A program made the position numbers and the translations under genes. Positions 1 to 64,000 of a DNA stretch of 64,000 nt are shown one piece after another. Numbering within the stretch: the first letter of the stretch is position 1; each line of letters starts with the position of its first letter. Source of the DNA: Podarcis gaigeae (Eukaryota); NCBI GenBank assembly GCA_964106915.2, contig OZ066926.1. One strand, given 5' to 3'. The notes under the pieces are model-generated. The model was not told where the DNA came from. It saw nothing but the letters and a program-made list of their open reading frames with translations, and searched no databases.

Positions 1-100
1 CAATTAACTTGTGGAACTCCCTGCCACAGGATGTGGTCATGCCCATAACGACTTTAAAAGTAGATTAGATAAATCCATGGATTGTTCCACAGCTATTAAA
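1..100 (+). mobile_element. CR1-type LINE 3' fragment
   Basis: WNSLPQDVV...FKSRLDKSM motif typical of CR1 ORF2 ends. Confidence 0.6.
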
Positions 101-224
101 CCTGCTGAAGCCCAAGGTTGCAGCCTAAAAGGATGGAGTCTCCATGTTCAAATGCACCTGAATCCAGCGGGAAGAGGGGCTGTTGCACTCATTTCCTGTT
201 TCCCAGAGCATCTGGTTTGCTACC

Positions 225-1317
225 TGTTCAATTGTCTGGTTATCCATCCTCCAGCTGTACTGTCTGTGTTTCCTTGCAAAAACCATAATTTTGGTTTTCT
301 GATAGTTTATTACCAGTTGCTCTCTCCTGCAGTATGCTGAAAATTCACCTATGAGCCTATTTAAGCCTATTCTTGTTCGAGATAGGAGTATCGCATCATC
401 AGCATACAAAAGTACTGATATTGATTTGTCAGCCAGTTTGGGGGCGTGGAAGTCCGGAGATGACAAACAATTAACCATATCATTGATGTAAAAGTTGAAT
501 AAAACTGGGGCCAAGATGCAACCTTGCTTGACCCCCTTGCAGACAGGAACTGGTCCTATAAGATGGCCATTTGACGAAGTTCTTACATGCAGCACCGTGT
601 CTTTATATAAACAGCTGATCAGAAATAATAGTCTTTTGTCTATACTTGATGTGCTCAATTTATCCCAGAGTCTTGCACGTGGAATTGAATCGAAAGCAGC
701 CTTTAGATCGATAAAGGCTGCATATAGCACCCCACGGGATTTTTTGGCATATTTGTCAATTAAATAGGCTAGGGTGAAGCAATGGTCTATGGTGGACCTG
801 CCTTGCCTGAAACCCGCTTGCTCTTCCGCTAGAATAGCTTCAGTTTCGAGCCAGCTAGTTAGCTTAATATAAAGATGTTTGGCATATAGTTTGCTGGGTA
901 TAGGCAGAAGACTGATTGGTCTATAACTCGCCGGGTCTGGCATAGGTCCTTTTTTATAGATTGGAATAACTATTGCCTCAGTCCAACCATCTGGGAGTAA
1001 ACCCGTTGAGTCGATCCAAGAAAATAAAGACGCCAGCAGGGGGGCCCACCAGCCAATGTTGGACTTCAGAAGTTCGGCAGGGATGTAGTCATTCCCTGGG
1101 GCCTTGTTGTTCTTTAATTGTGCGATTAAGTTCTCAACTTCCTTTACAGTTACTGGTGGCCAATGAGGTAGGTCCTCCAATTGAATACATAATTTGTAGT
1201 GTTGGGCTTCCTGGTCATAGAACAAAGATTGAAAATGGCGCAACCACTCCATTGGTTCCACTGTACAGATGGAATTAGTACGCTCCTGGTCCAGTAGACC
1301 AGATATGGTTCGCCAAA
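225..1317 (-). mobile_element. Internal non-LTR retrotransposon RT fragment (RTE/RTE-X-like) with 15-bp flanking direct repeats
   Basis: Uninterrupted frame with KAPGND, YRPISLL, QAGFR, FIDLKAAFDS, GVKQGCILAP, YADD; ATCTGGTTTGCTACC at 210-224 and 1318-1332. Confidence 0.92.
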
Positions 1318-1511
1318 ATCTGGTTTGCTACCATGGGGAGCAGAATGCTGTGGACGTTTTTATGGCCCAGCAGCCCTCTAGAATTGCAAATCTAAGGTGG
1401 CCTCTCTCCCAGCTCTTTGCTCTAATCCATTGGGATAATCTCCTTCACACAGGCAACCCAGGAGGCCCCTCACTCTCTTTTGGATCAGCTAGAGAATGCT
1501 TGTTTGCTCAC

Positions 1512-1904
1512 CATGAAGCCATCTTCCGTGCCTCCTCCCTCCTTGGCGCATTCTCTCTTGGGGATATAGGGCGGAGGTGCCCCCTGCTGGCCGTGGGGCA
1601 GTAGTGCTCCCTTGCGGCGGTTCTTGATCCGTTTGTGCATCTCCAGCTCCACTCGGAGGCCGTCGTCATGGTGTTTCTGCTCCCGGTGGAGTTTCAGCGC
1701 CAGGCTCTCAGCTACCCGCTGCTTCTCCCGCAGGGCCTGGGCCTCCTCCTCTAGGTCGGAGGGTGACAAGCGGGCACTGGAGAGCGGGACAGGTGGGGGC
1801 TTGGCCCTGGCCACCTGGTAAGGCTTGAGGCGCTCCAGCAGGGCTGGCTTGGTGCCAGAAACAGGGAGGCCCCGCTTCCGGAGCTGCTGGCGGAGTTCGG
1901 AGAC
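1512..1904 (-). CDS. MAMSTR: MAMSTR coding exon 10 (SAP domain + coiled coil)
   Basis: VSELRQQLRKRGLPVSGTKPALLERLKPYQ...ALREKQRVAESLALKLHREQ; ATG|GTGAGC donor. Confidence 0.93.
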
Positions 1905-3229
1905 CTGGGAATCAAAGCAGCGGCCAAAGGAAATTAAGGCTGGATCTACACTGGTTGCAAAAATGCTATAAAAAATAAGCAATAATAACTCTTAAGGCAA
2001 TTTGCAATTGACGACGGATGCCTGCTCTACAGCACCCTCTGGTGTCACATTTTTATAATGCATTTTTAACATTATAACTGGCCTGTGTAGGTTTGTCCTA
2101 CAAAAGGTAGTATAGAATATTAAACAAGACACCAGGAATGGTCAAGTATCAGGCATGTGGGATCTACTTTGCTTTTTATAGGACTCTTCTTCACCCCGCA
2201 AAGATCTGCCAACAGGAGCATGGTGCAAAAGACTGGCATTCAGCATTAAAGAATTCTGAGCCCGGGAATTTGTTTTGAATGCCAGAATGGAACAGAGCTC
2301 ACAGTCCTTCCATGCAGGCAACCCATTCCTGGTTTTCTTCCTCGCTTTCACTATTCATCAGTATAATTTAGAGTGCAGGCCTAGGGGTCAATCTGTTGCA
2401 GCTATTGATAAACAACTGACAAGTCAGGAAACCTTGCTGATCTATTGCAAATCACACAGCCTACTGACCACCCCTAAAATACACACATATTGTGTGTGTG
2501 TGTGTGTGTGTGTGTGTAGTATAGTTTTATTGTTACATGTTCCCCTCCCTGAGCAATAAAAAGATCCACGACAGCACACTACCCAGGCTCCGCTTGCTCT
2601 AGAGAATATTAACATGTGTTTATCAAGTAGGGGGATAAGTGAAGGCATGTGCAGCCTGCACACTTTTGCCAGGTGGCAGATCTACAAGTCCCACCACATT
2701 AGATCCCCGGAGAAAAGCACCCAAAGAAATACCTAGAGATGCTTCGAACCCTCAGTTAACTTAGATCTCTCTTCTCTCTTTCTGCCCCATTCTGTCTTCC
2801 TTTTGTTTGGAAGCAGGAAAGTCCAGGCCTTTAGGGAAAACGGGGCACTGCCCCACTGACCTTAGCCTGCAAAACTCAGCAAAGAGGAGCAGGAGGATGG
2901 GGGGGGGGGGCAAAACTTAGTTATCTCTGCCTGTCCTTGGCTCTGGCTCCACCTGCTCCTGGCCTCTCTGCCTGTGGCACCAGACGCCAATAGTTGGGAG
3001 AGAATGTGTCTCCCCTTCCAAGCTCGGATAGTTCCTGGGCCGCTTACCAAGAATCTGCCAGATGAAAGGAAAGGCTGGTCAGCAGCCTTCAAGGGGTGGT
3101 TATGAAGGCAGGTGAAGTTGCACATACTCTGCAGTCTCATCTTAGAAGATCAGGAATTACCAACGGGTATAATTCAAGGATGGAAGCTTCCCCAGAGTTC
3201 CCCAGAGTTCCCTCCCTTCATTTCACAAC

Positions 3230-3278
<49 letters not shown>

Positions 3279-6200
3279 ATATCTTTCCCCCGCTACCATT
3301 TTATTTCTTGGCTTTTGCTCGCTTTTGTTTTTTAAAGTTTTTTAAAGTTCTAAAGTCTAAAGTGGCTTCCTAACAATGAATAAATAAAGCAACCACCCCC
3401 AAATAAAACAGAATCGGCAGTAAGCAGTGGGAAAATACCATTGAAACAACAGCTCTAAAATCAAAGGCGACTTGGGGATAAAAAGAAAAATAAAGTCTTA
3501 GTCTGGTGATTAATTCTAATCACTAGTGCAGGGACCAGTCCATAATCGGGGCACCAGCACTGAAAAAGCGCTTGCCCCCTCCTCACCACTTCAGGAAGTT
3601 TTTAATGTTTGGCATTTTTTTATGTTTTTATATGTATTGGAAGATGCCCAGAGTAGGCAGGGTATGAATAACAAAGTTGTTGTTGTTGTTATCTTATCTC
3701 GGACGACAGGGGGCAATCAGAGAGAGAGTTTTGGATGCAGATCTTAACCCATGGGCAGGTGGTTCATGGGAAAGGAGGAGGCCTATCCTCCTTCTAGGTG
3801 GAGAGCCTCGGGCGCGGGTGCAAATAAAGCCCTCCTGTCTTCTCCATCTGGCCTTTGGCAGTTCCCTCTAGGCCACTCCCTTTGGCCCTGCTCTGCCCCT
3901 TCCCAACAAGAGCTTTTGCCTGGCTGGACTGTGTCCTTGCACTCTTGCTCACCTGGATGGAGGTGGGTCGGGGGTGAGATTATGTGAAGAGACCTCTGGC
4001 TTTTGTGTGTAGCCTGCTGAAGAAAGGAGCAACATCCTTTGCTCTGCCCGCCTGCTGCCTCGGCCCCACCCACCTTGCCCATGTGGCCTTCAGAAAGTTG
4101 CCCCCTTGTGCTGACGATTACATGCCCGTCCTCTAGATCGTCCCATCTAACCAGGTTCTTTGGAAGCCTGGCTCTCACTGCAACAGAACGGCTGAAGCGG
4201 TTATTTGCAACTGAACTTGATTTGCAGAAACCATCTCCAAGAGCGGAATTCCGTCCACGCGGAATCCAATGTGTGATGGCTGGGAGTCCTCCTGCCCCAA
4301 CTCACCGTTAGCTCCTCCAAGTTGGCAGGCAGCAGTTCCGGTTTGGGCGGCGAAGGGGAGGTTGGCGTGGCTGGAGAGGGGAGAGGGAGCGGGTGAGGCC
4401 CACTTGGTGGCGCAGGCGTCCCAGCGAAGCTCAGGACCTGCTCTGGAGCACTGCTGGGCAAAGGGAGAAAAGAGAGGCGTTGATGCTGGGTTTCCCCATC
4501 CCAATCTTCTCTCCGGCCTCGCTAGTGTGCTTTTGTCTAGGGACAGCTTTCCAGGAAGCAAAACGGCTTACCTGGCTGGGACAGCGTGCACGGCTCGGAC
4601 GCAGAAGGTGGCTGGCGACGTCGGCGTGGGCTGCTGCTGGCTCATGATCTGGAGCTGCAAGAAGACCTGCTGCTGCTGGAGGACGCGGGCGTAGGCCGCA
4701 TCCATGGGCACCGGCGCCTGCTCCCCCTTCTGGTCGGGTGGCATGTACTGGTGGTACTTGAGCTTCTTCACTTTGGGGCGCGGTTCCTTGGCCTTCTTGG
4801 GGCGTGGGGGCTTCCTGGCCTCAGGGACCTTGGATGGGGCCTGTGAAAGGCATCAAAGTGTGTGAAAGAGAGCAGGGACTCTCAAAAGACAGTGGTGCAT
4901 AGTGGTTAAAGCAGGGGGGCTTTCTAGAGCTAGGTAATACTGCTACCTTAGGCACCCCCGTTTCCTAAATTCTTAGGCCTTCAGAACATGGGTTAGCAGC
5001 AGAGGGAGAGACCAGGGGCCAGCCTCCAACTGTCCTCCCTGCCGCAAAAGAACATCTGACTCTGTCCTTATGCAGGAGCAAAGGTAGGGGGTGAAAACCA
5101 GCCACCTGTTTGTCTGTTTTTTTGCATTGGGTTATATAGATTCACTTCTTCATTAGCCTCCCAACTAAAGTAGGGATGTATAAAAGGCAGAAATATTCAA
5201 GAACCCTCAGAACAGGTTTTGTATGGCAGCAGTGCAAATGCCAATAAAACCATTTCAGTCAGTGAAAAGCAATAAGGCAGACTTAGCTGGGCACCTGAAT
5301 GGCAATGAAGACAGCAGCGGACATGTCCCCCCCCCCCCCCGAGGACAGCTGTGGGATGTCCTCCCCCAGATGCCTTGCGCTCCCCCAGAAATCTTTGCTC
5401 ACTTTTCCCTACGTGAAAAATCGGCGGGGTGAGGAGACAAAGTTTCCCAACAGCACTGTTCAAAATAGGCAGCTCTCTGGATTCGGCCTGCAATTCATCC
5501 TGCACCAATTCATACTTTTCTCTGATAAAAGACAGAGCAGTGGGCTTCTGCTTCCTCCCCAACCTCCCTGTTCCTGCTTCTGATTGTCTCTACCTTGAGG
5601 AGTGAAACGGAGGGCTTGGCAAGGGGGCTCCCCCCTTGGGGAGGGAACTCAGCCTCAGAGGTGGATGAGGACACAGGAGGCAGCTGTTGATCCAGGATCG
5701 GAGGGAGGTCCAGCTGCAGGGAGAAGAGGGAGAAAATGGAGGCCAAGTACCCTCCTAGCTCCCAACTCCTTCACCTCCTCTAAACTGGCAGCCCCCAAAC
5801 TTTCCTTTCCTATAAAGCCAAGCATCCTTCCCTTCTGAGAGTTAAGCTTTCAGCTTTCCCATCAGCTGGCATGCCCCAGTTTTCCCTCTTGTGTATAATT
5901 TCAGCTGAGAAGAAGAAGACCTGCAGCAGTGGGAACAGCGAGAGGCAATGCTTCTGGGTAGAAAGTGGGACAGGGCTATAAAGCCATCAAAATCGAGATG
6001 TGGAAAATATAGAAACAACAAGGAGAGGCAGGACTGAGATGTGGAGATATGCTTCAGAGATCCAGATCGTGGGCTGGTCCGAAAAATTAATGATTATAAT
6101 TTGGACTATAATTTGGTGCTTTTTATTTTAATTGGAGTATTATGATTGGAAATATTGATTGGATGTTTTTTATTGGAAAATCAATAAAAAATGATTAAAA

Positions 6201-9200
6201 AGAAAGTGGGACAGGGCTTTGAAGGAGGTGGTAGGGAGCTGGGGAGTCGACAGGGGCTGGTTTGCTATACAGTACCTGCCCACCACGTCCAGCCTTAAAA
6301 CCCTAGATTCTGTCCTGAAGCCTAGAATGGGAATTCTTTGGCATCTGCACAAAGACGTACGAAATAGAAATGACTCTTGGGGTGCAGGATTCTGTCCTTC
6401 CATGCCTGCCATGCCTGCCAGTTTAGGCCTCAGTGGGTCGCACATGTAAGGGTTTGTTGGAGTGGCAATCGAGGTAATGAAAGTGGCAGCTCTAACCTGA
6501 AACTCCCCACCACCACAAGAGCAGCAGGCTGGCAGCAGGCCTAGTTATGTTAACTTCTAAATAATTCTGCTGTGTATAATTTTGAGGGGGGGATATTATT
6601 GTGTCCTGCAAAAGGGGAAAAGAGGCCAACCCCTCACAATTCACCCATCATTGTGCCTGCAATATTCAAACATGCCCTGTAGAGGGCAGCACAACCACAT
6701 CATATACAGTGGTACCTCAATTTAAGAACAGTCCAGTTTAAGAACGATTTGGTTTACAAACTCCGCAAAACCGGAAATAATGTCTTGGTTTGCGAATTTT
6801 ACCTCGGTCTAAGAACGGAATCCGAACGGTGGAAGGGCACCAGCGGTGGGAGGCCTCATTAGGGAAAGCGCGCCTCGGTTTCAGTTTTGGTTTAAGAACA
6901 GGCTTCCGGAACGGATTAAGTTCGTAAACCGAGATACCACTATATACGGTATTTATTTCACTTACTTGCAAAGAGAGATATTATAAATTATTTAGATTGA
7001 TTGGTTGATTTTACAACTTTGCTTTTCCAATATTTACAACCCTTCATGTTTCAGAGTGTATGTACAGTGGTACCTCTACTTACAAACGCGATCTGTTTTG
7101 GGGTGCTGTTCGCACCCCGAAAAGTCTGTAAATAGAGCGCCACTACTGCGTGTGCGCGAAGCGCGATAGAGAAGCACGGCGAACCTGGAAGTAAACACTT
7201 CCAGGTTTGCCGCATTTGTAACCTGAAAAGTCGCAACGTGAAGCAAACGTAACACGAGGTATGACTGTGAAGGTAAAAGGTAAAGGGACCCCTGACCATT
7301 AGGTCCAGTCGTGGCCGACTCTGGGGTTGCGGCGCTCATCTCGCTTTATTGGCTGAGGGAGCCGGCGTACAGCTTCCGGGTCATGTAGCCAGCATGACTA
7401 AGCTGCTTCTGGCGAACCAGAGCAGTGCACGGAAACACCGTTTACCTTCCCGCTGGAGTGGTACCTATTTATCTACTTGCACTTTTGACGTGCTTTGACG
7501 TGCTAGGTGGGCAGGAGCAGGGGCCAAGAAACAGGAGCTCACCCCGTTGCAGGGATTCAAACCGCCACCTTCTGATCGGCAAGTCCTAGGCTCTGTGCCA
7601 CCCACGTCCCTGGTATGACTGTACTTGGACGTAAATTCATGAATGAAACTTGGACTTCAAGATTACTCCACTTCTTTTGTGAATTCACTAGGCCTTTTTG
7701 ACAACCCAGTTTGTCCAGTGTATTTCTGTGTGGACCTGGGCCATAAGCCACGGGAGGTGTGGGTATCAAGGGGTGTTTTTAACAAAAGTGTGGAGACCGC
7801 TCAATAAGGAGGCAAACCTTACACCTCAGGAGCCATTTCTGGCCAATCTGTTGTGCAAGCCATGCTACCACCTCACTTCACATGAAACTCCCAAAAGGGT
7901 GAGAGGTGGTGGTGGCTAGTAACTATTGGAGCTGACGAGGTGGTGATGAACAACTAATGGCCCCGTTTGCCCTGCACATTTAAAGCAGTACCTTGACACT
8001 TTAACAGTCATGGCTTCCCCCCCAAAATAACGGGAAATGCAGTCTGCCAAGGGTGCTGTGTGGAGGCGCCCTATTCCTTCACAGATGCTATTCCTGGGGA
8101 AATCCAGGAATCGCAGCTCCATGAGGGAATTGGGATTTCTAACAGCTCTCAGCACACTTAACCAACTACAGTTCCCAGAATTTTTGGGGAGAAGCCGTGA
8201 CTCTTTGCAGTAGCATGATATTGCTTTAAAAGTATAGTGCAGATGGGGCTGGAGTCAACTTATTCTGGTCCTCCCCCCTCCCTCCTCCCTTTCAAAGATG
8301 CAGTGCTCACTTAAGCAATTCTCAGACACGAGAATCAGATATTTAATACTGAGAGGGAAAGCTGGACACTTACAAAATATTACATTTCCAGGAGTATGCA
8401 CCAAGCGCCCTGTTCTTATCCCCTGTTCCCCTTTCATATTATGTCTCTTCAGCATGTACAGGTGAGTTCTACGCAGTTGCTTACCTGAAAGGCCGCCGTT
8501 GCGGTGGAAGGGTTCCCATGGGCACTTCCAGGAGACAGTGCAAAGCAGGGGGAAGAGGAGGAGGAGGAAGAAGAAGAACTACTGAGATCTTCCTCAAAGG
8601 TGAAGGAATCAGGAGCAGCGAGAGTTGCATCTGCAGACGTTTTGAGTGAGAGAAAGGAGGGAAGGCATTATTATAGCAGGGTAGAAGAAACAACTGTTGT
8701 TGTTTCTCACATAATTTTCACACCGTTGTTAGTTTTTCACATCGTGAAATCCAGGGATGACTTAGGGGCCTGTTCCATGTCATTTGCCCAAGTGCAAGGA
8801 TACCTAGTTGTGGCCCTAAAACATGTGGCCGGAGGAGGGGGGCGGGGCGGGTGGACGAGCAAACACACACACACACAAACAAACAAACAAACAAACAAAC
8901 AAACAAACAAACAAACAAACAAACAAACACACAATTGTCTTTGTCACCTTCAAACTTGTGGAAGGTGGCTATCTGCAGCAGGGAACCTGTTAACAGAGTC
9001 TCCCCATACATTTTAGAACCCTGGAAAATCAAGAGTTCTAGAAGGTGAGTCCCCATGTATACAAAAGGCTCCTTACTGCGGAAGCTCACGAGCTGGAAGG
9101 CATTTGAGAACTGTGACTGGGTAGAGCTTATTTGCTTATCCTTGCAGCCTGGCCCTCGCCCCCAGCCACACATGTTTAGCTGATGCATTGCCTGAGGAGG

Positions 9201-11164
9201 GAAGGAGGGTGATTTGATGGGTGCTAACAAAGCAGCAACTGGAACCCTGCTCTGCACACATTCCATCCAAGGAGCCGAGAAGTCCCAATTAGGCAGCCCT
9301 TTTGCAAACCTTTTGCAAAAAGCTCCCCCAATTTCCACCATGTTTCTTCTCATAACAACCTCCCGCTGTCAATATTCCCATTTTGCAGATGAAAATGAGG
9401 CAAAAGGCTGCGTGCCAAGCCTGAGACAGAGGCAGGATTCAAAGCCACTTTTCCAAATTCAGCTCCCTAACCCTCACCGGAATTCGCTCTATCCTGTTAC
9501 AATCCCTCCTGCTGGGATTGCGCCAGAGTCCAAGCGCTTTCCATTAGGACCTGCCCCTCCATAAACAGCCACTGGATCCCTCCCGTCTCCCAGGCAGGAT
9601 TCCCTGTTTCCACTCCATGAGACAGGAGGATTCCCTAGTAAGGAGAATGCCAAGTCAAGTCCTTACCCGCCATAGCATCCTTGATACCTGGATCCAGGGA
9701 GAGGATGTTTTTCTTCACCAACTCAAGTGGTCCAGGGCGGTGTAGGATCTTCTCACTCAGGTCTTCGGCCAGGCGAGCCTTCTTGTCCTGCAGCTCAGAA
9801 GGGTCCCCCGGAGACACTGCAGTGAGAAGAGCAACTATCAGAAGAGCAGGCTTGTGGGATCAGGCAAGAGGACCCTGCAGTCCAGAATCCTACCTCCCAA
9901 CAGGAGCCAGCCAGATATTCCTGGGGCAAACTCTGCAAACAACGTTTGAGGGATGTAGTCATCCCCTGGGGTGACCTGGAAATCCAGTTGGAAATCCAAG
10001 GTCCATTTGCCTTATTTCCACATCAATTTGTGATTTATTTATTTTTAAAAGAAGTCTGCAGAAAAAATAATATGCATATTTCTCCTAATGTGTGCATTTT
10101 TAAATGCTACTTTGCCTAATATTTTGCAAACAATTTTCCCTAATGTAATTTCTGTACATTCTTTTTGCTAATTTGTGTGTTTTTGCACACACTTTCCTCC
10201 TAATGACATGCATTTTATCTGCTCCTTTTGGTTTGCGATCTGCACCGCAAAATTCAGAGAAGCGCTGTAAGTCCTGGAAGGCCTGCTTCTTGCCCTGCTC
10301 CTTGCCCTTGGCTTTCCCACCAGGCCTGGGAGGGCAGGGCCGGGACGGACTCCAGCTACGAAAGTTGAGGCTGCAGAACAGATTCTTGAGCTGCAGTATT
10401 ACTTAGGGGTTGTTCTTGCTGTTGTTTATACTAATTTTTTGTATCTTTATTTTAGACCTGATTATCATTCATGTGGCAATTGTTTTGTGTATTTGTCTAT
10501 TTTTTGATGTCTTACTTATTGTTTATGACTATTTTTGTTGTAATTATGTGTTTTTTTTCATGTTGTGAGCATGGTTTGATTTGTGGGAAGGTGGCATACA
10601 AATGAAATGATGTGTGTATGTATGTATGTATGCATGTATGAATTTCAAACAATCGCTGCATTTGGGTGAATTAGGCAGGCTCACATTAAAATATAAGCCA
10701 AACCAAATGCCTTCTAGGCAGAAGTTGCTCCTTACCTTCTGACAGCTGGCCCTTAGCAGTGCTGGTCTTGTGGGGCCGGGGTGAGACTTTCAGCTTGGCA
10801 ATCTCATTGGCCTGAGGAGAAAGAAGCAGAGGAAATTTTAGCATCCTTAGTCAGGTGCTCAGGTAGAAGAGCTAGGAGGGATCTTTTGCTCACTTAGGCT
10901 CTGAAGAACCACCGCCAGTCAGAGTTATGCCTTCCAACTTTTTTCATACCCAGGAAGACCCTACTTGAATTGCAACCCTGCAATGTGGAATCCACATTTA
11001 ATTTTTCAGTTATGCACGCCCATGGCCAATGCATAGAAGAGGGAATTTTGGTAGCTGCAGCTTGCGGGACTAAGATAACAAAAATCTGCACCACCATACC
11101 CTACAAAATGTCATATATTTTTTTATAAGAGTCCAAAATGCCTGCCTTCCATTGCTTCTGCGCG

Positions 11165-11209
<45 letters not shown>

Positions 11210-14200
11210 CTCTATTTTTGGGCTGGGCTGCCTCCAGGCCTGAACAAAACAACCACTAGCAGTGGCTGTCTTCCTCCAGTGGTGGGATATAAATGCAGTA
11301 AATAAATAAATAAAATTAAAAAGCACCTGCCATTTTAGATATGCCTCTGCTGCCGTGCATAAATTTCCCATATACCACACTGTGATTAATATATTTTTAT
11401 GTCTTTTTATTTTACAATAATTGGTGGTGGATTTTTATTTTTTTTTTGCATTTGAAAGTTTGGTCTGGACCCCGTTCCTGCTTGCACACCACACTCAGGT
11501 GCGCCCAGAGCAGTGGCCTCTTGCTTCCTGCAAAAAGAAGTCGCTCCTCGCTGGGAGATGGATGCTTAATAGAGTCGGTGTCTGCAGGGTTCTCTACAGA
11601 TTTTCCTTCTGTAACAATGTTTGTAATCGTACTTTGTTTTTGTCTCTTCTTTAGTTGCCAGGCTAATAATTTCCCACATTTATTTGCAGATTCAAAATTT
11701 CTTTGTCTCATCCTTCTTATCTTCCATTCAATTTCTTGATTTACTAACTGTGAATATTGAACCTATAGGGCTTTAATTTCTTACTGGATCTGCAAATTCT
11801 TTGGGTTTCCTCTAAGCTTCTTCTCTTTATCTTTCAGTTGTTCCATAATTTTATCTTTTGTCTCATTCTGTGACTTTCTCCTAATTCCATTTTGTTGTAT
11901 CAGAAACCCTCTCATTACCGCTTTGCTGGCCTCCCAAATCACCCTTATTTCCATTCCTTGATTCATATTGAGTTCAAAATAATCCTTTAGGGTTTTTTGG
12001 GCCTTATTGACAATTAATGAGCTTCTCAGCAGATCATCATTCATTCGCCATCTGAAGGAACCCTGAACAAACATTTCCAGAACAAAAAAATTCCTTCCAG
12101 TAGCACCTTAAAGACCAACTAACTTAGTTCTTGGTATGAGCTTTCGTGTGCATGCACACTTCTTCAGATACACTGAAACAGAAGTTACCAGACCCTTCTA
12201 TATAGTGAGAAGGTGGGGAGGGGTATTACTCAGAAGGGTGGTAGGAATGGGTGATTGGCAGATAGCTGTGATGAGCCTGTTGACGACTCTTAACGGCTGC
12301 AATAGGTCTTACAGGTCTGAGACATCAGGAATCACAAGACAGAGAAACCAGTAGGAGAACACTTCAATCTCCCAGGACATTCTATACAAGATCTCAAAGT
12401 AGCTGTTTTACTAAAAAGGAATTTCAGAAATAGACTGGAAAGAGAAGCTGCTGAATTGCAACTTATTACCAAACTTAAAACCATGGAGAAACCTGGTCTG
12501 AACAAAGACATTGGATTCTTATCTCATTATACATGACAAAGCCATTTTTCACCTTCTCACCCCTTGCTTTTTCCTGTAAGACCTATTGCAGTCGTTAAGA
12601 GTCATCAACAGGCTCATCACAGCTATCTGCCAATCACCCATTCCTACCACCCTTCTGAGTAATACCCCTCCCCACCTTCTCACTATATAGAAGGGTCTGG
12701 TAACTTCTGTTTCAGTGTATCTGAAGAAGTGTGCATGCACATGAAAGCTCATACCAAGAACTAACTTAGTTCGTCTTTAAGGTGCTACTGGAAGGAATTT
12801 TTTTGTTTTGACTATGGCAGACCAACACGGCTACCTATCTGTAACTGAAACATTTCCAGGTCCATATGGGTGCTTAATAGAGTCAGTGAGCAGTGGACTC
12901 TCACAGAGTCCCATCAGACACTCATAGCGCTGCTTCCCACACATTGTTCTAAGCCCTGAGCCCAGCTGGTACTCACCCTGTTCTGGCCCTGGGTCCCATT
13001 GGGCTGCGAGAAACTTGCAAGGGGTTTGTTGAGTGCTGGAGGGATGATAAAGGGGAGCATGTTAGCAAACTCTAGAAGAAACTGCCCTCCCTACCTGCTG
13101 ATTTTGGCCTGCCACTCTGTTGTTGCTAGTCCATAAAGAAAGAAAAAAGAAAAGTGGCAACCTTATCTCAATGTTAGAAGACCAGCTCTTCTTTCCCTAG
13201 CACCCATCCACTCCTTCATCCATGCAGAAATCCCCTTTGCAATGTGACTCCCTTCACTTTTTGCAAAGGGGTGCGAGGGAGGGGCTCACCTGGGAGTAAG
13301 TGGCGTTTGGAGAGCTGCTCTTGGGACCTCCGGTGTTCCATGCGCAGCTGCAGAACTGTAAGGGAGGTGACAATATATGAATAACGGTAATTACTTTATT
13401 TGTCTCAGCCAACAAGCAATAAAAAAGCAGTGAAAAATTCAACTCTTAAATCATTCGGCGCTACCCACCCTCCCACCACAAAGCTAAAATGAAGCCAACA
13501 ATTGATATATAACTCCAGATTACTGATGTTGACAAAGTTTGTAATCACTTGGGCTGAGAGTTGTTAGGAGATTCACTGCCCAGAGCCAACAACTCTCACT
13601 ACTCTTAACAAACAACAGCACTCAGAATTTGTTTTTTTGGGGGGGAGATCCATGGCTGTTAAAGTAGGATCACAGTGCTTTAAATGTATGGTGCAAATGT
13701 GAACAGGCTTATTTGCCCAGCTCCTACTACTCAGCTGCATTATGAATCTAGCACTGTTCCCCCCAAAAGTTCTTCTCTGGTTCAGAATGCGTAATTAGAT
13801 TTTTCAGGGGTTTCATACCTTGGGTTACAGGTGCTTCAGGTTGCGTTTTTTTGGGCTACAGATGCTCCGAAACCCAGAAGCACTGGAATGGGTTACTTCT
13901 GGGTTTCGGCGGTCACGCATGTGCGGAAGTGCTAAATTGCTCTTTGCGCTTGTGCAGAAGCTCCGAATCGCAACCCGTGCATGCACAGATACAGCGCTGT
14001 GGGTTGTGAACGCTGCAGGTTGCGAACGTGCCTTCCACACGGATCACGTTCGCAACCCGAGCGTCCACTGTATTATCTTTAGAAATGAATGGTTCACTGT
14101 GGTTGTGCTTTGATACGTAACCCCTGCTCTCATCTGGTTGTGAACTGCTTTGGCAAGCCCGTGTGGAAGGGCAGCCTACAAATTGAAGTAAATAGCTACT

Positions 14201-17200
14201 ACTACTACTACTGCCACCACTGCCACCAACTAAAGCCTGCAGCTTTGTAGAAGCATGCACAACATTTCTTTGCTGTCAACCTACTTCCTCTCAGTTAAAC
14301 CTTTAACTACTTATTGTGATTACCAGCAGCTCTCCTCCACAGCTGATGCTGAGAACTATAGCTCCCAAGGGGCAGTGCAGAAAAGTGAAAATGCACAGCA
14401 CAACCATTACAAGGGCAGGAGAGAGCCCTTGGGAAACAAATGAAGGGGGGGGGTTGAGTGTGCACAAAGGATGCATGCAATTATCCACTCCTGAAGTGAA
14501 GGGAAAGGAGTTTGCACTCGTTGTGGTTTGAGATTTTAAAGTGACAAATAAAAGCAAGCTAATGAATACATGTTAGGCAGAAATAACTAAAACAAATTAC
14601 ACCATAGAATTAAGGTCTTTTGTGGCTTTAATCTGATTTCAAACTTGCAAACCAGCAAGGATCAAGATGCTCTGGAGTCTCAAATGTTCAGTCCAGCAAC
14701 CCACTGAAATATTGGGTGCTACTTTGCTTTATCTTTGACAACTGTTACTTATTCAGAGCTTGCTCCAGAGAGTGGCAATGCTGGGCATTTGCTGGGGCCC
14801 AAAGAGCAGCAGAAGGCTCAACGCCCTAACACTGTTACAATTTCCAGAGAATATCCAATAAGATCAGATGCAGCCAGAGAATTTTCTTATCTCCCACCTC
14901 TTCCGGATTAGGGGCCACCAGTGAGGGTGCCATGCCCAGAGCCCCCCAAATCCTGGTACTAGCACAGTCAGTATTTATGTATACTGCATCACAGTACACA
15001 TGATGTTACACAGGTAAAAACAGACAGATCGCTGGCCCCAAGAAACTTACAATGGGAGATATGAGGGCAGGGATGAAAAAATGTGGGTGCTGCAGTTGGG
15101 ACTAAGGAGAAAAGTTAAAGGTCTATGGACAGGTACTTTTTGAGGAGGGGTCTGAAGGAAGGCAGGGAGGCGGCACAACATTTGATTCTGGGGAACTCAA
15201 GACTGTCCACAGTGCATTGAATGAGATTTGAATGGAGTGGGCAAGATCTCTGTTGACTTGAAGAAATTGAGGGAAACTGGATTGGAGAGATCACCCTATT
15301 GAACAACCCAGGATGCATCCAGGTTTGCAAAGGCGTGAGGCAAGGTAAGGCAACACAATGTTCTCTGGAATTGCTTTTCAATAAAACAAACTGAGATCAA
15401 AATGCATCAAGCTTTTACTGACTGCTGTATGATACTGGGTAATTATACTGTGGAATTGGAAGGGGAAATTAAACGGGGGGGGGGGGGAGAATCACACAAA
15501 ACTGGCCTGGAAATGAATATATAAAAATGAAATGGATGCAAATTAAGTATTGCCCAGAAGCCTCTATTTAAACAAACAATGAAAAAATTGAAAAACTGGG
15601 AATTACATCTTGTTTGACCAACAAATGACTAAATCCAGCCCTTTTGGAGGCAAATCCAAGCATCAGAAGAAAGGTCTGCCTTAACGGAATAAATTCATAA
15701 TTACTTGTCAATGAATGGCAAAATGAAAGCTAAAGGAGAAATTTACAACTCAGCACTGAAACCTCCTGTGGATCTATGCCATATAGTGTGGTGTAGAAGT
15801 CTGTTATATCTATGGTTGGTTGACAACATTAGCTGATGTAGCATGACAACATTAACTCATACATAAAGATCTGTGGTACGATGTATGCACATAATGTTTC
15901 TTTGTTCCCATATGCCATGGGAGAGACATGACAGGGGACTGGTGTAAAAGAGCTGCAATACGAGGCCATCTATGATATCAAGTGTAGAAGGGCCAGCTAT
16001 TTGGTCTGCCAAGCAAGACAACAGGTGGACTTTCCCACCGCACAGAATAGATTCCCAGGGATCAAGTGCATCCCCTTGGCAGAAATAAAATGTGATGAGG
16101 TGATCCAATGACGAACCCGTTTGGTTCCCAGTGGAAACAACATGCTCAAGATGGAACAGAATGGCGAGGCGATTCTGTACATTCATGGAGGAGGAACGAA
16201 CAAGGAAGAGCCAGAGAGAATTAACTTAGGAGGCTCTGATTTGGAACAAGGACAAGAGCAAATCTGCAACCTCCTTGGTTTACTCTGCCTCTTTTACTCC
16301 CAACAGTGAATATGTGCCCCTTAGCATTACAGAGTTAATGTTTTCCAGTATTTGAGTTCTCCATTTGTTATCTAGCGTCCATTTACAAAGGGCAATCGAA
16401 TGAGCGATGGGGCAAATCCTTAACCATGGCAGTTTGACAAGGTATAGGCAAAAATATTTTTCCGGGCATCGCTTGGAATCTAAATGTTTGATGAGGGTAA
16501 TAATAATTACAAAGAAGTGAATCAAAAAGCATCCACCAAGAAGACATGGAAGGCATAACTGTACGACAAACTGGTCTAATTGGCATGCTCTCTCACATAC
16601 CCTGCACAAACAGAGGGGGGGGGGGGAACCTGGGAATTATAATTTTTGCAAGGACGTCGAGAGTTCTCTGTAAGTGTCCCCCACATCACAGGGAACCAGG
16701 TAGAGTTGGGAGGCTACCTGACACCCTTTAAAGCAGGTGCAGGGAATATTATTCAGTCCAACAGTCACATTTGCTTTTGGGCAACCTTCCAGGGGCCACC
16801 TGCGAGGTGGTGGGCAGGACCGGGGGCAAAAGTAGGCGGAGAAAGAAATGCAAATTTTGCCTGTGTACAGTAGGCTGGTTTCAGCACGCACTCATACACC
16901 CCTCTCCATATAGCCAAGCAAGAGGCATTGTTCAAGGACACATTCCAACCGGGGAAAACATTTGAGAAGGGTGCAAAGTGAAGGCAGTGAGGGGTGTGGC
17001 CTGGGGAAGGGGGTGTGGCCTGGAGACAGCCCTGAGGGCCAGGTGAGAGGCCCAGAGGGCCACATTTGGCCCCTAGACCCGAGCTTCCCCACCCCTGCTT
17101 TAGTGCTATGTCCTATGCATTAATTTAACTGGTAATAAGGAGCCAGTGTGGTGTAGTGGTTAAGAGCGGTAGTCTCGTAATCTGGTGAACCGGGTTCGCA

Positions 17201-20200
17201 TCTCTGCTCCTCCACATGCAGCTCCTGGGTGACCTTGGGCTAGTCACATTTCTGCTTTGAGACTCCTTCAGGTAGTGATAAAGCGGGATATCAAATCCAA
17301 ACTCTTCTTCTAATAATTCTGCCCCTTTCTCCACCCAGAATCCTTAGCATTTTCATTCTCTAAAGAGGCCAGGAAGTTGGGACAGAATTCTCAGCACACT
17401 TAGAAAACTGCAGTTCCCACTGTTCCCTGGGAAGGGAGCCATGGCAATTTGAAATGGAAAGTGAATCAAGTAAGCCGGACCTGGACCACATTCACACCAC
17501 ACATGTCATATCACTTTAAACTATCATGGTTCCCCACCCCCAAAAGAATTCTGGGAGCTGTAGTTTGTTATGGGTGCTGATAAGTTATTGGCAGGCCCCT
17601 ATTCCCCTCACAGATCTACAGTTCCCAAAACTCCCTTTGAAGAGGGATTGACTGTTAAACCACTCTGACAATTGTAGCTCTGCATGGGGATTGTCGGGGT
17701 CACCAGCACAGAGGCACAACTATAAAATAAGTCCAAATGCACTGGAAACTTAAATTAGTCTTGCCATCCCCGACCTTGGAACAGAAGCAGTTTTCAGGGC
17801 CCTTAAAAAAACACCATGTCTATAAGCCCACAGAAATTCAAATGCTGCTGCACTGGGGACATCGCTGGGAAGGATAACCTTGTCCAAGCAAGAGCACCAA
17901 AGGGATATGGCTGAGTGGGTGAGCCCTCCCCTTGCTCTGCCGTCAAACAGCAGGCACGTCATACCTTTGGAGGGTGGGACTGCTGCAAGCGTTTCTATTC
18001 CTGTGCCCGCTTCTCTCCTGCCTGGGCATTTGTCCCGTTGTCAGCAGCAGCTGGGGTGACGCCACTCGCTATTTATTTAAAAGGCTGGAAACACAAGATG
18101 CCCCAAACTCCCAGGCCAGAGGCTGACTGCAAGGACTGCTTGTGGGGAACCCACCACCAAACTGCAGCCCCTCCAAGTGACCCCATTTTCCAGGGACACC
18201 CCAAATTTACAGAAGCCATCCCAGTTTTTGATTTGATTGCAGGTCCCGCTTTTCCTTAGGATGTTCCTATTTTCATCGGAGAAATGTTGGAGGGTATGGA
18301 GTTAGGTGACCTCAGAGCCAAGGATACAACTTTTAGAAGACACCTGAAGGCAGCCCTATATAGTTTTATTATGTATTTATACGGATTGCCACACAGAATA
18401 TTCTTATTATTATCATTATTATAGAATAGGGTGCCCCTATTTTCTTTGGAGAAATGTTGGAGGGTATGCAAATACTCAACATGAGGGGCAGGACATGGGG
18501 GCATTGAGTATTTCACCGATTTGGGGAACTGTAGCCAGTTCCAGGCCCTCAATATGAGAACCTGCATACACTCCACATACTGTACTTAAAGCATTCTGGG
18601 GGCTGTTTTAGGGCCAGTTCGCCCCCCCCCCCACTTTTCTAGTCACTTCCAGGTTCAGTGTGATGTTTGCTTGCGCAGTCACGCACATATTGAACACGCA
18701 TAAAACGGTTGTTGCCTGTAATCAATACACTCATTGAATATAAAACACATTTTTGCATCAGTGCTTCACTGCTGGAGCCTTTTTGAGAAACTGGAGGAAG
18801 CAGGATAATTTACAAGTTAATAAACAAAAGCTGCCACTTCACATATACTATGTAAAAGAACGAAAGTTTACTACCCCAGCCTTCTCTCTCCCCACTTCTC
18901 TTCTTCCCCAACTTTAACTGTCTATAATATTATTGTCTCAGATCGAATATAAGATCTGCAGAAAAGATTCTATGAACGAAAAACTGAGGCACTGTGTGTA
19001 CCTCTGTACTTCAAGAAAATCTTTGATAAAAACAATTTTTAAAAAAGTTGTCACACATTATTCCTGTGACTGTACTGTGTTTTTAACTGTTTCTAATTCT
19101 AAATTGTTGCAACCTACCCTAGGACCTGCCGGTGAAGGGCCAATAGTAACAGTATTAGTAGTAATAATAAATATTATTTAGGGGCAGGAGAGATCATATT
19201 TTTCATTATTATTATTATTATTCCCTAGCACCAGAACCAACACAGCCACTAATACACAAGGAAACAAGTGTCCCTGAATGTTCAGTGGGTCCTCCTTGAT
19301 TAAAAATGGTCCCTGCAAAAGCTTTAGCAAACCTACCAATTAAAAGCAATGCTGCTTTTCGTATTGCACAAGCGGGAGCTATATATGTGGAGAAATTACG
19401 AAGGGTGGTTTGTAACAGGAGAGAAACATGTGAGGTACAGAAAAACACCATAGTTGCCACCAAGGAACGACTATGATGCCACAGGCAGGTTGACTGATTA
19501 CTAAGACTGGCTAGGCCTGAACAAAATGGCTGCTGGACGCCAGGGTTAGGTTGTGAGGTACCGACGGAATGGAAAAGTGACAAGTGGTTGTGAGGAAGAG
19601 CATGACCCTGGTCCTTACAACTGACTCATATGGCTGTCACACACCATACATTTAAAGCAAGTGATTTCCCTCAAAGAATCCTGGGAAATGTAGTTTGTTA
19701 TGGGTACTGGGAATTGTAGCTTTGTGAGGGACTGATCTGTGCTGCACTGTGCTTCCCATTGCCCTGCCTGGTCAAGCGAGTGGTAAAGTGACACATTTAT
19801 TGGCTGTGCAGGGGGAAACCTTAAATGCATTCCTAAAAAAAAACCAAAAAACCCTTTAGATTTGAAGGTAATCCAGAAATATTCAGAATCAGGGCTGGTT
19901 CTCTCTCTGTTCTGCCTTAGGTACCTCCACCTACATAGATAGGCAATGTCGAGTTGCCAGAATTAAACTCTGTGCATGTTCAGAGGCACTCAGTCTAAAC
20001 TGATGCAGTTTTTGAAAATTGAATATGCCAGACCTTCCCTTCCTTCACTCAGCCGGTGCCCAAATCTACATGAAAAATTCAGAGCCTGAAGATGTATTCA
20101 CAAATAAGTATCTGGTGCAAACAGTAACTGAACAGGAAGAGCAAACAGTCTCTCATGGGCTATGAATTTCTGAGGGGAGATTTACTAGGACCTTTTGCAG

Positions 20201-21768
20201 GTGCCACAGGAGAGACACTGGCATATGAAGGTGGCATGCTGGCAACTTCTGGTATATGGCCCACATTGTGCACCTGTGTAGTGACGTTGGGGTCGATAAT
20301 ATAATCAGCATTGACTTCAGAGTTTGTTTCAGCCTCGCAGAAACATGGCTGAGATGTGTTCCACTGAAATCCCCACCGATGGGGCCCTGAAGGCCTTATT
20401 TCGGAGGGAGGTGACACCCTGCACCCTTAATTCAGGCCCTTGACTAGTGGAGCAGTGAACTGTTGTTACAAAGGGGCAATGGGAATAGCACTCTGCACAT
20501 GCCTATAGACAACTCCTCTTTACTTGCTCCTAGAGCAAGACCTGACCACGAAAACCTGGCTCAAGTTAAGATTTGGGGGAACTGGGCCTATGTTGTGGCT
20601 CCACACAATGCAGTGCACTGAGCCAGGTCAGTGGTTAAAGTGTTGGACTAGGACCTGAGATACTAGCATTTATATCCCCACTCAGCTACGAAGCTCCCTG
20701 GGTGACCTTGGGACACTCTCTGTCAGCCTAACCTACCTCACAGGGTTGTTGTGGGGATTAAATGAGGAGGAGGAGAAAAGGCAGGATATAAATGCAATCA
20801 GTCATAGGAGCCAACTCATAGCGGCCAAGATTCCTTTGTGTGTGTCCCCTCCCCATAAAATATTTGAGGGGGCTGAGCCTCCCTAAAGTTGATGGGCATT
20901 GCCATTCAAATGGTGCTGACACAAATCTGTCCCTTGGGCCACAATTCACCACCAGCAAGGTCTCCTGTGCAGATCAGATACTTTGCTTAGCTTATTGACC
21001 TTTCCTGCAACTAGCAGAAGCTGGGAAAACCATTCAGAATAAGCAAATCTGTTACCAATTCTATCCATCGGCATCATTTATTTTCTTATGTATATATCTT
21101 ATGTTGATTTCTCTCCCCCAAAGCAGCAAACAGGATAAGGAAAACATAAAATGATATTTAAACTGAATTGAAAACTGCAGCAGAGAAGCAGCAGCAGTAA
21201 AACTACACAGAATACCTATGATTTACGCATGCATGGGAACTGACATGACCTTGCTTGTAGAATGTGTCTTGCCTTGATTTTTTTTTTTTATAACTCCAAG
21301 CAACAAAATGCAGCGTGGGCTGTTCTCTTAAGAGGACAGGAAGGTGCCTTCTGCTTAGTCAGAACTTTGGTCCACCTAGCTCAGCACTGTCAGCTCTGAC
21401 TGGCAAGAGCTCTGCAGGGTTCCAAGGCAGGGTCTTCTCTCACAGCTGCACCTGGAGGGGCTGGGAATTGAACCTGCGGCCTTCTGCATGCAAGGCAGAT
21501 GATATACTCCATGAGCCACAGCCTGTCCCTTACACAGCAGGATATCTCAGGAGGGTTCTGAGGAGAACGATTTATTTATTTTTAATGGAAGGTGAAACAG
21601 TAGGCCTTGAGGTCCCTCTGTCTTAGACTGCCATAATTACCAACCTGCAAAAAGTCTATTTTAAAAACTTAATAGCACCAAGGTGCCTAAAGCCCCACTC
21701 GGGTCCTACTTACCGGAGCGGAATTTGCTTCGGATCAGCATGGATCGTTCAGAAGCCAGGAGTGTCAT
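1512..21768 (-). CDS. MAMSTR: MAMSTR/MASTR (myocardin-family SAP-domain coactivator), 10 coding exons in window, 3' exons off the left edge
   Basis: Exons 21768-21714, 13355-13290, 13035-12977, 10811-10736, 9816-9667, 8630-8485, 5713-5594, 4840-4572, 4453-4306 and 1904-1512 all have GT-AG ends and consistent phases (1482 nt, 494 aa). Protein starts MTLLASERSMLIRSKFRSVLQLR; SAP reads LEELT|VSELRQQLRKRGLPVSGTK. Lies immediately 3' of RASIP1, as MAMSTR does in mammals. Confidence 0.9.
1938..2098. mobile_element. Decayed palindromic MITE
   Basis: GGCTGGATCTACAC...GTGTAGGTTTGTCC imperfect terminal inverted repeats with internal inverted symmetry. Confidence 0.45.
3231..3278. repeat. (CTTT)n microsatellite
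   Basis: Direct reading. Confidence 0.95.
4306..4453 (-). CDS. MAMSTR: MAMSTR coding exon 9 (start of SAP)
   Basis: ...PKPELLPANLEELT|GTGAGT; NAGNAG acceptor (4453 or 4450). Confidence 0.88.
4572..4840 (-). CDS. MAMSTR: MAMSTR coding exon 8 (basic B1 box + Q-rich)
   Basis: KPPRPKKAKEPRPKVKKLKYHQYMPPDQK...YARVLQQQQVFLQLQIMSQQQ. Confidence 0.93.
5594..5713 (-). CDS. MAMSTR: MAMSTR coding exon 7
   Basis: 120 nt, phase 0-0, LDLPPILDQQ...KPSVSLLK; strong acceptor. Confidence 0.7.
5978..6200 (+). mobile_element. 5'-truncated LINE (L1-like) 3' end
   Basis: 18-bp TSD AGAAAGTGGGACAGGGCT at 5960-5977 and 6201-6218; AATAAA and A-rich tail. Confidence 0.8.
6707..6942. mobile_element. Tc1/mariner-type MITE
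   Basis: TA|CAGTGGTACCTC ... GAGATACCACTA|TA. Confidence 0.8.
7065..7267. mobile_element. Tc1/mariner-type MITE
   Basis: TA|CAGTGGTACCTC ... GAGGTATGACTG; right TIR hit by a SINE. Confidence 0.75.
7269..7611 (-). mobile_element. Sauria (Squam1) SINE
   Basis: ACCTTT-type tail, tRNA-like head; TSD GGTATGACTGT at 7258-7268 and 7612-7622. Confidence 0.92.
8485..8630 (-). CDS. MAMSTR: MAMSTR coding exon 6 (Ser-rich)
   Basis: DATLAAPDSFTFEEDLSSSS..., resembles the myocardin FAFEEDSSS segment; GTAAGC donor. Confidence 0.85.
8862..8932. repeat. (AC)n/(CAAA)n microsatellite
   Basis: Direct reading. Confidence 0.95.
9667..9816 (-). CDS. MAMSTR: MAMSTR coding exon 5 (intact RPEL3)
   Basis: KKARLAEDLSEKILHRPGPLELVKKNILS; GTAAGG donor. 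Confidence 0.92.
10736..10811 (-). CDS. MAMSTR: MAMSTR coding exon 4 (degenerate RPEL2)
   Basis: 76 nt, ANEIAKLKVSPRPHKTSTAKGQLSE; pyrimidine tract + CAG acceptor, GTAAGG donor. Confidence 0.8.
11581..12068 (-). mobile_element. Internal L1 ORF2 fragment (endonuclease-RT linker)
   Basis: FRWRMN...YFELN...IWEASKAVMRG...FESANKCGKLLAWQLKKRQ; direct repeats TGCTTAATAGAGTC(G/A)GTG at 11563-11580 and 12871-12888. Confidence 0.85.
12134..12171 (-). ncRNA. Minimal hammerhead ribozyme motif (Penelope type)
   Basis: GUAU-CUGAAGA-A-GUGUGCAUGCACAC-GAAA-GC-UC-AUAC. Confidence 0.7.
12717..12754 (+). ncRNA. Minimal hammerhead ribozyme motif (Penelope type)
   Basis: GUAU-CUGAAGA-A-GUGUGCAUGCACAU-GAAA-GC-UC-AUAC. 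Confidence 0.7.
12977..13035 (-). CDS. MAMSTR: MAMSTR coding exon 3
   Basis: 59 nt, ALNKPLASFSQPNGTQGQNR; phase 1 to 0 links the neighbouring exons; GTGAGT donor. Confidence 0.75.
13290..13355 (-). CDS. MAMSTR: MAMSTR coding exon 2 (RPEL1-like)
   Basis: 66 nt, VLQLRMEHRRSQEQLSKRHLLP; TACAG acceptor, GTGAGC donor. Confidence 0.9.
13805..14070. mobile_element. Tc1/mariner-type MITE (left end decayed)
   Basis: Similar to the 61208 element; ends AACCCGAGCGTCCACTG|TA. Confidence 0.65.
17139..17310 (+). mobile_element. Squam3(B)-type tRNA-derived SINE, internally deleted
   Basis: A box TGGTGTAGTGG, B box GGTTCGCATCT, ends GGGATATCAAATCCAAACTCTTCTTC; TAATAA on both flanks. Confidence 0.75.
21714..21768 (-). 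CDS. MAMSTR: MAMSTR coding exon 1 (MEF2-binding peptide)
   Basis: MTLLASERSMLIRSKFRS followed by G|GTAAGT donor; matches the myocardin/MASTR N-terminus. Confidence 0.9.
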
Positions 21769-21919
21769 CTTTGGAGTCCTTGCAGGTATAATCCCAAATC
21801 TGAGGTAGGCCCCATGGATATTCAGAAGAGGGGGGAACAGGAAAAGAGGGGAAAATGATGAAGAAATCTCCAACTAGGATCTAGAGAAGCCAGCAACAGA
21901 GTGCCTGGGCCTAGGGACG

Positions 21920-23375
21920 CAGAGGTGGATATCAGCAAGAGTGGAGACCAGGGACACCTGGGTTCAAATCCCAACACAGCCATGACTCTTGCATTGTGAC
22001 CTTGGGGCGGTAACTTTCAGCCTCACCTGTCACCTATCTCACAGGGTTGTTTTGTAGATAAAATGGGGGGGGGGGGGAGTCATGGACGCCATCCTGAGAT
22101 CCTCAGAAAAAAAGGTAGGCTTACAAATGCAACTCTTAATAAAATAATCTACCACACTGGGTTGTCGTTGTAAGGCCAATGCTGTGGTAATTGTTAGCAC
22201 TACTGGACTAAGATTTGGGAAGTCGGGATTGTTCAAATGTCTGCTCAGCCATGAGGTTCACTGGGTGACCTTGGCCCAGTCACTGTTTCTCATCCTAGCC
22301 CACCTCACAGGGTTGTTGGGAGAGATAAGTGTGATATATTGAGCCCCTTTGGGGTGGGGTGGGGGAAGGTGGGATATAAATCTAAACAAATAAATAAATA
22401 AAATTTCGAGGGAGGGGCAATGGAGGGAGGAGCATTCCAGTCCTCCTGAGTTCCTTGGGGGGGGGGGGTGGAACAAAATAGCAAAATTTTAGGAAGCAGG
22501 CAACTAGCAGAAACGCAGCAGCAGGTGGAGCCGTCCGTCGCTAAAGATGCAGTTGGAGACGGGGCTTGACCTGTTGAGTTTTTGCCTGTTTAAAAGGACA
22601 GGAGCCCAGCTGGCGGCGTGTGTAAAAGAAAGAAGAGCGAGAGAGATGGTTTTGTTTGCTTTTTTNNNNNNNNNNNNNNNNNNNNNNNNNNNNNNNNNNN
22701 NNNNNNNNNNNNNNNNNNNNNNNNNNNNNNNNNNNNNNNNNNNNNNNNNNNNNNNNNNNNNNNNNNNNNNNNNNNNNNNNNNNNNNNNNNNNNNNNNNNN
22801 NNNNNNNNNNNNNNNNNNNNNNNNNNNNNNNNNNNNNNNNNNNNNNNNNNNNNNNNNNNNNNNNNCAGCAAGGACCACCCCCCTCCGCCCATCCTCCCCG
22901 TCTTCGTCCTCCGCCCCCTGCTCCCCACAGATCGCCACCGTCCCGCCTCCTTGTGCTGGCCAGGAGATCCTCCAGGCTGCCCAGCAGATCTTGCAGTTAG
23001 GGACATCCAGGAGTCCCGGCAGCATCCCTTGCAAGCACCGAGGGCTGGTACTTGGTAGTAGACGCTCCCCCCCCCCCACACTTCTTCAAGGAACCCAGGT
23101 GTCCTAGCGCCCCCGTCCCGCCGCACGCTCCCCTTTTATTAATTAATTAATTAATGCATACAATTTATATCTCGCCTTTTATTCCAAGGAGCTCAAGGTA
23201 GAATACAACCCCCCTCATTTGATCTCTACACAAACAACCCTGCAGATAGGTTTAGGTTGAGAAGCAGTGACTGGCTCAAGGTCCCCCCACCTGGTGAACT
23301 TCATGGCCGAGTGGGGATTTGAGCCGTGGTCTCCCAGGTCCTAGTCTGACACTTTAACCACTACACCTCACTGGC
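21920..23375. repeat. Cluster of decayed Squam3-type SINEs on both sides of the gap
   Basis: Recurrent GGTTCAAATCCC / TGGGTGACCTTGG / CCTCACAGGGTTGTTG motifs (also 20620-20800). Confidence 0.55.
22666..22865. other. Assembly gap (200 N)
   Basis: Run of N. Confidence 1.
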
Positions 23376-26300
23376 TCTCTTCCCTAAGCACCATCTCCCG
23401 CCCACCATTTTTTCTCTTTCTCATGGAACTCGGGAGTTCTTTCCACACAACACCCCTGGGTGTCATCTCACAGTCACTAGTCTTTTCCAAGAAACTCAGG
23501 AGTTCCCAGGAAACACATCTGCTGCTGAGGTTGGACTCCTCCTGGGTGGGGGTGCATAGCTCTCTGGGCCTCCCTGTGTGGTCCAGGGGACTTTCCCTAG
23601 ACCATCCCCACTCCCTTGGTCTCAACCCCTCACTGCCCCTCCAATGCATCCTCCATAGCTGCTTTCGCCTGGCTGCAATGTGTCCTGGAACATTTCACCC
23701 CGCAAAAAAATAATAATGCTGGGCACTGTAGTTTTATCCCTTGCAGAGTTAATTCCCAGCAACCCTTAACACACTACAGTGCCCAGAATTCTTTGCGGGA
23801 GGGGATGTGTGTTGAATGTGCTTTCAAAGTAATAGTGTGTACACAGCCATAATGCATGTTGCTTGCCCAGATGAAGGAGCAGTATGTGGGTGGGTGCATA
23901 GAAACCTCTGACTTTTTAAGGGGGAATCGTCCCTGTTGTAGAAAGCTTGCTCTATCCCATCTTTGTCTTTGGCTCCACCTGGAATGAGAAAATGTCTTGC
24001 TCATGATTTTCCTAGGGAACCCAGGAATTCTGACTTCTCCACATATCCCTTAGCACAAGCATGGGGATTTTAGAAAAAACATTTGCTGGGGATACCAAAT
24101 CAGATTAATCTGAAAGGTTAGAAGTTTGGATGGCTTCCATACACACCATAAGTGACTTCCCTCAAAGAATAATGGCCACTGTGGTTCGTTCACAGTGTTG
24201 GGAATTGTAGCTGGGGGGGGGGGACTATGGTTCCCAGGATTATTTCAGGGTGGGGAGCCATTTGCTTTAAATGTGCTTTAGATGTATGGATGACGTTTTT
24301 GCTGACAGATAATTTGGCAGTGTATGGCCTAACCTTTTAATTATAGCAGTTGTGTGCTCAACACCGGAAAGGCATCTGGAGGCATCTGCATAAGCCATCT
24401 GCACTGCAGTGAGGGGTGTATACTTTGCACATGCACTGAGGCCGTCACTCCCTCCAACAGCAAACTCAGTGTTCCCAGGCAAAGTTAAATGGAGCTGAAA
24501 CAGGGACACAGAGAAATAAGAGTGACAGTTGGAAAAGAGAAGCTGAAAACCAAGCAAGGAGGGAGGTGGGTGAATTGTCTTGCTTGAGACCCTAGCAGCT
24601 TCTGCAGGAAGGCATGGCTGGACAGAAACTCTTGGTGCATGTGTGGATACAGTGAATTTTTTTTGTGGGAGGTCCCACTTTTCTCTTTTTAAAGTTTTTC
24701 CAGAGGGTTCCAGACCTGAGCCCTCATGGTTCTGAAAATAAGCCCATGGTTCTGTTTACAGGACAGGGGGCTTCCTTGCTGGGAACAGAAATAACCATCT
24801 GGTGCAATTCCTCCAGGTAGCCCTAAATGAAAACTGGGCAGGCCTCTGTGTCGCTGCGCAGAGCGATCGAAACAGGGGTCCTCTCATCATCAAGCCCGGC
24901 ACTGCAAAAGACCCAGAGTGACTGAGGTGGGCGCTCGCTGGCTCCCCTTTGCCCTTTCCCTGCGGCTGCTGTCGGGCCACAGAGAGCGTTTCTTCACACA
25001 ACAGGTGTCACCTGTTGCCAGCCGTCAGGGGCCCGCGCTGGATTTCACTGACGCGGCGGATCAGGTTCTGACCAGGGTATTTAAAGTCAGACATGCTCCC
25101 TGTCCTGCCCCCCTGCTTTGGGCCCTGCCCCTTGGCACCACCCTTGGGCCCACCTTCCTCTGGAGCCCAACCAGCTTTGGAGTTGGAGCGAAAGGTCATG
25201 CGTGTGTGCATGTGCACACACACACACACACACCAAGGGGAAAATGTGCAGATGTGTGCCCAAACTTCACTGTGGTTGGTATGTGCATGATGGGATGAGC
25301 ATATGGGGGGGGGGGGTGAATGGATGATCAACACTGACCCCTCCTGGTTTTATATGGAAAAGGACACCCTCATGGGGAATGCAAAAGCACAGGGCTGGGA
25401 AAGTGAGTGAAGCAGACAGAGAGGACAACGGGGTATTGTGGCATGCATGCACCTGTGTGCAAAAGGGAGAAATAAAAAAGTGAGTTTGCTATAATAGATT
25501 TCTACAGGAGGCATAGCCATATGTCTCAGAAAACATTTTGTATGAGCGTACGTTCGAATATCCAAGTGAAAAGGCATGCAGATAACGAAGAGCACACTCT
25601 ACTTTTCTCGTTAAGGATTAACACAAGCCCTGGCCCAGTTCTTTCTTCCTCCCTGTGCATTTTAATGAGAAACCTGGTGATTTACAGCCTTAGGTGCCCT
25701 TCAGGGAAACATAGGTGTATTCTTTCCCTTCTGGTGTCTGTAGCACCACATGAATGACTCCTGCATGTTGGAAATAGCAAGGAAGCAGATTTTGGCTGGA
25801 CATTAGAGCTGTTTATCAGTGGTGTAGGCTGCCTCAGATGGTGGTGGGCTCTTCTTCAGCTGAGGTATTGAAACAGAGACTGGGCGGCTGTTCCTGTGAA
25901 GGCTTCCTTGGTTACATCATTCCTGGAGGATTGTGTATTAAGCAAGGATGATCTCTAAGAACCCTTGCAGCCCTTTCAGGATTTTGTGCATATCACATTC
26001 TGAGCAATACCCTCCAGCCTCCCCAAGGACCAGGCTGTATGTGTGCGCCAGTCTCCCGATTTTGCTGCATTTGGCAGTCGGACAGTACAGGGAAAGAGGC
26101 CTCATGATTCAGAGCTGAAACACCCCATGTATGTCTGCTGAATTGACTGCTCTTTCCCTTGCCCTTCTCTCCATGCCGGCCACTGCCGCGTCTCAGGTGA
26201 ATGGCTCTGGATTCTTACACCTTGGCTGTGATATCCTCGGATCACTCCAAAACCAGACCCTGGTACGATTCCTTTGCTGGGAGCTGCATATGGTGTGGGT

Positions 26301-26774
26301 GGCTGGCTGGGTGGACGGGGTGAGCTCATAGGTCTTTCCCAGGCTCAGATTTCAGAGATTGATTCCAGGAGCAGCCGTGGACCTGACGCCACCGACAAAG
26401 ATAGCACTTGTGGCCTGGGACAATGGGAAAGAGGCACGTCCCAAAGACAGCAAGGCCAGTGTGGAGAAGACACCAAAGAACATCTCTTCTCCCACTCCCT
26501 ACAACCTAGTGTTTCACATGCAGACACGACACACACAAACACAATCAAAACCAGACAAATATACGCCTATGAGAAGTCCTGTAACCAAGAAACTCTCCTC
26601 CTTGCACTCCTAATATTCTCCCGTCCTGCAACACTGTGCAACTCCCCATTTATGCGTGTTCAAGGCACATGACTGTGCATACATCCATTGTCTCCCGAGA
26701 CAGATGGATTTTTTTATAGGAGCTTCCCATCATATCAAAATATCTGTCCAATGTTTTTGTCACAAGTTAATAAT

Positions 26775-26780
26775 TTTATT
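26775..26780 (-). terminator. Probable RASIP1 polyadenylation signal (AATAAA)
   Basis: TTTATT on the + strand about 370 nt past the stop codon. Confidence 0.5.
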
Positions 26781-27147
26781 GCGTTGGAGGAAAAAGCACT
26801 ACATAGCTTTTGCTATAAACAATATATGCTTTTCACAGGGCCGAAAAGTAACAGGGAAGTTTGGGTCAGGGAGAAGCTTTGATCTCTCAGAGAAGTTTCT
26901 GGGCTTCTGGTCCTTGAGATCAGTGTCTGCCGCCAGGTTCCGACAGTGGGTATGAGGCTACAACTGAAAGCCTGAGATGTCACAATGACCTTTGACCTTC
27001 AGGACAACCCTGTATTCAGACAAGCAATAACTGGTTCAGATGATTCCACCCTTCTGAAATCAGTTTGGGGCTTCCGTCTGTCCACTGGCAAGGGTTTCCA
27101 GGGGTTCAGGAGCCATTTGATCATTGTGGTGGTGTGTGCCCTGCTTC

Positions 27148-27347
27148 TCATTGGCTGGGATCCAGCCCGTACACTGCCCTTTGGTTGGCTGGAAGAGATT
27201 CACGCTCCAGCTCCCAGAGGAAACGTCGCAGGCGTGTGAGTTGGCGATGGAGGGTGTCATCTGACACAGGCTCTGAGAGGCGCAAGCGGAAACCGTCACA
27301 TGGAAGGATCAGGGGCGGGTGGTCTGTGAAACTCTCAAATATGTCAC
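27148..27347 (-). CDS. RASIP1: RASIP1 last coding exon
   Basis: DIFESFTDHPPLILP...LHRQLTRLRRFLWELE...stop. Confidence 0.93.
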
Positions 27348-30300
27348 CTGTGGGAAGACAAGGCATTTCTAAAACAACAGGTGTGCTCAAGCTGCTCTTG
27401 AGGCTGCTGCACCCAGAGGATTAGCTGGAAATTTCAGTGCCCTGCGTAGATTTAAAAATGTGAGGCCCACCCTGTCTGTCTCACACCCGTCTCCCCGCTC
27501 CCAGCTGCTCCCTGGGCAACTGCACCAGTAGCTCTATTCTAAATGACGCATGGATCACACCCTCTGGATAAGAGGTAGGGACAGAAATGTCTGCAGTTTG
27601 TGTGACCGTTTGTGGTCAGGTGTGGAAATCAGGCAAGCAAATGCGAGAAGCATTTGTTGTTCTTGTCTTTTTAGACCGCAAATGATACGTAATTAATGAT
27701 GTGCACCCTTCCGGGGGGGGGGGCTTTCTGGTGTTTCCTTTGCACTGAAATGGTATGGAATTGTATATTAATTATGTCATTAAAATTAAGGACATTAAAT
27801 TCGGCCATAGCAGACAGAAGTGAAAAACATAACTTTTTGGCAGAAGGCAAACTGCAGCAAAAACAAAACAGTGCTGATTGTCACAGATACCAGTCAAAAC
27901 AAAAATAGCACTGCCTTCATACATTCCTGGTAAGAGACTATAGGAGAAACTGATAATAATATGAGTTGTGAAATGCTTTCACATTCCAATTTCCACATTT
28001 TGAGGGCAGAGAGAGGGATAGCAGGGGATGAGCGTTTGGTGTAGGATGCGGCAGGTCCCCAACATGGAGTTAATGCAATGATGGGGAAAGCTTCACTTGC
28101 TGAATTTCTGCCTGATGAGGGCACAGAAATCCTGCCAGAGGTGGTGAGAGTTGAACCCTGTGTGGGTCAAAAACAAAGCATCTCCTTGACTTACTATGTG
28201 CAATCTCATCCCTTTCCTTTTCAGGTGGGCTCCAGCATTCGGGAGACACTCGCCCAGGTCCCAGCTGGTAATTTGTGAGCACGTGCTGGAGCTGAGCCGG
28301 GGTCAGTGCCGGATAGTCATTTCTCAGCCGAGACCAGGATGTCTGTGTGCAGCAGGGAAAAGAGAGGTTAGCAATAAACCCTGGAAGAAAAAGACCCACG
28401 AAACACCCATTTTTCCTTAGTGGCTGCCATGACTGGCTAGCTCTTTCTCTATGCCAACTGCAGCATTTACCTTAATAGGGGCAGAAACTAGACTTGATAA
28501 ATCATGTGATAATTGACATATTAAAAGAATAACATTTCCTTATGAATGAAAAAATAGCCCTGGAAGAAGAAACAAACTTCCTTTGTATAGCCTTGCTGCA
28601 TAGCAGGCGCCATCTTAGGAGAAGCATGCCTTTCTATGTGTGGGAGGGGAAGGAGCAGGATTTTTTTTCAGCCGAAACTTCCCAGAACTCAGTTCTGCAC
28701 CTCTCAGGTGGGCACCATAGCCATTCTAGGAGAAAGAGGGAGGTGTTCATGGTGAGTTCTGGCACCTTTTTTCCCTAGAAAAACAGCACTGGGCAGGAGG
28801 ATGCCTCTTCTAAGATGGTAGCTGCCACCTGCAGTTTTGACAAGCACATACATTTTTAAAGAAAAATTAAGATGTTGGCTGCTTAACGAGAAAAGCCTTC
28901 CCTTTCTCAGTCAAGAGGTTTTAATTAAATTGATCTAAGCAGTTTATTGGCAAAACACTTTCCAAGTGTTAGCAGGAAGATACAGAAAGGCCACTTCATT
29001 GACACCATACCTAGCTATAAGGCACAACCATTCACCCTATAGCTTTTACCCCGTGACAGTGATAAACCAACTCAATCCCAGACACTCAAGCAGATACAGG
29101 GTAGGAAGGTGCTTACAGAGCCAATGAATCCAGATCGGCTCATACAAACATGAATACTATTCTGCAACAAGATATGTGGGATTCTGCAACTTGAATATTT
29201 TATGCAAATTAGTATATTTGCATGTTGTTAAAGGTGGGTTTTTTACATGAAGTCTTTGACCTCTGTCAGATATAAGGAGGCATCAGCAGCAGGGCTGGCA
29301 ACATAGCCAACACATTTGTACAAATGTCATGCTTCTGAGATGCCTGCATCTGTTTCCATAGGGACTAGAAAAAAATTTTAAAGGGAAACTGAGAACCTCA
29401 AGGTACTGTTTTCTGAGCCCAACAGGAAAACCTGCAGTGGTGTGGACTTGCAGAAACCTGCACCTGTGTCAATTAAATCAGGCTTCCTTATTCCTACACA
29501 AAGCAAGGAGGGTGGGTGCTTCAAAATGTTGTTCATTTTTAATAGTCTCTCCAGCACACTCTCATCTTAAAGAAACAGGCCATAAAAGAAGAAAGGGGGA
29601 GAAATGAAGCTTCCCTCCTCTGTGCCTTCAGCCACCTGTTCCCAGATAAAAACGGTGACACCTAGTATTTGTGGTATGTGTGTGTGTGATTCTGATGCCC
29701 AAGAGTTGAGCCGCTGCCACCCTAACCCTCAAGCCCCAAGAAGGGGGAACAATCACCTGAAGCAAGCTGGTTTTGGGCACACACAGTAAGTTGGCCGTGG
29801 TGCTGAGTTTGCGGAAGAATTCAGTTGCAATGTCCCCCAGGCCCACCCCTTGTAGCCAGTCCAGCACCAGGTCCAGGTTGGTTCGGATCTGCACCGCCTT
29901 GGCCCACTGGAATAAGGACTGGTGGGAACTGCCTGGAAAAAGGGGGAAAGCATGTTAAGAACATAGAGCCCGAGTGATCTTCCACCTTCCTCGGCAAACC
30001 GTCTTGGGATCCCCCCTGCCCACCCCCCTCTGTTCTGAATGAGGGAGCCACCGCCCCAAGCCAGCCTGCTTATTTCCTGTCCTGCTTGGGGGCAGCCCTG
30101 AACTCTGGGACAGGCAGGAAACAGGCTGTTTCCACCAGAGACCAGGACAGAAAATAGGAGGAAACAGGAGAGGGAGGGGGGAGGGTTGTGAGGGGATTTG
30201 TTCTTCTCACTAGTCAGGGGCAATGAAGAGAGGTTTCAGGCATTCTCCCTGGGCATTTTTGCAATGTGAATAGTGAAACTTCTCCTGTTTGGAATGCTCC

Positions 30301-33300
30301 CTCAAAAAAAGAAAAAGAAAGAAAAGAGCTGTCTCCTACTTCTTTTGCTTTCTCAAAATGGAACTTACATGTGATTTATGCCTCACTGTGAAAACATTCT
30401 CAGTTCTAGAACATATTATAACTCACTGCCTTGATCCCCGCACACCCTCGTGTCTCACTGGATTGTTCTTGCTTCTCAGAAGACCCAGGAGTCCTAGTCT
30501 GTCTCACACTATCAGTATTATTCCATTTGGCTCCTCCACACACTCAAGAATCACTTTCATACAACCTGTTTCACAGTGCATTCATCCTGATCTATGTGCA
30601 GGGAAGCTGTGAGGCTAGGCGGCATTAAGGCACAAGATGAGCCTGCTGGATCAGACCAACAGACCCGTCTAGTCCAGCATCCTTTTCTCACAGTGGCCAA
30701 CCAGATGCCCGTAGTAAACCCACAAGAAGGACCCGTGCAAATGGGAGCGATGGGAGGGCATCCCCTAGCGCCCTGCTCATTCACAAAATGGGCTATTGAG
30801 CCTTTCTTCTAGTTCCCACCCTGAGAAGCCAGGAGCTAATTCTAGGCTCACCTCTCTCCATGAGAGTGTTAAAGAGCGAGGCATTGGAGAAGAAAAAGAG
30901 ATATCCAAAGGTCTGCGAGACAAGGTCAGGGTGCAGGTCACAGTCACGGGTCAACTCCAGCGTGGCCTGGTAGATGGCAAGGGTCCCCTGGATTCCTTCT
31001 GGCATGCTGCTGAGCTCCGGCACGTGGGACAGGTCAGCTGTGGCCGTGAAGGGGTTACTGTCTAGCAAGGCAGGAAGAGCCGAGTAGAGAGTCTGCTGGG
31101 TGAGGAAAGGGATGAGAAACACAGGCTACTACAAAGGGTGGGTGGGAAGAGAAGGGGAGGTGGGGGGGGGCTTTATCGTCAAGAGTTTGCTCACCCACCT
31201 TAGTGAGGTAGTACACAGACTGCTGAAATGTGGACATGATGACTTCGTCCAAGACTGCCATTGCCTCATCACATGTCTCCAGGTCACTGGAGAGCAAAGC
31301 ATTGTGGGAAGCTCCTGCGGAGATGGGGGAAGAGAGTAAGTCTCAGGGTGTAGCTACATCACAGGAAAGCAAACTAGTTGCCCACTCATTTGCTCTCCAA
31401 TGGGAACTGCAGCGCTGTAGTGCATCTTTACTGCAGCTTTCTCAGCATCCTCCTCAAACTGTAATTCCCAGGATTCTCTAGGGGAGGCCTTGGTAAACTG
31501 GCATAATGCCTTATTCATCTGGTAACAGTGTGTAGAGTGTCTTGAGAGTTCTGTGATATGTCCCTCACATAAGGCTCCACCACAAAGCTTATGCAGAGGT
31601 TGGGTTATGTCCTGTCTTTATTGAGCATTTGTTTTGATTGGTTTGTGGGGAGATTTTGTGACAATGAGCATCCATCCTGATTTGTTTGTGGGGTGTTTCC
31701 ACGTGTTCCCAGTGATTATTTGTTCCTCCTGATACTTTTTAATGCATTTCCCTGTCACTTTAATAACTGTGAAAAATTTGTTCAATGTGCATTCCTTGTG
31801 CTAGCACAAGAGTGCTTCAGTCCATCTGAATTGGATTTTCTCTTATGTGCTTGAATCTCTCCTGCAAAATACTGACCATCTGGAGGCACCCACAGAAACC
31901 ATAAGCTCCCTTGCTATTCGAACCCTTCCCCTTTCTGGAAAACCCAAACAGCCCTCAGTCATCAAGTTCTGACCCTCAGGGTCTTCCTTTATCTGTCTCT
32001 TCTTGGTCCTCTATTCTGATGTATGTCCTAGAGAACCCTGGTATCCTGACCAACAGCTACCCTTCCACTCTCCTCTGACCCCAGGGAACGTTCAGGATTC
32101 TTGGCTCACCCTCCAAGTCCAGGTCCTTCTCAATGTCCAGGACTCTTTTCTGCACGAGGCTGAGCAGCTCCATCGCGTTGGCCATCCAGAGCATCAGGGG
32201 GCGCAAGTCGGCAGCCACTTCCTCGATGCTGAGATTTCCCAATTCTCCTTTGTCCTGCTGGCTGCAGGGATCAGACAGCGCAAGGGGGATTAGCGCACTG
32301 CCGAATGACAGGAGGGTGCTCTCACCTGCTGCCCAGAGGCAGCTGACTCTTGGCTGGGGCATTAAAACAACAGCTGGGCTGACTACTTGGAATTCAATCC
32401 ATTCCACAAATTTTCAGAGTTCACACTGAGTTCAGGATTTCTTGACATATGTGAACTTTGCTTCCAAGGGACTTAGGTCTTCATTACTTGTGGATTTGCC
32501 TTCCATATTTGCAATGTTGCTATTGTGCTGGCTATATTATTAAGGAGGACTTACTAATATGTTGTTACCTATGGACCTTTCTGGATGCATTAGAGTTGTT
32601 AATCATTTCAGCAGTGAGTACAAATTGCCTTCCCATAACTGAACTACCGCAATGGAGATGTTGCATTTTCACAGCACTCTTGACTGAACAATATTTTTTG
32701 CATCACAGAAAATGCAGTTTGTCCCCAATTATTGTGTGCTTCTTCCAGTGGAGCATACATGTGCCATTTGTTTGTTTTATTGGTGAAAATAATACTGATA
32801 TTCTCCTTCAGAAAATCTGCCTCTTCCTGCCACCCCATATCAGTTATGCTCCCTCCCCCACCAAGTTATCATGCTATTGATTTTGAAATGGTATTTGCAG
32901 AAAGATCTATCAAACAAAGGCCAAAATTAAAGTTTTTTTCATAGAAGTGGATGGAAGGAGCTGACACATGCAAATATATTGGGAGGTAGTAACTTATACA
33001 AGAGTGGGAAGTGTTATTAAAGCTTCAGAAGGCTGGAAGGAACTAAACCAGAGAAGGAGGAGCCTATGGCCTCCTAGATCAGAGTCCTTCAACCTGGATC
33101 CCTGGATGTTGTCAGGCTATAACTCCAATCATCTTGTCAGCTTAGTTTAGGCAATTGCCACCTTAGCCTTAAGCAATTGTCAGGGATGATAAGAGCTGTA
33201 GTCTAACAACATCTGGGGGCCCAGGGTTGAACAGCACTGTTCTAGATGTTGTTTGGACTCCAAATCCCCAGCTTGCAGGGCCAATCATCAGGACAATGGG

Positions 33301-36300
33301 AGCATATTGTTCAGTTCCATCATCCCTGAACTAAACAATACAAGGATGCCTTCACCTGTAAGATAATTTGTCATGCATCACACAATATTTCTTCAGTTGC
33401 TAGTCACCCAACTGATATTTGTCTCTTTATGTCAAAAGTAACTTATTCGCTAGACCACTACATCAAATAAAGCAGAGCAAACTGAAGCTTAGAAAAGTCT
33501 GAAGTCTGTAGCTCCCTCGGGGACAGACTTTGAAAATGCCCATTGTGCTGTTTGCTGTAGAGGCATAACTCTACCCCTGCACCTTTATGATGAAAGCCCC
33601 AAGTCCCTGGCATCAACCCCAACCCCATTTAATACCAGAATCTGTCCATGAGGACTGCATTCAGACATGGCAACTTCAAGAATTCATCCTAGGAAACAAT
33701 TTAACGGTTTGACAAAAACTAAGATAAACTGCTTAGATTCTAAGTATAGCACCTCCCAAACATCTTGCGAGATGCGGAACAGCACCTTCCGGAAGCCAAA
33801 TATGAGACATACTTTAGCTCTTACTTACTTTTCCGGCTGTCTATCTCCAATCTCTTTTATCTTCTCCTGGGAAGAAGGATATGAAAAAATAAAATGAATT
33901 ATGGAGGTTTGGAACCCAACACAGTGCAGCCTCGAGCCCTTTCCATGCCTGAAAGCCAAAGGGAAAGAAGTCCATGGAAAACAGGTACTGAAGGAACTGA
34001 TGGGGGAAATCTATTTCCTTTCATTACATTTACAACTTCCTCTTGGGAACTCAGTGTTTCCTACATGTTCTCTCATACCAGCTCCAATTCTGCTTAGCTA
34101 GAACTGCTTCAGTTGCCTTCAGGGAGAGCTTAAGGGCTAGAAGGATCCATGTTTTTACCTATAACCATAAGAACCAGCTTCTCGCTGCCACCGCCGTTTC
34201 TTAGTGAAAGCGAAAATGCTCCAAATGCTGGATTCCTTCCATGCCATGCCTGATTATCAACATCTTAATAGCTACATACACAGACCTACATAAAGGGCTT
34301 CAGAATTAGATATGGAGGTGGAGGGAATACAAGGGAAGGATGTCAAAGCGGCGCAAAGGTCATGAACTGAACTGCATGTCACTTACCCAAACAGCCTCCT
34401 TGACCAGCTGAGCGATTCTGGCTATCAACCTGGGAAGGTGTCCTGGCTCCAGCTCCCGGGCGGCGTGTTCCAGGCAGAGCCCAAAGAGGAAGGCAGGGCC
34501 CAACCTGCAGTTTGGCGCCTCCTGCAGCCTCACAATCTCAGCCAAGAGGGCCTCCTGCTCCTGGGGCCGGTAGCGCAGCTGAGGTTCTCGGCTCTTGAGG
34601 TAGGCCCGGAAAGCTTCCTGGCGCTCCTGCAGGGAACGGCCGCAGGCCTGGCACGCCAAGGCCCCCACCAACCCTGGGGACACCCAGGCCTTGGGCAGCC
34701 AGGCCGGTGGCGCAGCTGCAGCTCGCGGGTCCTTGTACATGAAGAGGAAGTGCTGCCCCATTCCCAGCAAGTCTCCGGGAGCCAGCTCCACCTGGCGATG
34801 GAGTGGAGCACCGTTGTGGGTTATCAACGCTCCCCGGAAGGGCCGCACCATGGCCGAGCCCCGGGGCTGGCTGGGGTCTGTGGGGGGCACTGAAGACACG
34901 ACACAGCAGTGGCGCGGGAGGATGTCTGGGGCGCTCAGGAACGTGTCCACATAGTTGGATTGGTCCGGAGCCGGGCAGCGCTCAGGGCGGCCGAAAATGT
35001 GTCGGCGGCGTGTCATCACGTGGATTACAAACTCCTGTTGGTTAAAGAGAGAGAAGGGAATAGAGCAGGAAGAAAAGATCAGCTGCAGCGGTTGGCATTC
35101 CTGCTAGTGGCCCTGAGCTACCCTGTGTTGGGCCAGTGGGGCACTCAGCTGAAGCATTGGCTCTTTAGGTCAGGGGTAGGAAACCTTTTCTGTCCCTTCA
35201 TGGGCAACTTCCTTAGGGGTGGGCCCATACCAGTGGTAGGTGGAGCCAGAGGCAAAAGGGATGGAGCAACAGATGCAGCAGAAACAAATAAAGATGAGGC
35301 TTTGGAGAGGTAAGAGATCCTCTGGGTGCTCAAATAGTCACAGGTCAGCTGTAGTGTGGCTGATGCAACAACTAAAAGTTCCACTGTGGGCTCATTCACA
35401 CTTCCTTTTAAACACAGGTCTGGGATTTCCAGGTCTGTGCCTGAGCAGGTTTTATTTTGCCCCACAGCTTTCCCCTCCCCAGAAAAACCTGCCACTGAAT
35501 CCACAGAAAACCCACTTGCTGTTTGCTCCAATTCAGCGGTAAATTGGGGGGGGGGGTCTCCCGGGAAAACAGTAGAAGTGGGGGAAATGCTTGGACACAG
35601 ACCTTGAAATCCCAGTTCTGTGCCTAGAAACTCAGCACAAAAGGAAGTGTGGATCAGCCCTAAGTCACCACAACAGAGGTTTTTATACTGGTGGTTCAAC
35701 TGTGGATCACTAGGAAGAAGAAGGCTTCACACCCCCACCCACCCCCCACATAAATGTATGGGAAATCTTGCTCCCTTTCTTCTAGGAGGTTGCCTGAACT
35801 AAGCTTGAAGAAATTCAGTGGATCGTCTTAACTTCACTCAGGCTTGGGTTACACCTATTTGCCTTTCCCTGTGGCCTGACACTGAAGTGTCCTGCTTGGG
35901 TCATTCATTCCTGTTTGCTCCACAGGCCTCCAGGTGGACACGTCTGTCAATTTCAATTTATCCCAGTTTCTTTTCTTTCTTTCTTTTTTGCATTCTTAAG
36001 TTCAGCTCTACACATTTCTGCAATAGTTTATGGGTTTTTTTTAAAGCCTTCACAAAAATTGTCAACATTTGAGTGCACGTTTCTCCTTATATGCATAGTT
36101 TCCATACGCAATTTCCCGTGAGATACACAAATTCACCAGAATTTTTGCCAAATATAATGTATTATTTTTTTACTAGTACACACATTTTTAATACTTTCCC
36201 TTTATAGACACATGCTTGGACACATTATTTGGCTAAAGAACTGCATCACAAAATTCAGACAAGTGCAAATTTTGAAGGACAGCTGTGTTTCAGTTTACAT

Positions 36301-39300
36301 GTGGTGTGAATCTGTTAAGTCTGAATTCAGATCCAAAGTGGATTGAATTTCTCCCTTACCCCTAGGCAGATCCCTCTTTATTTAATTATTCTCTCTTTTC
36401 CTGACAATATGGGATAACAGAGAGGGCACGAGTGGCTGACAGGGTGGGGGTGAGGGCAACCAACCTTCCTTCAGCAGAAGTTTCTAGTATTTTCCAACTC
36501 TATGTTAACATGGAACCTGAAGGACCCTGAACCCCACAATCACTCAGCTTCATCAAAACCATAGAGTTGGAAAATACTAGAACTGCCCCAATCTTCCAAG
36601 CAGGAAAGTGGGTCTACCTGCTTTTCATTGTAGCCCAACAACTGTAGGAAATAGGGGTGCTCTGTTGGTGGTTGTATGAGGCACTGGGAGAGCTGCTCCA
36701 AGTTGGCCACATCCATGGCCTCTGCTTCAGATGCTGGAGGAGCCGATGTGCCCTCGGCCCCCTCCGATGCCTTCAGTCGTGACTCCTCAGCCGCTTCCTG
36801 TGGTTCCCCAACCGCCATGCTCAGCACTCCTTTGCGGTCCCTGCGGCGTTTTGTGCTGAGATTCATCTCGCTGATGCTGCGACGGAGGGAAAGGTTGTCC
36901 GCCCTCTCTTTGGGGGCCACATGGCCTCCTGAGGCGGCCCGAGAGCGGCGAGATTGCTGCCGACGGGCCTGGGAGATACCTACAAGAGGCAGGGAGAGAA
37001 GGCAGACAGAAAAATCTAATCTATGTGAACAGTCATGCAAAATAAAAGCAATACCTTTACCTAACCTATATTTTTTGAAAATTCTCCCAAGTTGGGGGCC
37101 CATGGAAGGGAAGGAGTACTGGGAAATATCCAAGCAGTTTGGGGGGGAAATAATTTTGTCACACTTCCCCTTTGATATCTTTGTATACAAGGGGTTGGAA
37201 TTCTGTCTCCCATTCAATTAGTTAAGGACTAATCACCATATTGTGGCAAAAGAAATTCCACATGCTAATTAAGCACTTGACAATGAAGTTGATTAGCCTC
37301 TTTGCAGCAGCAAAGCTTTTTGATCTCTTCCTGACAAATCATAAGTTCTAGAAACCTAACTGGATGGTAAATGAAATGAATGAAAGCCAAGCTTCTAAAA
37401 GACTTGAAAACAGCATGAAACCCTAGAGCAGAATTGAGACCTAGGACCCAGAAGAGCATCTATTGACAGTTCCCTGGAAGCCTCACCCACTGCCAACAAC
37501 ACCACACATACCACACATACCAGACCCATCGCCATCTTCGCCTTCTGCCATCCTCTCCACATCACATCGTCGGCGGATCTCAAATCGGCGTGTGCAGCCG
37601 GTCTTGGGTTTCCACACATCCTGCAGCACGAGCGGGCGTTCAGAATCACCTACTGCACGGAGATACTGGGCCTGCCAGGAGCCATCTGTGCTGTGAACGT
37701 TGCCGACCACATCACATAAGACATACGCATCTTCGGCATTGGCCTGCGCCACGCCGTAGCGCTCAAGCGCTTCCTGCACCAGCTGCCGGGCAGTGGAGCG
37801 CGCTGTGGCCAGCACACTCTTGTAGTTGGCACCTGTGGAGATGTCGCCTCCGTAGATTTTCAGGATCCCTGGCACTTCTCCCTGCGAGGGGGGCTCAACT
37901 CGATCTTCGGGCAGTGGATCAATGAGATCGGCCAGTTTCTTCTCACTGGCCCAGCGACCTCTTCCTCCGCTGGTGGGCACGCCAGTCCCACCCCGCTGGA
38001 AGAGCGCTGAAATCCTCTTGTGTCGACTGGCCTTATTCTTGGTGGCCGGGCGCATCTCCACAGGCTCACTTCCACGGCTGGCTGTATCCGAGGATGTCGA
38101 TCTGTGAGGAGGATAGTAAAGGTAAAGGGACCCCTGACCATTAGGTCCAGTCGTGATCAACTCTAGGGTTGTGGCACTCATCTCGCTTTATTGGCTGAGG
38201 GAGCCGGCGTACAGCTTCCGGGTCATAGGCCAGGATGACTAAGCCACTTCTGGCGAACCAGAGCAGCGCACGGAAACGCCGTTTACCTTCCCGCCAGAGT
38301 GGTACCTATTTATCTACTTGCACTTTGACATGCTTTCGAACTGCTAGGTTGGCAGGAGCAGGGACTGAGCAACGGGAGCTCACCCCGTCACAGGGATTCG
38401 AACCACCGACCTTCTGATCGGCAAGTCCTAGGCTCTGTGGTTTAACCCACAGCGCCACCCGGATCCCTTTGTGAGGAGGATAGACAGACTCAAAGAGACA
38501 GCAAGGGTGGCACCACAATGACAGGATGATGCAGCAGCCAAGCTGCTTGGTTCAGATCTACCGTAACAAACGTGCTCTGCCTCAAAGCTTGTTGGGTAAG
38601 TCATAAGAATATAAGCCAATGGGCCAAAGTCCAGCATCCTGTTCTCACAGTAGCCACCCAGACACCTATGAGAAACCCCGAAGCAGGCCCCAAGTACAAG
38701 AGCATTCTCCCCTCCACCTCCTTGGTTTCCAGCAAAGCCATCTCTCTCCTTAAACAAGTCACCATCTCTCTGGCACATAGTCAGAAATTTTATGGACAGG
38801 CAGCCTTGGAGGATGGCAGGAAAGTTTCACAGGGATAAGGTGAGTTAAATTATGATGTAACCTGCTCAGGTAGAATCATAAATAGTGATGGGCCCAAATG
38901 CCCTCCCCAACTGTGTCACTGCAAGGCCAGGAGGGAACATTTCAGTAATTTGGCAAAAAGGAGCCAAGTATAGGACAAACATACTAGAGACTTAGTACTC
39001 CAGGTTGCTGGTACATGCCTCCCCCCCCCCCCATATATTCACCAGCTTCATGATGACATCATGTGTTAGTTGTCACCATGAAGCCAATCAAGAGTGAGGG
39101 CAATTCTTCGTGCCCTCACTCTAGAGTTTGGTGGGTTAAAGAAAAATGGTGCCCACCAGCAGCTGAAATTCCTGGAAGTGTGATCACTGCTGCTGCCAGG
39201 ATCAGGAAATGACTGGTGCCAAAACAAAGGTGAAGGGGGACAGTTTAGCAATACTTAGGGTTGCCATATTTCAAAAAGTTAAATTTCTGACACCCGTAAA

Positions 39301-40471
39301 CTTGTTGAGCTTTTGTTGAAACCCACCAAAATTGATTTTAAGCTTTTTGAGCTAATTCCACTCCTGCCATATATACGATTCGGCAAAATTCCCCCGACAG
39401 CACTTTTACACCTGAAAACCAGGGCATGTCAGGAATTTTCCTGACGTAAGGCAAGCCTAGCAATACTTTTCTTCACTTCTGAGTAAAAAAGTTATGAGAT
39501 GTTCTTGTTCAGCTCTGATTGCAAATTAGTTTTTGTCCGTTTTGCTCATTTTATCCCAAGCCCCGGAGAATGTTCGTTCATTGTAGTCCCCATTTCAATA
39601 GCACAGATCACACATTTGTGTTCTGCTGTGTGCATTGCCTACTAAAATATTCCATACTATTTCTGGATGGATTAACTTTGAATTAATTCCCCACCCCCTG
39701 TAACGTAGCCCTGGCACCCCACCCCATAGTGGTGGTTCAGAGCACATGATGCTTCCCTGAATGCTGCATAACCAGGCAAAGGCTACAGTGCATGTACACC
39801 GCTTAGTTTGAGGTGAGAGCCAGTGGTAGCATGGAATGCACAGCTGCTCATTGCCAATTACTGCTAGGGATTGTAATTATGCAAATAGATGTGAGAACCG
39901 GAATGGTGTGATGTCAGAAAGGCACGGAAGTCCACGTACACAGACCACCCTGCTATAGTTTCCTTCTCTGTTATTCCGGAGAGGTGATTTCTCATGGATG
40001 GACCAATCCCAGGGCTGTGAATCTTCTTAACAGTTGCACTATTTCATGGTGCCTCTTTTGCCTGAATGAGTAGGTGTTTTACGCAGACCGACAAGCAACA
40101 GAACGGCCTATGTACTAACAGTGAACTCATTCTCTGAGTACCTATTCATATGTAGCCAAAATGGCACCATTCGTGTTGGAGGAGGAGGCATCAGCAGGCT
40201 TGTGGAATCTTTAAGGTTTGCAAAAATACAAAGAAATCTTAATTGAATAAACCCTAAAGGAAGGGGGACAGGGGCAGGGGAGCAAAACAACAAGGTCCGT
40301 TATCAGTCTAGCTGGGCCCCACAAGGCAGTCACTTACTTGACAGACCCCACACTAGGCCACCTGCGTCCCAGCTTGGCAAAATGTTTCTTTGGGGAGTTG
40401 ATCCAAAGGCCAACAGGAAAGTGAAGCTTCCCAAAGCGGGGGCTCCCGTCTTTCCGCTCATCCGAGAACAT
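27148..40471 (-). CDS. RASIP1: Ras-interacting protein 1 (RA, FHA-like and dilute domains), complete, 11 coding exons, 931 aa
   Basis: Exons 40471-40338, 38101-37521, 36979-36618, 35034-34387, 33866-33829, 32261-32110, 31314-31199, 31092-30852, 29932-29757, 28342-28195 and 27347-27148 join in frame (2796 nt). N-terminus MFSDERKDGSPRFGKLHFPVGLWINSP is characteristic of RASIP1. Confidence 0.96.
28195..28342 (-). CDS. RASIP1: RASIP1 exon
   Basis: TSWSRLRNDYPALTPAQLQHVLTNYQLGPGR. Confidence 0.93.
29757..29932 (-). CDS. RASIP1: RASIP1 exon
   Basis: FQWAKAVQIRTNLDLVLDWLQGVGLGDIATEFFRKLS. Confidence 0.94.
30852..31092 (-). CDS. RASIP1: RASIP1 exon
   Basis: TLYSALPALLDSNPF...LVSQTFGYLFFFSNASLFNTLMER. 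Confidence 0.94.
31199..31314 (-). CDS. RASIP1: RASIP1 exon
   Basis: DLETCDEAMAVLDEVIMSTFQQSVYYLTK. Confidence 0.94.
32110..32261 (-). CDS. RASIP1: RASIP1 exon (dilute domain)
   Basis: VAADLRPLMLWMANAMELLSLVQ. Confidence 0.93.
33829..33866 (-). CDS. RASIP1: RASIP1 38-nt exon
   Basis: EKIKEIGDRQPE; required to connect phases; GTAAGT donor. Confidence 0.9.
34387..35034 (-). CDS. RASIP1: RASIP1 exon (FHA-like region)
   Basis: EFVIHVMTRRRHIFGR...YVDTFLSAPDILPRHC...LGMGQHFLFMYKDPR...VKEAVW. Confidence 0.95.
36618..36979 (-). CDS. RASIP1: RASIP1 exon
   Basis: GISQARRQQSRRSRAASGG...NLSLRRSISE...LSQCLIQPPTEHPYFLQLLGY. Confidence 0.93.
37521..38101 (-). CDS. RASIP1: RASIP1 exon (Ras-association domain)
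   Basis: PGILKIYGGDISTGANYKSVLATARSTARQLVQEALERYG...WKPKTGCTRRFEIR. Confidence 0.95.
38117..38469 (-). mobile_element. Sauria (Squam1) SINE at a RASIP1 splice acceptor
   Basis: Full length; TSD TGTGAGGAGGATAG at 38103-38116 and 38470-38483. Confidence 0.94.
39256..39459. mobile_element. hAT-type MITE
   Basis: TAGGGTTGCC...GGCAAGCCTA with 8-bp TSD GCAATACT. Confidence 0.85.
40338..40471 (-). CDS. RASIP1: RASIP1 first coding exon
   Basis: MFSDERKDGSPRFGKLHFPVGLWINSPKKHFAKLGRRWPSVGSVK; GTAAGT donor. Confidence 0.95.
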
Positions 40472-43076
40472 GGTCACAGGGACCTAGAGCCTTTGACAGG
40501 TGAATATGCGGGGGGGGGGGGGAGAGAGAGAAAGGCATAAAATAAGCAGACCCGTGCATCCTGTCCATCTACAACATTTGTTACAAGAAACATCTGAACA
40601 TTTCAGCTTTAATTGATTGCATTTTCTTAAAATACACACTCAGACAACCCCAAACAGCATGCTTCTTCTAGGCTTTATTTCCAATGCTCTGAATCTGGGG
40701 GAGAGGAAAACAAAATTTCTATGCACCACCACTGAGCCAAAGGAGAAGATGACAGCATGGCCCACCAGAGATCTGCAATATGGAATTTCAACTGGCCAGA
40801 GCAGATCACGTGATAAGGTCCAACACCTATAAAAGCTTCCAGTCAGGTTGGTTCTTTGGTTTGAGCAACAAGCTTGGTGGTGTCCTGGGCCACAGACTTC
40901 CTCTTTCTCTACCTTTCTCTTACCTGGCCACACCAAGCCTTGTTTTGACTTGCTCTCTGGATATCATCAAGGCCTGCCAGGCCATATTGTAGAATCCTAG
41001 AATTGTAGAGTTGGAAGGGACAACAAGGGTCATCTAGTCCAACCCCCTGCAATGCAGGAATGTCTTGCACAAACCCCAAACCCTGGAATTAAAAGTCTCA
41101 TGCTCTACCAACTGAACTATTTTTGAGGAGAGAGAGTCTAAGGGGACAGGGAATAGATTTAGAGCAGCCAAAATTTAAACACGGTTAACCTAAAATTATG
41201 TAAGTGTGGAATCTGACCCCTGGCCAACGGAACCTTGGGGCCAGGGGTTTGGAAGGGGGGGGGCGGACTGCCCCTGGTGCCCTCACTGAGGAGGGTGACA
41301 TTCGGCACGCCACCTACCCACAATTCCCAAGCCTACTGCAAGCCATCAGGGTAAGGAGGGAGCTGCGCCGCTTTGCCAGCAGCATTCCCCAATTCCCCCT
41401 TCGTTTTGACAGCTTGAGGGTGGCTTGGGAGTCGCGGGTGGCGCACCGAATTTCTGCCATGGGCGGCTCGCTCCCCCCCTCCGGCTGCAAGGCACATGCA
41501 CTGCTCTGGGCACCCGAGCGGCTATCCCACGCCTGGGAGGGCACCCTCCGTGCCGCGCCCCCCCCCCCCCGGGCAGCGCAGGCATATGCTCCACCGCTGC
41601 TTGGGGCCACTGCCACATTAACAACCCTGTAGTTCATGTCAGCTGAGGCAGAAGGTGGGGAGGACCTTGCTTCCCAAGGAAGGCAGAGAGCTTTAAAAGC
41701 TATTTTTGCATTGAGTTTTCCCAGTGTAAGAAGAGGTTTTAAGATTTCCACCTTGCTTGCATTTAATTTGTGGGATTTCAGCTAGTGGCCTTCAACTGTA
41801 TATGCTTGAAATCGTGCAAGTTAAATGCACTTAAGATGCAATCATACTGTATAATTTTCTTTTCTTTTAATGTTATGCTTTTGATTGGCTCTTTTCTCAA
41901 AGCACTATAAGATGCTGTTAATATAACATACAGAAGAAGCAAACTAATGAATAAAATCCATATACTGTATATAAGTATGTGTAGATTTGCACAGACACAG
42001 CTCAGCCCTGATGCCTGAGAAACCTTTCCCCTCCCTGTGGCTTTATTTTTTTTTTGTCCTTGCACTCCTCTTTCATGCCAGGCACTCTCCTTGCCTAAAC
42101 CCTATAGAGAGATCTAGATTAATTTCCCAGAGAACACACACTACTCACTTTGCTTCATGGGGAGAGCTGCCTGGTGGAGTTCAAACCCAGATCAAAGTGG
42201 CAGCAGAGGCACCAGGCCTGTACTTCCACCCTGACCATGAGGGGTGAGTCAGAGGCCCTGAATCAAACAGTTACGTCAACAGGAAAAGCAGAAAAAATGA
42301 GTTGAGGGGTTAGGATAGCTTGAAGCCACACCTCACAAAGGTACCCCCTGAGCTACTGGGTTGTTAGGAGATGGGACACAATGAAGGAAAGCAATAAACA
42401 CATCAACCCATAGCCCATTCCCACCCTACCTCCTGCTTCTCCATCATAATCAGTAGGTTCCTCTCCAAAATACTGAGTATTAATTAATTCTGACTTCTTT
42501 TCATCTCCCCATAAGAAAACCCGTGAGTTCTGGCTCTCATCACCTCTAACTATAACCAAGGACAACACAAACCCTTCTTTGGTGCCTGAGGGAGAAAACC
42601 TAAATGGTGCTCCTCCTCCTCCACTCCCACCCCATCTATCCAACAAATAATCCAACATCTGCTGCTACATCTAAATCTCCCCTCCAATCAGAATGCTTCA
42701 CCCTGCCTAACGTTAGGGCCGGAGCGGACTGTAAACTTGCACATCTCGCAGAGAAGGGAAGCATCTTAAGTTCTGTGTCCTTTCTCCACACTATCAGGAG
42801 CTTTCTAGAGGCAGAAAGAAAGAGGAGGCAGGAAGGCCTGAACACTTTATAATCTGAAATAGAATCTATCAAGGAATCTAACAAGAAGCAAGGAGCCAGG
42901 AGTCCTGGGTTCCCTGAGAGGAAGTTTTGGGCATAAGAAGGCCAAAGACAGATCTCTTTGGGTTCTCTTTGCATGAGATTCAGTGGGCAGAGGAGGAAAT
43001 GGGTTCAGCACACATTTCCCCACCTGTTTACTGTCCCTCCCCAGTTTTGAATTCTGTAGCTTTGCTGCATGTTTAC

Positions 43077-43440
43077 CTGTTCCACAAGGTGTCCCCAGGT
43101 GCTGCAGTCTCCCACTGTCACCCACTCTCACGCATCCAGCAGGCCAGGCTGCATCTTCCACTGGGGTATGGTGGCCACTCTCAGCTCTGGCGTTCCTGAG
43201 TGTGCTGTGTGTGACTTAAGTCCAGCGATGACTGCGCACGGATTTCCCGTGCCTCTGGTCATTCACACACAGGAGGTGGGGCAGGAAAGAGAGGTGGGGG
43301 GGCAGGAAACTGACTGGGAAGCTGGGCCTCTCCCAAGAACCGGGGAGGGCGCAGGAGCAGGGAGTGGGGCAGACAGGCTAATAAGACATCTGAACTAGCA
43401 GGAGCAGGAAGCCCCAGGCAGTTAAACAGAGGTGGGGAGG
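43077..43440 (-). promoter_or_regulatory. Putative RASIP1 non-coding first exon and promoter
   Basis: CAG|GTAAAC donor at 43077/43076; CAGGAA ETS cores at 43282, 43303 and 43405; GC-rich. The first coding exon has an acceptor at 40483, so an upstream exon is needed. Confidence 0.45.
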
Positions 43441-45278
43441 GGATAGATTTAGAAAATCAGAAGTTGGGGTGTGTGTTTTTGGACATTTGATGGCTTTGCT
43501 GTCATCAAACAATGAGGCCTACAGGCAGAATCATTTGGCCTTGAGGGAAGCTATGTGAAAAGCCTGCATAGTCTTGGCTCCTCAGAGCTGGTTGTATTCC
43601 TCCACTACCATGTGCAGGATTCAGCTTTGTGGCATGCTGCTACGGTTGCCAACATTTTAACCAGCCACTGTAGTTGTGCCTATGCTATGAAGATATGTGC
43701 AGATTGGCAAGATTCTCAAAGGGATTTACAAAAACTGTAAAACTGAATGCAATAAATGCAATAGTAAAGATCAAAATAGGGTAGATACCTTGGGGAACAG
43801 CCTTAGGGACAGCCTAGTGAAGCCTTCCCTAACCTTCTGCCTTCCAGATGTTTTGAACTACCACTCCCATGATGGCTAGTGTGTATAGGAGGAGTTGGGA
43901 AGGCCCTCCATACGTTGTTGGACTCAGATTTCCATCAGGCCCAGCCAACATGGCCAAAGAACAGGTATTATAGGAGTCATAGAAATCAGAGCCATATGCT
44001 CCACTTAGATCCCCACCATTCAGGAAAAGCAAAAGCAATTGCAATTGCAATTGCAAGCTAAGGAAAAACAGTGTGTTGTCTGCACTCAGTCTGTATGCAT
44101 GCTATCATAGGCGTGTGAATGTTGTGGGCAGTATTCTTGGCTCAGATATGGCATATGGGTGGGAGAATTTGGCACAGTATTTGGCAGGGGCCAGGGCATG
44201 AGTGCTGCCAACCCTCTGGACGCTGCACGTGCATAAATATATTTCCCACACCTGTTTCCTTAGTCATTATTCTGGGCGGAGATTTGCTTCCCCTTTGCCA
44301 CACTCCCCTTCATATGCACTTTCGCCCACCCGATTTGGCTGTTTTACAGGGTGTGTGTAGCTTTCCCCCCCGACCCCAATCATTTTTTTCAGCTGGGACC
44401 TGGGGTGTGTGCTTGCACAGTACATGAGCCTACATTTCCCCTACACCCTTTTCCCTGGTCCTGTAGGCTTGGGTGTGGGCAAGGGAGTGGGTGTTTTTGA
44501 CCTGACTTCACACCTTTCATTTGTTTCCAGTGTATGTTGGGTGTGCCTTTCGTATGTGCTCACAGGACCTTGGCTTCGGGCAAATTGCTGATCTAGGTAA
44601 TCTTAGAGTCACTCTGAGCTCCATGATATTGTGATTCTTCAAGCCTCTTGTGTCCCACATGGTCAGATGACAAGAAGTACTGACCAGTTTTCTTATATTC
44701 TTCTTCTTAAAAGACACAGCAGGGGGTGGGGGGGTGGAATTCAGACCATTAATCCTAATACTTTCTTACTAGATCTGCTCCCCACCCACCAAATTAAAAG
44801 CACCTCCATCTCTCTGAAGCTGTTGTTTGACCTGTTAGGGAAAACTTACCTGTACAGATTTGAATGAAAATTAAATGTACCAATTTTCTGTGGCTTTTAT
44901 GTTCAGAGTTCACAGAGGGAGATGATTGCAGAAATGCTCAACAGTTTCAAAAGCCACCTCAGGATAATGGAAAAGGTCTAAACAATATTGGATTGAGATA
45001 AATCAAACATTCATGCGTAAGAATGAGGGAGGGGGTGAAATAAAGGAAAGAAAATGACCTGAACACTGTCATTTATAGGAACAAATTTATTGAGAATGAT
45101 TATTCCCTCAGCTTGTTTTGAATGAACATTTTATGTTGTTTTCCCCTTCTTTAAACCTACCAACATAACCTTAACTCAGTGTCACACCTGCTGAGGTAAC
45201 TAACAAATTGACCAAGTTATTTCAGATGGTCTGGAAGAACATCTGCTGTGGGTCCATAAGGCAAGGGGAGGTTGAAGT

Positions 45279-45332
45279 TTATATCCTACCAGCAAAGGTT
45301 CCCTGTGCACGCTCACCATCCCAGCGTTGTAT
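45279..45332 (-). CDS. COX6B2: COX6B coding exon 3
   Basis: [20 protein letters not shown]; AATAAA at 45091-45086. Confidence 0.9.
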   Translation of the reverse strand: MQRWDGERAQGTFAGRI

Positions 45333-48300
45333 CTGAAGGGAGGGAAATAGAAAGGAGGTTGCGGAAGCTTAGTCAACAGCCCCAGGCATTGTGGTACTTA
45401 GGGCAAAATAAATCAAGTTATATCTTTCCACAGTAATGAATAATATCATTAATGTTATCATCTACGTAATTCACAATTTTCAGTTCTCAAACAGTATTCC
45501 AAAATCTCCCACCTGAGGGAGAAATATTGTGATCAAGAGCCTGTATACTTTGCTGTATTTTTAAAGTTTTAATTCTAGAATAATCTGATTAGGCCAGGGA
45601 TTGGAAACTCCAGGTGTTGTTAGGGTGACAACTCCCATTATACCATTCCGACCATTGGCCATGTTGGAGCTAGCAGGAGTTGTGGTCCAGCAAAAGCTGG
45701 AGAGCCACAGGTTCCCCATCTGTGGCTAAGCAATCCAAATTCTATGCTGAGAAAACTGGATTTTGTGACCTGTATAAATTATGCAAATTTAGAAAATGTT
45801 TTGTATATCTTATTCTGCACTTGATACTGTATTTTTCAAAATTCTGGTTTTGCTAGTCCTGAAGAGCCTAGTGGCCTGGAATCTTGGGCCTGGTCTATGC
45901 AGCAGACTAAGATAGCAAAATGATCCTGAGGCAGAACAACAACACTTCAGACACTAGGTGTGGGATACCATTCTTGTGTGAAAGTCCTCATAAGAAAATA
46001 AAATAAAACATTCAAGGCATATAAAAAGCTACCAGATCAGCTATCTGCTGTGTTATTTTTCTTCTTACTGGAAGTTGTTTTTTAATGCAGAGTAGCAGTC
46101 TGAGGGGGACGCAGGTGGCGCTGTGGGTTAAAGCCTCAGCGCCTAGGACTTGCCGATCGAAAGGTCGGCGGTTCGAATCCCTGCGGCGGGGTGCGCTCCC
46201 GCTGCTCGGTCCCAGCGCCTGCCAACCTAGCAGTTCGAAAGCACCTCCGGGTGCAAGTAGATAAATAGGGACCGCTTACCAGCGGGAAGGTAAATGGCGT
46301 TTCCGTGTGCGGCTCCGGCTCGCCAGAGCAGCGATGTCACGCTGGCCACGTGACCCGGAAGTGTCTCCAGACAGCGCTGGCCCCTGGCCTCTTAAGTGAG
46401 ATGGGCGCACAACCCCAGAGTCTGTCAAGACTGGCCCGTACGGGCAGGGGTACCTTTACCTTTACCTTTAGCAGTCTGAAGTGACTTTAAATATAGTGTA
46501 CATACATATATTTCTGCTGTTCAGCCAGTATATCTTGCTATGTATCTGATTTTGCCCCAAAGATCCTCTGTGATAAAGGATTTTGCATAAAGATACTAAA
46601 AATTTTCCAAAATGCAGGCCATGACTTGAGTCTTGGCAAAAAAATTATCATTTGCTACGTTTGCATCAAGCTGCCCCTTTTTAAAGGGGTGAAATTTTTA
46701 ATCAGGCAAGTTGTCATCCCTCTCCCCAAGGCCAAAATTTGGTTCAAGGTACAAAATAAGCCCCATTTCATTCCCAAAACGTTAAAGGGCATTTTTAAGC
46801 AAAAACAAAAGGAAACCATATCTGTTGTTTCAACTTCATGTTGGTTACAACTTCATTGACATTGTCGAAAAGAAAGAGTGCAGCTGACTTGATGCTTTTT
46901 TACTTACCCAGGAAACAGGACACAGGGATTTAAAGACCCTGTGGTACCATTCACACACCTTGATGTCCTTGCCGTTGGCTCTTACGGTCTTCACACAGCG
47001 GTAATAATCTGCAAGGAAGGAAAAAGAAGCAACATGTCAACTTCTAAAGTGTCACCACTCCTGTTTCTGCACTGGTGGACATTTAATGTCTGCTTAACTT
47101 CCGTATCATCTGTAGCTTTGTACCAGCAAGCAGGAGTCACCCTCTCTCTAATGATTAAAAGTTCCTCTAGCCAATAAGATATCTCAGTCTGAACCTACCA
47201 ACAGGACACACTGAAGCAGAAGAGCACATGGCTCCTCTTGGCTTTGGCTCCAGGGACATTAACAGTACAACCCTATGCATGTCTAGACAGAATAAGTAAG
47301 CCCTATTGAGCTCAATGGGAGTGTGAAAGATCTAGTGGAGGGGGCTTTTGCTTACTGGCAAACCCACCCATCCTTTCACTAGGGTGAAATCCCAAACTCT
47401 CCAGGAGGTGCTGGTGAGCTACAGCGGAATATAGAGTTTCATTTAAAAGTCAGAGTGTTACTTCCAGATGGGGAGAATTTTGACTTTTTGGTTTATGTAT
47501 CAGAACGTATTTAAAGCAGCATTAGGTTGAAAAAAAGGATCCTCCTGATACCCAAGACAGTTTCTTTTTTTGCCATTTTCACAGGCATTTCCCCCAGCTG
47601 CCTTGTTATCTGAGCAAGAGAGTCAAAACTTTCTTAGCAACGAGTCTTTATTACTTCTGTGTATAGTACACCACACAACTAAAGCTATACTATATGAATA
47701 ACAACAACAATACATAAAGCTGTAGAGCAGGGGTCAGCAAACCTTTTCAGCAAGGGGCTGGTCCACTGTCCCTCAGACCTTGGGGGGGGATCAGACTATA
47801 TGGGGGGGGGTGAACAAATTTCTATGCCCCACAAATAACCCAGATATGCATTTTAAATAAAAGCACACATTCTACTTATGTAAAAACACCAGACAGGCCC
47901 CACAAATAACACAGAGATGCATTTTAAATAAAAGGGCACATTCTACTCATGTAAAAACACGCTGATTCCTGGACCGTCCGCAGGTTGGATTAAGAAGGCG
48001 ATTGGGCCAGATCCGGACCCTGGGCCTTAGGTTGCCTACCCATGCTGTAGAGGTTAGGAAGGGCATATAAACATATATACGATGAAAAGCCGGGCAAATA
48101 AAATATATCTTATCAGCCTGCCCCTCCCGAATATCTCAAAAGTGGTTCAATACCATGCATGAAAAATCTTGTCCAGTGCAGCCATATCCCTCTCTTTTAC
48201 CCACCTAGGTAGTTCTGGTAGCAGTTCTTGGTCTGGTTGGTGTTTGGAAAGCGTGGGTCAAATGGAGCCGTGAGATAGTCACCCTGTTTTTTCTTCAGTC

Positions 48301-48346
48301 GGTTGATCTCTTCTGCTGATGGTGCAGCAGCTGAAAAGGTCTGCAT
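45279..48346 (-). CDS. COX6B2: Cytochrome c oxidase subunit 6B (probably COX6B2), 3 coding exons, 98 aa
   Basis: Exons 48346-48205, 47008-46908 and 45332-45279 give [98 protein letters not shown], with CX9C/CX10C. COX6B family is clear; B2 is assigned from adjacency to a GARIN gene. Confidence 0.88.
46104..46468 (+). mobile_element. Sauria (Squam1) SINE in COX6B intron
   Basis: (ACCTTT)3 tail; TSD TAGCAGTCTGA at 46093-46103 and 46469-46479. Confidence 0.93.
46908..47008 (-). CDS. COX6B2: COX6B coding exon 2
   Basis: 101 nt, DYYRCVK...[17 protein letters not shown]; GTAAGT donor. Confidence 0.92.
47728..48044. mobile_element. hAT-type MITE
   Basis: CAGGGGTCAGCAAAC...GTTGCCTACCCATG, 8-bp TSD CTGTAGAG. 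Confidence 0.88.
48205..48346 (-). CDS. COX6B2: COX6B coding exon 1
   Basis: [22 protein letters not shown]; acceptor 2 nt upstream of ATG, GTGGGT donor. Confidence 0.9.
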
Positions 48347-48492
48347 TTCTGAGAGGGGGGAAGATGAGAGACTCAAGTAACCTGCAACACTGCCCGTTGT
48401 CAGAGCAGACAGCCACCCCAGCTCTCAGCTACATCCTAGAGAACTTAAGAGTCAGAAATAGCTTTTAATTCCCAGTTCCTTTGCTCTAACAG

Positions 48493-48652
48493 CAGGGTTG
48501 CCATATTTCAAAAAGTAAAAACCAGGACACCCCAAAGTTCTTGAGCATACTTTTTTTTTACAAAATCGTGGTTTTTCGATTGATCCTGGACACCAATTCC
48601 GGCTTTGAAATCCCAGTAATGCCTAGGAAAATTCCGACATATGGCAGTCCTA
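48493..48652. mobile_element. hAT-type MITE (same family as 39256)
   Basis: CAGGGTTGCCATATTTCAAAAAGT...GGCAGTCCTA, TSD TCTAACA(G/A). Confidence 0.78.
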
Positions 48653-50126
48653 TCTAACAATCCCAAGGCGCTGCAAGATTAATACACCTCTGGTTTTTTC
48701 TTGGCCTAGTGTTCAACCCAATCCGGCCCATGCTTTAGCCTAGCGGTTCTCATATTCCTTCCAAACTCTTATTCCCCTCCTTGCATCATCTACTCCTCTT
48801 CTCTGCTTTAGTCCTTCCTTTCCACAGATGTCATATTACAATAACTCGTCATGGGCCTCTTAACTCCTAGCTGTTGCCACCAGAGGTATACCTAGGCTCC
48901 CTTGGCAAGGAGCTGTATCGGTGCCCCCTCCCCCGACCCTCGCACTCCTCTGCCGAGGTGCCTAGAGTAGCCTGTGCACCTCACCCCGCCACCCAGAGCA
49001 GAATCACAGACTTGTAGTGTTGGGAGGGACCACGAGGCTCATCTAGTCCATCCCCCTGCAATGCAGGAATCTTTCACCCGGCGTGGGGTGAAAGACACAC
49101 TCTGGGATCAGGCCAAAGGCCCTTTTAGTCCAGCATCCTGCTGTCACAGTGGCCAACTGGATGTGTCCACATGCAGGACCTGAGTACAATAGTACTCTTT
49201 CATTCATGATCCCCTCACAATCCTGCTCCATCCTCACTGGTGATTCCTAGAGCCTGGTATTCATAGCCATCCTGCCCCCCAACAGCATGGACAGGGCCCT
49301 AAAGCCTCTCTGCCAACCAAAGCGCTGAAGAAAACCAACCCTGGGTTTGTTATGGGTTGTATGGCAGCTGCAAACTGGCAAGGTTTTCTAGTAGTGGTTT
49401 CGTTCTGACTTTTCTCTCCCCCAGCCCCCCGCATGGAGTAGCAGCCCAAGAAATTTCCAGAAGGCGCTGAAGGGAAAGCCTTTCAGCCAATCAAATGGCA
49501 GATACGCCCCTCCTAGCACAGCTGACAGTGGGTTGGGAATAACTGCCACAGAATCTTCTGGAAGGGGTGCAAAGGGAAGAATGGACAGTGGTGTGTCTTA
49601 GCGACCAGATAGGGCAAAATGTTCCCACCTCTGCTAGAGAAAAGAGGCCACTGATGAGTCCTGTATTTTCACACACACACAAGCTGAGGAAAAAAATGAT
49701 GTGGAATCTTCCTGATTCAAATTAGAGAATAGAAGTCTGTCCATCCCGCCTCCCCACACCCCCTTTTTATGACTCCCAATGATGGATGTTGCCAAATTTG
49801 GAGAGGGTTTTTTTAAGGGGGAGGGGGTGTAACTGTAGTGAGTTTGGTGTTTGCATAAATCTATGCCATGTCCTTTCCCTGGAGGGTGCAAATGTTCCCA
49901 AAAGAAAGCAAAGCACACACAAGAGATCTAACGTGCGGCTCACACCAGAAAGGCAGGGTAGACAACTTGCATCCACCAGGACTGTTCCCTAAACAAATAC
50001 TCCTACAACCTTTGCTCTTCTGTTGTCTGCAATTGGCTTTCCATACTCCAGCATACTCCATAGTCCAGCATTTTTGCCTTGGCCAGAAGGCTCCACTGCC
50101 GCCAACAGCAGCAGCAGCAGCAATTA

Positions 50127-50373
50127 CCGTATTTTTTGCTCTTTTTCCCTCCTAAAAAGTAAGGGGAAATGTGTGTGCGTCTTATGGAGGGAATGCAGGA
50201 TGCGCAGCTATCACAGAAGCCAGAACAGCAAGAGGGATTGCTGCTTTCACTGTGCAGCGATCCCTCTTGCTTGTCTGGCTTCTGGGATTCAGGGTATTTT
50301 TTTCCTTGTTTTCCTCCTCCAAAAACTAGGTGCGTCTTGTGGTCTGGTGCGTCTTATAGAGCGAAAAATACGG
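50127..50373. mobile_element. pogo/mariner-type MITE
   Basis: TA|CCGTATTTTTTGCTCT...AGAGCGAAAAATACGG|TA. Confidence 0.8.
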
Positions 50374-50375
50374 TA

Positions 50376-51195
50376 TTTATACCCCGCCCATCTGGCTGGG
50401 TTTCCCCAGCCACTCTGAGCAGCTTCCAACAGAATACTGTATTAAAAACACAATAAACCATCATTCATTAAAAACTTTCCTAAACAGGGCTGCCTTCAGA
50501 TGTCTTCTAAAAGTCAGATAGTTGTTTATTTCCTTGACATCTGATGGGAGGGAGTTCCACAGGGCAGGCGCCACTACCGAGAAGGCCCTCTGCCTGGTTC
50601 CTTGTAACCTCACTTCTCACAGGGAGAGAACTGCCAGAAGGCCCTCAAAGTTGGACTTCAGTGTCCGGGCTGAACAATGGGGGTGGAGAGTCTCCTTCAG
50701 GTATACTGGGTTGAGGCTGTTTAGGGCTTTAAAGGTCAGCACCAACACTATGAATTGTGCTCAGAAACGTTCTGGGAGCCAATGTAGTTCGGTGGCCACT
50801 CCCAGTCACCAGTCTAGCTACTGCATTCTGGATTAGTTGCAGTTTCCGGGTCACCTTCAAAGGTAGCCCCACATAGAGTACATTGCAGCAGTCCAAGCGG
50901 GAGATAACCAGAGCATGCACCACTTTGGCGAGACAGGTAGGGTCTCAGCCGGCGTACCAGATGGAGCTGGTAGACAGCTGCCCTGGACACAGAATTGGCC
51001 CGCGCCTCCATGGACAGCTGTGAGTCCAAAATGACTCCCAGGCTGTGCACCTGGTCCTTCAGGGACACAGTTATCCCATTCAGGACCAGGGAGTCCTGCA
51101 TACCCACCTGCCCCATCCCCCCAAAACAGTACTTCTGTCTTGTCTTGTCAGGATTCAACCTCAATCTGTTAGCTGCTATCCACCCTCCAACCATG
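50376..51195 (-). mobile_element. L2 LINE 3' fragment
   Basis: WIAANRLRLNPDKT, SLGVILDSQLSM, VHALVISRLDCCN, LQLIQNAVARL; frameshifted. Confidence 0.9.
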
Positions 51196-52254
51196 GCACC
51201 ATTGTCCTGCGGAGTTGTAGAGCAGTCTGTGTAAGGGGCTGCTCCGATTCTGACTCCCTAGCATAGGAGCAGCCAAAGTGGCCAGTTTCTCATAAGTTAT
51301 TTCAGCTGGCTGGCTGGCTGGCTGACTAGCCTGGATGGACTAGGTGCTGTTGCCTTAGCACACTCCACTCCAAAAGGTCCAGCAGCTCCTGTGGTCAGTC
51401 AGCCCAGCCCTTGACTCTCCTGGGCCTGAGTAACTAAATAACAGTGGAACAGACTTTGTCAGGAGGTGGGCTCTCCTTCATGGAAGGTTTTTAATAAGCG
51501 ATTGGATGGCCATCTGCTTTAGTTGAGATTGCCTGCATTGCAGAGGGTCCCTTCCAACTCTGCAATTCTTTGATATGATTCTAGGATCCAGGTACCCTGA
51601 TTTTGGATGTTGCTGCCTCTTTAATGTAAAAACTCCTCCATAATGTTCTTCCTCCTCACTCTCCAAGGCCAAATAGTCTTAGTTTAACCATGAACATCTC
51701 AGCACTTGGTGCTTTGGGGAAGCAGCTGAGAGTTGGCACCTCTGGCAGCACCATCATTTCCCTGCCCTTCATCTCAGGGGTGTGTGCGTGAGTGTCACTG
51801 CAGCTGCAAGAGTATGCATAGCACCACCCTTGGTGGCTATTTCTGGAATGCACCTTCCTCAGAAGACCCACTCCAGAGCTCAGAGAGGATCTCTTCAGGC
51901 TGGGAGGGGGTCTCCTTCCAAGCCAGAAGCTCGTTGAGGCTGCTCAGTTGAGACAAGGGGAGCCTTCTGTGCCTCAGCTGAGCAGCTTAATGAGGGTCTC
52001 CCTGCCTTTCTGGGAGGCTGAAGAGCCTCAGCAAAGCCCCTTTGCACCTCGGACTCACAAGCAGACCCTCCCTGGAGCCTGAAGAGAAAATCATCTACGG
52101 TCTCCACAGACTATGTCCTTGCGAGCCAGAGGGGCTTTGCAGAGGCTGGTCAGGTCTCTCCCCTCACTTCGGGGCCCAGCTGAGAGGTGCCAGAACACTG
52201 TTCCAGCACTTTCCAGTTGGAAAAAAAGCCCTGCTTTTACCACCCATACACTCA

Positions 52255-52665
52255 GTTTAGGTAGTTCCTTCTGGAGTCCCCCACAATCTCTTTTTGTTTT
52301 ACTTACCATGGAACAGTTTAGTATCATCAGCAAAATTGTTCACCTCACTGACCACTCCTAATTTTAGATCATTTATGAACAAGTTTGACCAAACTGCAGG
52401 AGGCAGTGGAAGACAGGAGTGCCTGGAGTCAGACAAGACTAAATGACTAAACAACAACAATGAACAAGTTAAAAAGCACAGGTTCCAATACTGATCCTTA
52501 GGGCACTCCACTTTCTACATCTCATCATTCAGAGAACTGGCCATTCATACCTACTCCTTGCTTTGTGAAGCTTAACCAATTCCTGATCTACAAGAGGACC
52601 TCTCCTCTTCTTCCTTGACTGCAAAGCTTACTTTGGGTGAGACACTTTGTCAAAAACTGTGAACT
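52255..52665 (-). mobile_element. CR1 LINE RT fragment with a nested short BovB 3' end (52386-52459)
   Basis: NLFINDL...FADDTKLF; insert with (CAA)n tail and TSD ATGAACAAGTT at 52375-52385 and 52460-52470. Confidence 0.8.
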
Positions 52666-52948
52666 CATCCACATTCACCTTTTGCCCCGAGCTTTCTAGG
52701 CACAGGTCTGCATTTTAAAGCACTGTGTCTCAGCACTTTTTGGGGGCACCAGCACTTTCCCTGCAAAAACCTGCTGCTTAACACTAAGTTGGAACAAACA
52801 GCAATTTGGATTTTCCTAGCTAGCTTTTTCCTCTGAGGGAAAAAAATTAAATGGTGCTCCAACCCCTCTACCTCACCCACCCACCTATCCAACAAATTAT
52901 CCACAAGTGGAGTAATAACATTTCTTCATTTAGCAGGTCACACTTGAG

Positions 52949-53594
52949 CAAGGGTAGGCAAACTAAGGCCCGGGGCCCAGATCTGGCCCAGTTGCCTTCT
53001 GGATCCGGCCCACAGAAGGTCTGGGAATCGCCGCGTGGATCGGCATGGATCTGATCGTTCGGGCTGCGCCAGTGTGCATGTTCAGCAGCGCCTCCTCCCT
53101 CCCTCCTCCTGGCTTCTCCCTTGCCCTGCCTAGAACCAAAAGGAAGGGGACTGGGTTTTGTTGGTGCCAGCAGCAGCAGCAGCATTAGCGCTCGAGTGGC
53201 CACCATTGTAAGCAGGCTCAATTTGGGCTTTGTTGCTGCCAGCCCCTCTCCGGAACCCTTTCACACTGTCTCGCCACCGCCAGCCCCTGCCGCTCTCAAG
53301 ACACAGGTAAGCAGCCACCGGGGCTTGTCCGGTGCTGTGGAGAAAGGAGGGGAGAGTCGGGGGGGGTGGCTTACCTGAGTAGAATGTGTCCTTTTATTTA
53401 AAATGCATCTCTGGGTTATTTGTGGGGCCTGCCTGGTCCTCTTGCATAGAATGCTGTGTCCTTTTATTTAAAATGCACCTCTGGGTTATTTGTGGAAATT
53501 CGTTCTTATTTTTTCCCCAAAATATAGTCCGGCCCCCCACAAGGTCTGAGGGATAGTGGACCGGCCCCCCACTGAAAAAGTTTGCCGACCCCTG
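52949..53594. mobile_element. hAT-type non-autonomous transposon (longer, inverted relative of the 47728 element)
   Basis: CAAGGGTAGGCAAAC...GTTTGCCGACCCCTG, 8-bp TSD CACTTGAG. Confidence 0.88.
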
Positions 53595-54149
53595 CACTTG
53601 AGGGTAACCATCTGGCTTACAGTCACAGGCGTCAAGTCCTCCTGTCAACAACCTGTGAGATCTGGTTGGGTTTGGCTCTAACCAGAAAAGGAAAGAAAAC
53701 AAGACCTCCTCCTCTTCCTTCTTCTATGTTTATTAAAAAATAGTCTGAGACTTGGCATATCTATAGCAACGAGTTGTTCCAATTTCTTTTTATATATATA
53801 TAAGTAACCTTTATTGAGTAGTATCCTGGTTCACTCATCACTTCAACACGGGCTGTGACAGGAACCAAATGTGCCGTGGACTCCATCAAGACAAGATCCT
53901 TTCAAAGTGGTTCAGTTACAACTTCTGAAAGCAAGAGCAGGGGAGCACAATGTGTTACAACACACCATCTATTTAAGGTGGTCCTATCCTGGTTTGCATT
54001 TTAAAGCCCTCAAGGCAGCTTACCTAACAGATGCAAACTATATAAAACATAATATCAAAGAGCAGTTGTCCTCTTTGTCATTGCTTCCCCTACATCCAGG
54101 ACTGTTCCTAAGCAGGTTCTCCTAGGAAAACACAGCCTTTGCTCTTTGG

Positions 54150-57100
54150 TTATAAGCTATAAGTGGAACTGCAGTTGACTTTCCACACTATCAGTGGTCC
54201 AGCATTTTTGCTCAGGGCTAATTTCTTCTTCTTCTTCTTCTTCTTCTTCTTCTTCTTCTTCTTCTTCTTCATCATCATGGCCTGGTGGCCATGATGTAGC
54301 TGCAATGGATGGGGCAGCACACCTTTCTCACAACCCTTGTGATTTGCGTCATTTTATGACCCCGATTATATTTAAAATCATTATTGTAATTATTGTTAAA
54401 ATGGAATGTGTTTTGGGGAGGGGCCGTAAAATTAATACTTATGGACAAATTTCCATTGGAGCTTCAGTGGTTTAGAAATGCAGAAAGAAGCCCCTGGAAG
54501 AAAGAAGTATGGGAGAACTTTTACACTATGGGCTGGTTCAAATATGACTGCAACCTCAAGTGAAGGGTGGCACATGGAAATGGGCTATCACGGATCATCA
54601 CCTCAAATGCACATTTTGCTGTCTCACCAGTACAGCCATTTAATACCGCTCTTATATCATGGTCTCATGGATAACCCTGGCAACTGTAGTTTGTTCAGAG
54701 TGCTGGGAATTGTAGGTCTGTGAGTTCTGCATCCTAAGCATACTACAGTTCCCAGGAATCTTTGGTGGAAGCCAAAATCTTTAAAGTTGCATTAGAGTAC
54801 TTCAATTGTATGGTGTGGGTTAGGTTTAGCATCTGACATTAGAGTCTGGTACCTTGTAATCACCCTTGCCTTTCAGTCTCTCTAGCGATGAGGACAAGAC
54901 ACTATAGATGGTTATGAAAGTAGGGCTGCTTCTTTGTCTCGCTGCAAAGCAAATGGAGCCGTTAGTAGGTGCCTGGCTCTCAGTGATACTAGCACCAGGC
55001 AGGAGCATGATGGTGGGGGATATAGGAGCTAAGCATTGCTGTAGATCATTTAATTGGCATTTCGTCTTACCTGAACTCAGAGCCTTTCCCAATTTGTTTA
55101 TGGACTTATTGCTCCTAGTAAAAAAGAAGTTTAATTAGTTCACTTTGTACAAGGAGTTAAACAGTTATTGATTCCTTAGTATTATTATTCTAAGGTTTAT
55201 AATGGCCTGAGACCATTTACTGGCCTTGCTTGGAATCCCAGGAGTGTACCATTGAGTGTTATACAGAATAGTAATGAATGAACATGGGGGATGTTAGGGT
55301 GGTAGGCTGCTCCCATGTGCATTCCTTGGAACATCCAGAGAGCCCTGTATGTGCAAGATTTCTGATCATAGGAAGAAAGGGCTCTCAATGCCAGTTGGTT
55401 CTCCCAGCTTACCTGGGTGGTTTCCCTGTGGCACTTCTGGACTGGATCTGTTTAGCTAGATCTTTACTTTGTTTTTCTGTTTCCAGTGCTTTGCTCTGAG
55501 GTCTTGACGTTTGGCCACCCACTTTGGAGGGCCTCACACCCGCATTATCCCAGCCTTGATCAGAAGGTCCCACTGCCAGCGATGCCTTTGTCCTGCGGAG
55601 TTGTAGAGAAGGCTCCTTTTCCTTTGGGGATGGACTCTGAGAAGGGGGGTTCTCCTGCTCTGGGGAGGGGCTTAAAGGAGACTGTGGCCTGCTTGGCGTT
55701 GGGGATTTCACGTCTGTGCGGAGTTGTAAAGAAGGCTCCTTTTCCTTTGGGGATGGACTCGGAGAAGGGGGGCGCCCCTGCTCTGGGGAGGGGCTTAAAG
55801 GAGTCTGTGGCCTGCTTGGCGTTGGGGATTTCACGTCTGTGCGGAGTTGTAGAGAAGGCTCCTTTCCCTTCGGGGATGAACTCTTAGAAGGGGGGCGCCT
55901 CTGCTCTGGGGAGGGGCTTAAAGGAGTCTGTGGCCTGCTTGGCTTTGGGGATTTCCTGCCTGCAGTCTGTGAACGTGAGGGGCTGCTCCGATTCCGACTC
56001 CCAGACTTAGAAGGAGCAGCCAAAGTGGCCAGTTCCCCAGAAGTCATTCGATCATGCCAGCTGAGTAGCCTGGATGGGTTAGACGCGGCTGCCTTAGCAC
56101 CCCCTCCACGAGGTCCAGCAGCCACTGAGGTGGGAGATCTTGGGGCAGAAGTGGCTGGTGGTGATCTGGACTTGTGCCCCTGGAAAGGAAGAAGGAGATG
56201 CTATCCTCCTGGCCTAGGTGGGTAATGGAGCCCCAAAAGGCAGGGAAAGATAAAGGCAATTATCATACCTTTGCTTCCAAGGAAAGCTTGGCCCACCCAC
56301 TTCTCGATGAGCTAGAGCTCCTGCTTTCTCAATCCATTCAGGAAGGTGGTCCCCTGAGCACTGCCAGCTGAGCGCTTTCCAGCTGTTGGGCGGGAGACTC
56401 CACTAGACTACATGGGCAGGGGACCATGTAAAAACATTTTGCCTACTACAATACAAAACATGGAGCATCCCCCATCCCGATCTTTTGCTTTTAAACATCT
56501 TGCCTGAAGAGGAGTTCTGGAGAACTCAAAAGCTTGCACACTATTTTGTTATATCTTGGTTGCTCATAAGAATATAAGAAAAGCCTGCTGGATCAGGCCA
56601 ATGGCCCATCTAGCCCAGCATCCTATTCTCACAACTGCCTACCAGATGCCTACAGGAAACCTGCAAGCAGGTCCAATAAGGGAACCGTCTGAATATGGAT
56701 TGTAGAACATGGACAGCATTTGATTTCTTGTGAAGAACTGAAACTCTGCTCTCCTCCCCGGTTCTGGCTTCCCACACTGGTGCCATTTTTTGTCATAAAG
56801 CACCACGAGTCTGACAGTCAGTGGGTCATCTGTAATGGCATCTACAGAGTTGGAGAAGGAAACGTTCAGACTCTTTTAACTGTCCTTACCTCCCTGGCTG
56901 GGATTCCACGTGTTTCTTGAGCAGAGTGGCCAGCAACACCTTTAGAGGGGGGAAAGGAGAGGAGGCAGGAAGCAAGATAGTGAATGCTGTGGAGGCTCTG
57001 AAGAGACCTGTGGTTGAAGAGGGGTCTGTAGAAAATAGGGAAGGGGCACAGGTTCTAGGGAAATACACCCCTGCTCCCCCAGCTGCTTCAGACACTCAGC

Positions 57101-60100
57101 TGCATTAAAGCTGACGTTTAACCTGAGTGGGGCCCTTGACTTCAATCCATCCATCCTTACCTGATTTTCGGATGTTACGTTTTGCAACAGGGACACTTTC
57201 CCTGCAATGGAAAGGCTGGAATGAAAACTGCACCAAAAAAACCCCAAAACTACCACAGTTTGACAAGAGCTGAATCATTGACACCAGCCTTCCACAACTT
57301 GGTGCCTTCCAGATTTTTTGGACTCTAACCAGGGCTGGGCCCAGGACACCTTGCCACTTGAGGCATCCCACCTCGACTCCCTGCTACACTGCCTGTGAGG
57401 CAGTGGAGTATGACACACAGACGCAGCTGTGGTGTGGGAAGGACATGGTTGTAGACGAGGTGGCAGATGAGGCAGCGTAGCCACAGAGACAGTGGCGAGA
57501 GCAGTGTGCTCCTTGGTCCTGACATGCTAGCTGAGGCAACTGCTTCACTGTGCCTCATCCCCACTGTGTCTCATCTCCCATCACCCCTAGCCAGCATGGT
57601 CAATTGTCAGGGATGGTGAGAGTTGTAATCCAAAACATCTGGAAGGCAGCACATTGGGGAAAGCAGATTTACTCACTTCACAGAGATGAGAACAGGGACA
57701 CACTTGTGCTACCTGTATTGTCATTGTAAAGCTTGCTAGTAAGGCCTCTCTTCTGCTACTACCCTTCACCACCCCATTGCATATTACTGAAGACTCAGTC
57801 TTCCCCCCACCCCATAGGACTGGAGTGGCCTGACCACCAACTTAAAAGCAACAATTGTATTTGTCCTTTTGGTTAACGAGCAAAACACAGGTGCCTGACA
57901 ATGTGTTCTCTCTACAAAATATACTTCCAGATACCCCTTGATTGTCAACTCATTGCATTTCCAGAGATGGGTCGTTAATCCATGTTCACATGATGTTATC
58001 CAAAATGCCTGTGTCTCCTGGGTTTTGTTATTAGATAATACTGTTGGGTGAAATGTTTCTCAAGCCAACTTCACACTGATTGGAGTGCTTAAACCATTCC
58101 TAATTTCTAGCCGAGATAAGAATACCTTTGCATAGGGTAAAGACATCGCCACCCCATCAATGCCCCCTGCTGTGTTCACAAGCAGAAGCTAATCTGACAG
58201 TAATGAAGCTGTGCTGATGTGAACAGCTAGTGTAGCTGGCCAGGTACAATACCATGGTGCAAAGCATAATGAATAAATGAAATGCAACTCCTTCTACACT
58301 CCAGGGCAGCTGCATTGGGCATGCAGGCTGAATCAGAAAAAGTACTGCCTCAATGGACTAATGCAGAGCTTTCCAAACATTTCATGTTGGTGACACACTT
58401 TTTAGACATGCATCATTTTGCGACACAGTAATTCAGTTTTACCAGCAAACTGGAGGTTAAACTAACCCCTTTCCAGCCCGGGGAGGAGTGCGGGGAGGGT
58501 TCACGCAACACACCTACACACTGCAGCCAACACACTAACATGTCACAACACACAAGTTTGGAAAGCTCTGGACTAACGTATCAGGGCCTGTGCAGCTTAA
58601 ATGTTCTCATCAGCATCGCAAAGACAATGAGCTAGGCTGCGGTAAGTGACAGTGCTTTCCACTTGCTGGAGGCCACCTTGTTCTGGGCAGGGGGAGGGCT
58701 CTGTGTATAAGAGGTGTGTTTGTTACTTGGGCTGATGCTGGAAGCTGGAGGCACAGAAACATGTCTGCTCTGTGTTGGACTTGGGGCTCCCCTGAAAACC
58801 AAGTAGGGAAACAAGACCTGTTAGGATGCTAATAATGTAAGTCCCTCCATCTTATGCTCAGGTTGTATAGCCTAAAGACAACAGTGTCTCCGCTGGCCAT
58901 CATTTCGAGGCAATGAACTCTGGGTAAGCACAGGCAACCCTGGAGTCTCTTGCCACTTGGAGACTAGGACTGCATGCAATGATAACATGTTAAGGGTTGT
59001 TAATCCCAATACAGATGAAACACATACAGGGATCTTGACGTGCTCTTGACCAGGTTGGCTTCACGCAGCTGCTCCTTCACTATTTCATTGGAGTCTTCTT
59101 CAGCCATGACAATTGCAAGCCAATGCTGATGGAGAAAGACAGCGAGTCATACACATGTATAAGGATACAGTAAGGCTGGACCGTAAAGAAGGCTGATCAC
59201 CGAAGAATTGATGCTTTTGAATTATGGTGCTGGAGGAGATTCTTGAGAGTCCCATGGACTGCAAGAAGATCAAACCTCTCCATTCTTAGGGAAATCAGCC
59301 CTGAGTGCTCACTGGAAGGATAGATCCTGAAGCTGAGGCTCCAATACTTTGGCCACCTCATGAGAAGAGAAGACTCCCTGGAAAAAGCCCTGATGTTGGG
59401 AAAGATGGAGGGCACAAGGAGAAGGGGACGACAGAGGATGAGATGGTTGGACAGTGTTCTCGAAGCTACCAGCATGAGTTTGACCAAACTGCAGGAGGCA
59501 GTGGAAGACAGGAGTGCCTGGCGTGCTCTGGTCCATGGGGTCATGAAGTGTCGGACACGACTAAACGACTAAACAACAACAACTACAACAAGGATGGCAG
59601 CCAGGGACAGGGATGTGGGGGGATGGGGAGGGTTAGGCACCCATAACAAACTACACTTCCCAGGATTCTTTGAGGGAAAGGCAGGTTTTAAATGTATGGT
59701 GCATGTACGCATCCAAAACAGAGAGACTGATGGGTTCGCCAATGTGACAGGCAAAGGTGGTAGACTTTGAGAGGGCTGTGTTTCATGAGACTGACCTTCT
59801 CGGGCGTAGCACGAAAGCTAGCGCTCTTCCATATCGTGTGGAGCCCGGATTGCTTTGACGTAAAGCTGATTGGATCACTGATCCTGCCACTGGCCACATT
59901 CAAGACGTAAATGAGACGCAGCCAGCGCTGAAAGATGATGTCCTCTTGCCCTGCAGGGGCACAGAGTTGCAGATAATATTTCCGGCCATTTGCCATCTTC
60001 ACTCTCAGCTGCCGCTCATTCATGCTATGTACTTGAAACGCCACCAGGTTTAAAGAGATCAACCTGCGGGCAGAGGAAATACTCAGCCTAGGAACTTCTG

Positions 60101-62572
60101 AGGTGGTGGTGGTGGTTTCTCTGGGAAGGTTTTGGGGCGATGGAGAGCAGGAGCTGGGTGGCTGTGCTAGTCTCACCTAGTGACTTCCAGGTCTTTAGCC
60201 TTTGCCTCTATATCTCTGATGCCTTTTCTCACCCGGGCAATGACCATCATGTCTGGAAGTAGCAAACCTGGACTGCTGGACAAAATGCCAACCATAACTA
60301 AATTGGGTTGGTTGTGGATCACGGCATATTCACCCGTCTTGGTTAACTGCATGGAGAGAGGAGGGTAAGGAGTCTGCTAAGAACGGAACAAATGCACGGG
60401 TGTTGGGCACCTCCAACAAGCTAGAGAACCTGGAACTGCAGAGAGTAACTAACAGGACATTTCCCCAGCTGTTCCTCAAAGGATGGCCTTCTGCAGGCCT
60501 GGAGTCTCTTCAACTCGCTATCAAAACCGGGTGGAAGGAGGCAGAAAATGGTCATTGCCTCTGGCTCCTCCTCCTGTTTGGGCTCCCTGACTCTCTGCCC
60601 TATCAGTTCCAATGGGCACCAGCAGTGGCAGATCTTGGGGTCTCACACTTCAGCGGTGCCCAAAATTTGGTGCACCCCACCTCTCATACTCCATTTCTAA
60701 ATCGTAGTTGTGACATTCCTTGGGTGGGCTCAGCCCCACCAACTGCATGGGGGGGGCTGAAGTCACCTTAGGAGTTGGCACCCCTCCTCCCGCAGGGAGC
60801 CATGCAAGAGAAATCTCTGCCTTCTGTATGAAAAAACCCCCACTGCCCGGCCATGACCAACGGTCCATCACCTGTAGAAAGGTCCCCTCAAAGATCTCCC
60901 CTTCTCCTAATGGAGAATACTCCGGCCTCCGCAGCAGCTGCTTGAGTCTCCCTGTTGCTGAGGACCGGCGCTGCGCAACCCGTCTGCCTCTGCGGGTTTT
61001 ACGTGGAGCCCTCCTCCACTGACGTTCTAGGAGACAGACGGGGAAATAAAAACAAACAAAAATAAAAAAATAAATCCCACCCTGATCCCTCCCCCCGACT
61101 AGAGGCCTCTCCCTTAAAATCACAGATTGCATGCACACACCGTATGTTCAAATTGAATTCCTCCAAAGAATCCCGGGTACTGCAGTTTGTTAAGGGGCTG
61201 GAAACTACAGTGGTACCTCGGGTTACATACGCTTCAGGTTACATACACTTCAGGTTACAGACTCCGCTAACCCAGAAATAGTGCTTCAGGTTAAGAATTT
61301 TGCTTCAGGATGAGAACAGAAATCGTGCTCCGGCGGCACAGCAGCAGCGGGAGGCCCCATTAGCTAGAGTGGTACCTCAGGTTAAGAACAGTTTCAGGTT
61401 AAGAACAGACCTCCAGAACAAATTAAGTACTTAACCCGAGGTACCACTGTATAGCTCTGTAAATACAGTTTCCAGGATTTTTCAGGAGGGTGTGTTGCTT
61501 TAACTGTGGGGGTAATTCTGTGGTGACATCATCTTTTGTGTTTTAGGTAACATTATTTGAACTCCAATTGTTTGTTAACTGGCTGGATCTTCCCTACAAA
61601 AATAATCAAGAAGTATGCCTCAGGAAGTTTGAATGCTTAATTCTTATTGTGATTTAAAAGATGTGGCCGGTGTAACAGTTCTGCAACCTTGATAATTCAT
61701 CTGGAACCATGATGTTCTCTCTAAAAGTATGAATTTGGGGGTGGGGAAAAACCATCTGTGGCAATATATGTAAAGAGCAAACCTTTCATGGGCGTCAAAA
61801 TGATGGTAATGTTCATTACAACAGTTTTTAAAGGCTTGTTTTCCCTCTGCCCGCTCTGTTGCTGAATGGAGCTGGTACTTTTACTCCAGGTTAAGACACA
61901 TTAGCTTTCTTTACACCAGTTTTTTGTACTGTACATAGGATTGTTCCCCTAATAATTATTAAATTATCAGGGGGGAAATCTGAAAGTCCTCAAAAGAGGT
62001 TTAAATGACACACATGACAACACTTGTATGCTATTTAAGTTGCACCATTGTGGCGTGACTTTGGTCACAATAAGAGCTGCATGTAAAACACTTTTCAGTT
62101 AATATCACAAATTTCTTAATGCTCCCTAGCTCAAAGAAAAGAATAAAGTTAGAATAAAGAATAGAGCTTTCTGTTATTTTTGGGGAGCGGGGGGAGTATG
62201 TTTTTTTTGTGACCAATGTAGCAAACTCAGTCAACATACATAAGTTTCATTGTTCTAAGCTCATCAGATTTCATTCCTAACGTAACATTTCTTGTCAGTT
62301 CACCAAGAAAGCAAGCAAAATTATCAATAGGGTCATGAAATGAACTTCTGAGCAAAATTAGAGAAATTCTGAGTCGCCTTGCATGCCACGATTCTGGTTG
62401 TTTTGCATGTGTACAAAACGCCTTTTTGGAAAACTGGGAAATTTTCTTTAGAATGCTATAGGACCTGTTAACTATATGTGAAAATCAAAAATGGAGTCTG
62501 TAGGTTGACACACCCCACCCAGCTCAACAACTCAGCATCTTAGCTCCTCCTACCTTGAGGGTGTTTGTTCAT
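54150..62572 (-). CDS. GARIN5B: Golgi-associated RAB2 interactor (GARIN/FAM71 family, DUF3699), probably GARIN5B/FAM71E2; middle and last exons partly uncertain
   Basis: Exons 62572-62554, 61026-60872, 60346-60177, 60063-59796, 59125-59028, 58791-~58677, ~57201-57161, ~56939-56890, 56179-55413, 55114-55071, 54941-~54853 and a terminal exon from 54299. Family motifs: FEGTFLQ, SSPGLLLPDMMVIAR, QLRVKMANGRKYYLQLC...W. Confidence 0.72.
54223..54270. repeat. (TTC)16 microsatellite, probably inside the GARIN terminal exon
   Basis: Direct reading; lies about 30 nt inside a CATTGCAG acceptor on the minus strand. Confidence 0.9.
54853..54941 (-). CDS. GARIN penultimate exon
   Basis: ARQRSSPTFITIYSVLSSSLERLKGK; two possible donors. 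Confidence 0.6.
55071..55114 (-). CDS. GARIN 44-nt exon
   Basis: RSNKSINKLGKALSS; phase 2 to 1; GTAAGA donor. Confidence 0.65.
55413..56179 (-). CDS. GARIN large Ser/Pro/Lys-rich exon with 41-aa repeats
   Basis: 767-nt open frame between a CCTTTCCAG acceptor and an AG|GTAAGC donor. Confidence 0.75.
55594..55956. repeat. Coding tandem repeat, about 3 x 123 bp
   Basis: CGGAGTTGTA recurs at 55596, 55719 and 55842. Confidence 0.95.
58677..58791 (-). CDS. GARIN exon (Ser/Pro-rich)
   Basis: Strong acceptor; GAPSPTQSRHVSVPP...; donor position uncertain. Confidence 0.55.
59028..59125 (-). CDS. GARIN exon
   Basis: HWLAIVMAEEDSNEIVKEQLREANLVKSTSRS; phase 0 to 2 links the neighbouring exons. Confidence 0.6.
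59171..59589 (+). mobile_element. RTE-BovB LINE 3' end
   Basis: IDAFELWCWRR, MRREDSLEKALMLGKMEGTRRRGRQRMRWLD; (CAA)n tail. Confidence 0.92.
59796..60063 (-). CDS. GARIN exon (DUF3699)
   Basis: LISLNLVAFQVHSMNERQLRVKMANGRKYYLQLCAPAGQEDIIFQRWLRLIYVL. Confidence 0.88.
60177..60346 (-). CDS. GARIN exon (DUF3699)
   Basis: LTKTGEYAVIHNQPNLVMVGILSSSPGLLLPDMMVIAR...LEVTR. Confidence 0.88.
60872..61026 (-). CDS. GARIN exon
   Basis: GRLKQLLRRPEYSPLGEGEIFEGTFLQ; family N-terminal motif. Confidence 0.85.
61208..61449. mobile_element. Tc1/mariner-type MITE with perfect TIRs
   Basis: TA|CAGTGGTACCTCGGGTTA...TAACCCGAGGTACCACTG|TA. Confidence 0.9.
62554..62572 (-). CDS. GARIN candidate start exon
   Basis: ATG AAC AAA CAC CCT CAA G|GTAGGA; phase 1 fits the next exon (MNKHPQ-ERQW). 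Confidence 0.55.
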
Positions 62573-64000
62573 AGCCGAGTTCCTAGGATCACAAAATGCT
62601 GTCTTTTGTGACTTAAAGGGTCAGTGTTCACAAACACCTCGTCTCCGCAACTGGTTCACCAGAAACTGATATGCACCCCTCTCCCAATGTAATATAATGT
62701 TGGCTTGCAAGCCTCCACATTGTGACATCAGCTGTCCAACAGGGGCCAGGCTGCTCCATTGTTGTCAGGCAGCTGAATGAATAGTAAAAGGGGACAGGGT
62801 CAAACATGGGCATAGCCAGGCTTTTGATGGGCAGGAATTATGGGGGGGGGGGGGGGACAGAAGCGAGCTTATTGCAACATGGTTGGTTGGTTGGTTGGTT
62901 GGTCAGTTAGTTTTTTTATTTATTTACTTGATTTAGGGGGGCAGATGCAGAAAGCGGACAGGGAAAAGTTCCACTCCCTCTCTAGTATGAGATCCACATC
63001 ACACATTTAAAGCACACCAGTGCACATTTAAAGCCCACAACGTCTCCCCCAAAGAATCTTGGTAACTGTAGCTGAAAACCCATTTGCTCCGACTAAGCGT
63101 GAAAGAGTGGTTTTCCCCAGTGGGAAAGAGCAGCAGTGAGGATAACCCCTGCATTGAGCACATCCAGTTCTTGAAAACTCCTCCAGTCGGTGGTGCACTT
63201 TGAAGCCTTCTCGGTGCTTAATGGCGGTAGCTGCGATTATCGCAACGCTCCTGTTTCTCTGTGGGACTCGCCTGCTAAAAGGCGTGCTGGTTTTATCAGT
63301 GTTGATGTCCATGCCCTTTGCTGGTTCTACTATGTGAGTTGTGTTTCTGGTCATCCCGTAGGAAGGAAAGCCCTCATTTTAGTAATGTCTGAACATCTAT
63401 TGAGAAAGGAGCAGATACACACACCAAAAGGTGTGTGTGAGGGTAGGACACCTTTTACAACAAATGGGGAACTTGTGGTGGGAGAAGCCAACAATAAATC
63501 CAGTTCGTGTGCAAACAAGAGGATAACCTGATGACAATGATGATGATAGTAGTAATAATAATAATTAAAGCTTTATTAGAAACCAACCCACAGAAATAGA
63601 CCCTGAGAGGCCGCCGGAGACCCTCACCCTTGGGCGAGACAGACAAACAAGGAACAGCAACCCTGAGAAACTTAACAGTGAGTTGTGTGTCCCGGCCGGC
63701 CCTAGCATCACTCCAAAACTGCAGCCAGGATCTGGTCAGCTAAATAGCACCGGGAACCAATTCAATCAATATTCCGCTTCCAGATCAAAGGCAGCACAGC
63801 AGGGAGAGAGCTCCCCCTTCAGGCCTCTCTGAGTAGTGCTGCCTCACAGCCTTCAACAAATCCATGCCTGTAGTTCAAGATTTCCCATGTCTTCTCCTTA
63901 TGTCTCAACCCGTAGAATCAAAAGTGCATCAAAGAATCACACGTGAAAGGAGGACGGGATGGTGGTGGTGGTTGTAGCTCCAATGCGCTTGGATGCTGCT

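Follow-up and report, generated by a model that had tools for sequence, protein, structure and literature searches.

The window, a 64,000-nucleotide stretch of Podarcis gaigeae DNA, holds the lizard ortholog of the muscle gene MAMSTR in its long form, a gene that is not itself new. Within the window, ten minus-strand exons joined by canonical GT-AG introns yield 494 codons without a stop, the length that an initial annotation of the sequence had given for the product ahead of its C-terminal exons; use of a tandem acceptor 3 nt downstream at exon 9 gives 493 codons instead. Three further exons close the frame, and the full product made with the shorter acceptor is 702 aa long. It is identical at 697 of 703 positions to P0001, a RefSeq-type Podarcis model that carries the NCBI name MAMSTR isoform X1, from which it differs by five substitutions and by the serine at the tandem acceptor. 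RefSeq already includes the gene model, and public databases contain the MAMSTR of Podarcis. A candidate upstream exon lies at 25094-25012. The motifs that had first been noticed (RPGPLEL, the full basic box with KYHQY, the Q helix and SAP) were all recovered on the minus strand.

Table 1. Exons of the lizard MAMSTR gene, with the motifs they encode, and the adjoining gene.
Feature	Position	Strand	Content
Exon 1	21714..21799; acceptor 21799, ATG 21768, coding 21768-21714	-	First half of putative MEF2-binding motif
Exon 2	13290..13355	-	Remainder of MEF2 motif; weak myocardin-like RPEL1 (residues 20-40)
Exon 3	12977..13035	-	Spacer between RPEL1 and RPEL2
Exon 4	10736..10811	-	RPEL2 position; RP pair sole remnant, score at chance
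Exon 5	9667..9816 (150 nt, phase 1-1)	-	Remnant basic stretch KKAR; intact RPEL3 (9760-9701) with RPGPLEL (9739-9719)
Exon 6	8485..8630	-	Linker, acidic and serine-rich
Exon 7	5594..5713	-	Linker of 40 codons; absent from isoform X3 models of 3 lizards
Exon 8	4572..4840	-	Basic box B1 with KYHQY (4777-4727), putative SRF-binding core LKYHQYM (4762-4742), Q helix (4693-4646)
Exon 9	4306..4453 (tandem acceptor 4453/4450)	-	Proline-rich linker, then SAP start
Exon 10	1512..1904	-	SAP domain; zipper helix (1727-1635) with squamate insertion
C-terminal exons (n=3)	L001, just before window position 1	-	Predicted activation region
RASIP1 exons	27175-40474		RA domain and weak DIL match

Inclusion of the exons for RPEL3 and B1/Q, on which the initial annotation depended, is borne out by spliced contigs. 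These derive from four runs of related lizard species, guessed to be RNA and carrying no tissue label, and they show that spliced forms exist rather than that skipping is absent or how strongly the gene is expressed. Exons 5 and 8 are each covered in contigs of all four runs; contig X5 joins exons 5-6-7-8, contig X6 joins exons 7-8-9-10, and the exon 8/9 joint (4453-4572) appears in two of the four. All 22 exonic differences shown in the contigs are synonymous. The stretch compared excludes exon 1, bins over exons 2-3 are swamped by repeats and the junctions directly seen start downstream of 3-4; bin depth at exon 4 fits full cover by contigs carrying exon 5, and X14, with 288 letters beyond exon 5 where 287 are expected, indirectly fits junctions 1-2, 2-3 and 3-4.

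Putative docking motifs and RPEL repeats

Both the N-terminal MEF2-binding motif and the SAP domain (Pfam E 6.2e-13), as found in the MAMSTR/MASTR group, can be recognised in the product, as can the B1 core with basic flank and the Q helix of myocardin-type SRF coactivators. Residues 1-22 are identical in Anolis, turtle, Xenopus and coelacanth and match at 18 of 22 positions in two eutherians. Given that this motif is common to cardiac myocardin and mammalian MASTR, the N-terminus would be expected to bind MEF2.

The three RPEL repeats, scored with an MRTF-trained matrix and compared with 1000 shuffles, differ widely in preservation. Pfam finds a single RPEL in the product, at residues 105-124 (E 1.4e-06); this is RPEL3, which scores 44.1 bits, is identical to its Xenopus counterpart at 19 of 20 positions and is intact, as first annotated. 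RPEL1 scores 13.1 bits (best shuffle 9.0) and retains its leucines and RR, whereas between RPEL1 and RPEL3 no window scores above -10.1 bits (median of the shuffles -11.5), and the RPEL2 region is predicted to be disordered in an AlphaFold model. PDB RPEL-domain chains align to residues 14-135, a likeness to MRTF-A/B. The description of RPEL1 and RPEL2 as degenerate thus fits RPEL1, but of RPEL2 little beyond its position is left, so that a "near-complete toolkit" is an overstatement: the MEF2 motif, RPEL3, B1, Q and SAP are present, RPEL1 is weak and RPEL2 is at chance. The strong conservation of RPEL3 would go unexplained if all actin contact had been lost, and tells against the reading that follows.

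Judging from these motifs, we consider it likely that the lizard protein is a nuclear, myocardin-like coactivator docking on MEF2 and SRF, the dual role that the initial annotation had suggested, probably without MRTF-style actin control. The N-terminus would dock on MEF2 and the intact B1/Q region on SRF, nuclear location is suggested by the decayed RPEL1-RPEL2 unit, and transcription would be activated through the conserved C-terminus. By analogy with the frog and mouse orthologs, the gene may have a role in muscle.

PMC2583105 describes RPEL1-RPEL2 as needed for actin-regulated import and RPEL3 as interchangeable, RPEL3 of MRTF-A as a low-affinity repeat (Kd 28.9 uM), and myocardin as constitutively nuclear. 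The three actin-competent repeats, with an intact RPEL1-RPEL2 unit, that actin-regulated MRTF-A/B require are not found in the lizard product. Because RPEL3 is the sole intact repeat, with RPEL2 at chance and RPEL1 weak, MRTF-type actin control is probably not to be expected, and the G-actin sensitivity first proposed is not supported in this form, RPEL2 being gone and RPEL1 weaker than in constitutively nuclear myocardin. One might still imagine a dual coactivator on which G-actin acts as well via RPEL3, perhaps helped by RPEL1, which outscores every shuffle: 70 of 97 non-mammalian rows retain RPEL3, its exon is skipped in frog isoforms and could be a switch, and nuclear actin is able to repress MRTF-A on SRF (PMC2583105). 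We nonetheless regard such tuning as unlikely, not only with RPEL2 in its present state but also given that MRTF-A regulation requires all three repeats, that myocardin is nuclear even though its RPEL3 is as good and its RPEL1/2 are better, and that alligator and bowfin rows have no RPEL3 at all. Improbable, too, is a broader scenario in which non-mammalian MAMSTR acts in muscle as one coactivator bridging SRF and MEF2 under tuning by nuclear G-actin via an RPEL3 that frogs can splice out, the module has been dismantled piecemeal by lineage, and the LTYHQYM of most eutherians is an unrecognised residual MADS-box contact. In that scenario alligators and bowfin would have lost RPEL3, squamates the register of the zipper, and eutherians RPEL3, Q and zipper.

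The lizard core LKYHQYM keeps six of the seven residues of LKYHQYI, given as the SRF-binding core in PMC2819691, with the final Ile replaced by Met. Since LKYHQY is intact and B1 (16/17) and Q (14/16) are nearly identical to MYOCD, docking on SRF through B1/Q may be expected. The zipper is less straightforward. Its helix is predicted to be continuous (H411-462) in an AlphaFold model that is mostly of low confidence (mean pLDDT 52.5) and says nothing on dimers; the coiled coil initially listed is here a predicted helix. Its last heptads, however, are out of register with both myocardin and non-squamate MAMSTR. An insertion of 1-4 residues shifts the register in 44 of 44 parsed squamate sequences and in none of 59 others, which may weaken dimerisation, and about four heptads ahead of it retain leucines at core positions. 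Could the protein then serve MEF2 only, as in mammalian MASTR, with B1/Q retained because they act in import into the nucleus or contact other partners? The core ends in Met as in eutherians, the zipper register is shifted while the zipper is described as required for MRTF/SRF transcription in PMC8199744, and B1 also acts in nuclear import (PMC8079280). Yet the close match of B1 and Q to myocardin, the conservative nature of the Ile to Met change and the core leucines before the insertion make a MEF2-only function distinctly unlikely, and we retain docking on both partners as the preferred reading.

Orthology, names and ancestry

In a tree of 47 rows, the 25 that represent MAMSTR, spanning sharks to eutherians, fall into a single clade with support of 100/100; the clade recurs at 100/100 in a second tree of 43 rows and 275 columns, built under a mixture model with RPEL, B1/Q and zipper excluded and four long-branch rows dropped. 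AU tests reject placing the lizard and other squamates with MYOCD (p 3.6e-78), or the long forms with MYOCD in a group that leaves mammals outside (p 3.6e-10). A plain amniote clade of sauropsids and mammals is mildly rejected (p-AU 0.022), probably owing to the long mammalian branch. The genome contains four B1/Q loci, namely MAMSTR and three others with sequences matching MYOCD, MRTFA and MRTFB rows, a separate MYOCD-like locus among them. RASIP1 adjoins MAMSTR, as expected for the ortholog group, and alligator model P0060 fuses the same two neighbours. RASIP1 is included in the human FUT2/MAMSTR locus in PMC7744576. The joint tree of MYOCD, MRTF and MAMSTR that the initial annotation had proposed as a check, together with the AU tests and RASIP1 adjacency, establishes the gene as MAMSTR. 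A duplicate of myocardin or an MRTF, in place of the ortholog of mammalian MAMSTR, is a reading largely refuted and scarcely credible: domain content like that of cardiac myocardin, the mild rejection of the amniote clade and the myocardin name on 23 of the 60 matches listed would favour it, but both trees, the AU tests, the three other paralogs and the neighbouring gene contradict it.

The names themselves bear out the expectation that pipelines would mislabel the gene, with myocardin or myocardin-like names on 7 of 25 squamate rows and on those 23 of 60 overall, among the matches listed.

The long form is not specific to squamates but common to most non-mammalian jawed vertebrates: it is found in sharks, ray-finned fish, coelacanth, lungfish, amphibians and turtles, and B1 in 95 of 97 non-mammalian rows. 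It is best read as ancestral, as had been supposed from amphibians, going back beyond these to sharks. Eutherian MAMSTR, at about 390-450 aa, is without basic flank and zipper, and neither RPEL3 nor Q occurs in any of 16 eutherian rows. Mammalian MASTR had been said to have neither RPELs nor a functional B1/Q region; in eutherians RPEL3 and Q are indeed absent but B1 is not entirely so, with a near-intact SRF-binding core, LTYHQYM, in 11 of the 16. We infer an early decay of RPEL2 along the MAMSTR lineage, followed in eutherians by the loss of RPEL3, basic flank, Q and zipper. Note that no bird, marsupial or monotreme MAMSTR appears among the named matches listed, an absence that, coming from word-based searches, is not evidence of loss and sets no date for the mammalian loss.

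Relation to known systems

In current teaching, MASTR of mouse and human is the one myocardin-family member that works with MEF2 alone. By this comparison that state is derived, and therefore muscle and regeneration work in reptiles, amphibians and fish likely involves a fourth SRF cofactor; many "myocardin" annotations in such studies are likely MAMSTR. The stepwise losses amount to natural swap experiments on the contributions of B1, Q, RPEL3 and zipper. The evolutionary story is otherwise modest, the gene being a real ortholog that is already annotated. A literature search with most subscription journals outside its reach listed nothing on MAMSTR in reptiles or on how the gene evolved across vertebrates.

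Among known systems, Xenopus MASTR or myoskeletin (rows P0053-P0055), reportedly treated by Meadows et al. 2008, belongs to the same clade and has the same architecture, with identity to the lizard at 22/22 positions of the MEF2 motif, 19/20 of RPEL3, 16/17 of B1, 13/16 of Q and 29/34 of SAP. The lizard protein differs in the Met of its SRF core, in being about 100 aa shorter and in its zipper insertion, the frog zipper being in register; in frog isoforms, either the RPEL3 exon or the N-terminus is left out. Squamate RefSeq models (XP_053217236.1 for Podarcis, XP_008115413.1 for Anolis) already list Pfam RPEL and SAP. Eutherian MAMSTR/MASTR (P0130-P0149, P0282), the ortholog, has the MEF2 motif and SAP in common with the lizard protein, as well as C-terminal blocks and what remains of the B1 core. 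Cardiac MYOCD resembles lizard MAMSTR in a MEF2 motif overlapping a non-canonical RPEL1, in a canonical RPEL3, and in B1, Q, SAP and zipper position, but is a separate paralog with an in-register zipper, another C-terminus and a recognisable RPEL2 (23-55 bits, against -10 in lizard MAMSTR). MRTF-A and MRTF-B, finally, share RPEL3, B1, Q and SAP with the lizard protein, but have three working RPELs and actin-gated import, and lack the MEF2 motif.

Gene structure and identity

The motifs named by the initial annotation were found on the minus strand at the positions it assigned to them, and the 494 codons it counted before the C-terminal exons form an open frame over ten exons, with GT-AG introns throughout (at the tandem acceptor of exon 9, the upstream AG gives 494 codons without a stop, the other AG 493). 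Completed by three terminal exons in the neighbouring stretch, the product agrees with P0001 (MAMSTR isoform X1 of Podarcis in NCBI's naming) at 697/703 positions, so that a model of this gene, with Pfam RPEL and SAP attached, is already public. The gene is a real, correctly read ortholog of a known coactivator and was annotated before.

Coordinates of features in and around the window (genome position G000:C25:18662001-18726000)
Feature	Location	Strand	Remarks
MAMSTR exons 1-10	window 21768 to 1512	minus
Zipper with insertion	window 1727-1635		insertion squamate-wide, 1-4 residues; P0001-P0025 and relatives
Terminal MAMSTR exons (three)	L001 (neighbouring stretch) 9270-9133, 8700-8646, 8243-7807		close the frame
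Open frame, LINE reverse transcriptase-like by eye	window about 130-1330	minus	400 codons; within intron 10
RASIP1 exons	window 27175-40474	minus	RA domain and a weak match to DIL
Netrin-like gene	L006 (neighbouring stretch) 5705-3129	minus	complete laminin N-terminal domain; about 54 kb downstream
ATG-led stretch	window 25094-25012	minus	27 codons
Near-perfect two-E-box palindrome	window 25017-24999		0/100 shuffles
Assembly gap	window 22666-22865		200 bases; 5' of exon 1, where GC and CpG are rich
Tandem repeat	window 55594-56014		123-base unit, about three copies

The genome holds four B1/Q exons: that of this gene on C25, and those on C2, C21 and C26, loci with sequence matches to MYOCD, MRTFA and MRTFB rows. 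The MAMSTR identity is borne out by maximum likelihood: 47 chosen proteins compared over 684 columns yield a single clade (100/100), separate from MYOCD and MRTF-A/B, that unites the lizard protein with squamates, turtles, alligator, amphibians, coelacanth, lungfish, ray-finned fish, sharks and six eutherian MAMSTR rows. With a mixture model applied to the 275 columns that remain once RPEL, B1/Q and zipper are taken out, and with four long-branch rows omitted, the clade again received 100/100. AU tests rejected both a grouping of squamates with MYOCD (p 3.6e-78) and one of the long forms with MYOCD to the exclusion of mammals (p 3.6e-10). A sauropsid plus mammal clade is mildly rejected as well (p 0.022), which counts against a tidy picture, and mammals sit on a very long branch (1.14). 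The predicted mislabelling does occur: among the matches listed, 23/60, and 7/25 of the squamate ones, are named myocardin or myocardin-like.

The alligator model P0060 fuses the neighbours MAMSTR and RASIP1, and the human FUT2/MAMSTR locus is described as including RASIP1 (PMC7744576). Bird and eel myocardin models (P0124, P0102) have an MRTF-like first exon and miss the MEF2 motif. The netrin-like gene may be NTN5, in which case it, too, would presumably be longer than its mammalian form.

Further upstream, the ATG-led stretch lies in a CpG-rich patch and encodes a peptide that agrees at 26/27 residues with the start of gecko model P0014; the GT donor that follows it falls inside the palindrome. 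Joined by splicing to the acceptor at 21799, the stretch would place 38 further residues, in frame, ahead of the MEF2 motif; unspliced, it forms an upstream ORF of 28 codons. It could be a conserved promoter, a uORF or an alternative first exon, and the assembly gap could hide a 5' exon.

Distribution of the long form

We surveyed 97 non-mammalian (isoforms and fragments included) and 16 eutherian MAMSTR-type rows. Among the former, the B1 core is present in 95/97, the Q pattern in 89/97 and a strict RPEL3 in 70/97, and 56/97 combine all three with the MEF2 motif; RPEL3 is absent from the alligator and bowfin rows. RPEL3 or Q occurs in 0/16 eutherian rows. Given these counts, the long form is most simply the ancestral state, as had been proposed, at the level of jawed vertebrates; being present in most non-mammalian rows, it is not a squamate speciality.

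Mammalian MASTR had been characterised as lacking RPELs and a functional B1/Q region. RPEL3 and Q are indeed absent, but a B1 core remnant, LTYHQYM, persists in 11/16 eutherian rows (P0130-P0149, P0282), which argues that in mammals the basic flank and Q have gone but the core has stayed. Two rodents read LTYHLYM, one bat LTYDQYT, and the remaining two rows begin farther downstream. Since rodents carry Leu for Gln here, mouse may not represent other mammals.

Xenopus MASTR, a myocardin-related factor, reportedly cooperates with MyoD (Meadows 2008); that study is also reported to describe the frog protein as myocardin-like. In the literature searched, whose coverage leaves out most subscription titles, we found no paper on reptile MAMSTR or its vertebrate history.

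Predicted MEF2 and SRF contacts and improbable actin gating

Reviews assign MEF2 binding in myocardin and MASTR to the N-terminal motif (PMC3362810, PMC9900090). The lizard motif is identical to those of frog and coelacanth and matches two eutherians at 18/22 residues. Six snake rows (P0009, P0010, P0015, P0017, P0023, P0024) have it altered (RSKFR to RRRFR, SER to SEQ); elsewhere it is fixed.

B1 shares 16/17 positions with myocardin, and Q shares 14/16. The SRF-binding core, LKYHQYI (PMC2819691), differs in the lizard by a final Met, and lizard MAMSTR would likely bind SRF. For mammalian MASTR, two sources describe the absence of an SRF-binding domain and no known SRF binding (PMC4526231, PMC8806183). 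Judged by sequence, the lizard protein likely represents the ancestral form and likely acts via both MEF2 and SRF.

The suggested G-actin sensitivity fares less well. On a matrix trained on MRTF repeats (MRTF scores are therefore circular), RPEL1, the RPEL2 region and RPEL3 score 13.1, -10.1 and 44.1 bits, where 1000 shuffles give a median of -11.5 and a maximum of 9.0 and myocardin reaches 32-50, 23-55 and 51-58. RPEL1 is thus weak, the RPEL2 region lies near the shuffled median, and AlphaFold predicts no helix over residues 39-89. Of the three MRTF-A repeats, RPEL3 is a weak binder (28.9 uM); regulation depends on all of them, and it is the RPEL1-RPEL2 unit that determines actin-regulated import (PMC2583105). 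A review puts the relative part played by RPEL1 in other terms (PMC8079280). Because the lizard protein departs from MRTF more than constitutively nuclear myocardin does, it is probably not actin-gated, a reading that leaves the strong conservation of RPEL3 unaccounted for.

The closing zipper leucine sits at offset 18 in all 59 parsed non-squamate rows (26/85 unparsed) and at 19-22 in all 44 parsed squamate rows (3/47 unparsed); 16 rows have proline there. About four heptads ahead of the insertion keep their leucines, the end point coincides with that of the MRTF-A zipper, and the helix is predicted to be continuous. Squamate dimerisation may be weaker or altered.

Transcripts and isoforms

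Spliced contigs, guessed to be RNA, came from four runs in four studies of related lizards and were compared over 1790-20700. Contigs from all four runs cover exons 5 and 8, in line with the expected inclusion of the RPEL3 and B1/Q exons. One contig of run X5 joins exons 5-6-7-8, one of run X6 joins exons 7-8-9-10, and the joint of exons 9-10 is present in 4/4 runs. Depth in the exon-4 bin (1.05, 2.10, 2.99, 2.35) fits full cover by exon-5 contigs, which predicts 1.06, 2.13, 3.04 and 2.37. Among the exonic differences listed between contigs and window, 22/22 are synonymous.

Exon 7 is the only exon skipped in lizard isoform models. Xenopus isoforms (P0053, P0342, P0343, P0341) can omit the RPEL3 exon or, lacking the first 82 residues, begin beyond the MEF2 motif, a pattern reminiscent of the smooth-muscle isoform of myocardin.
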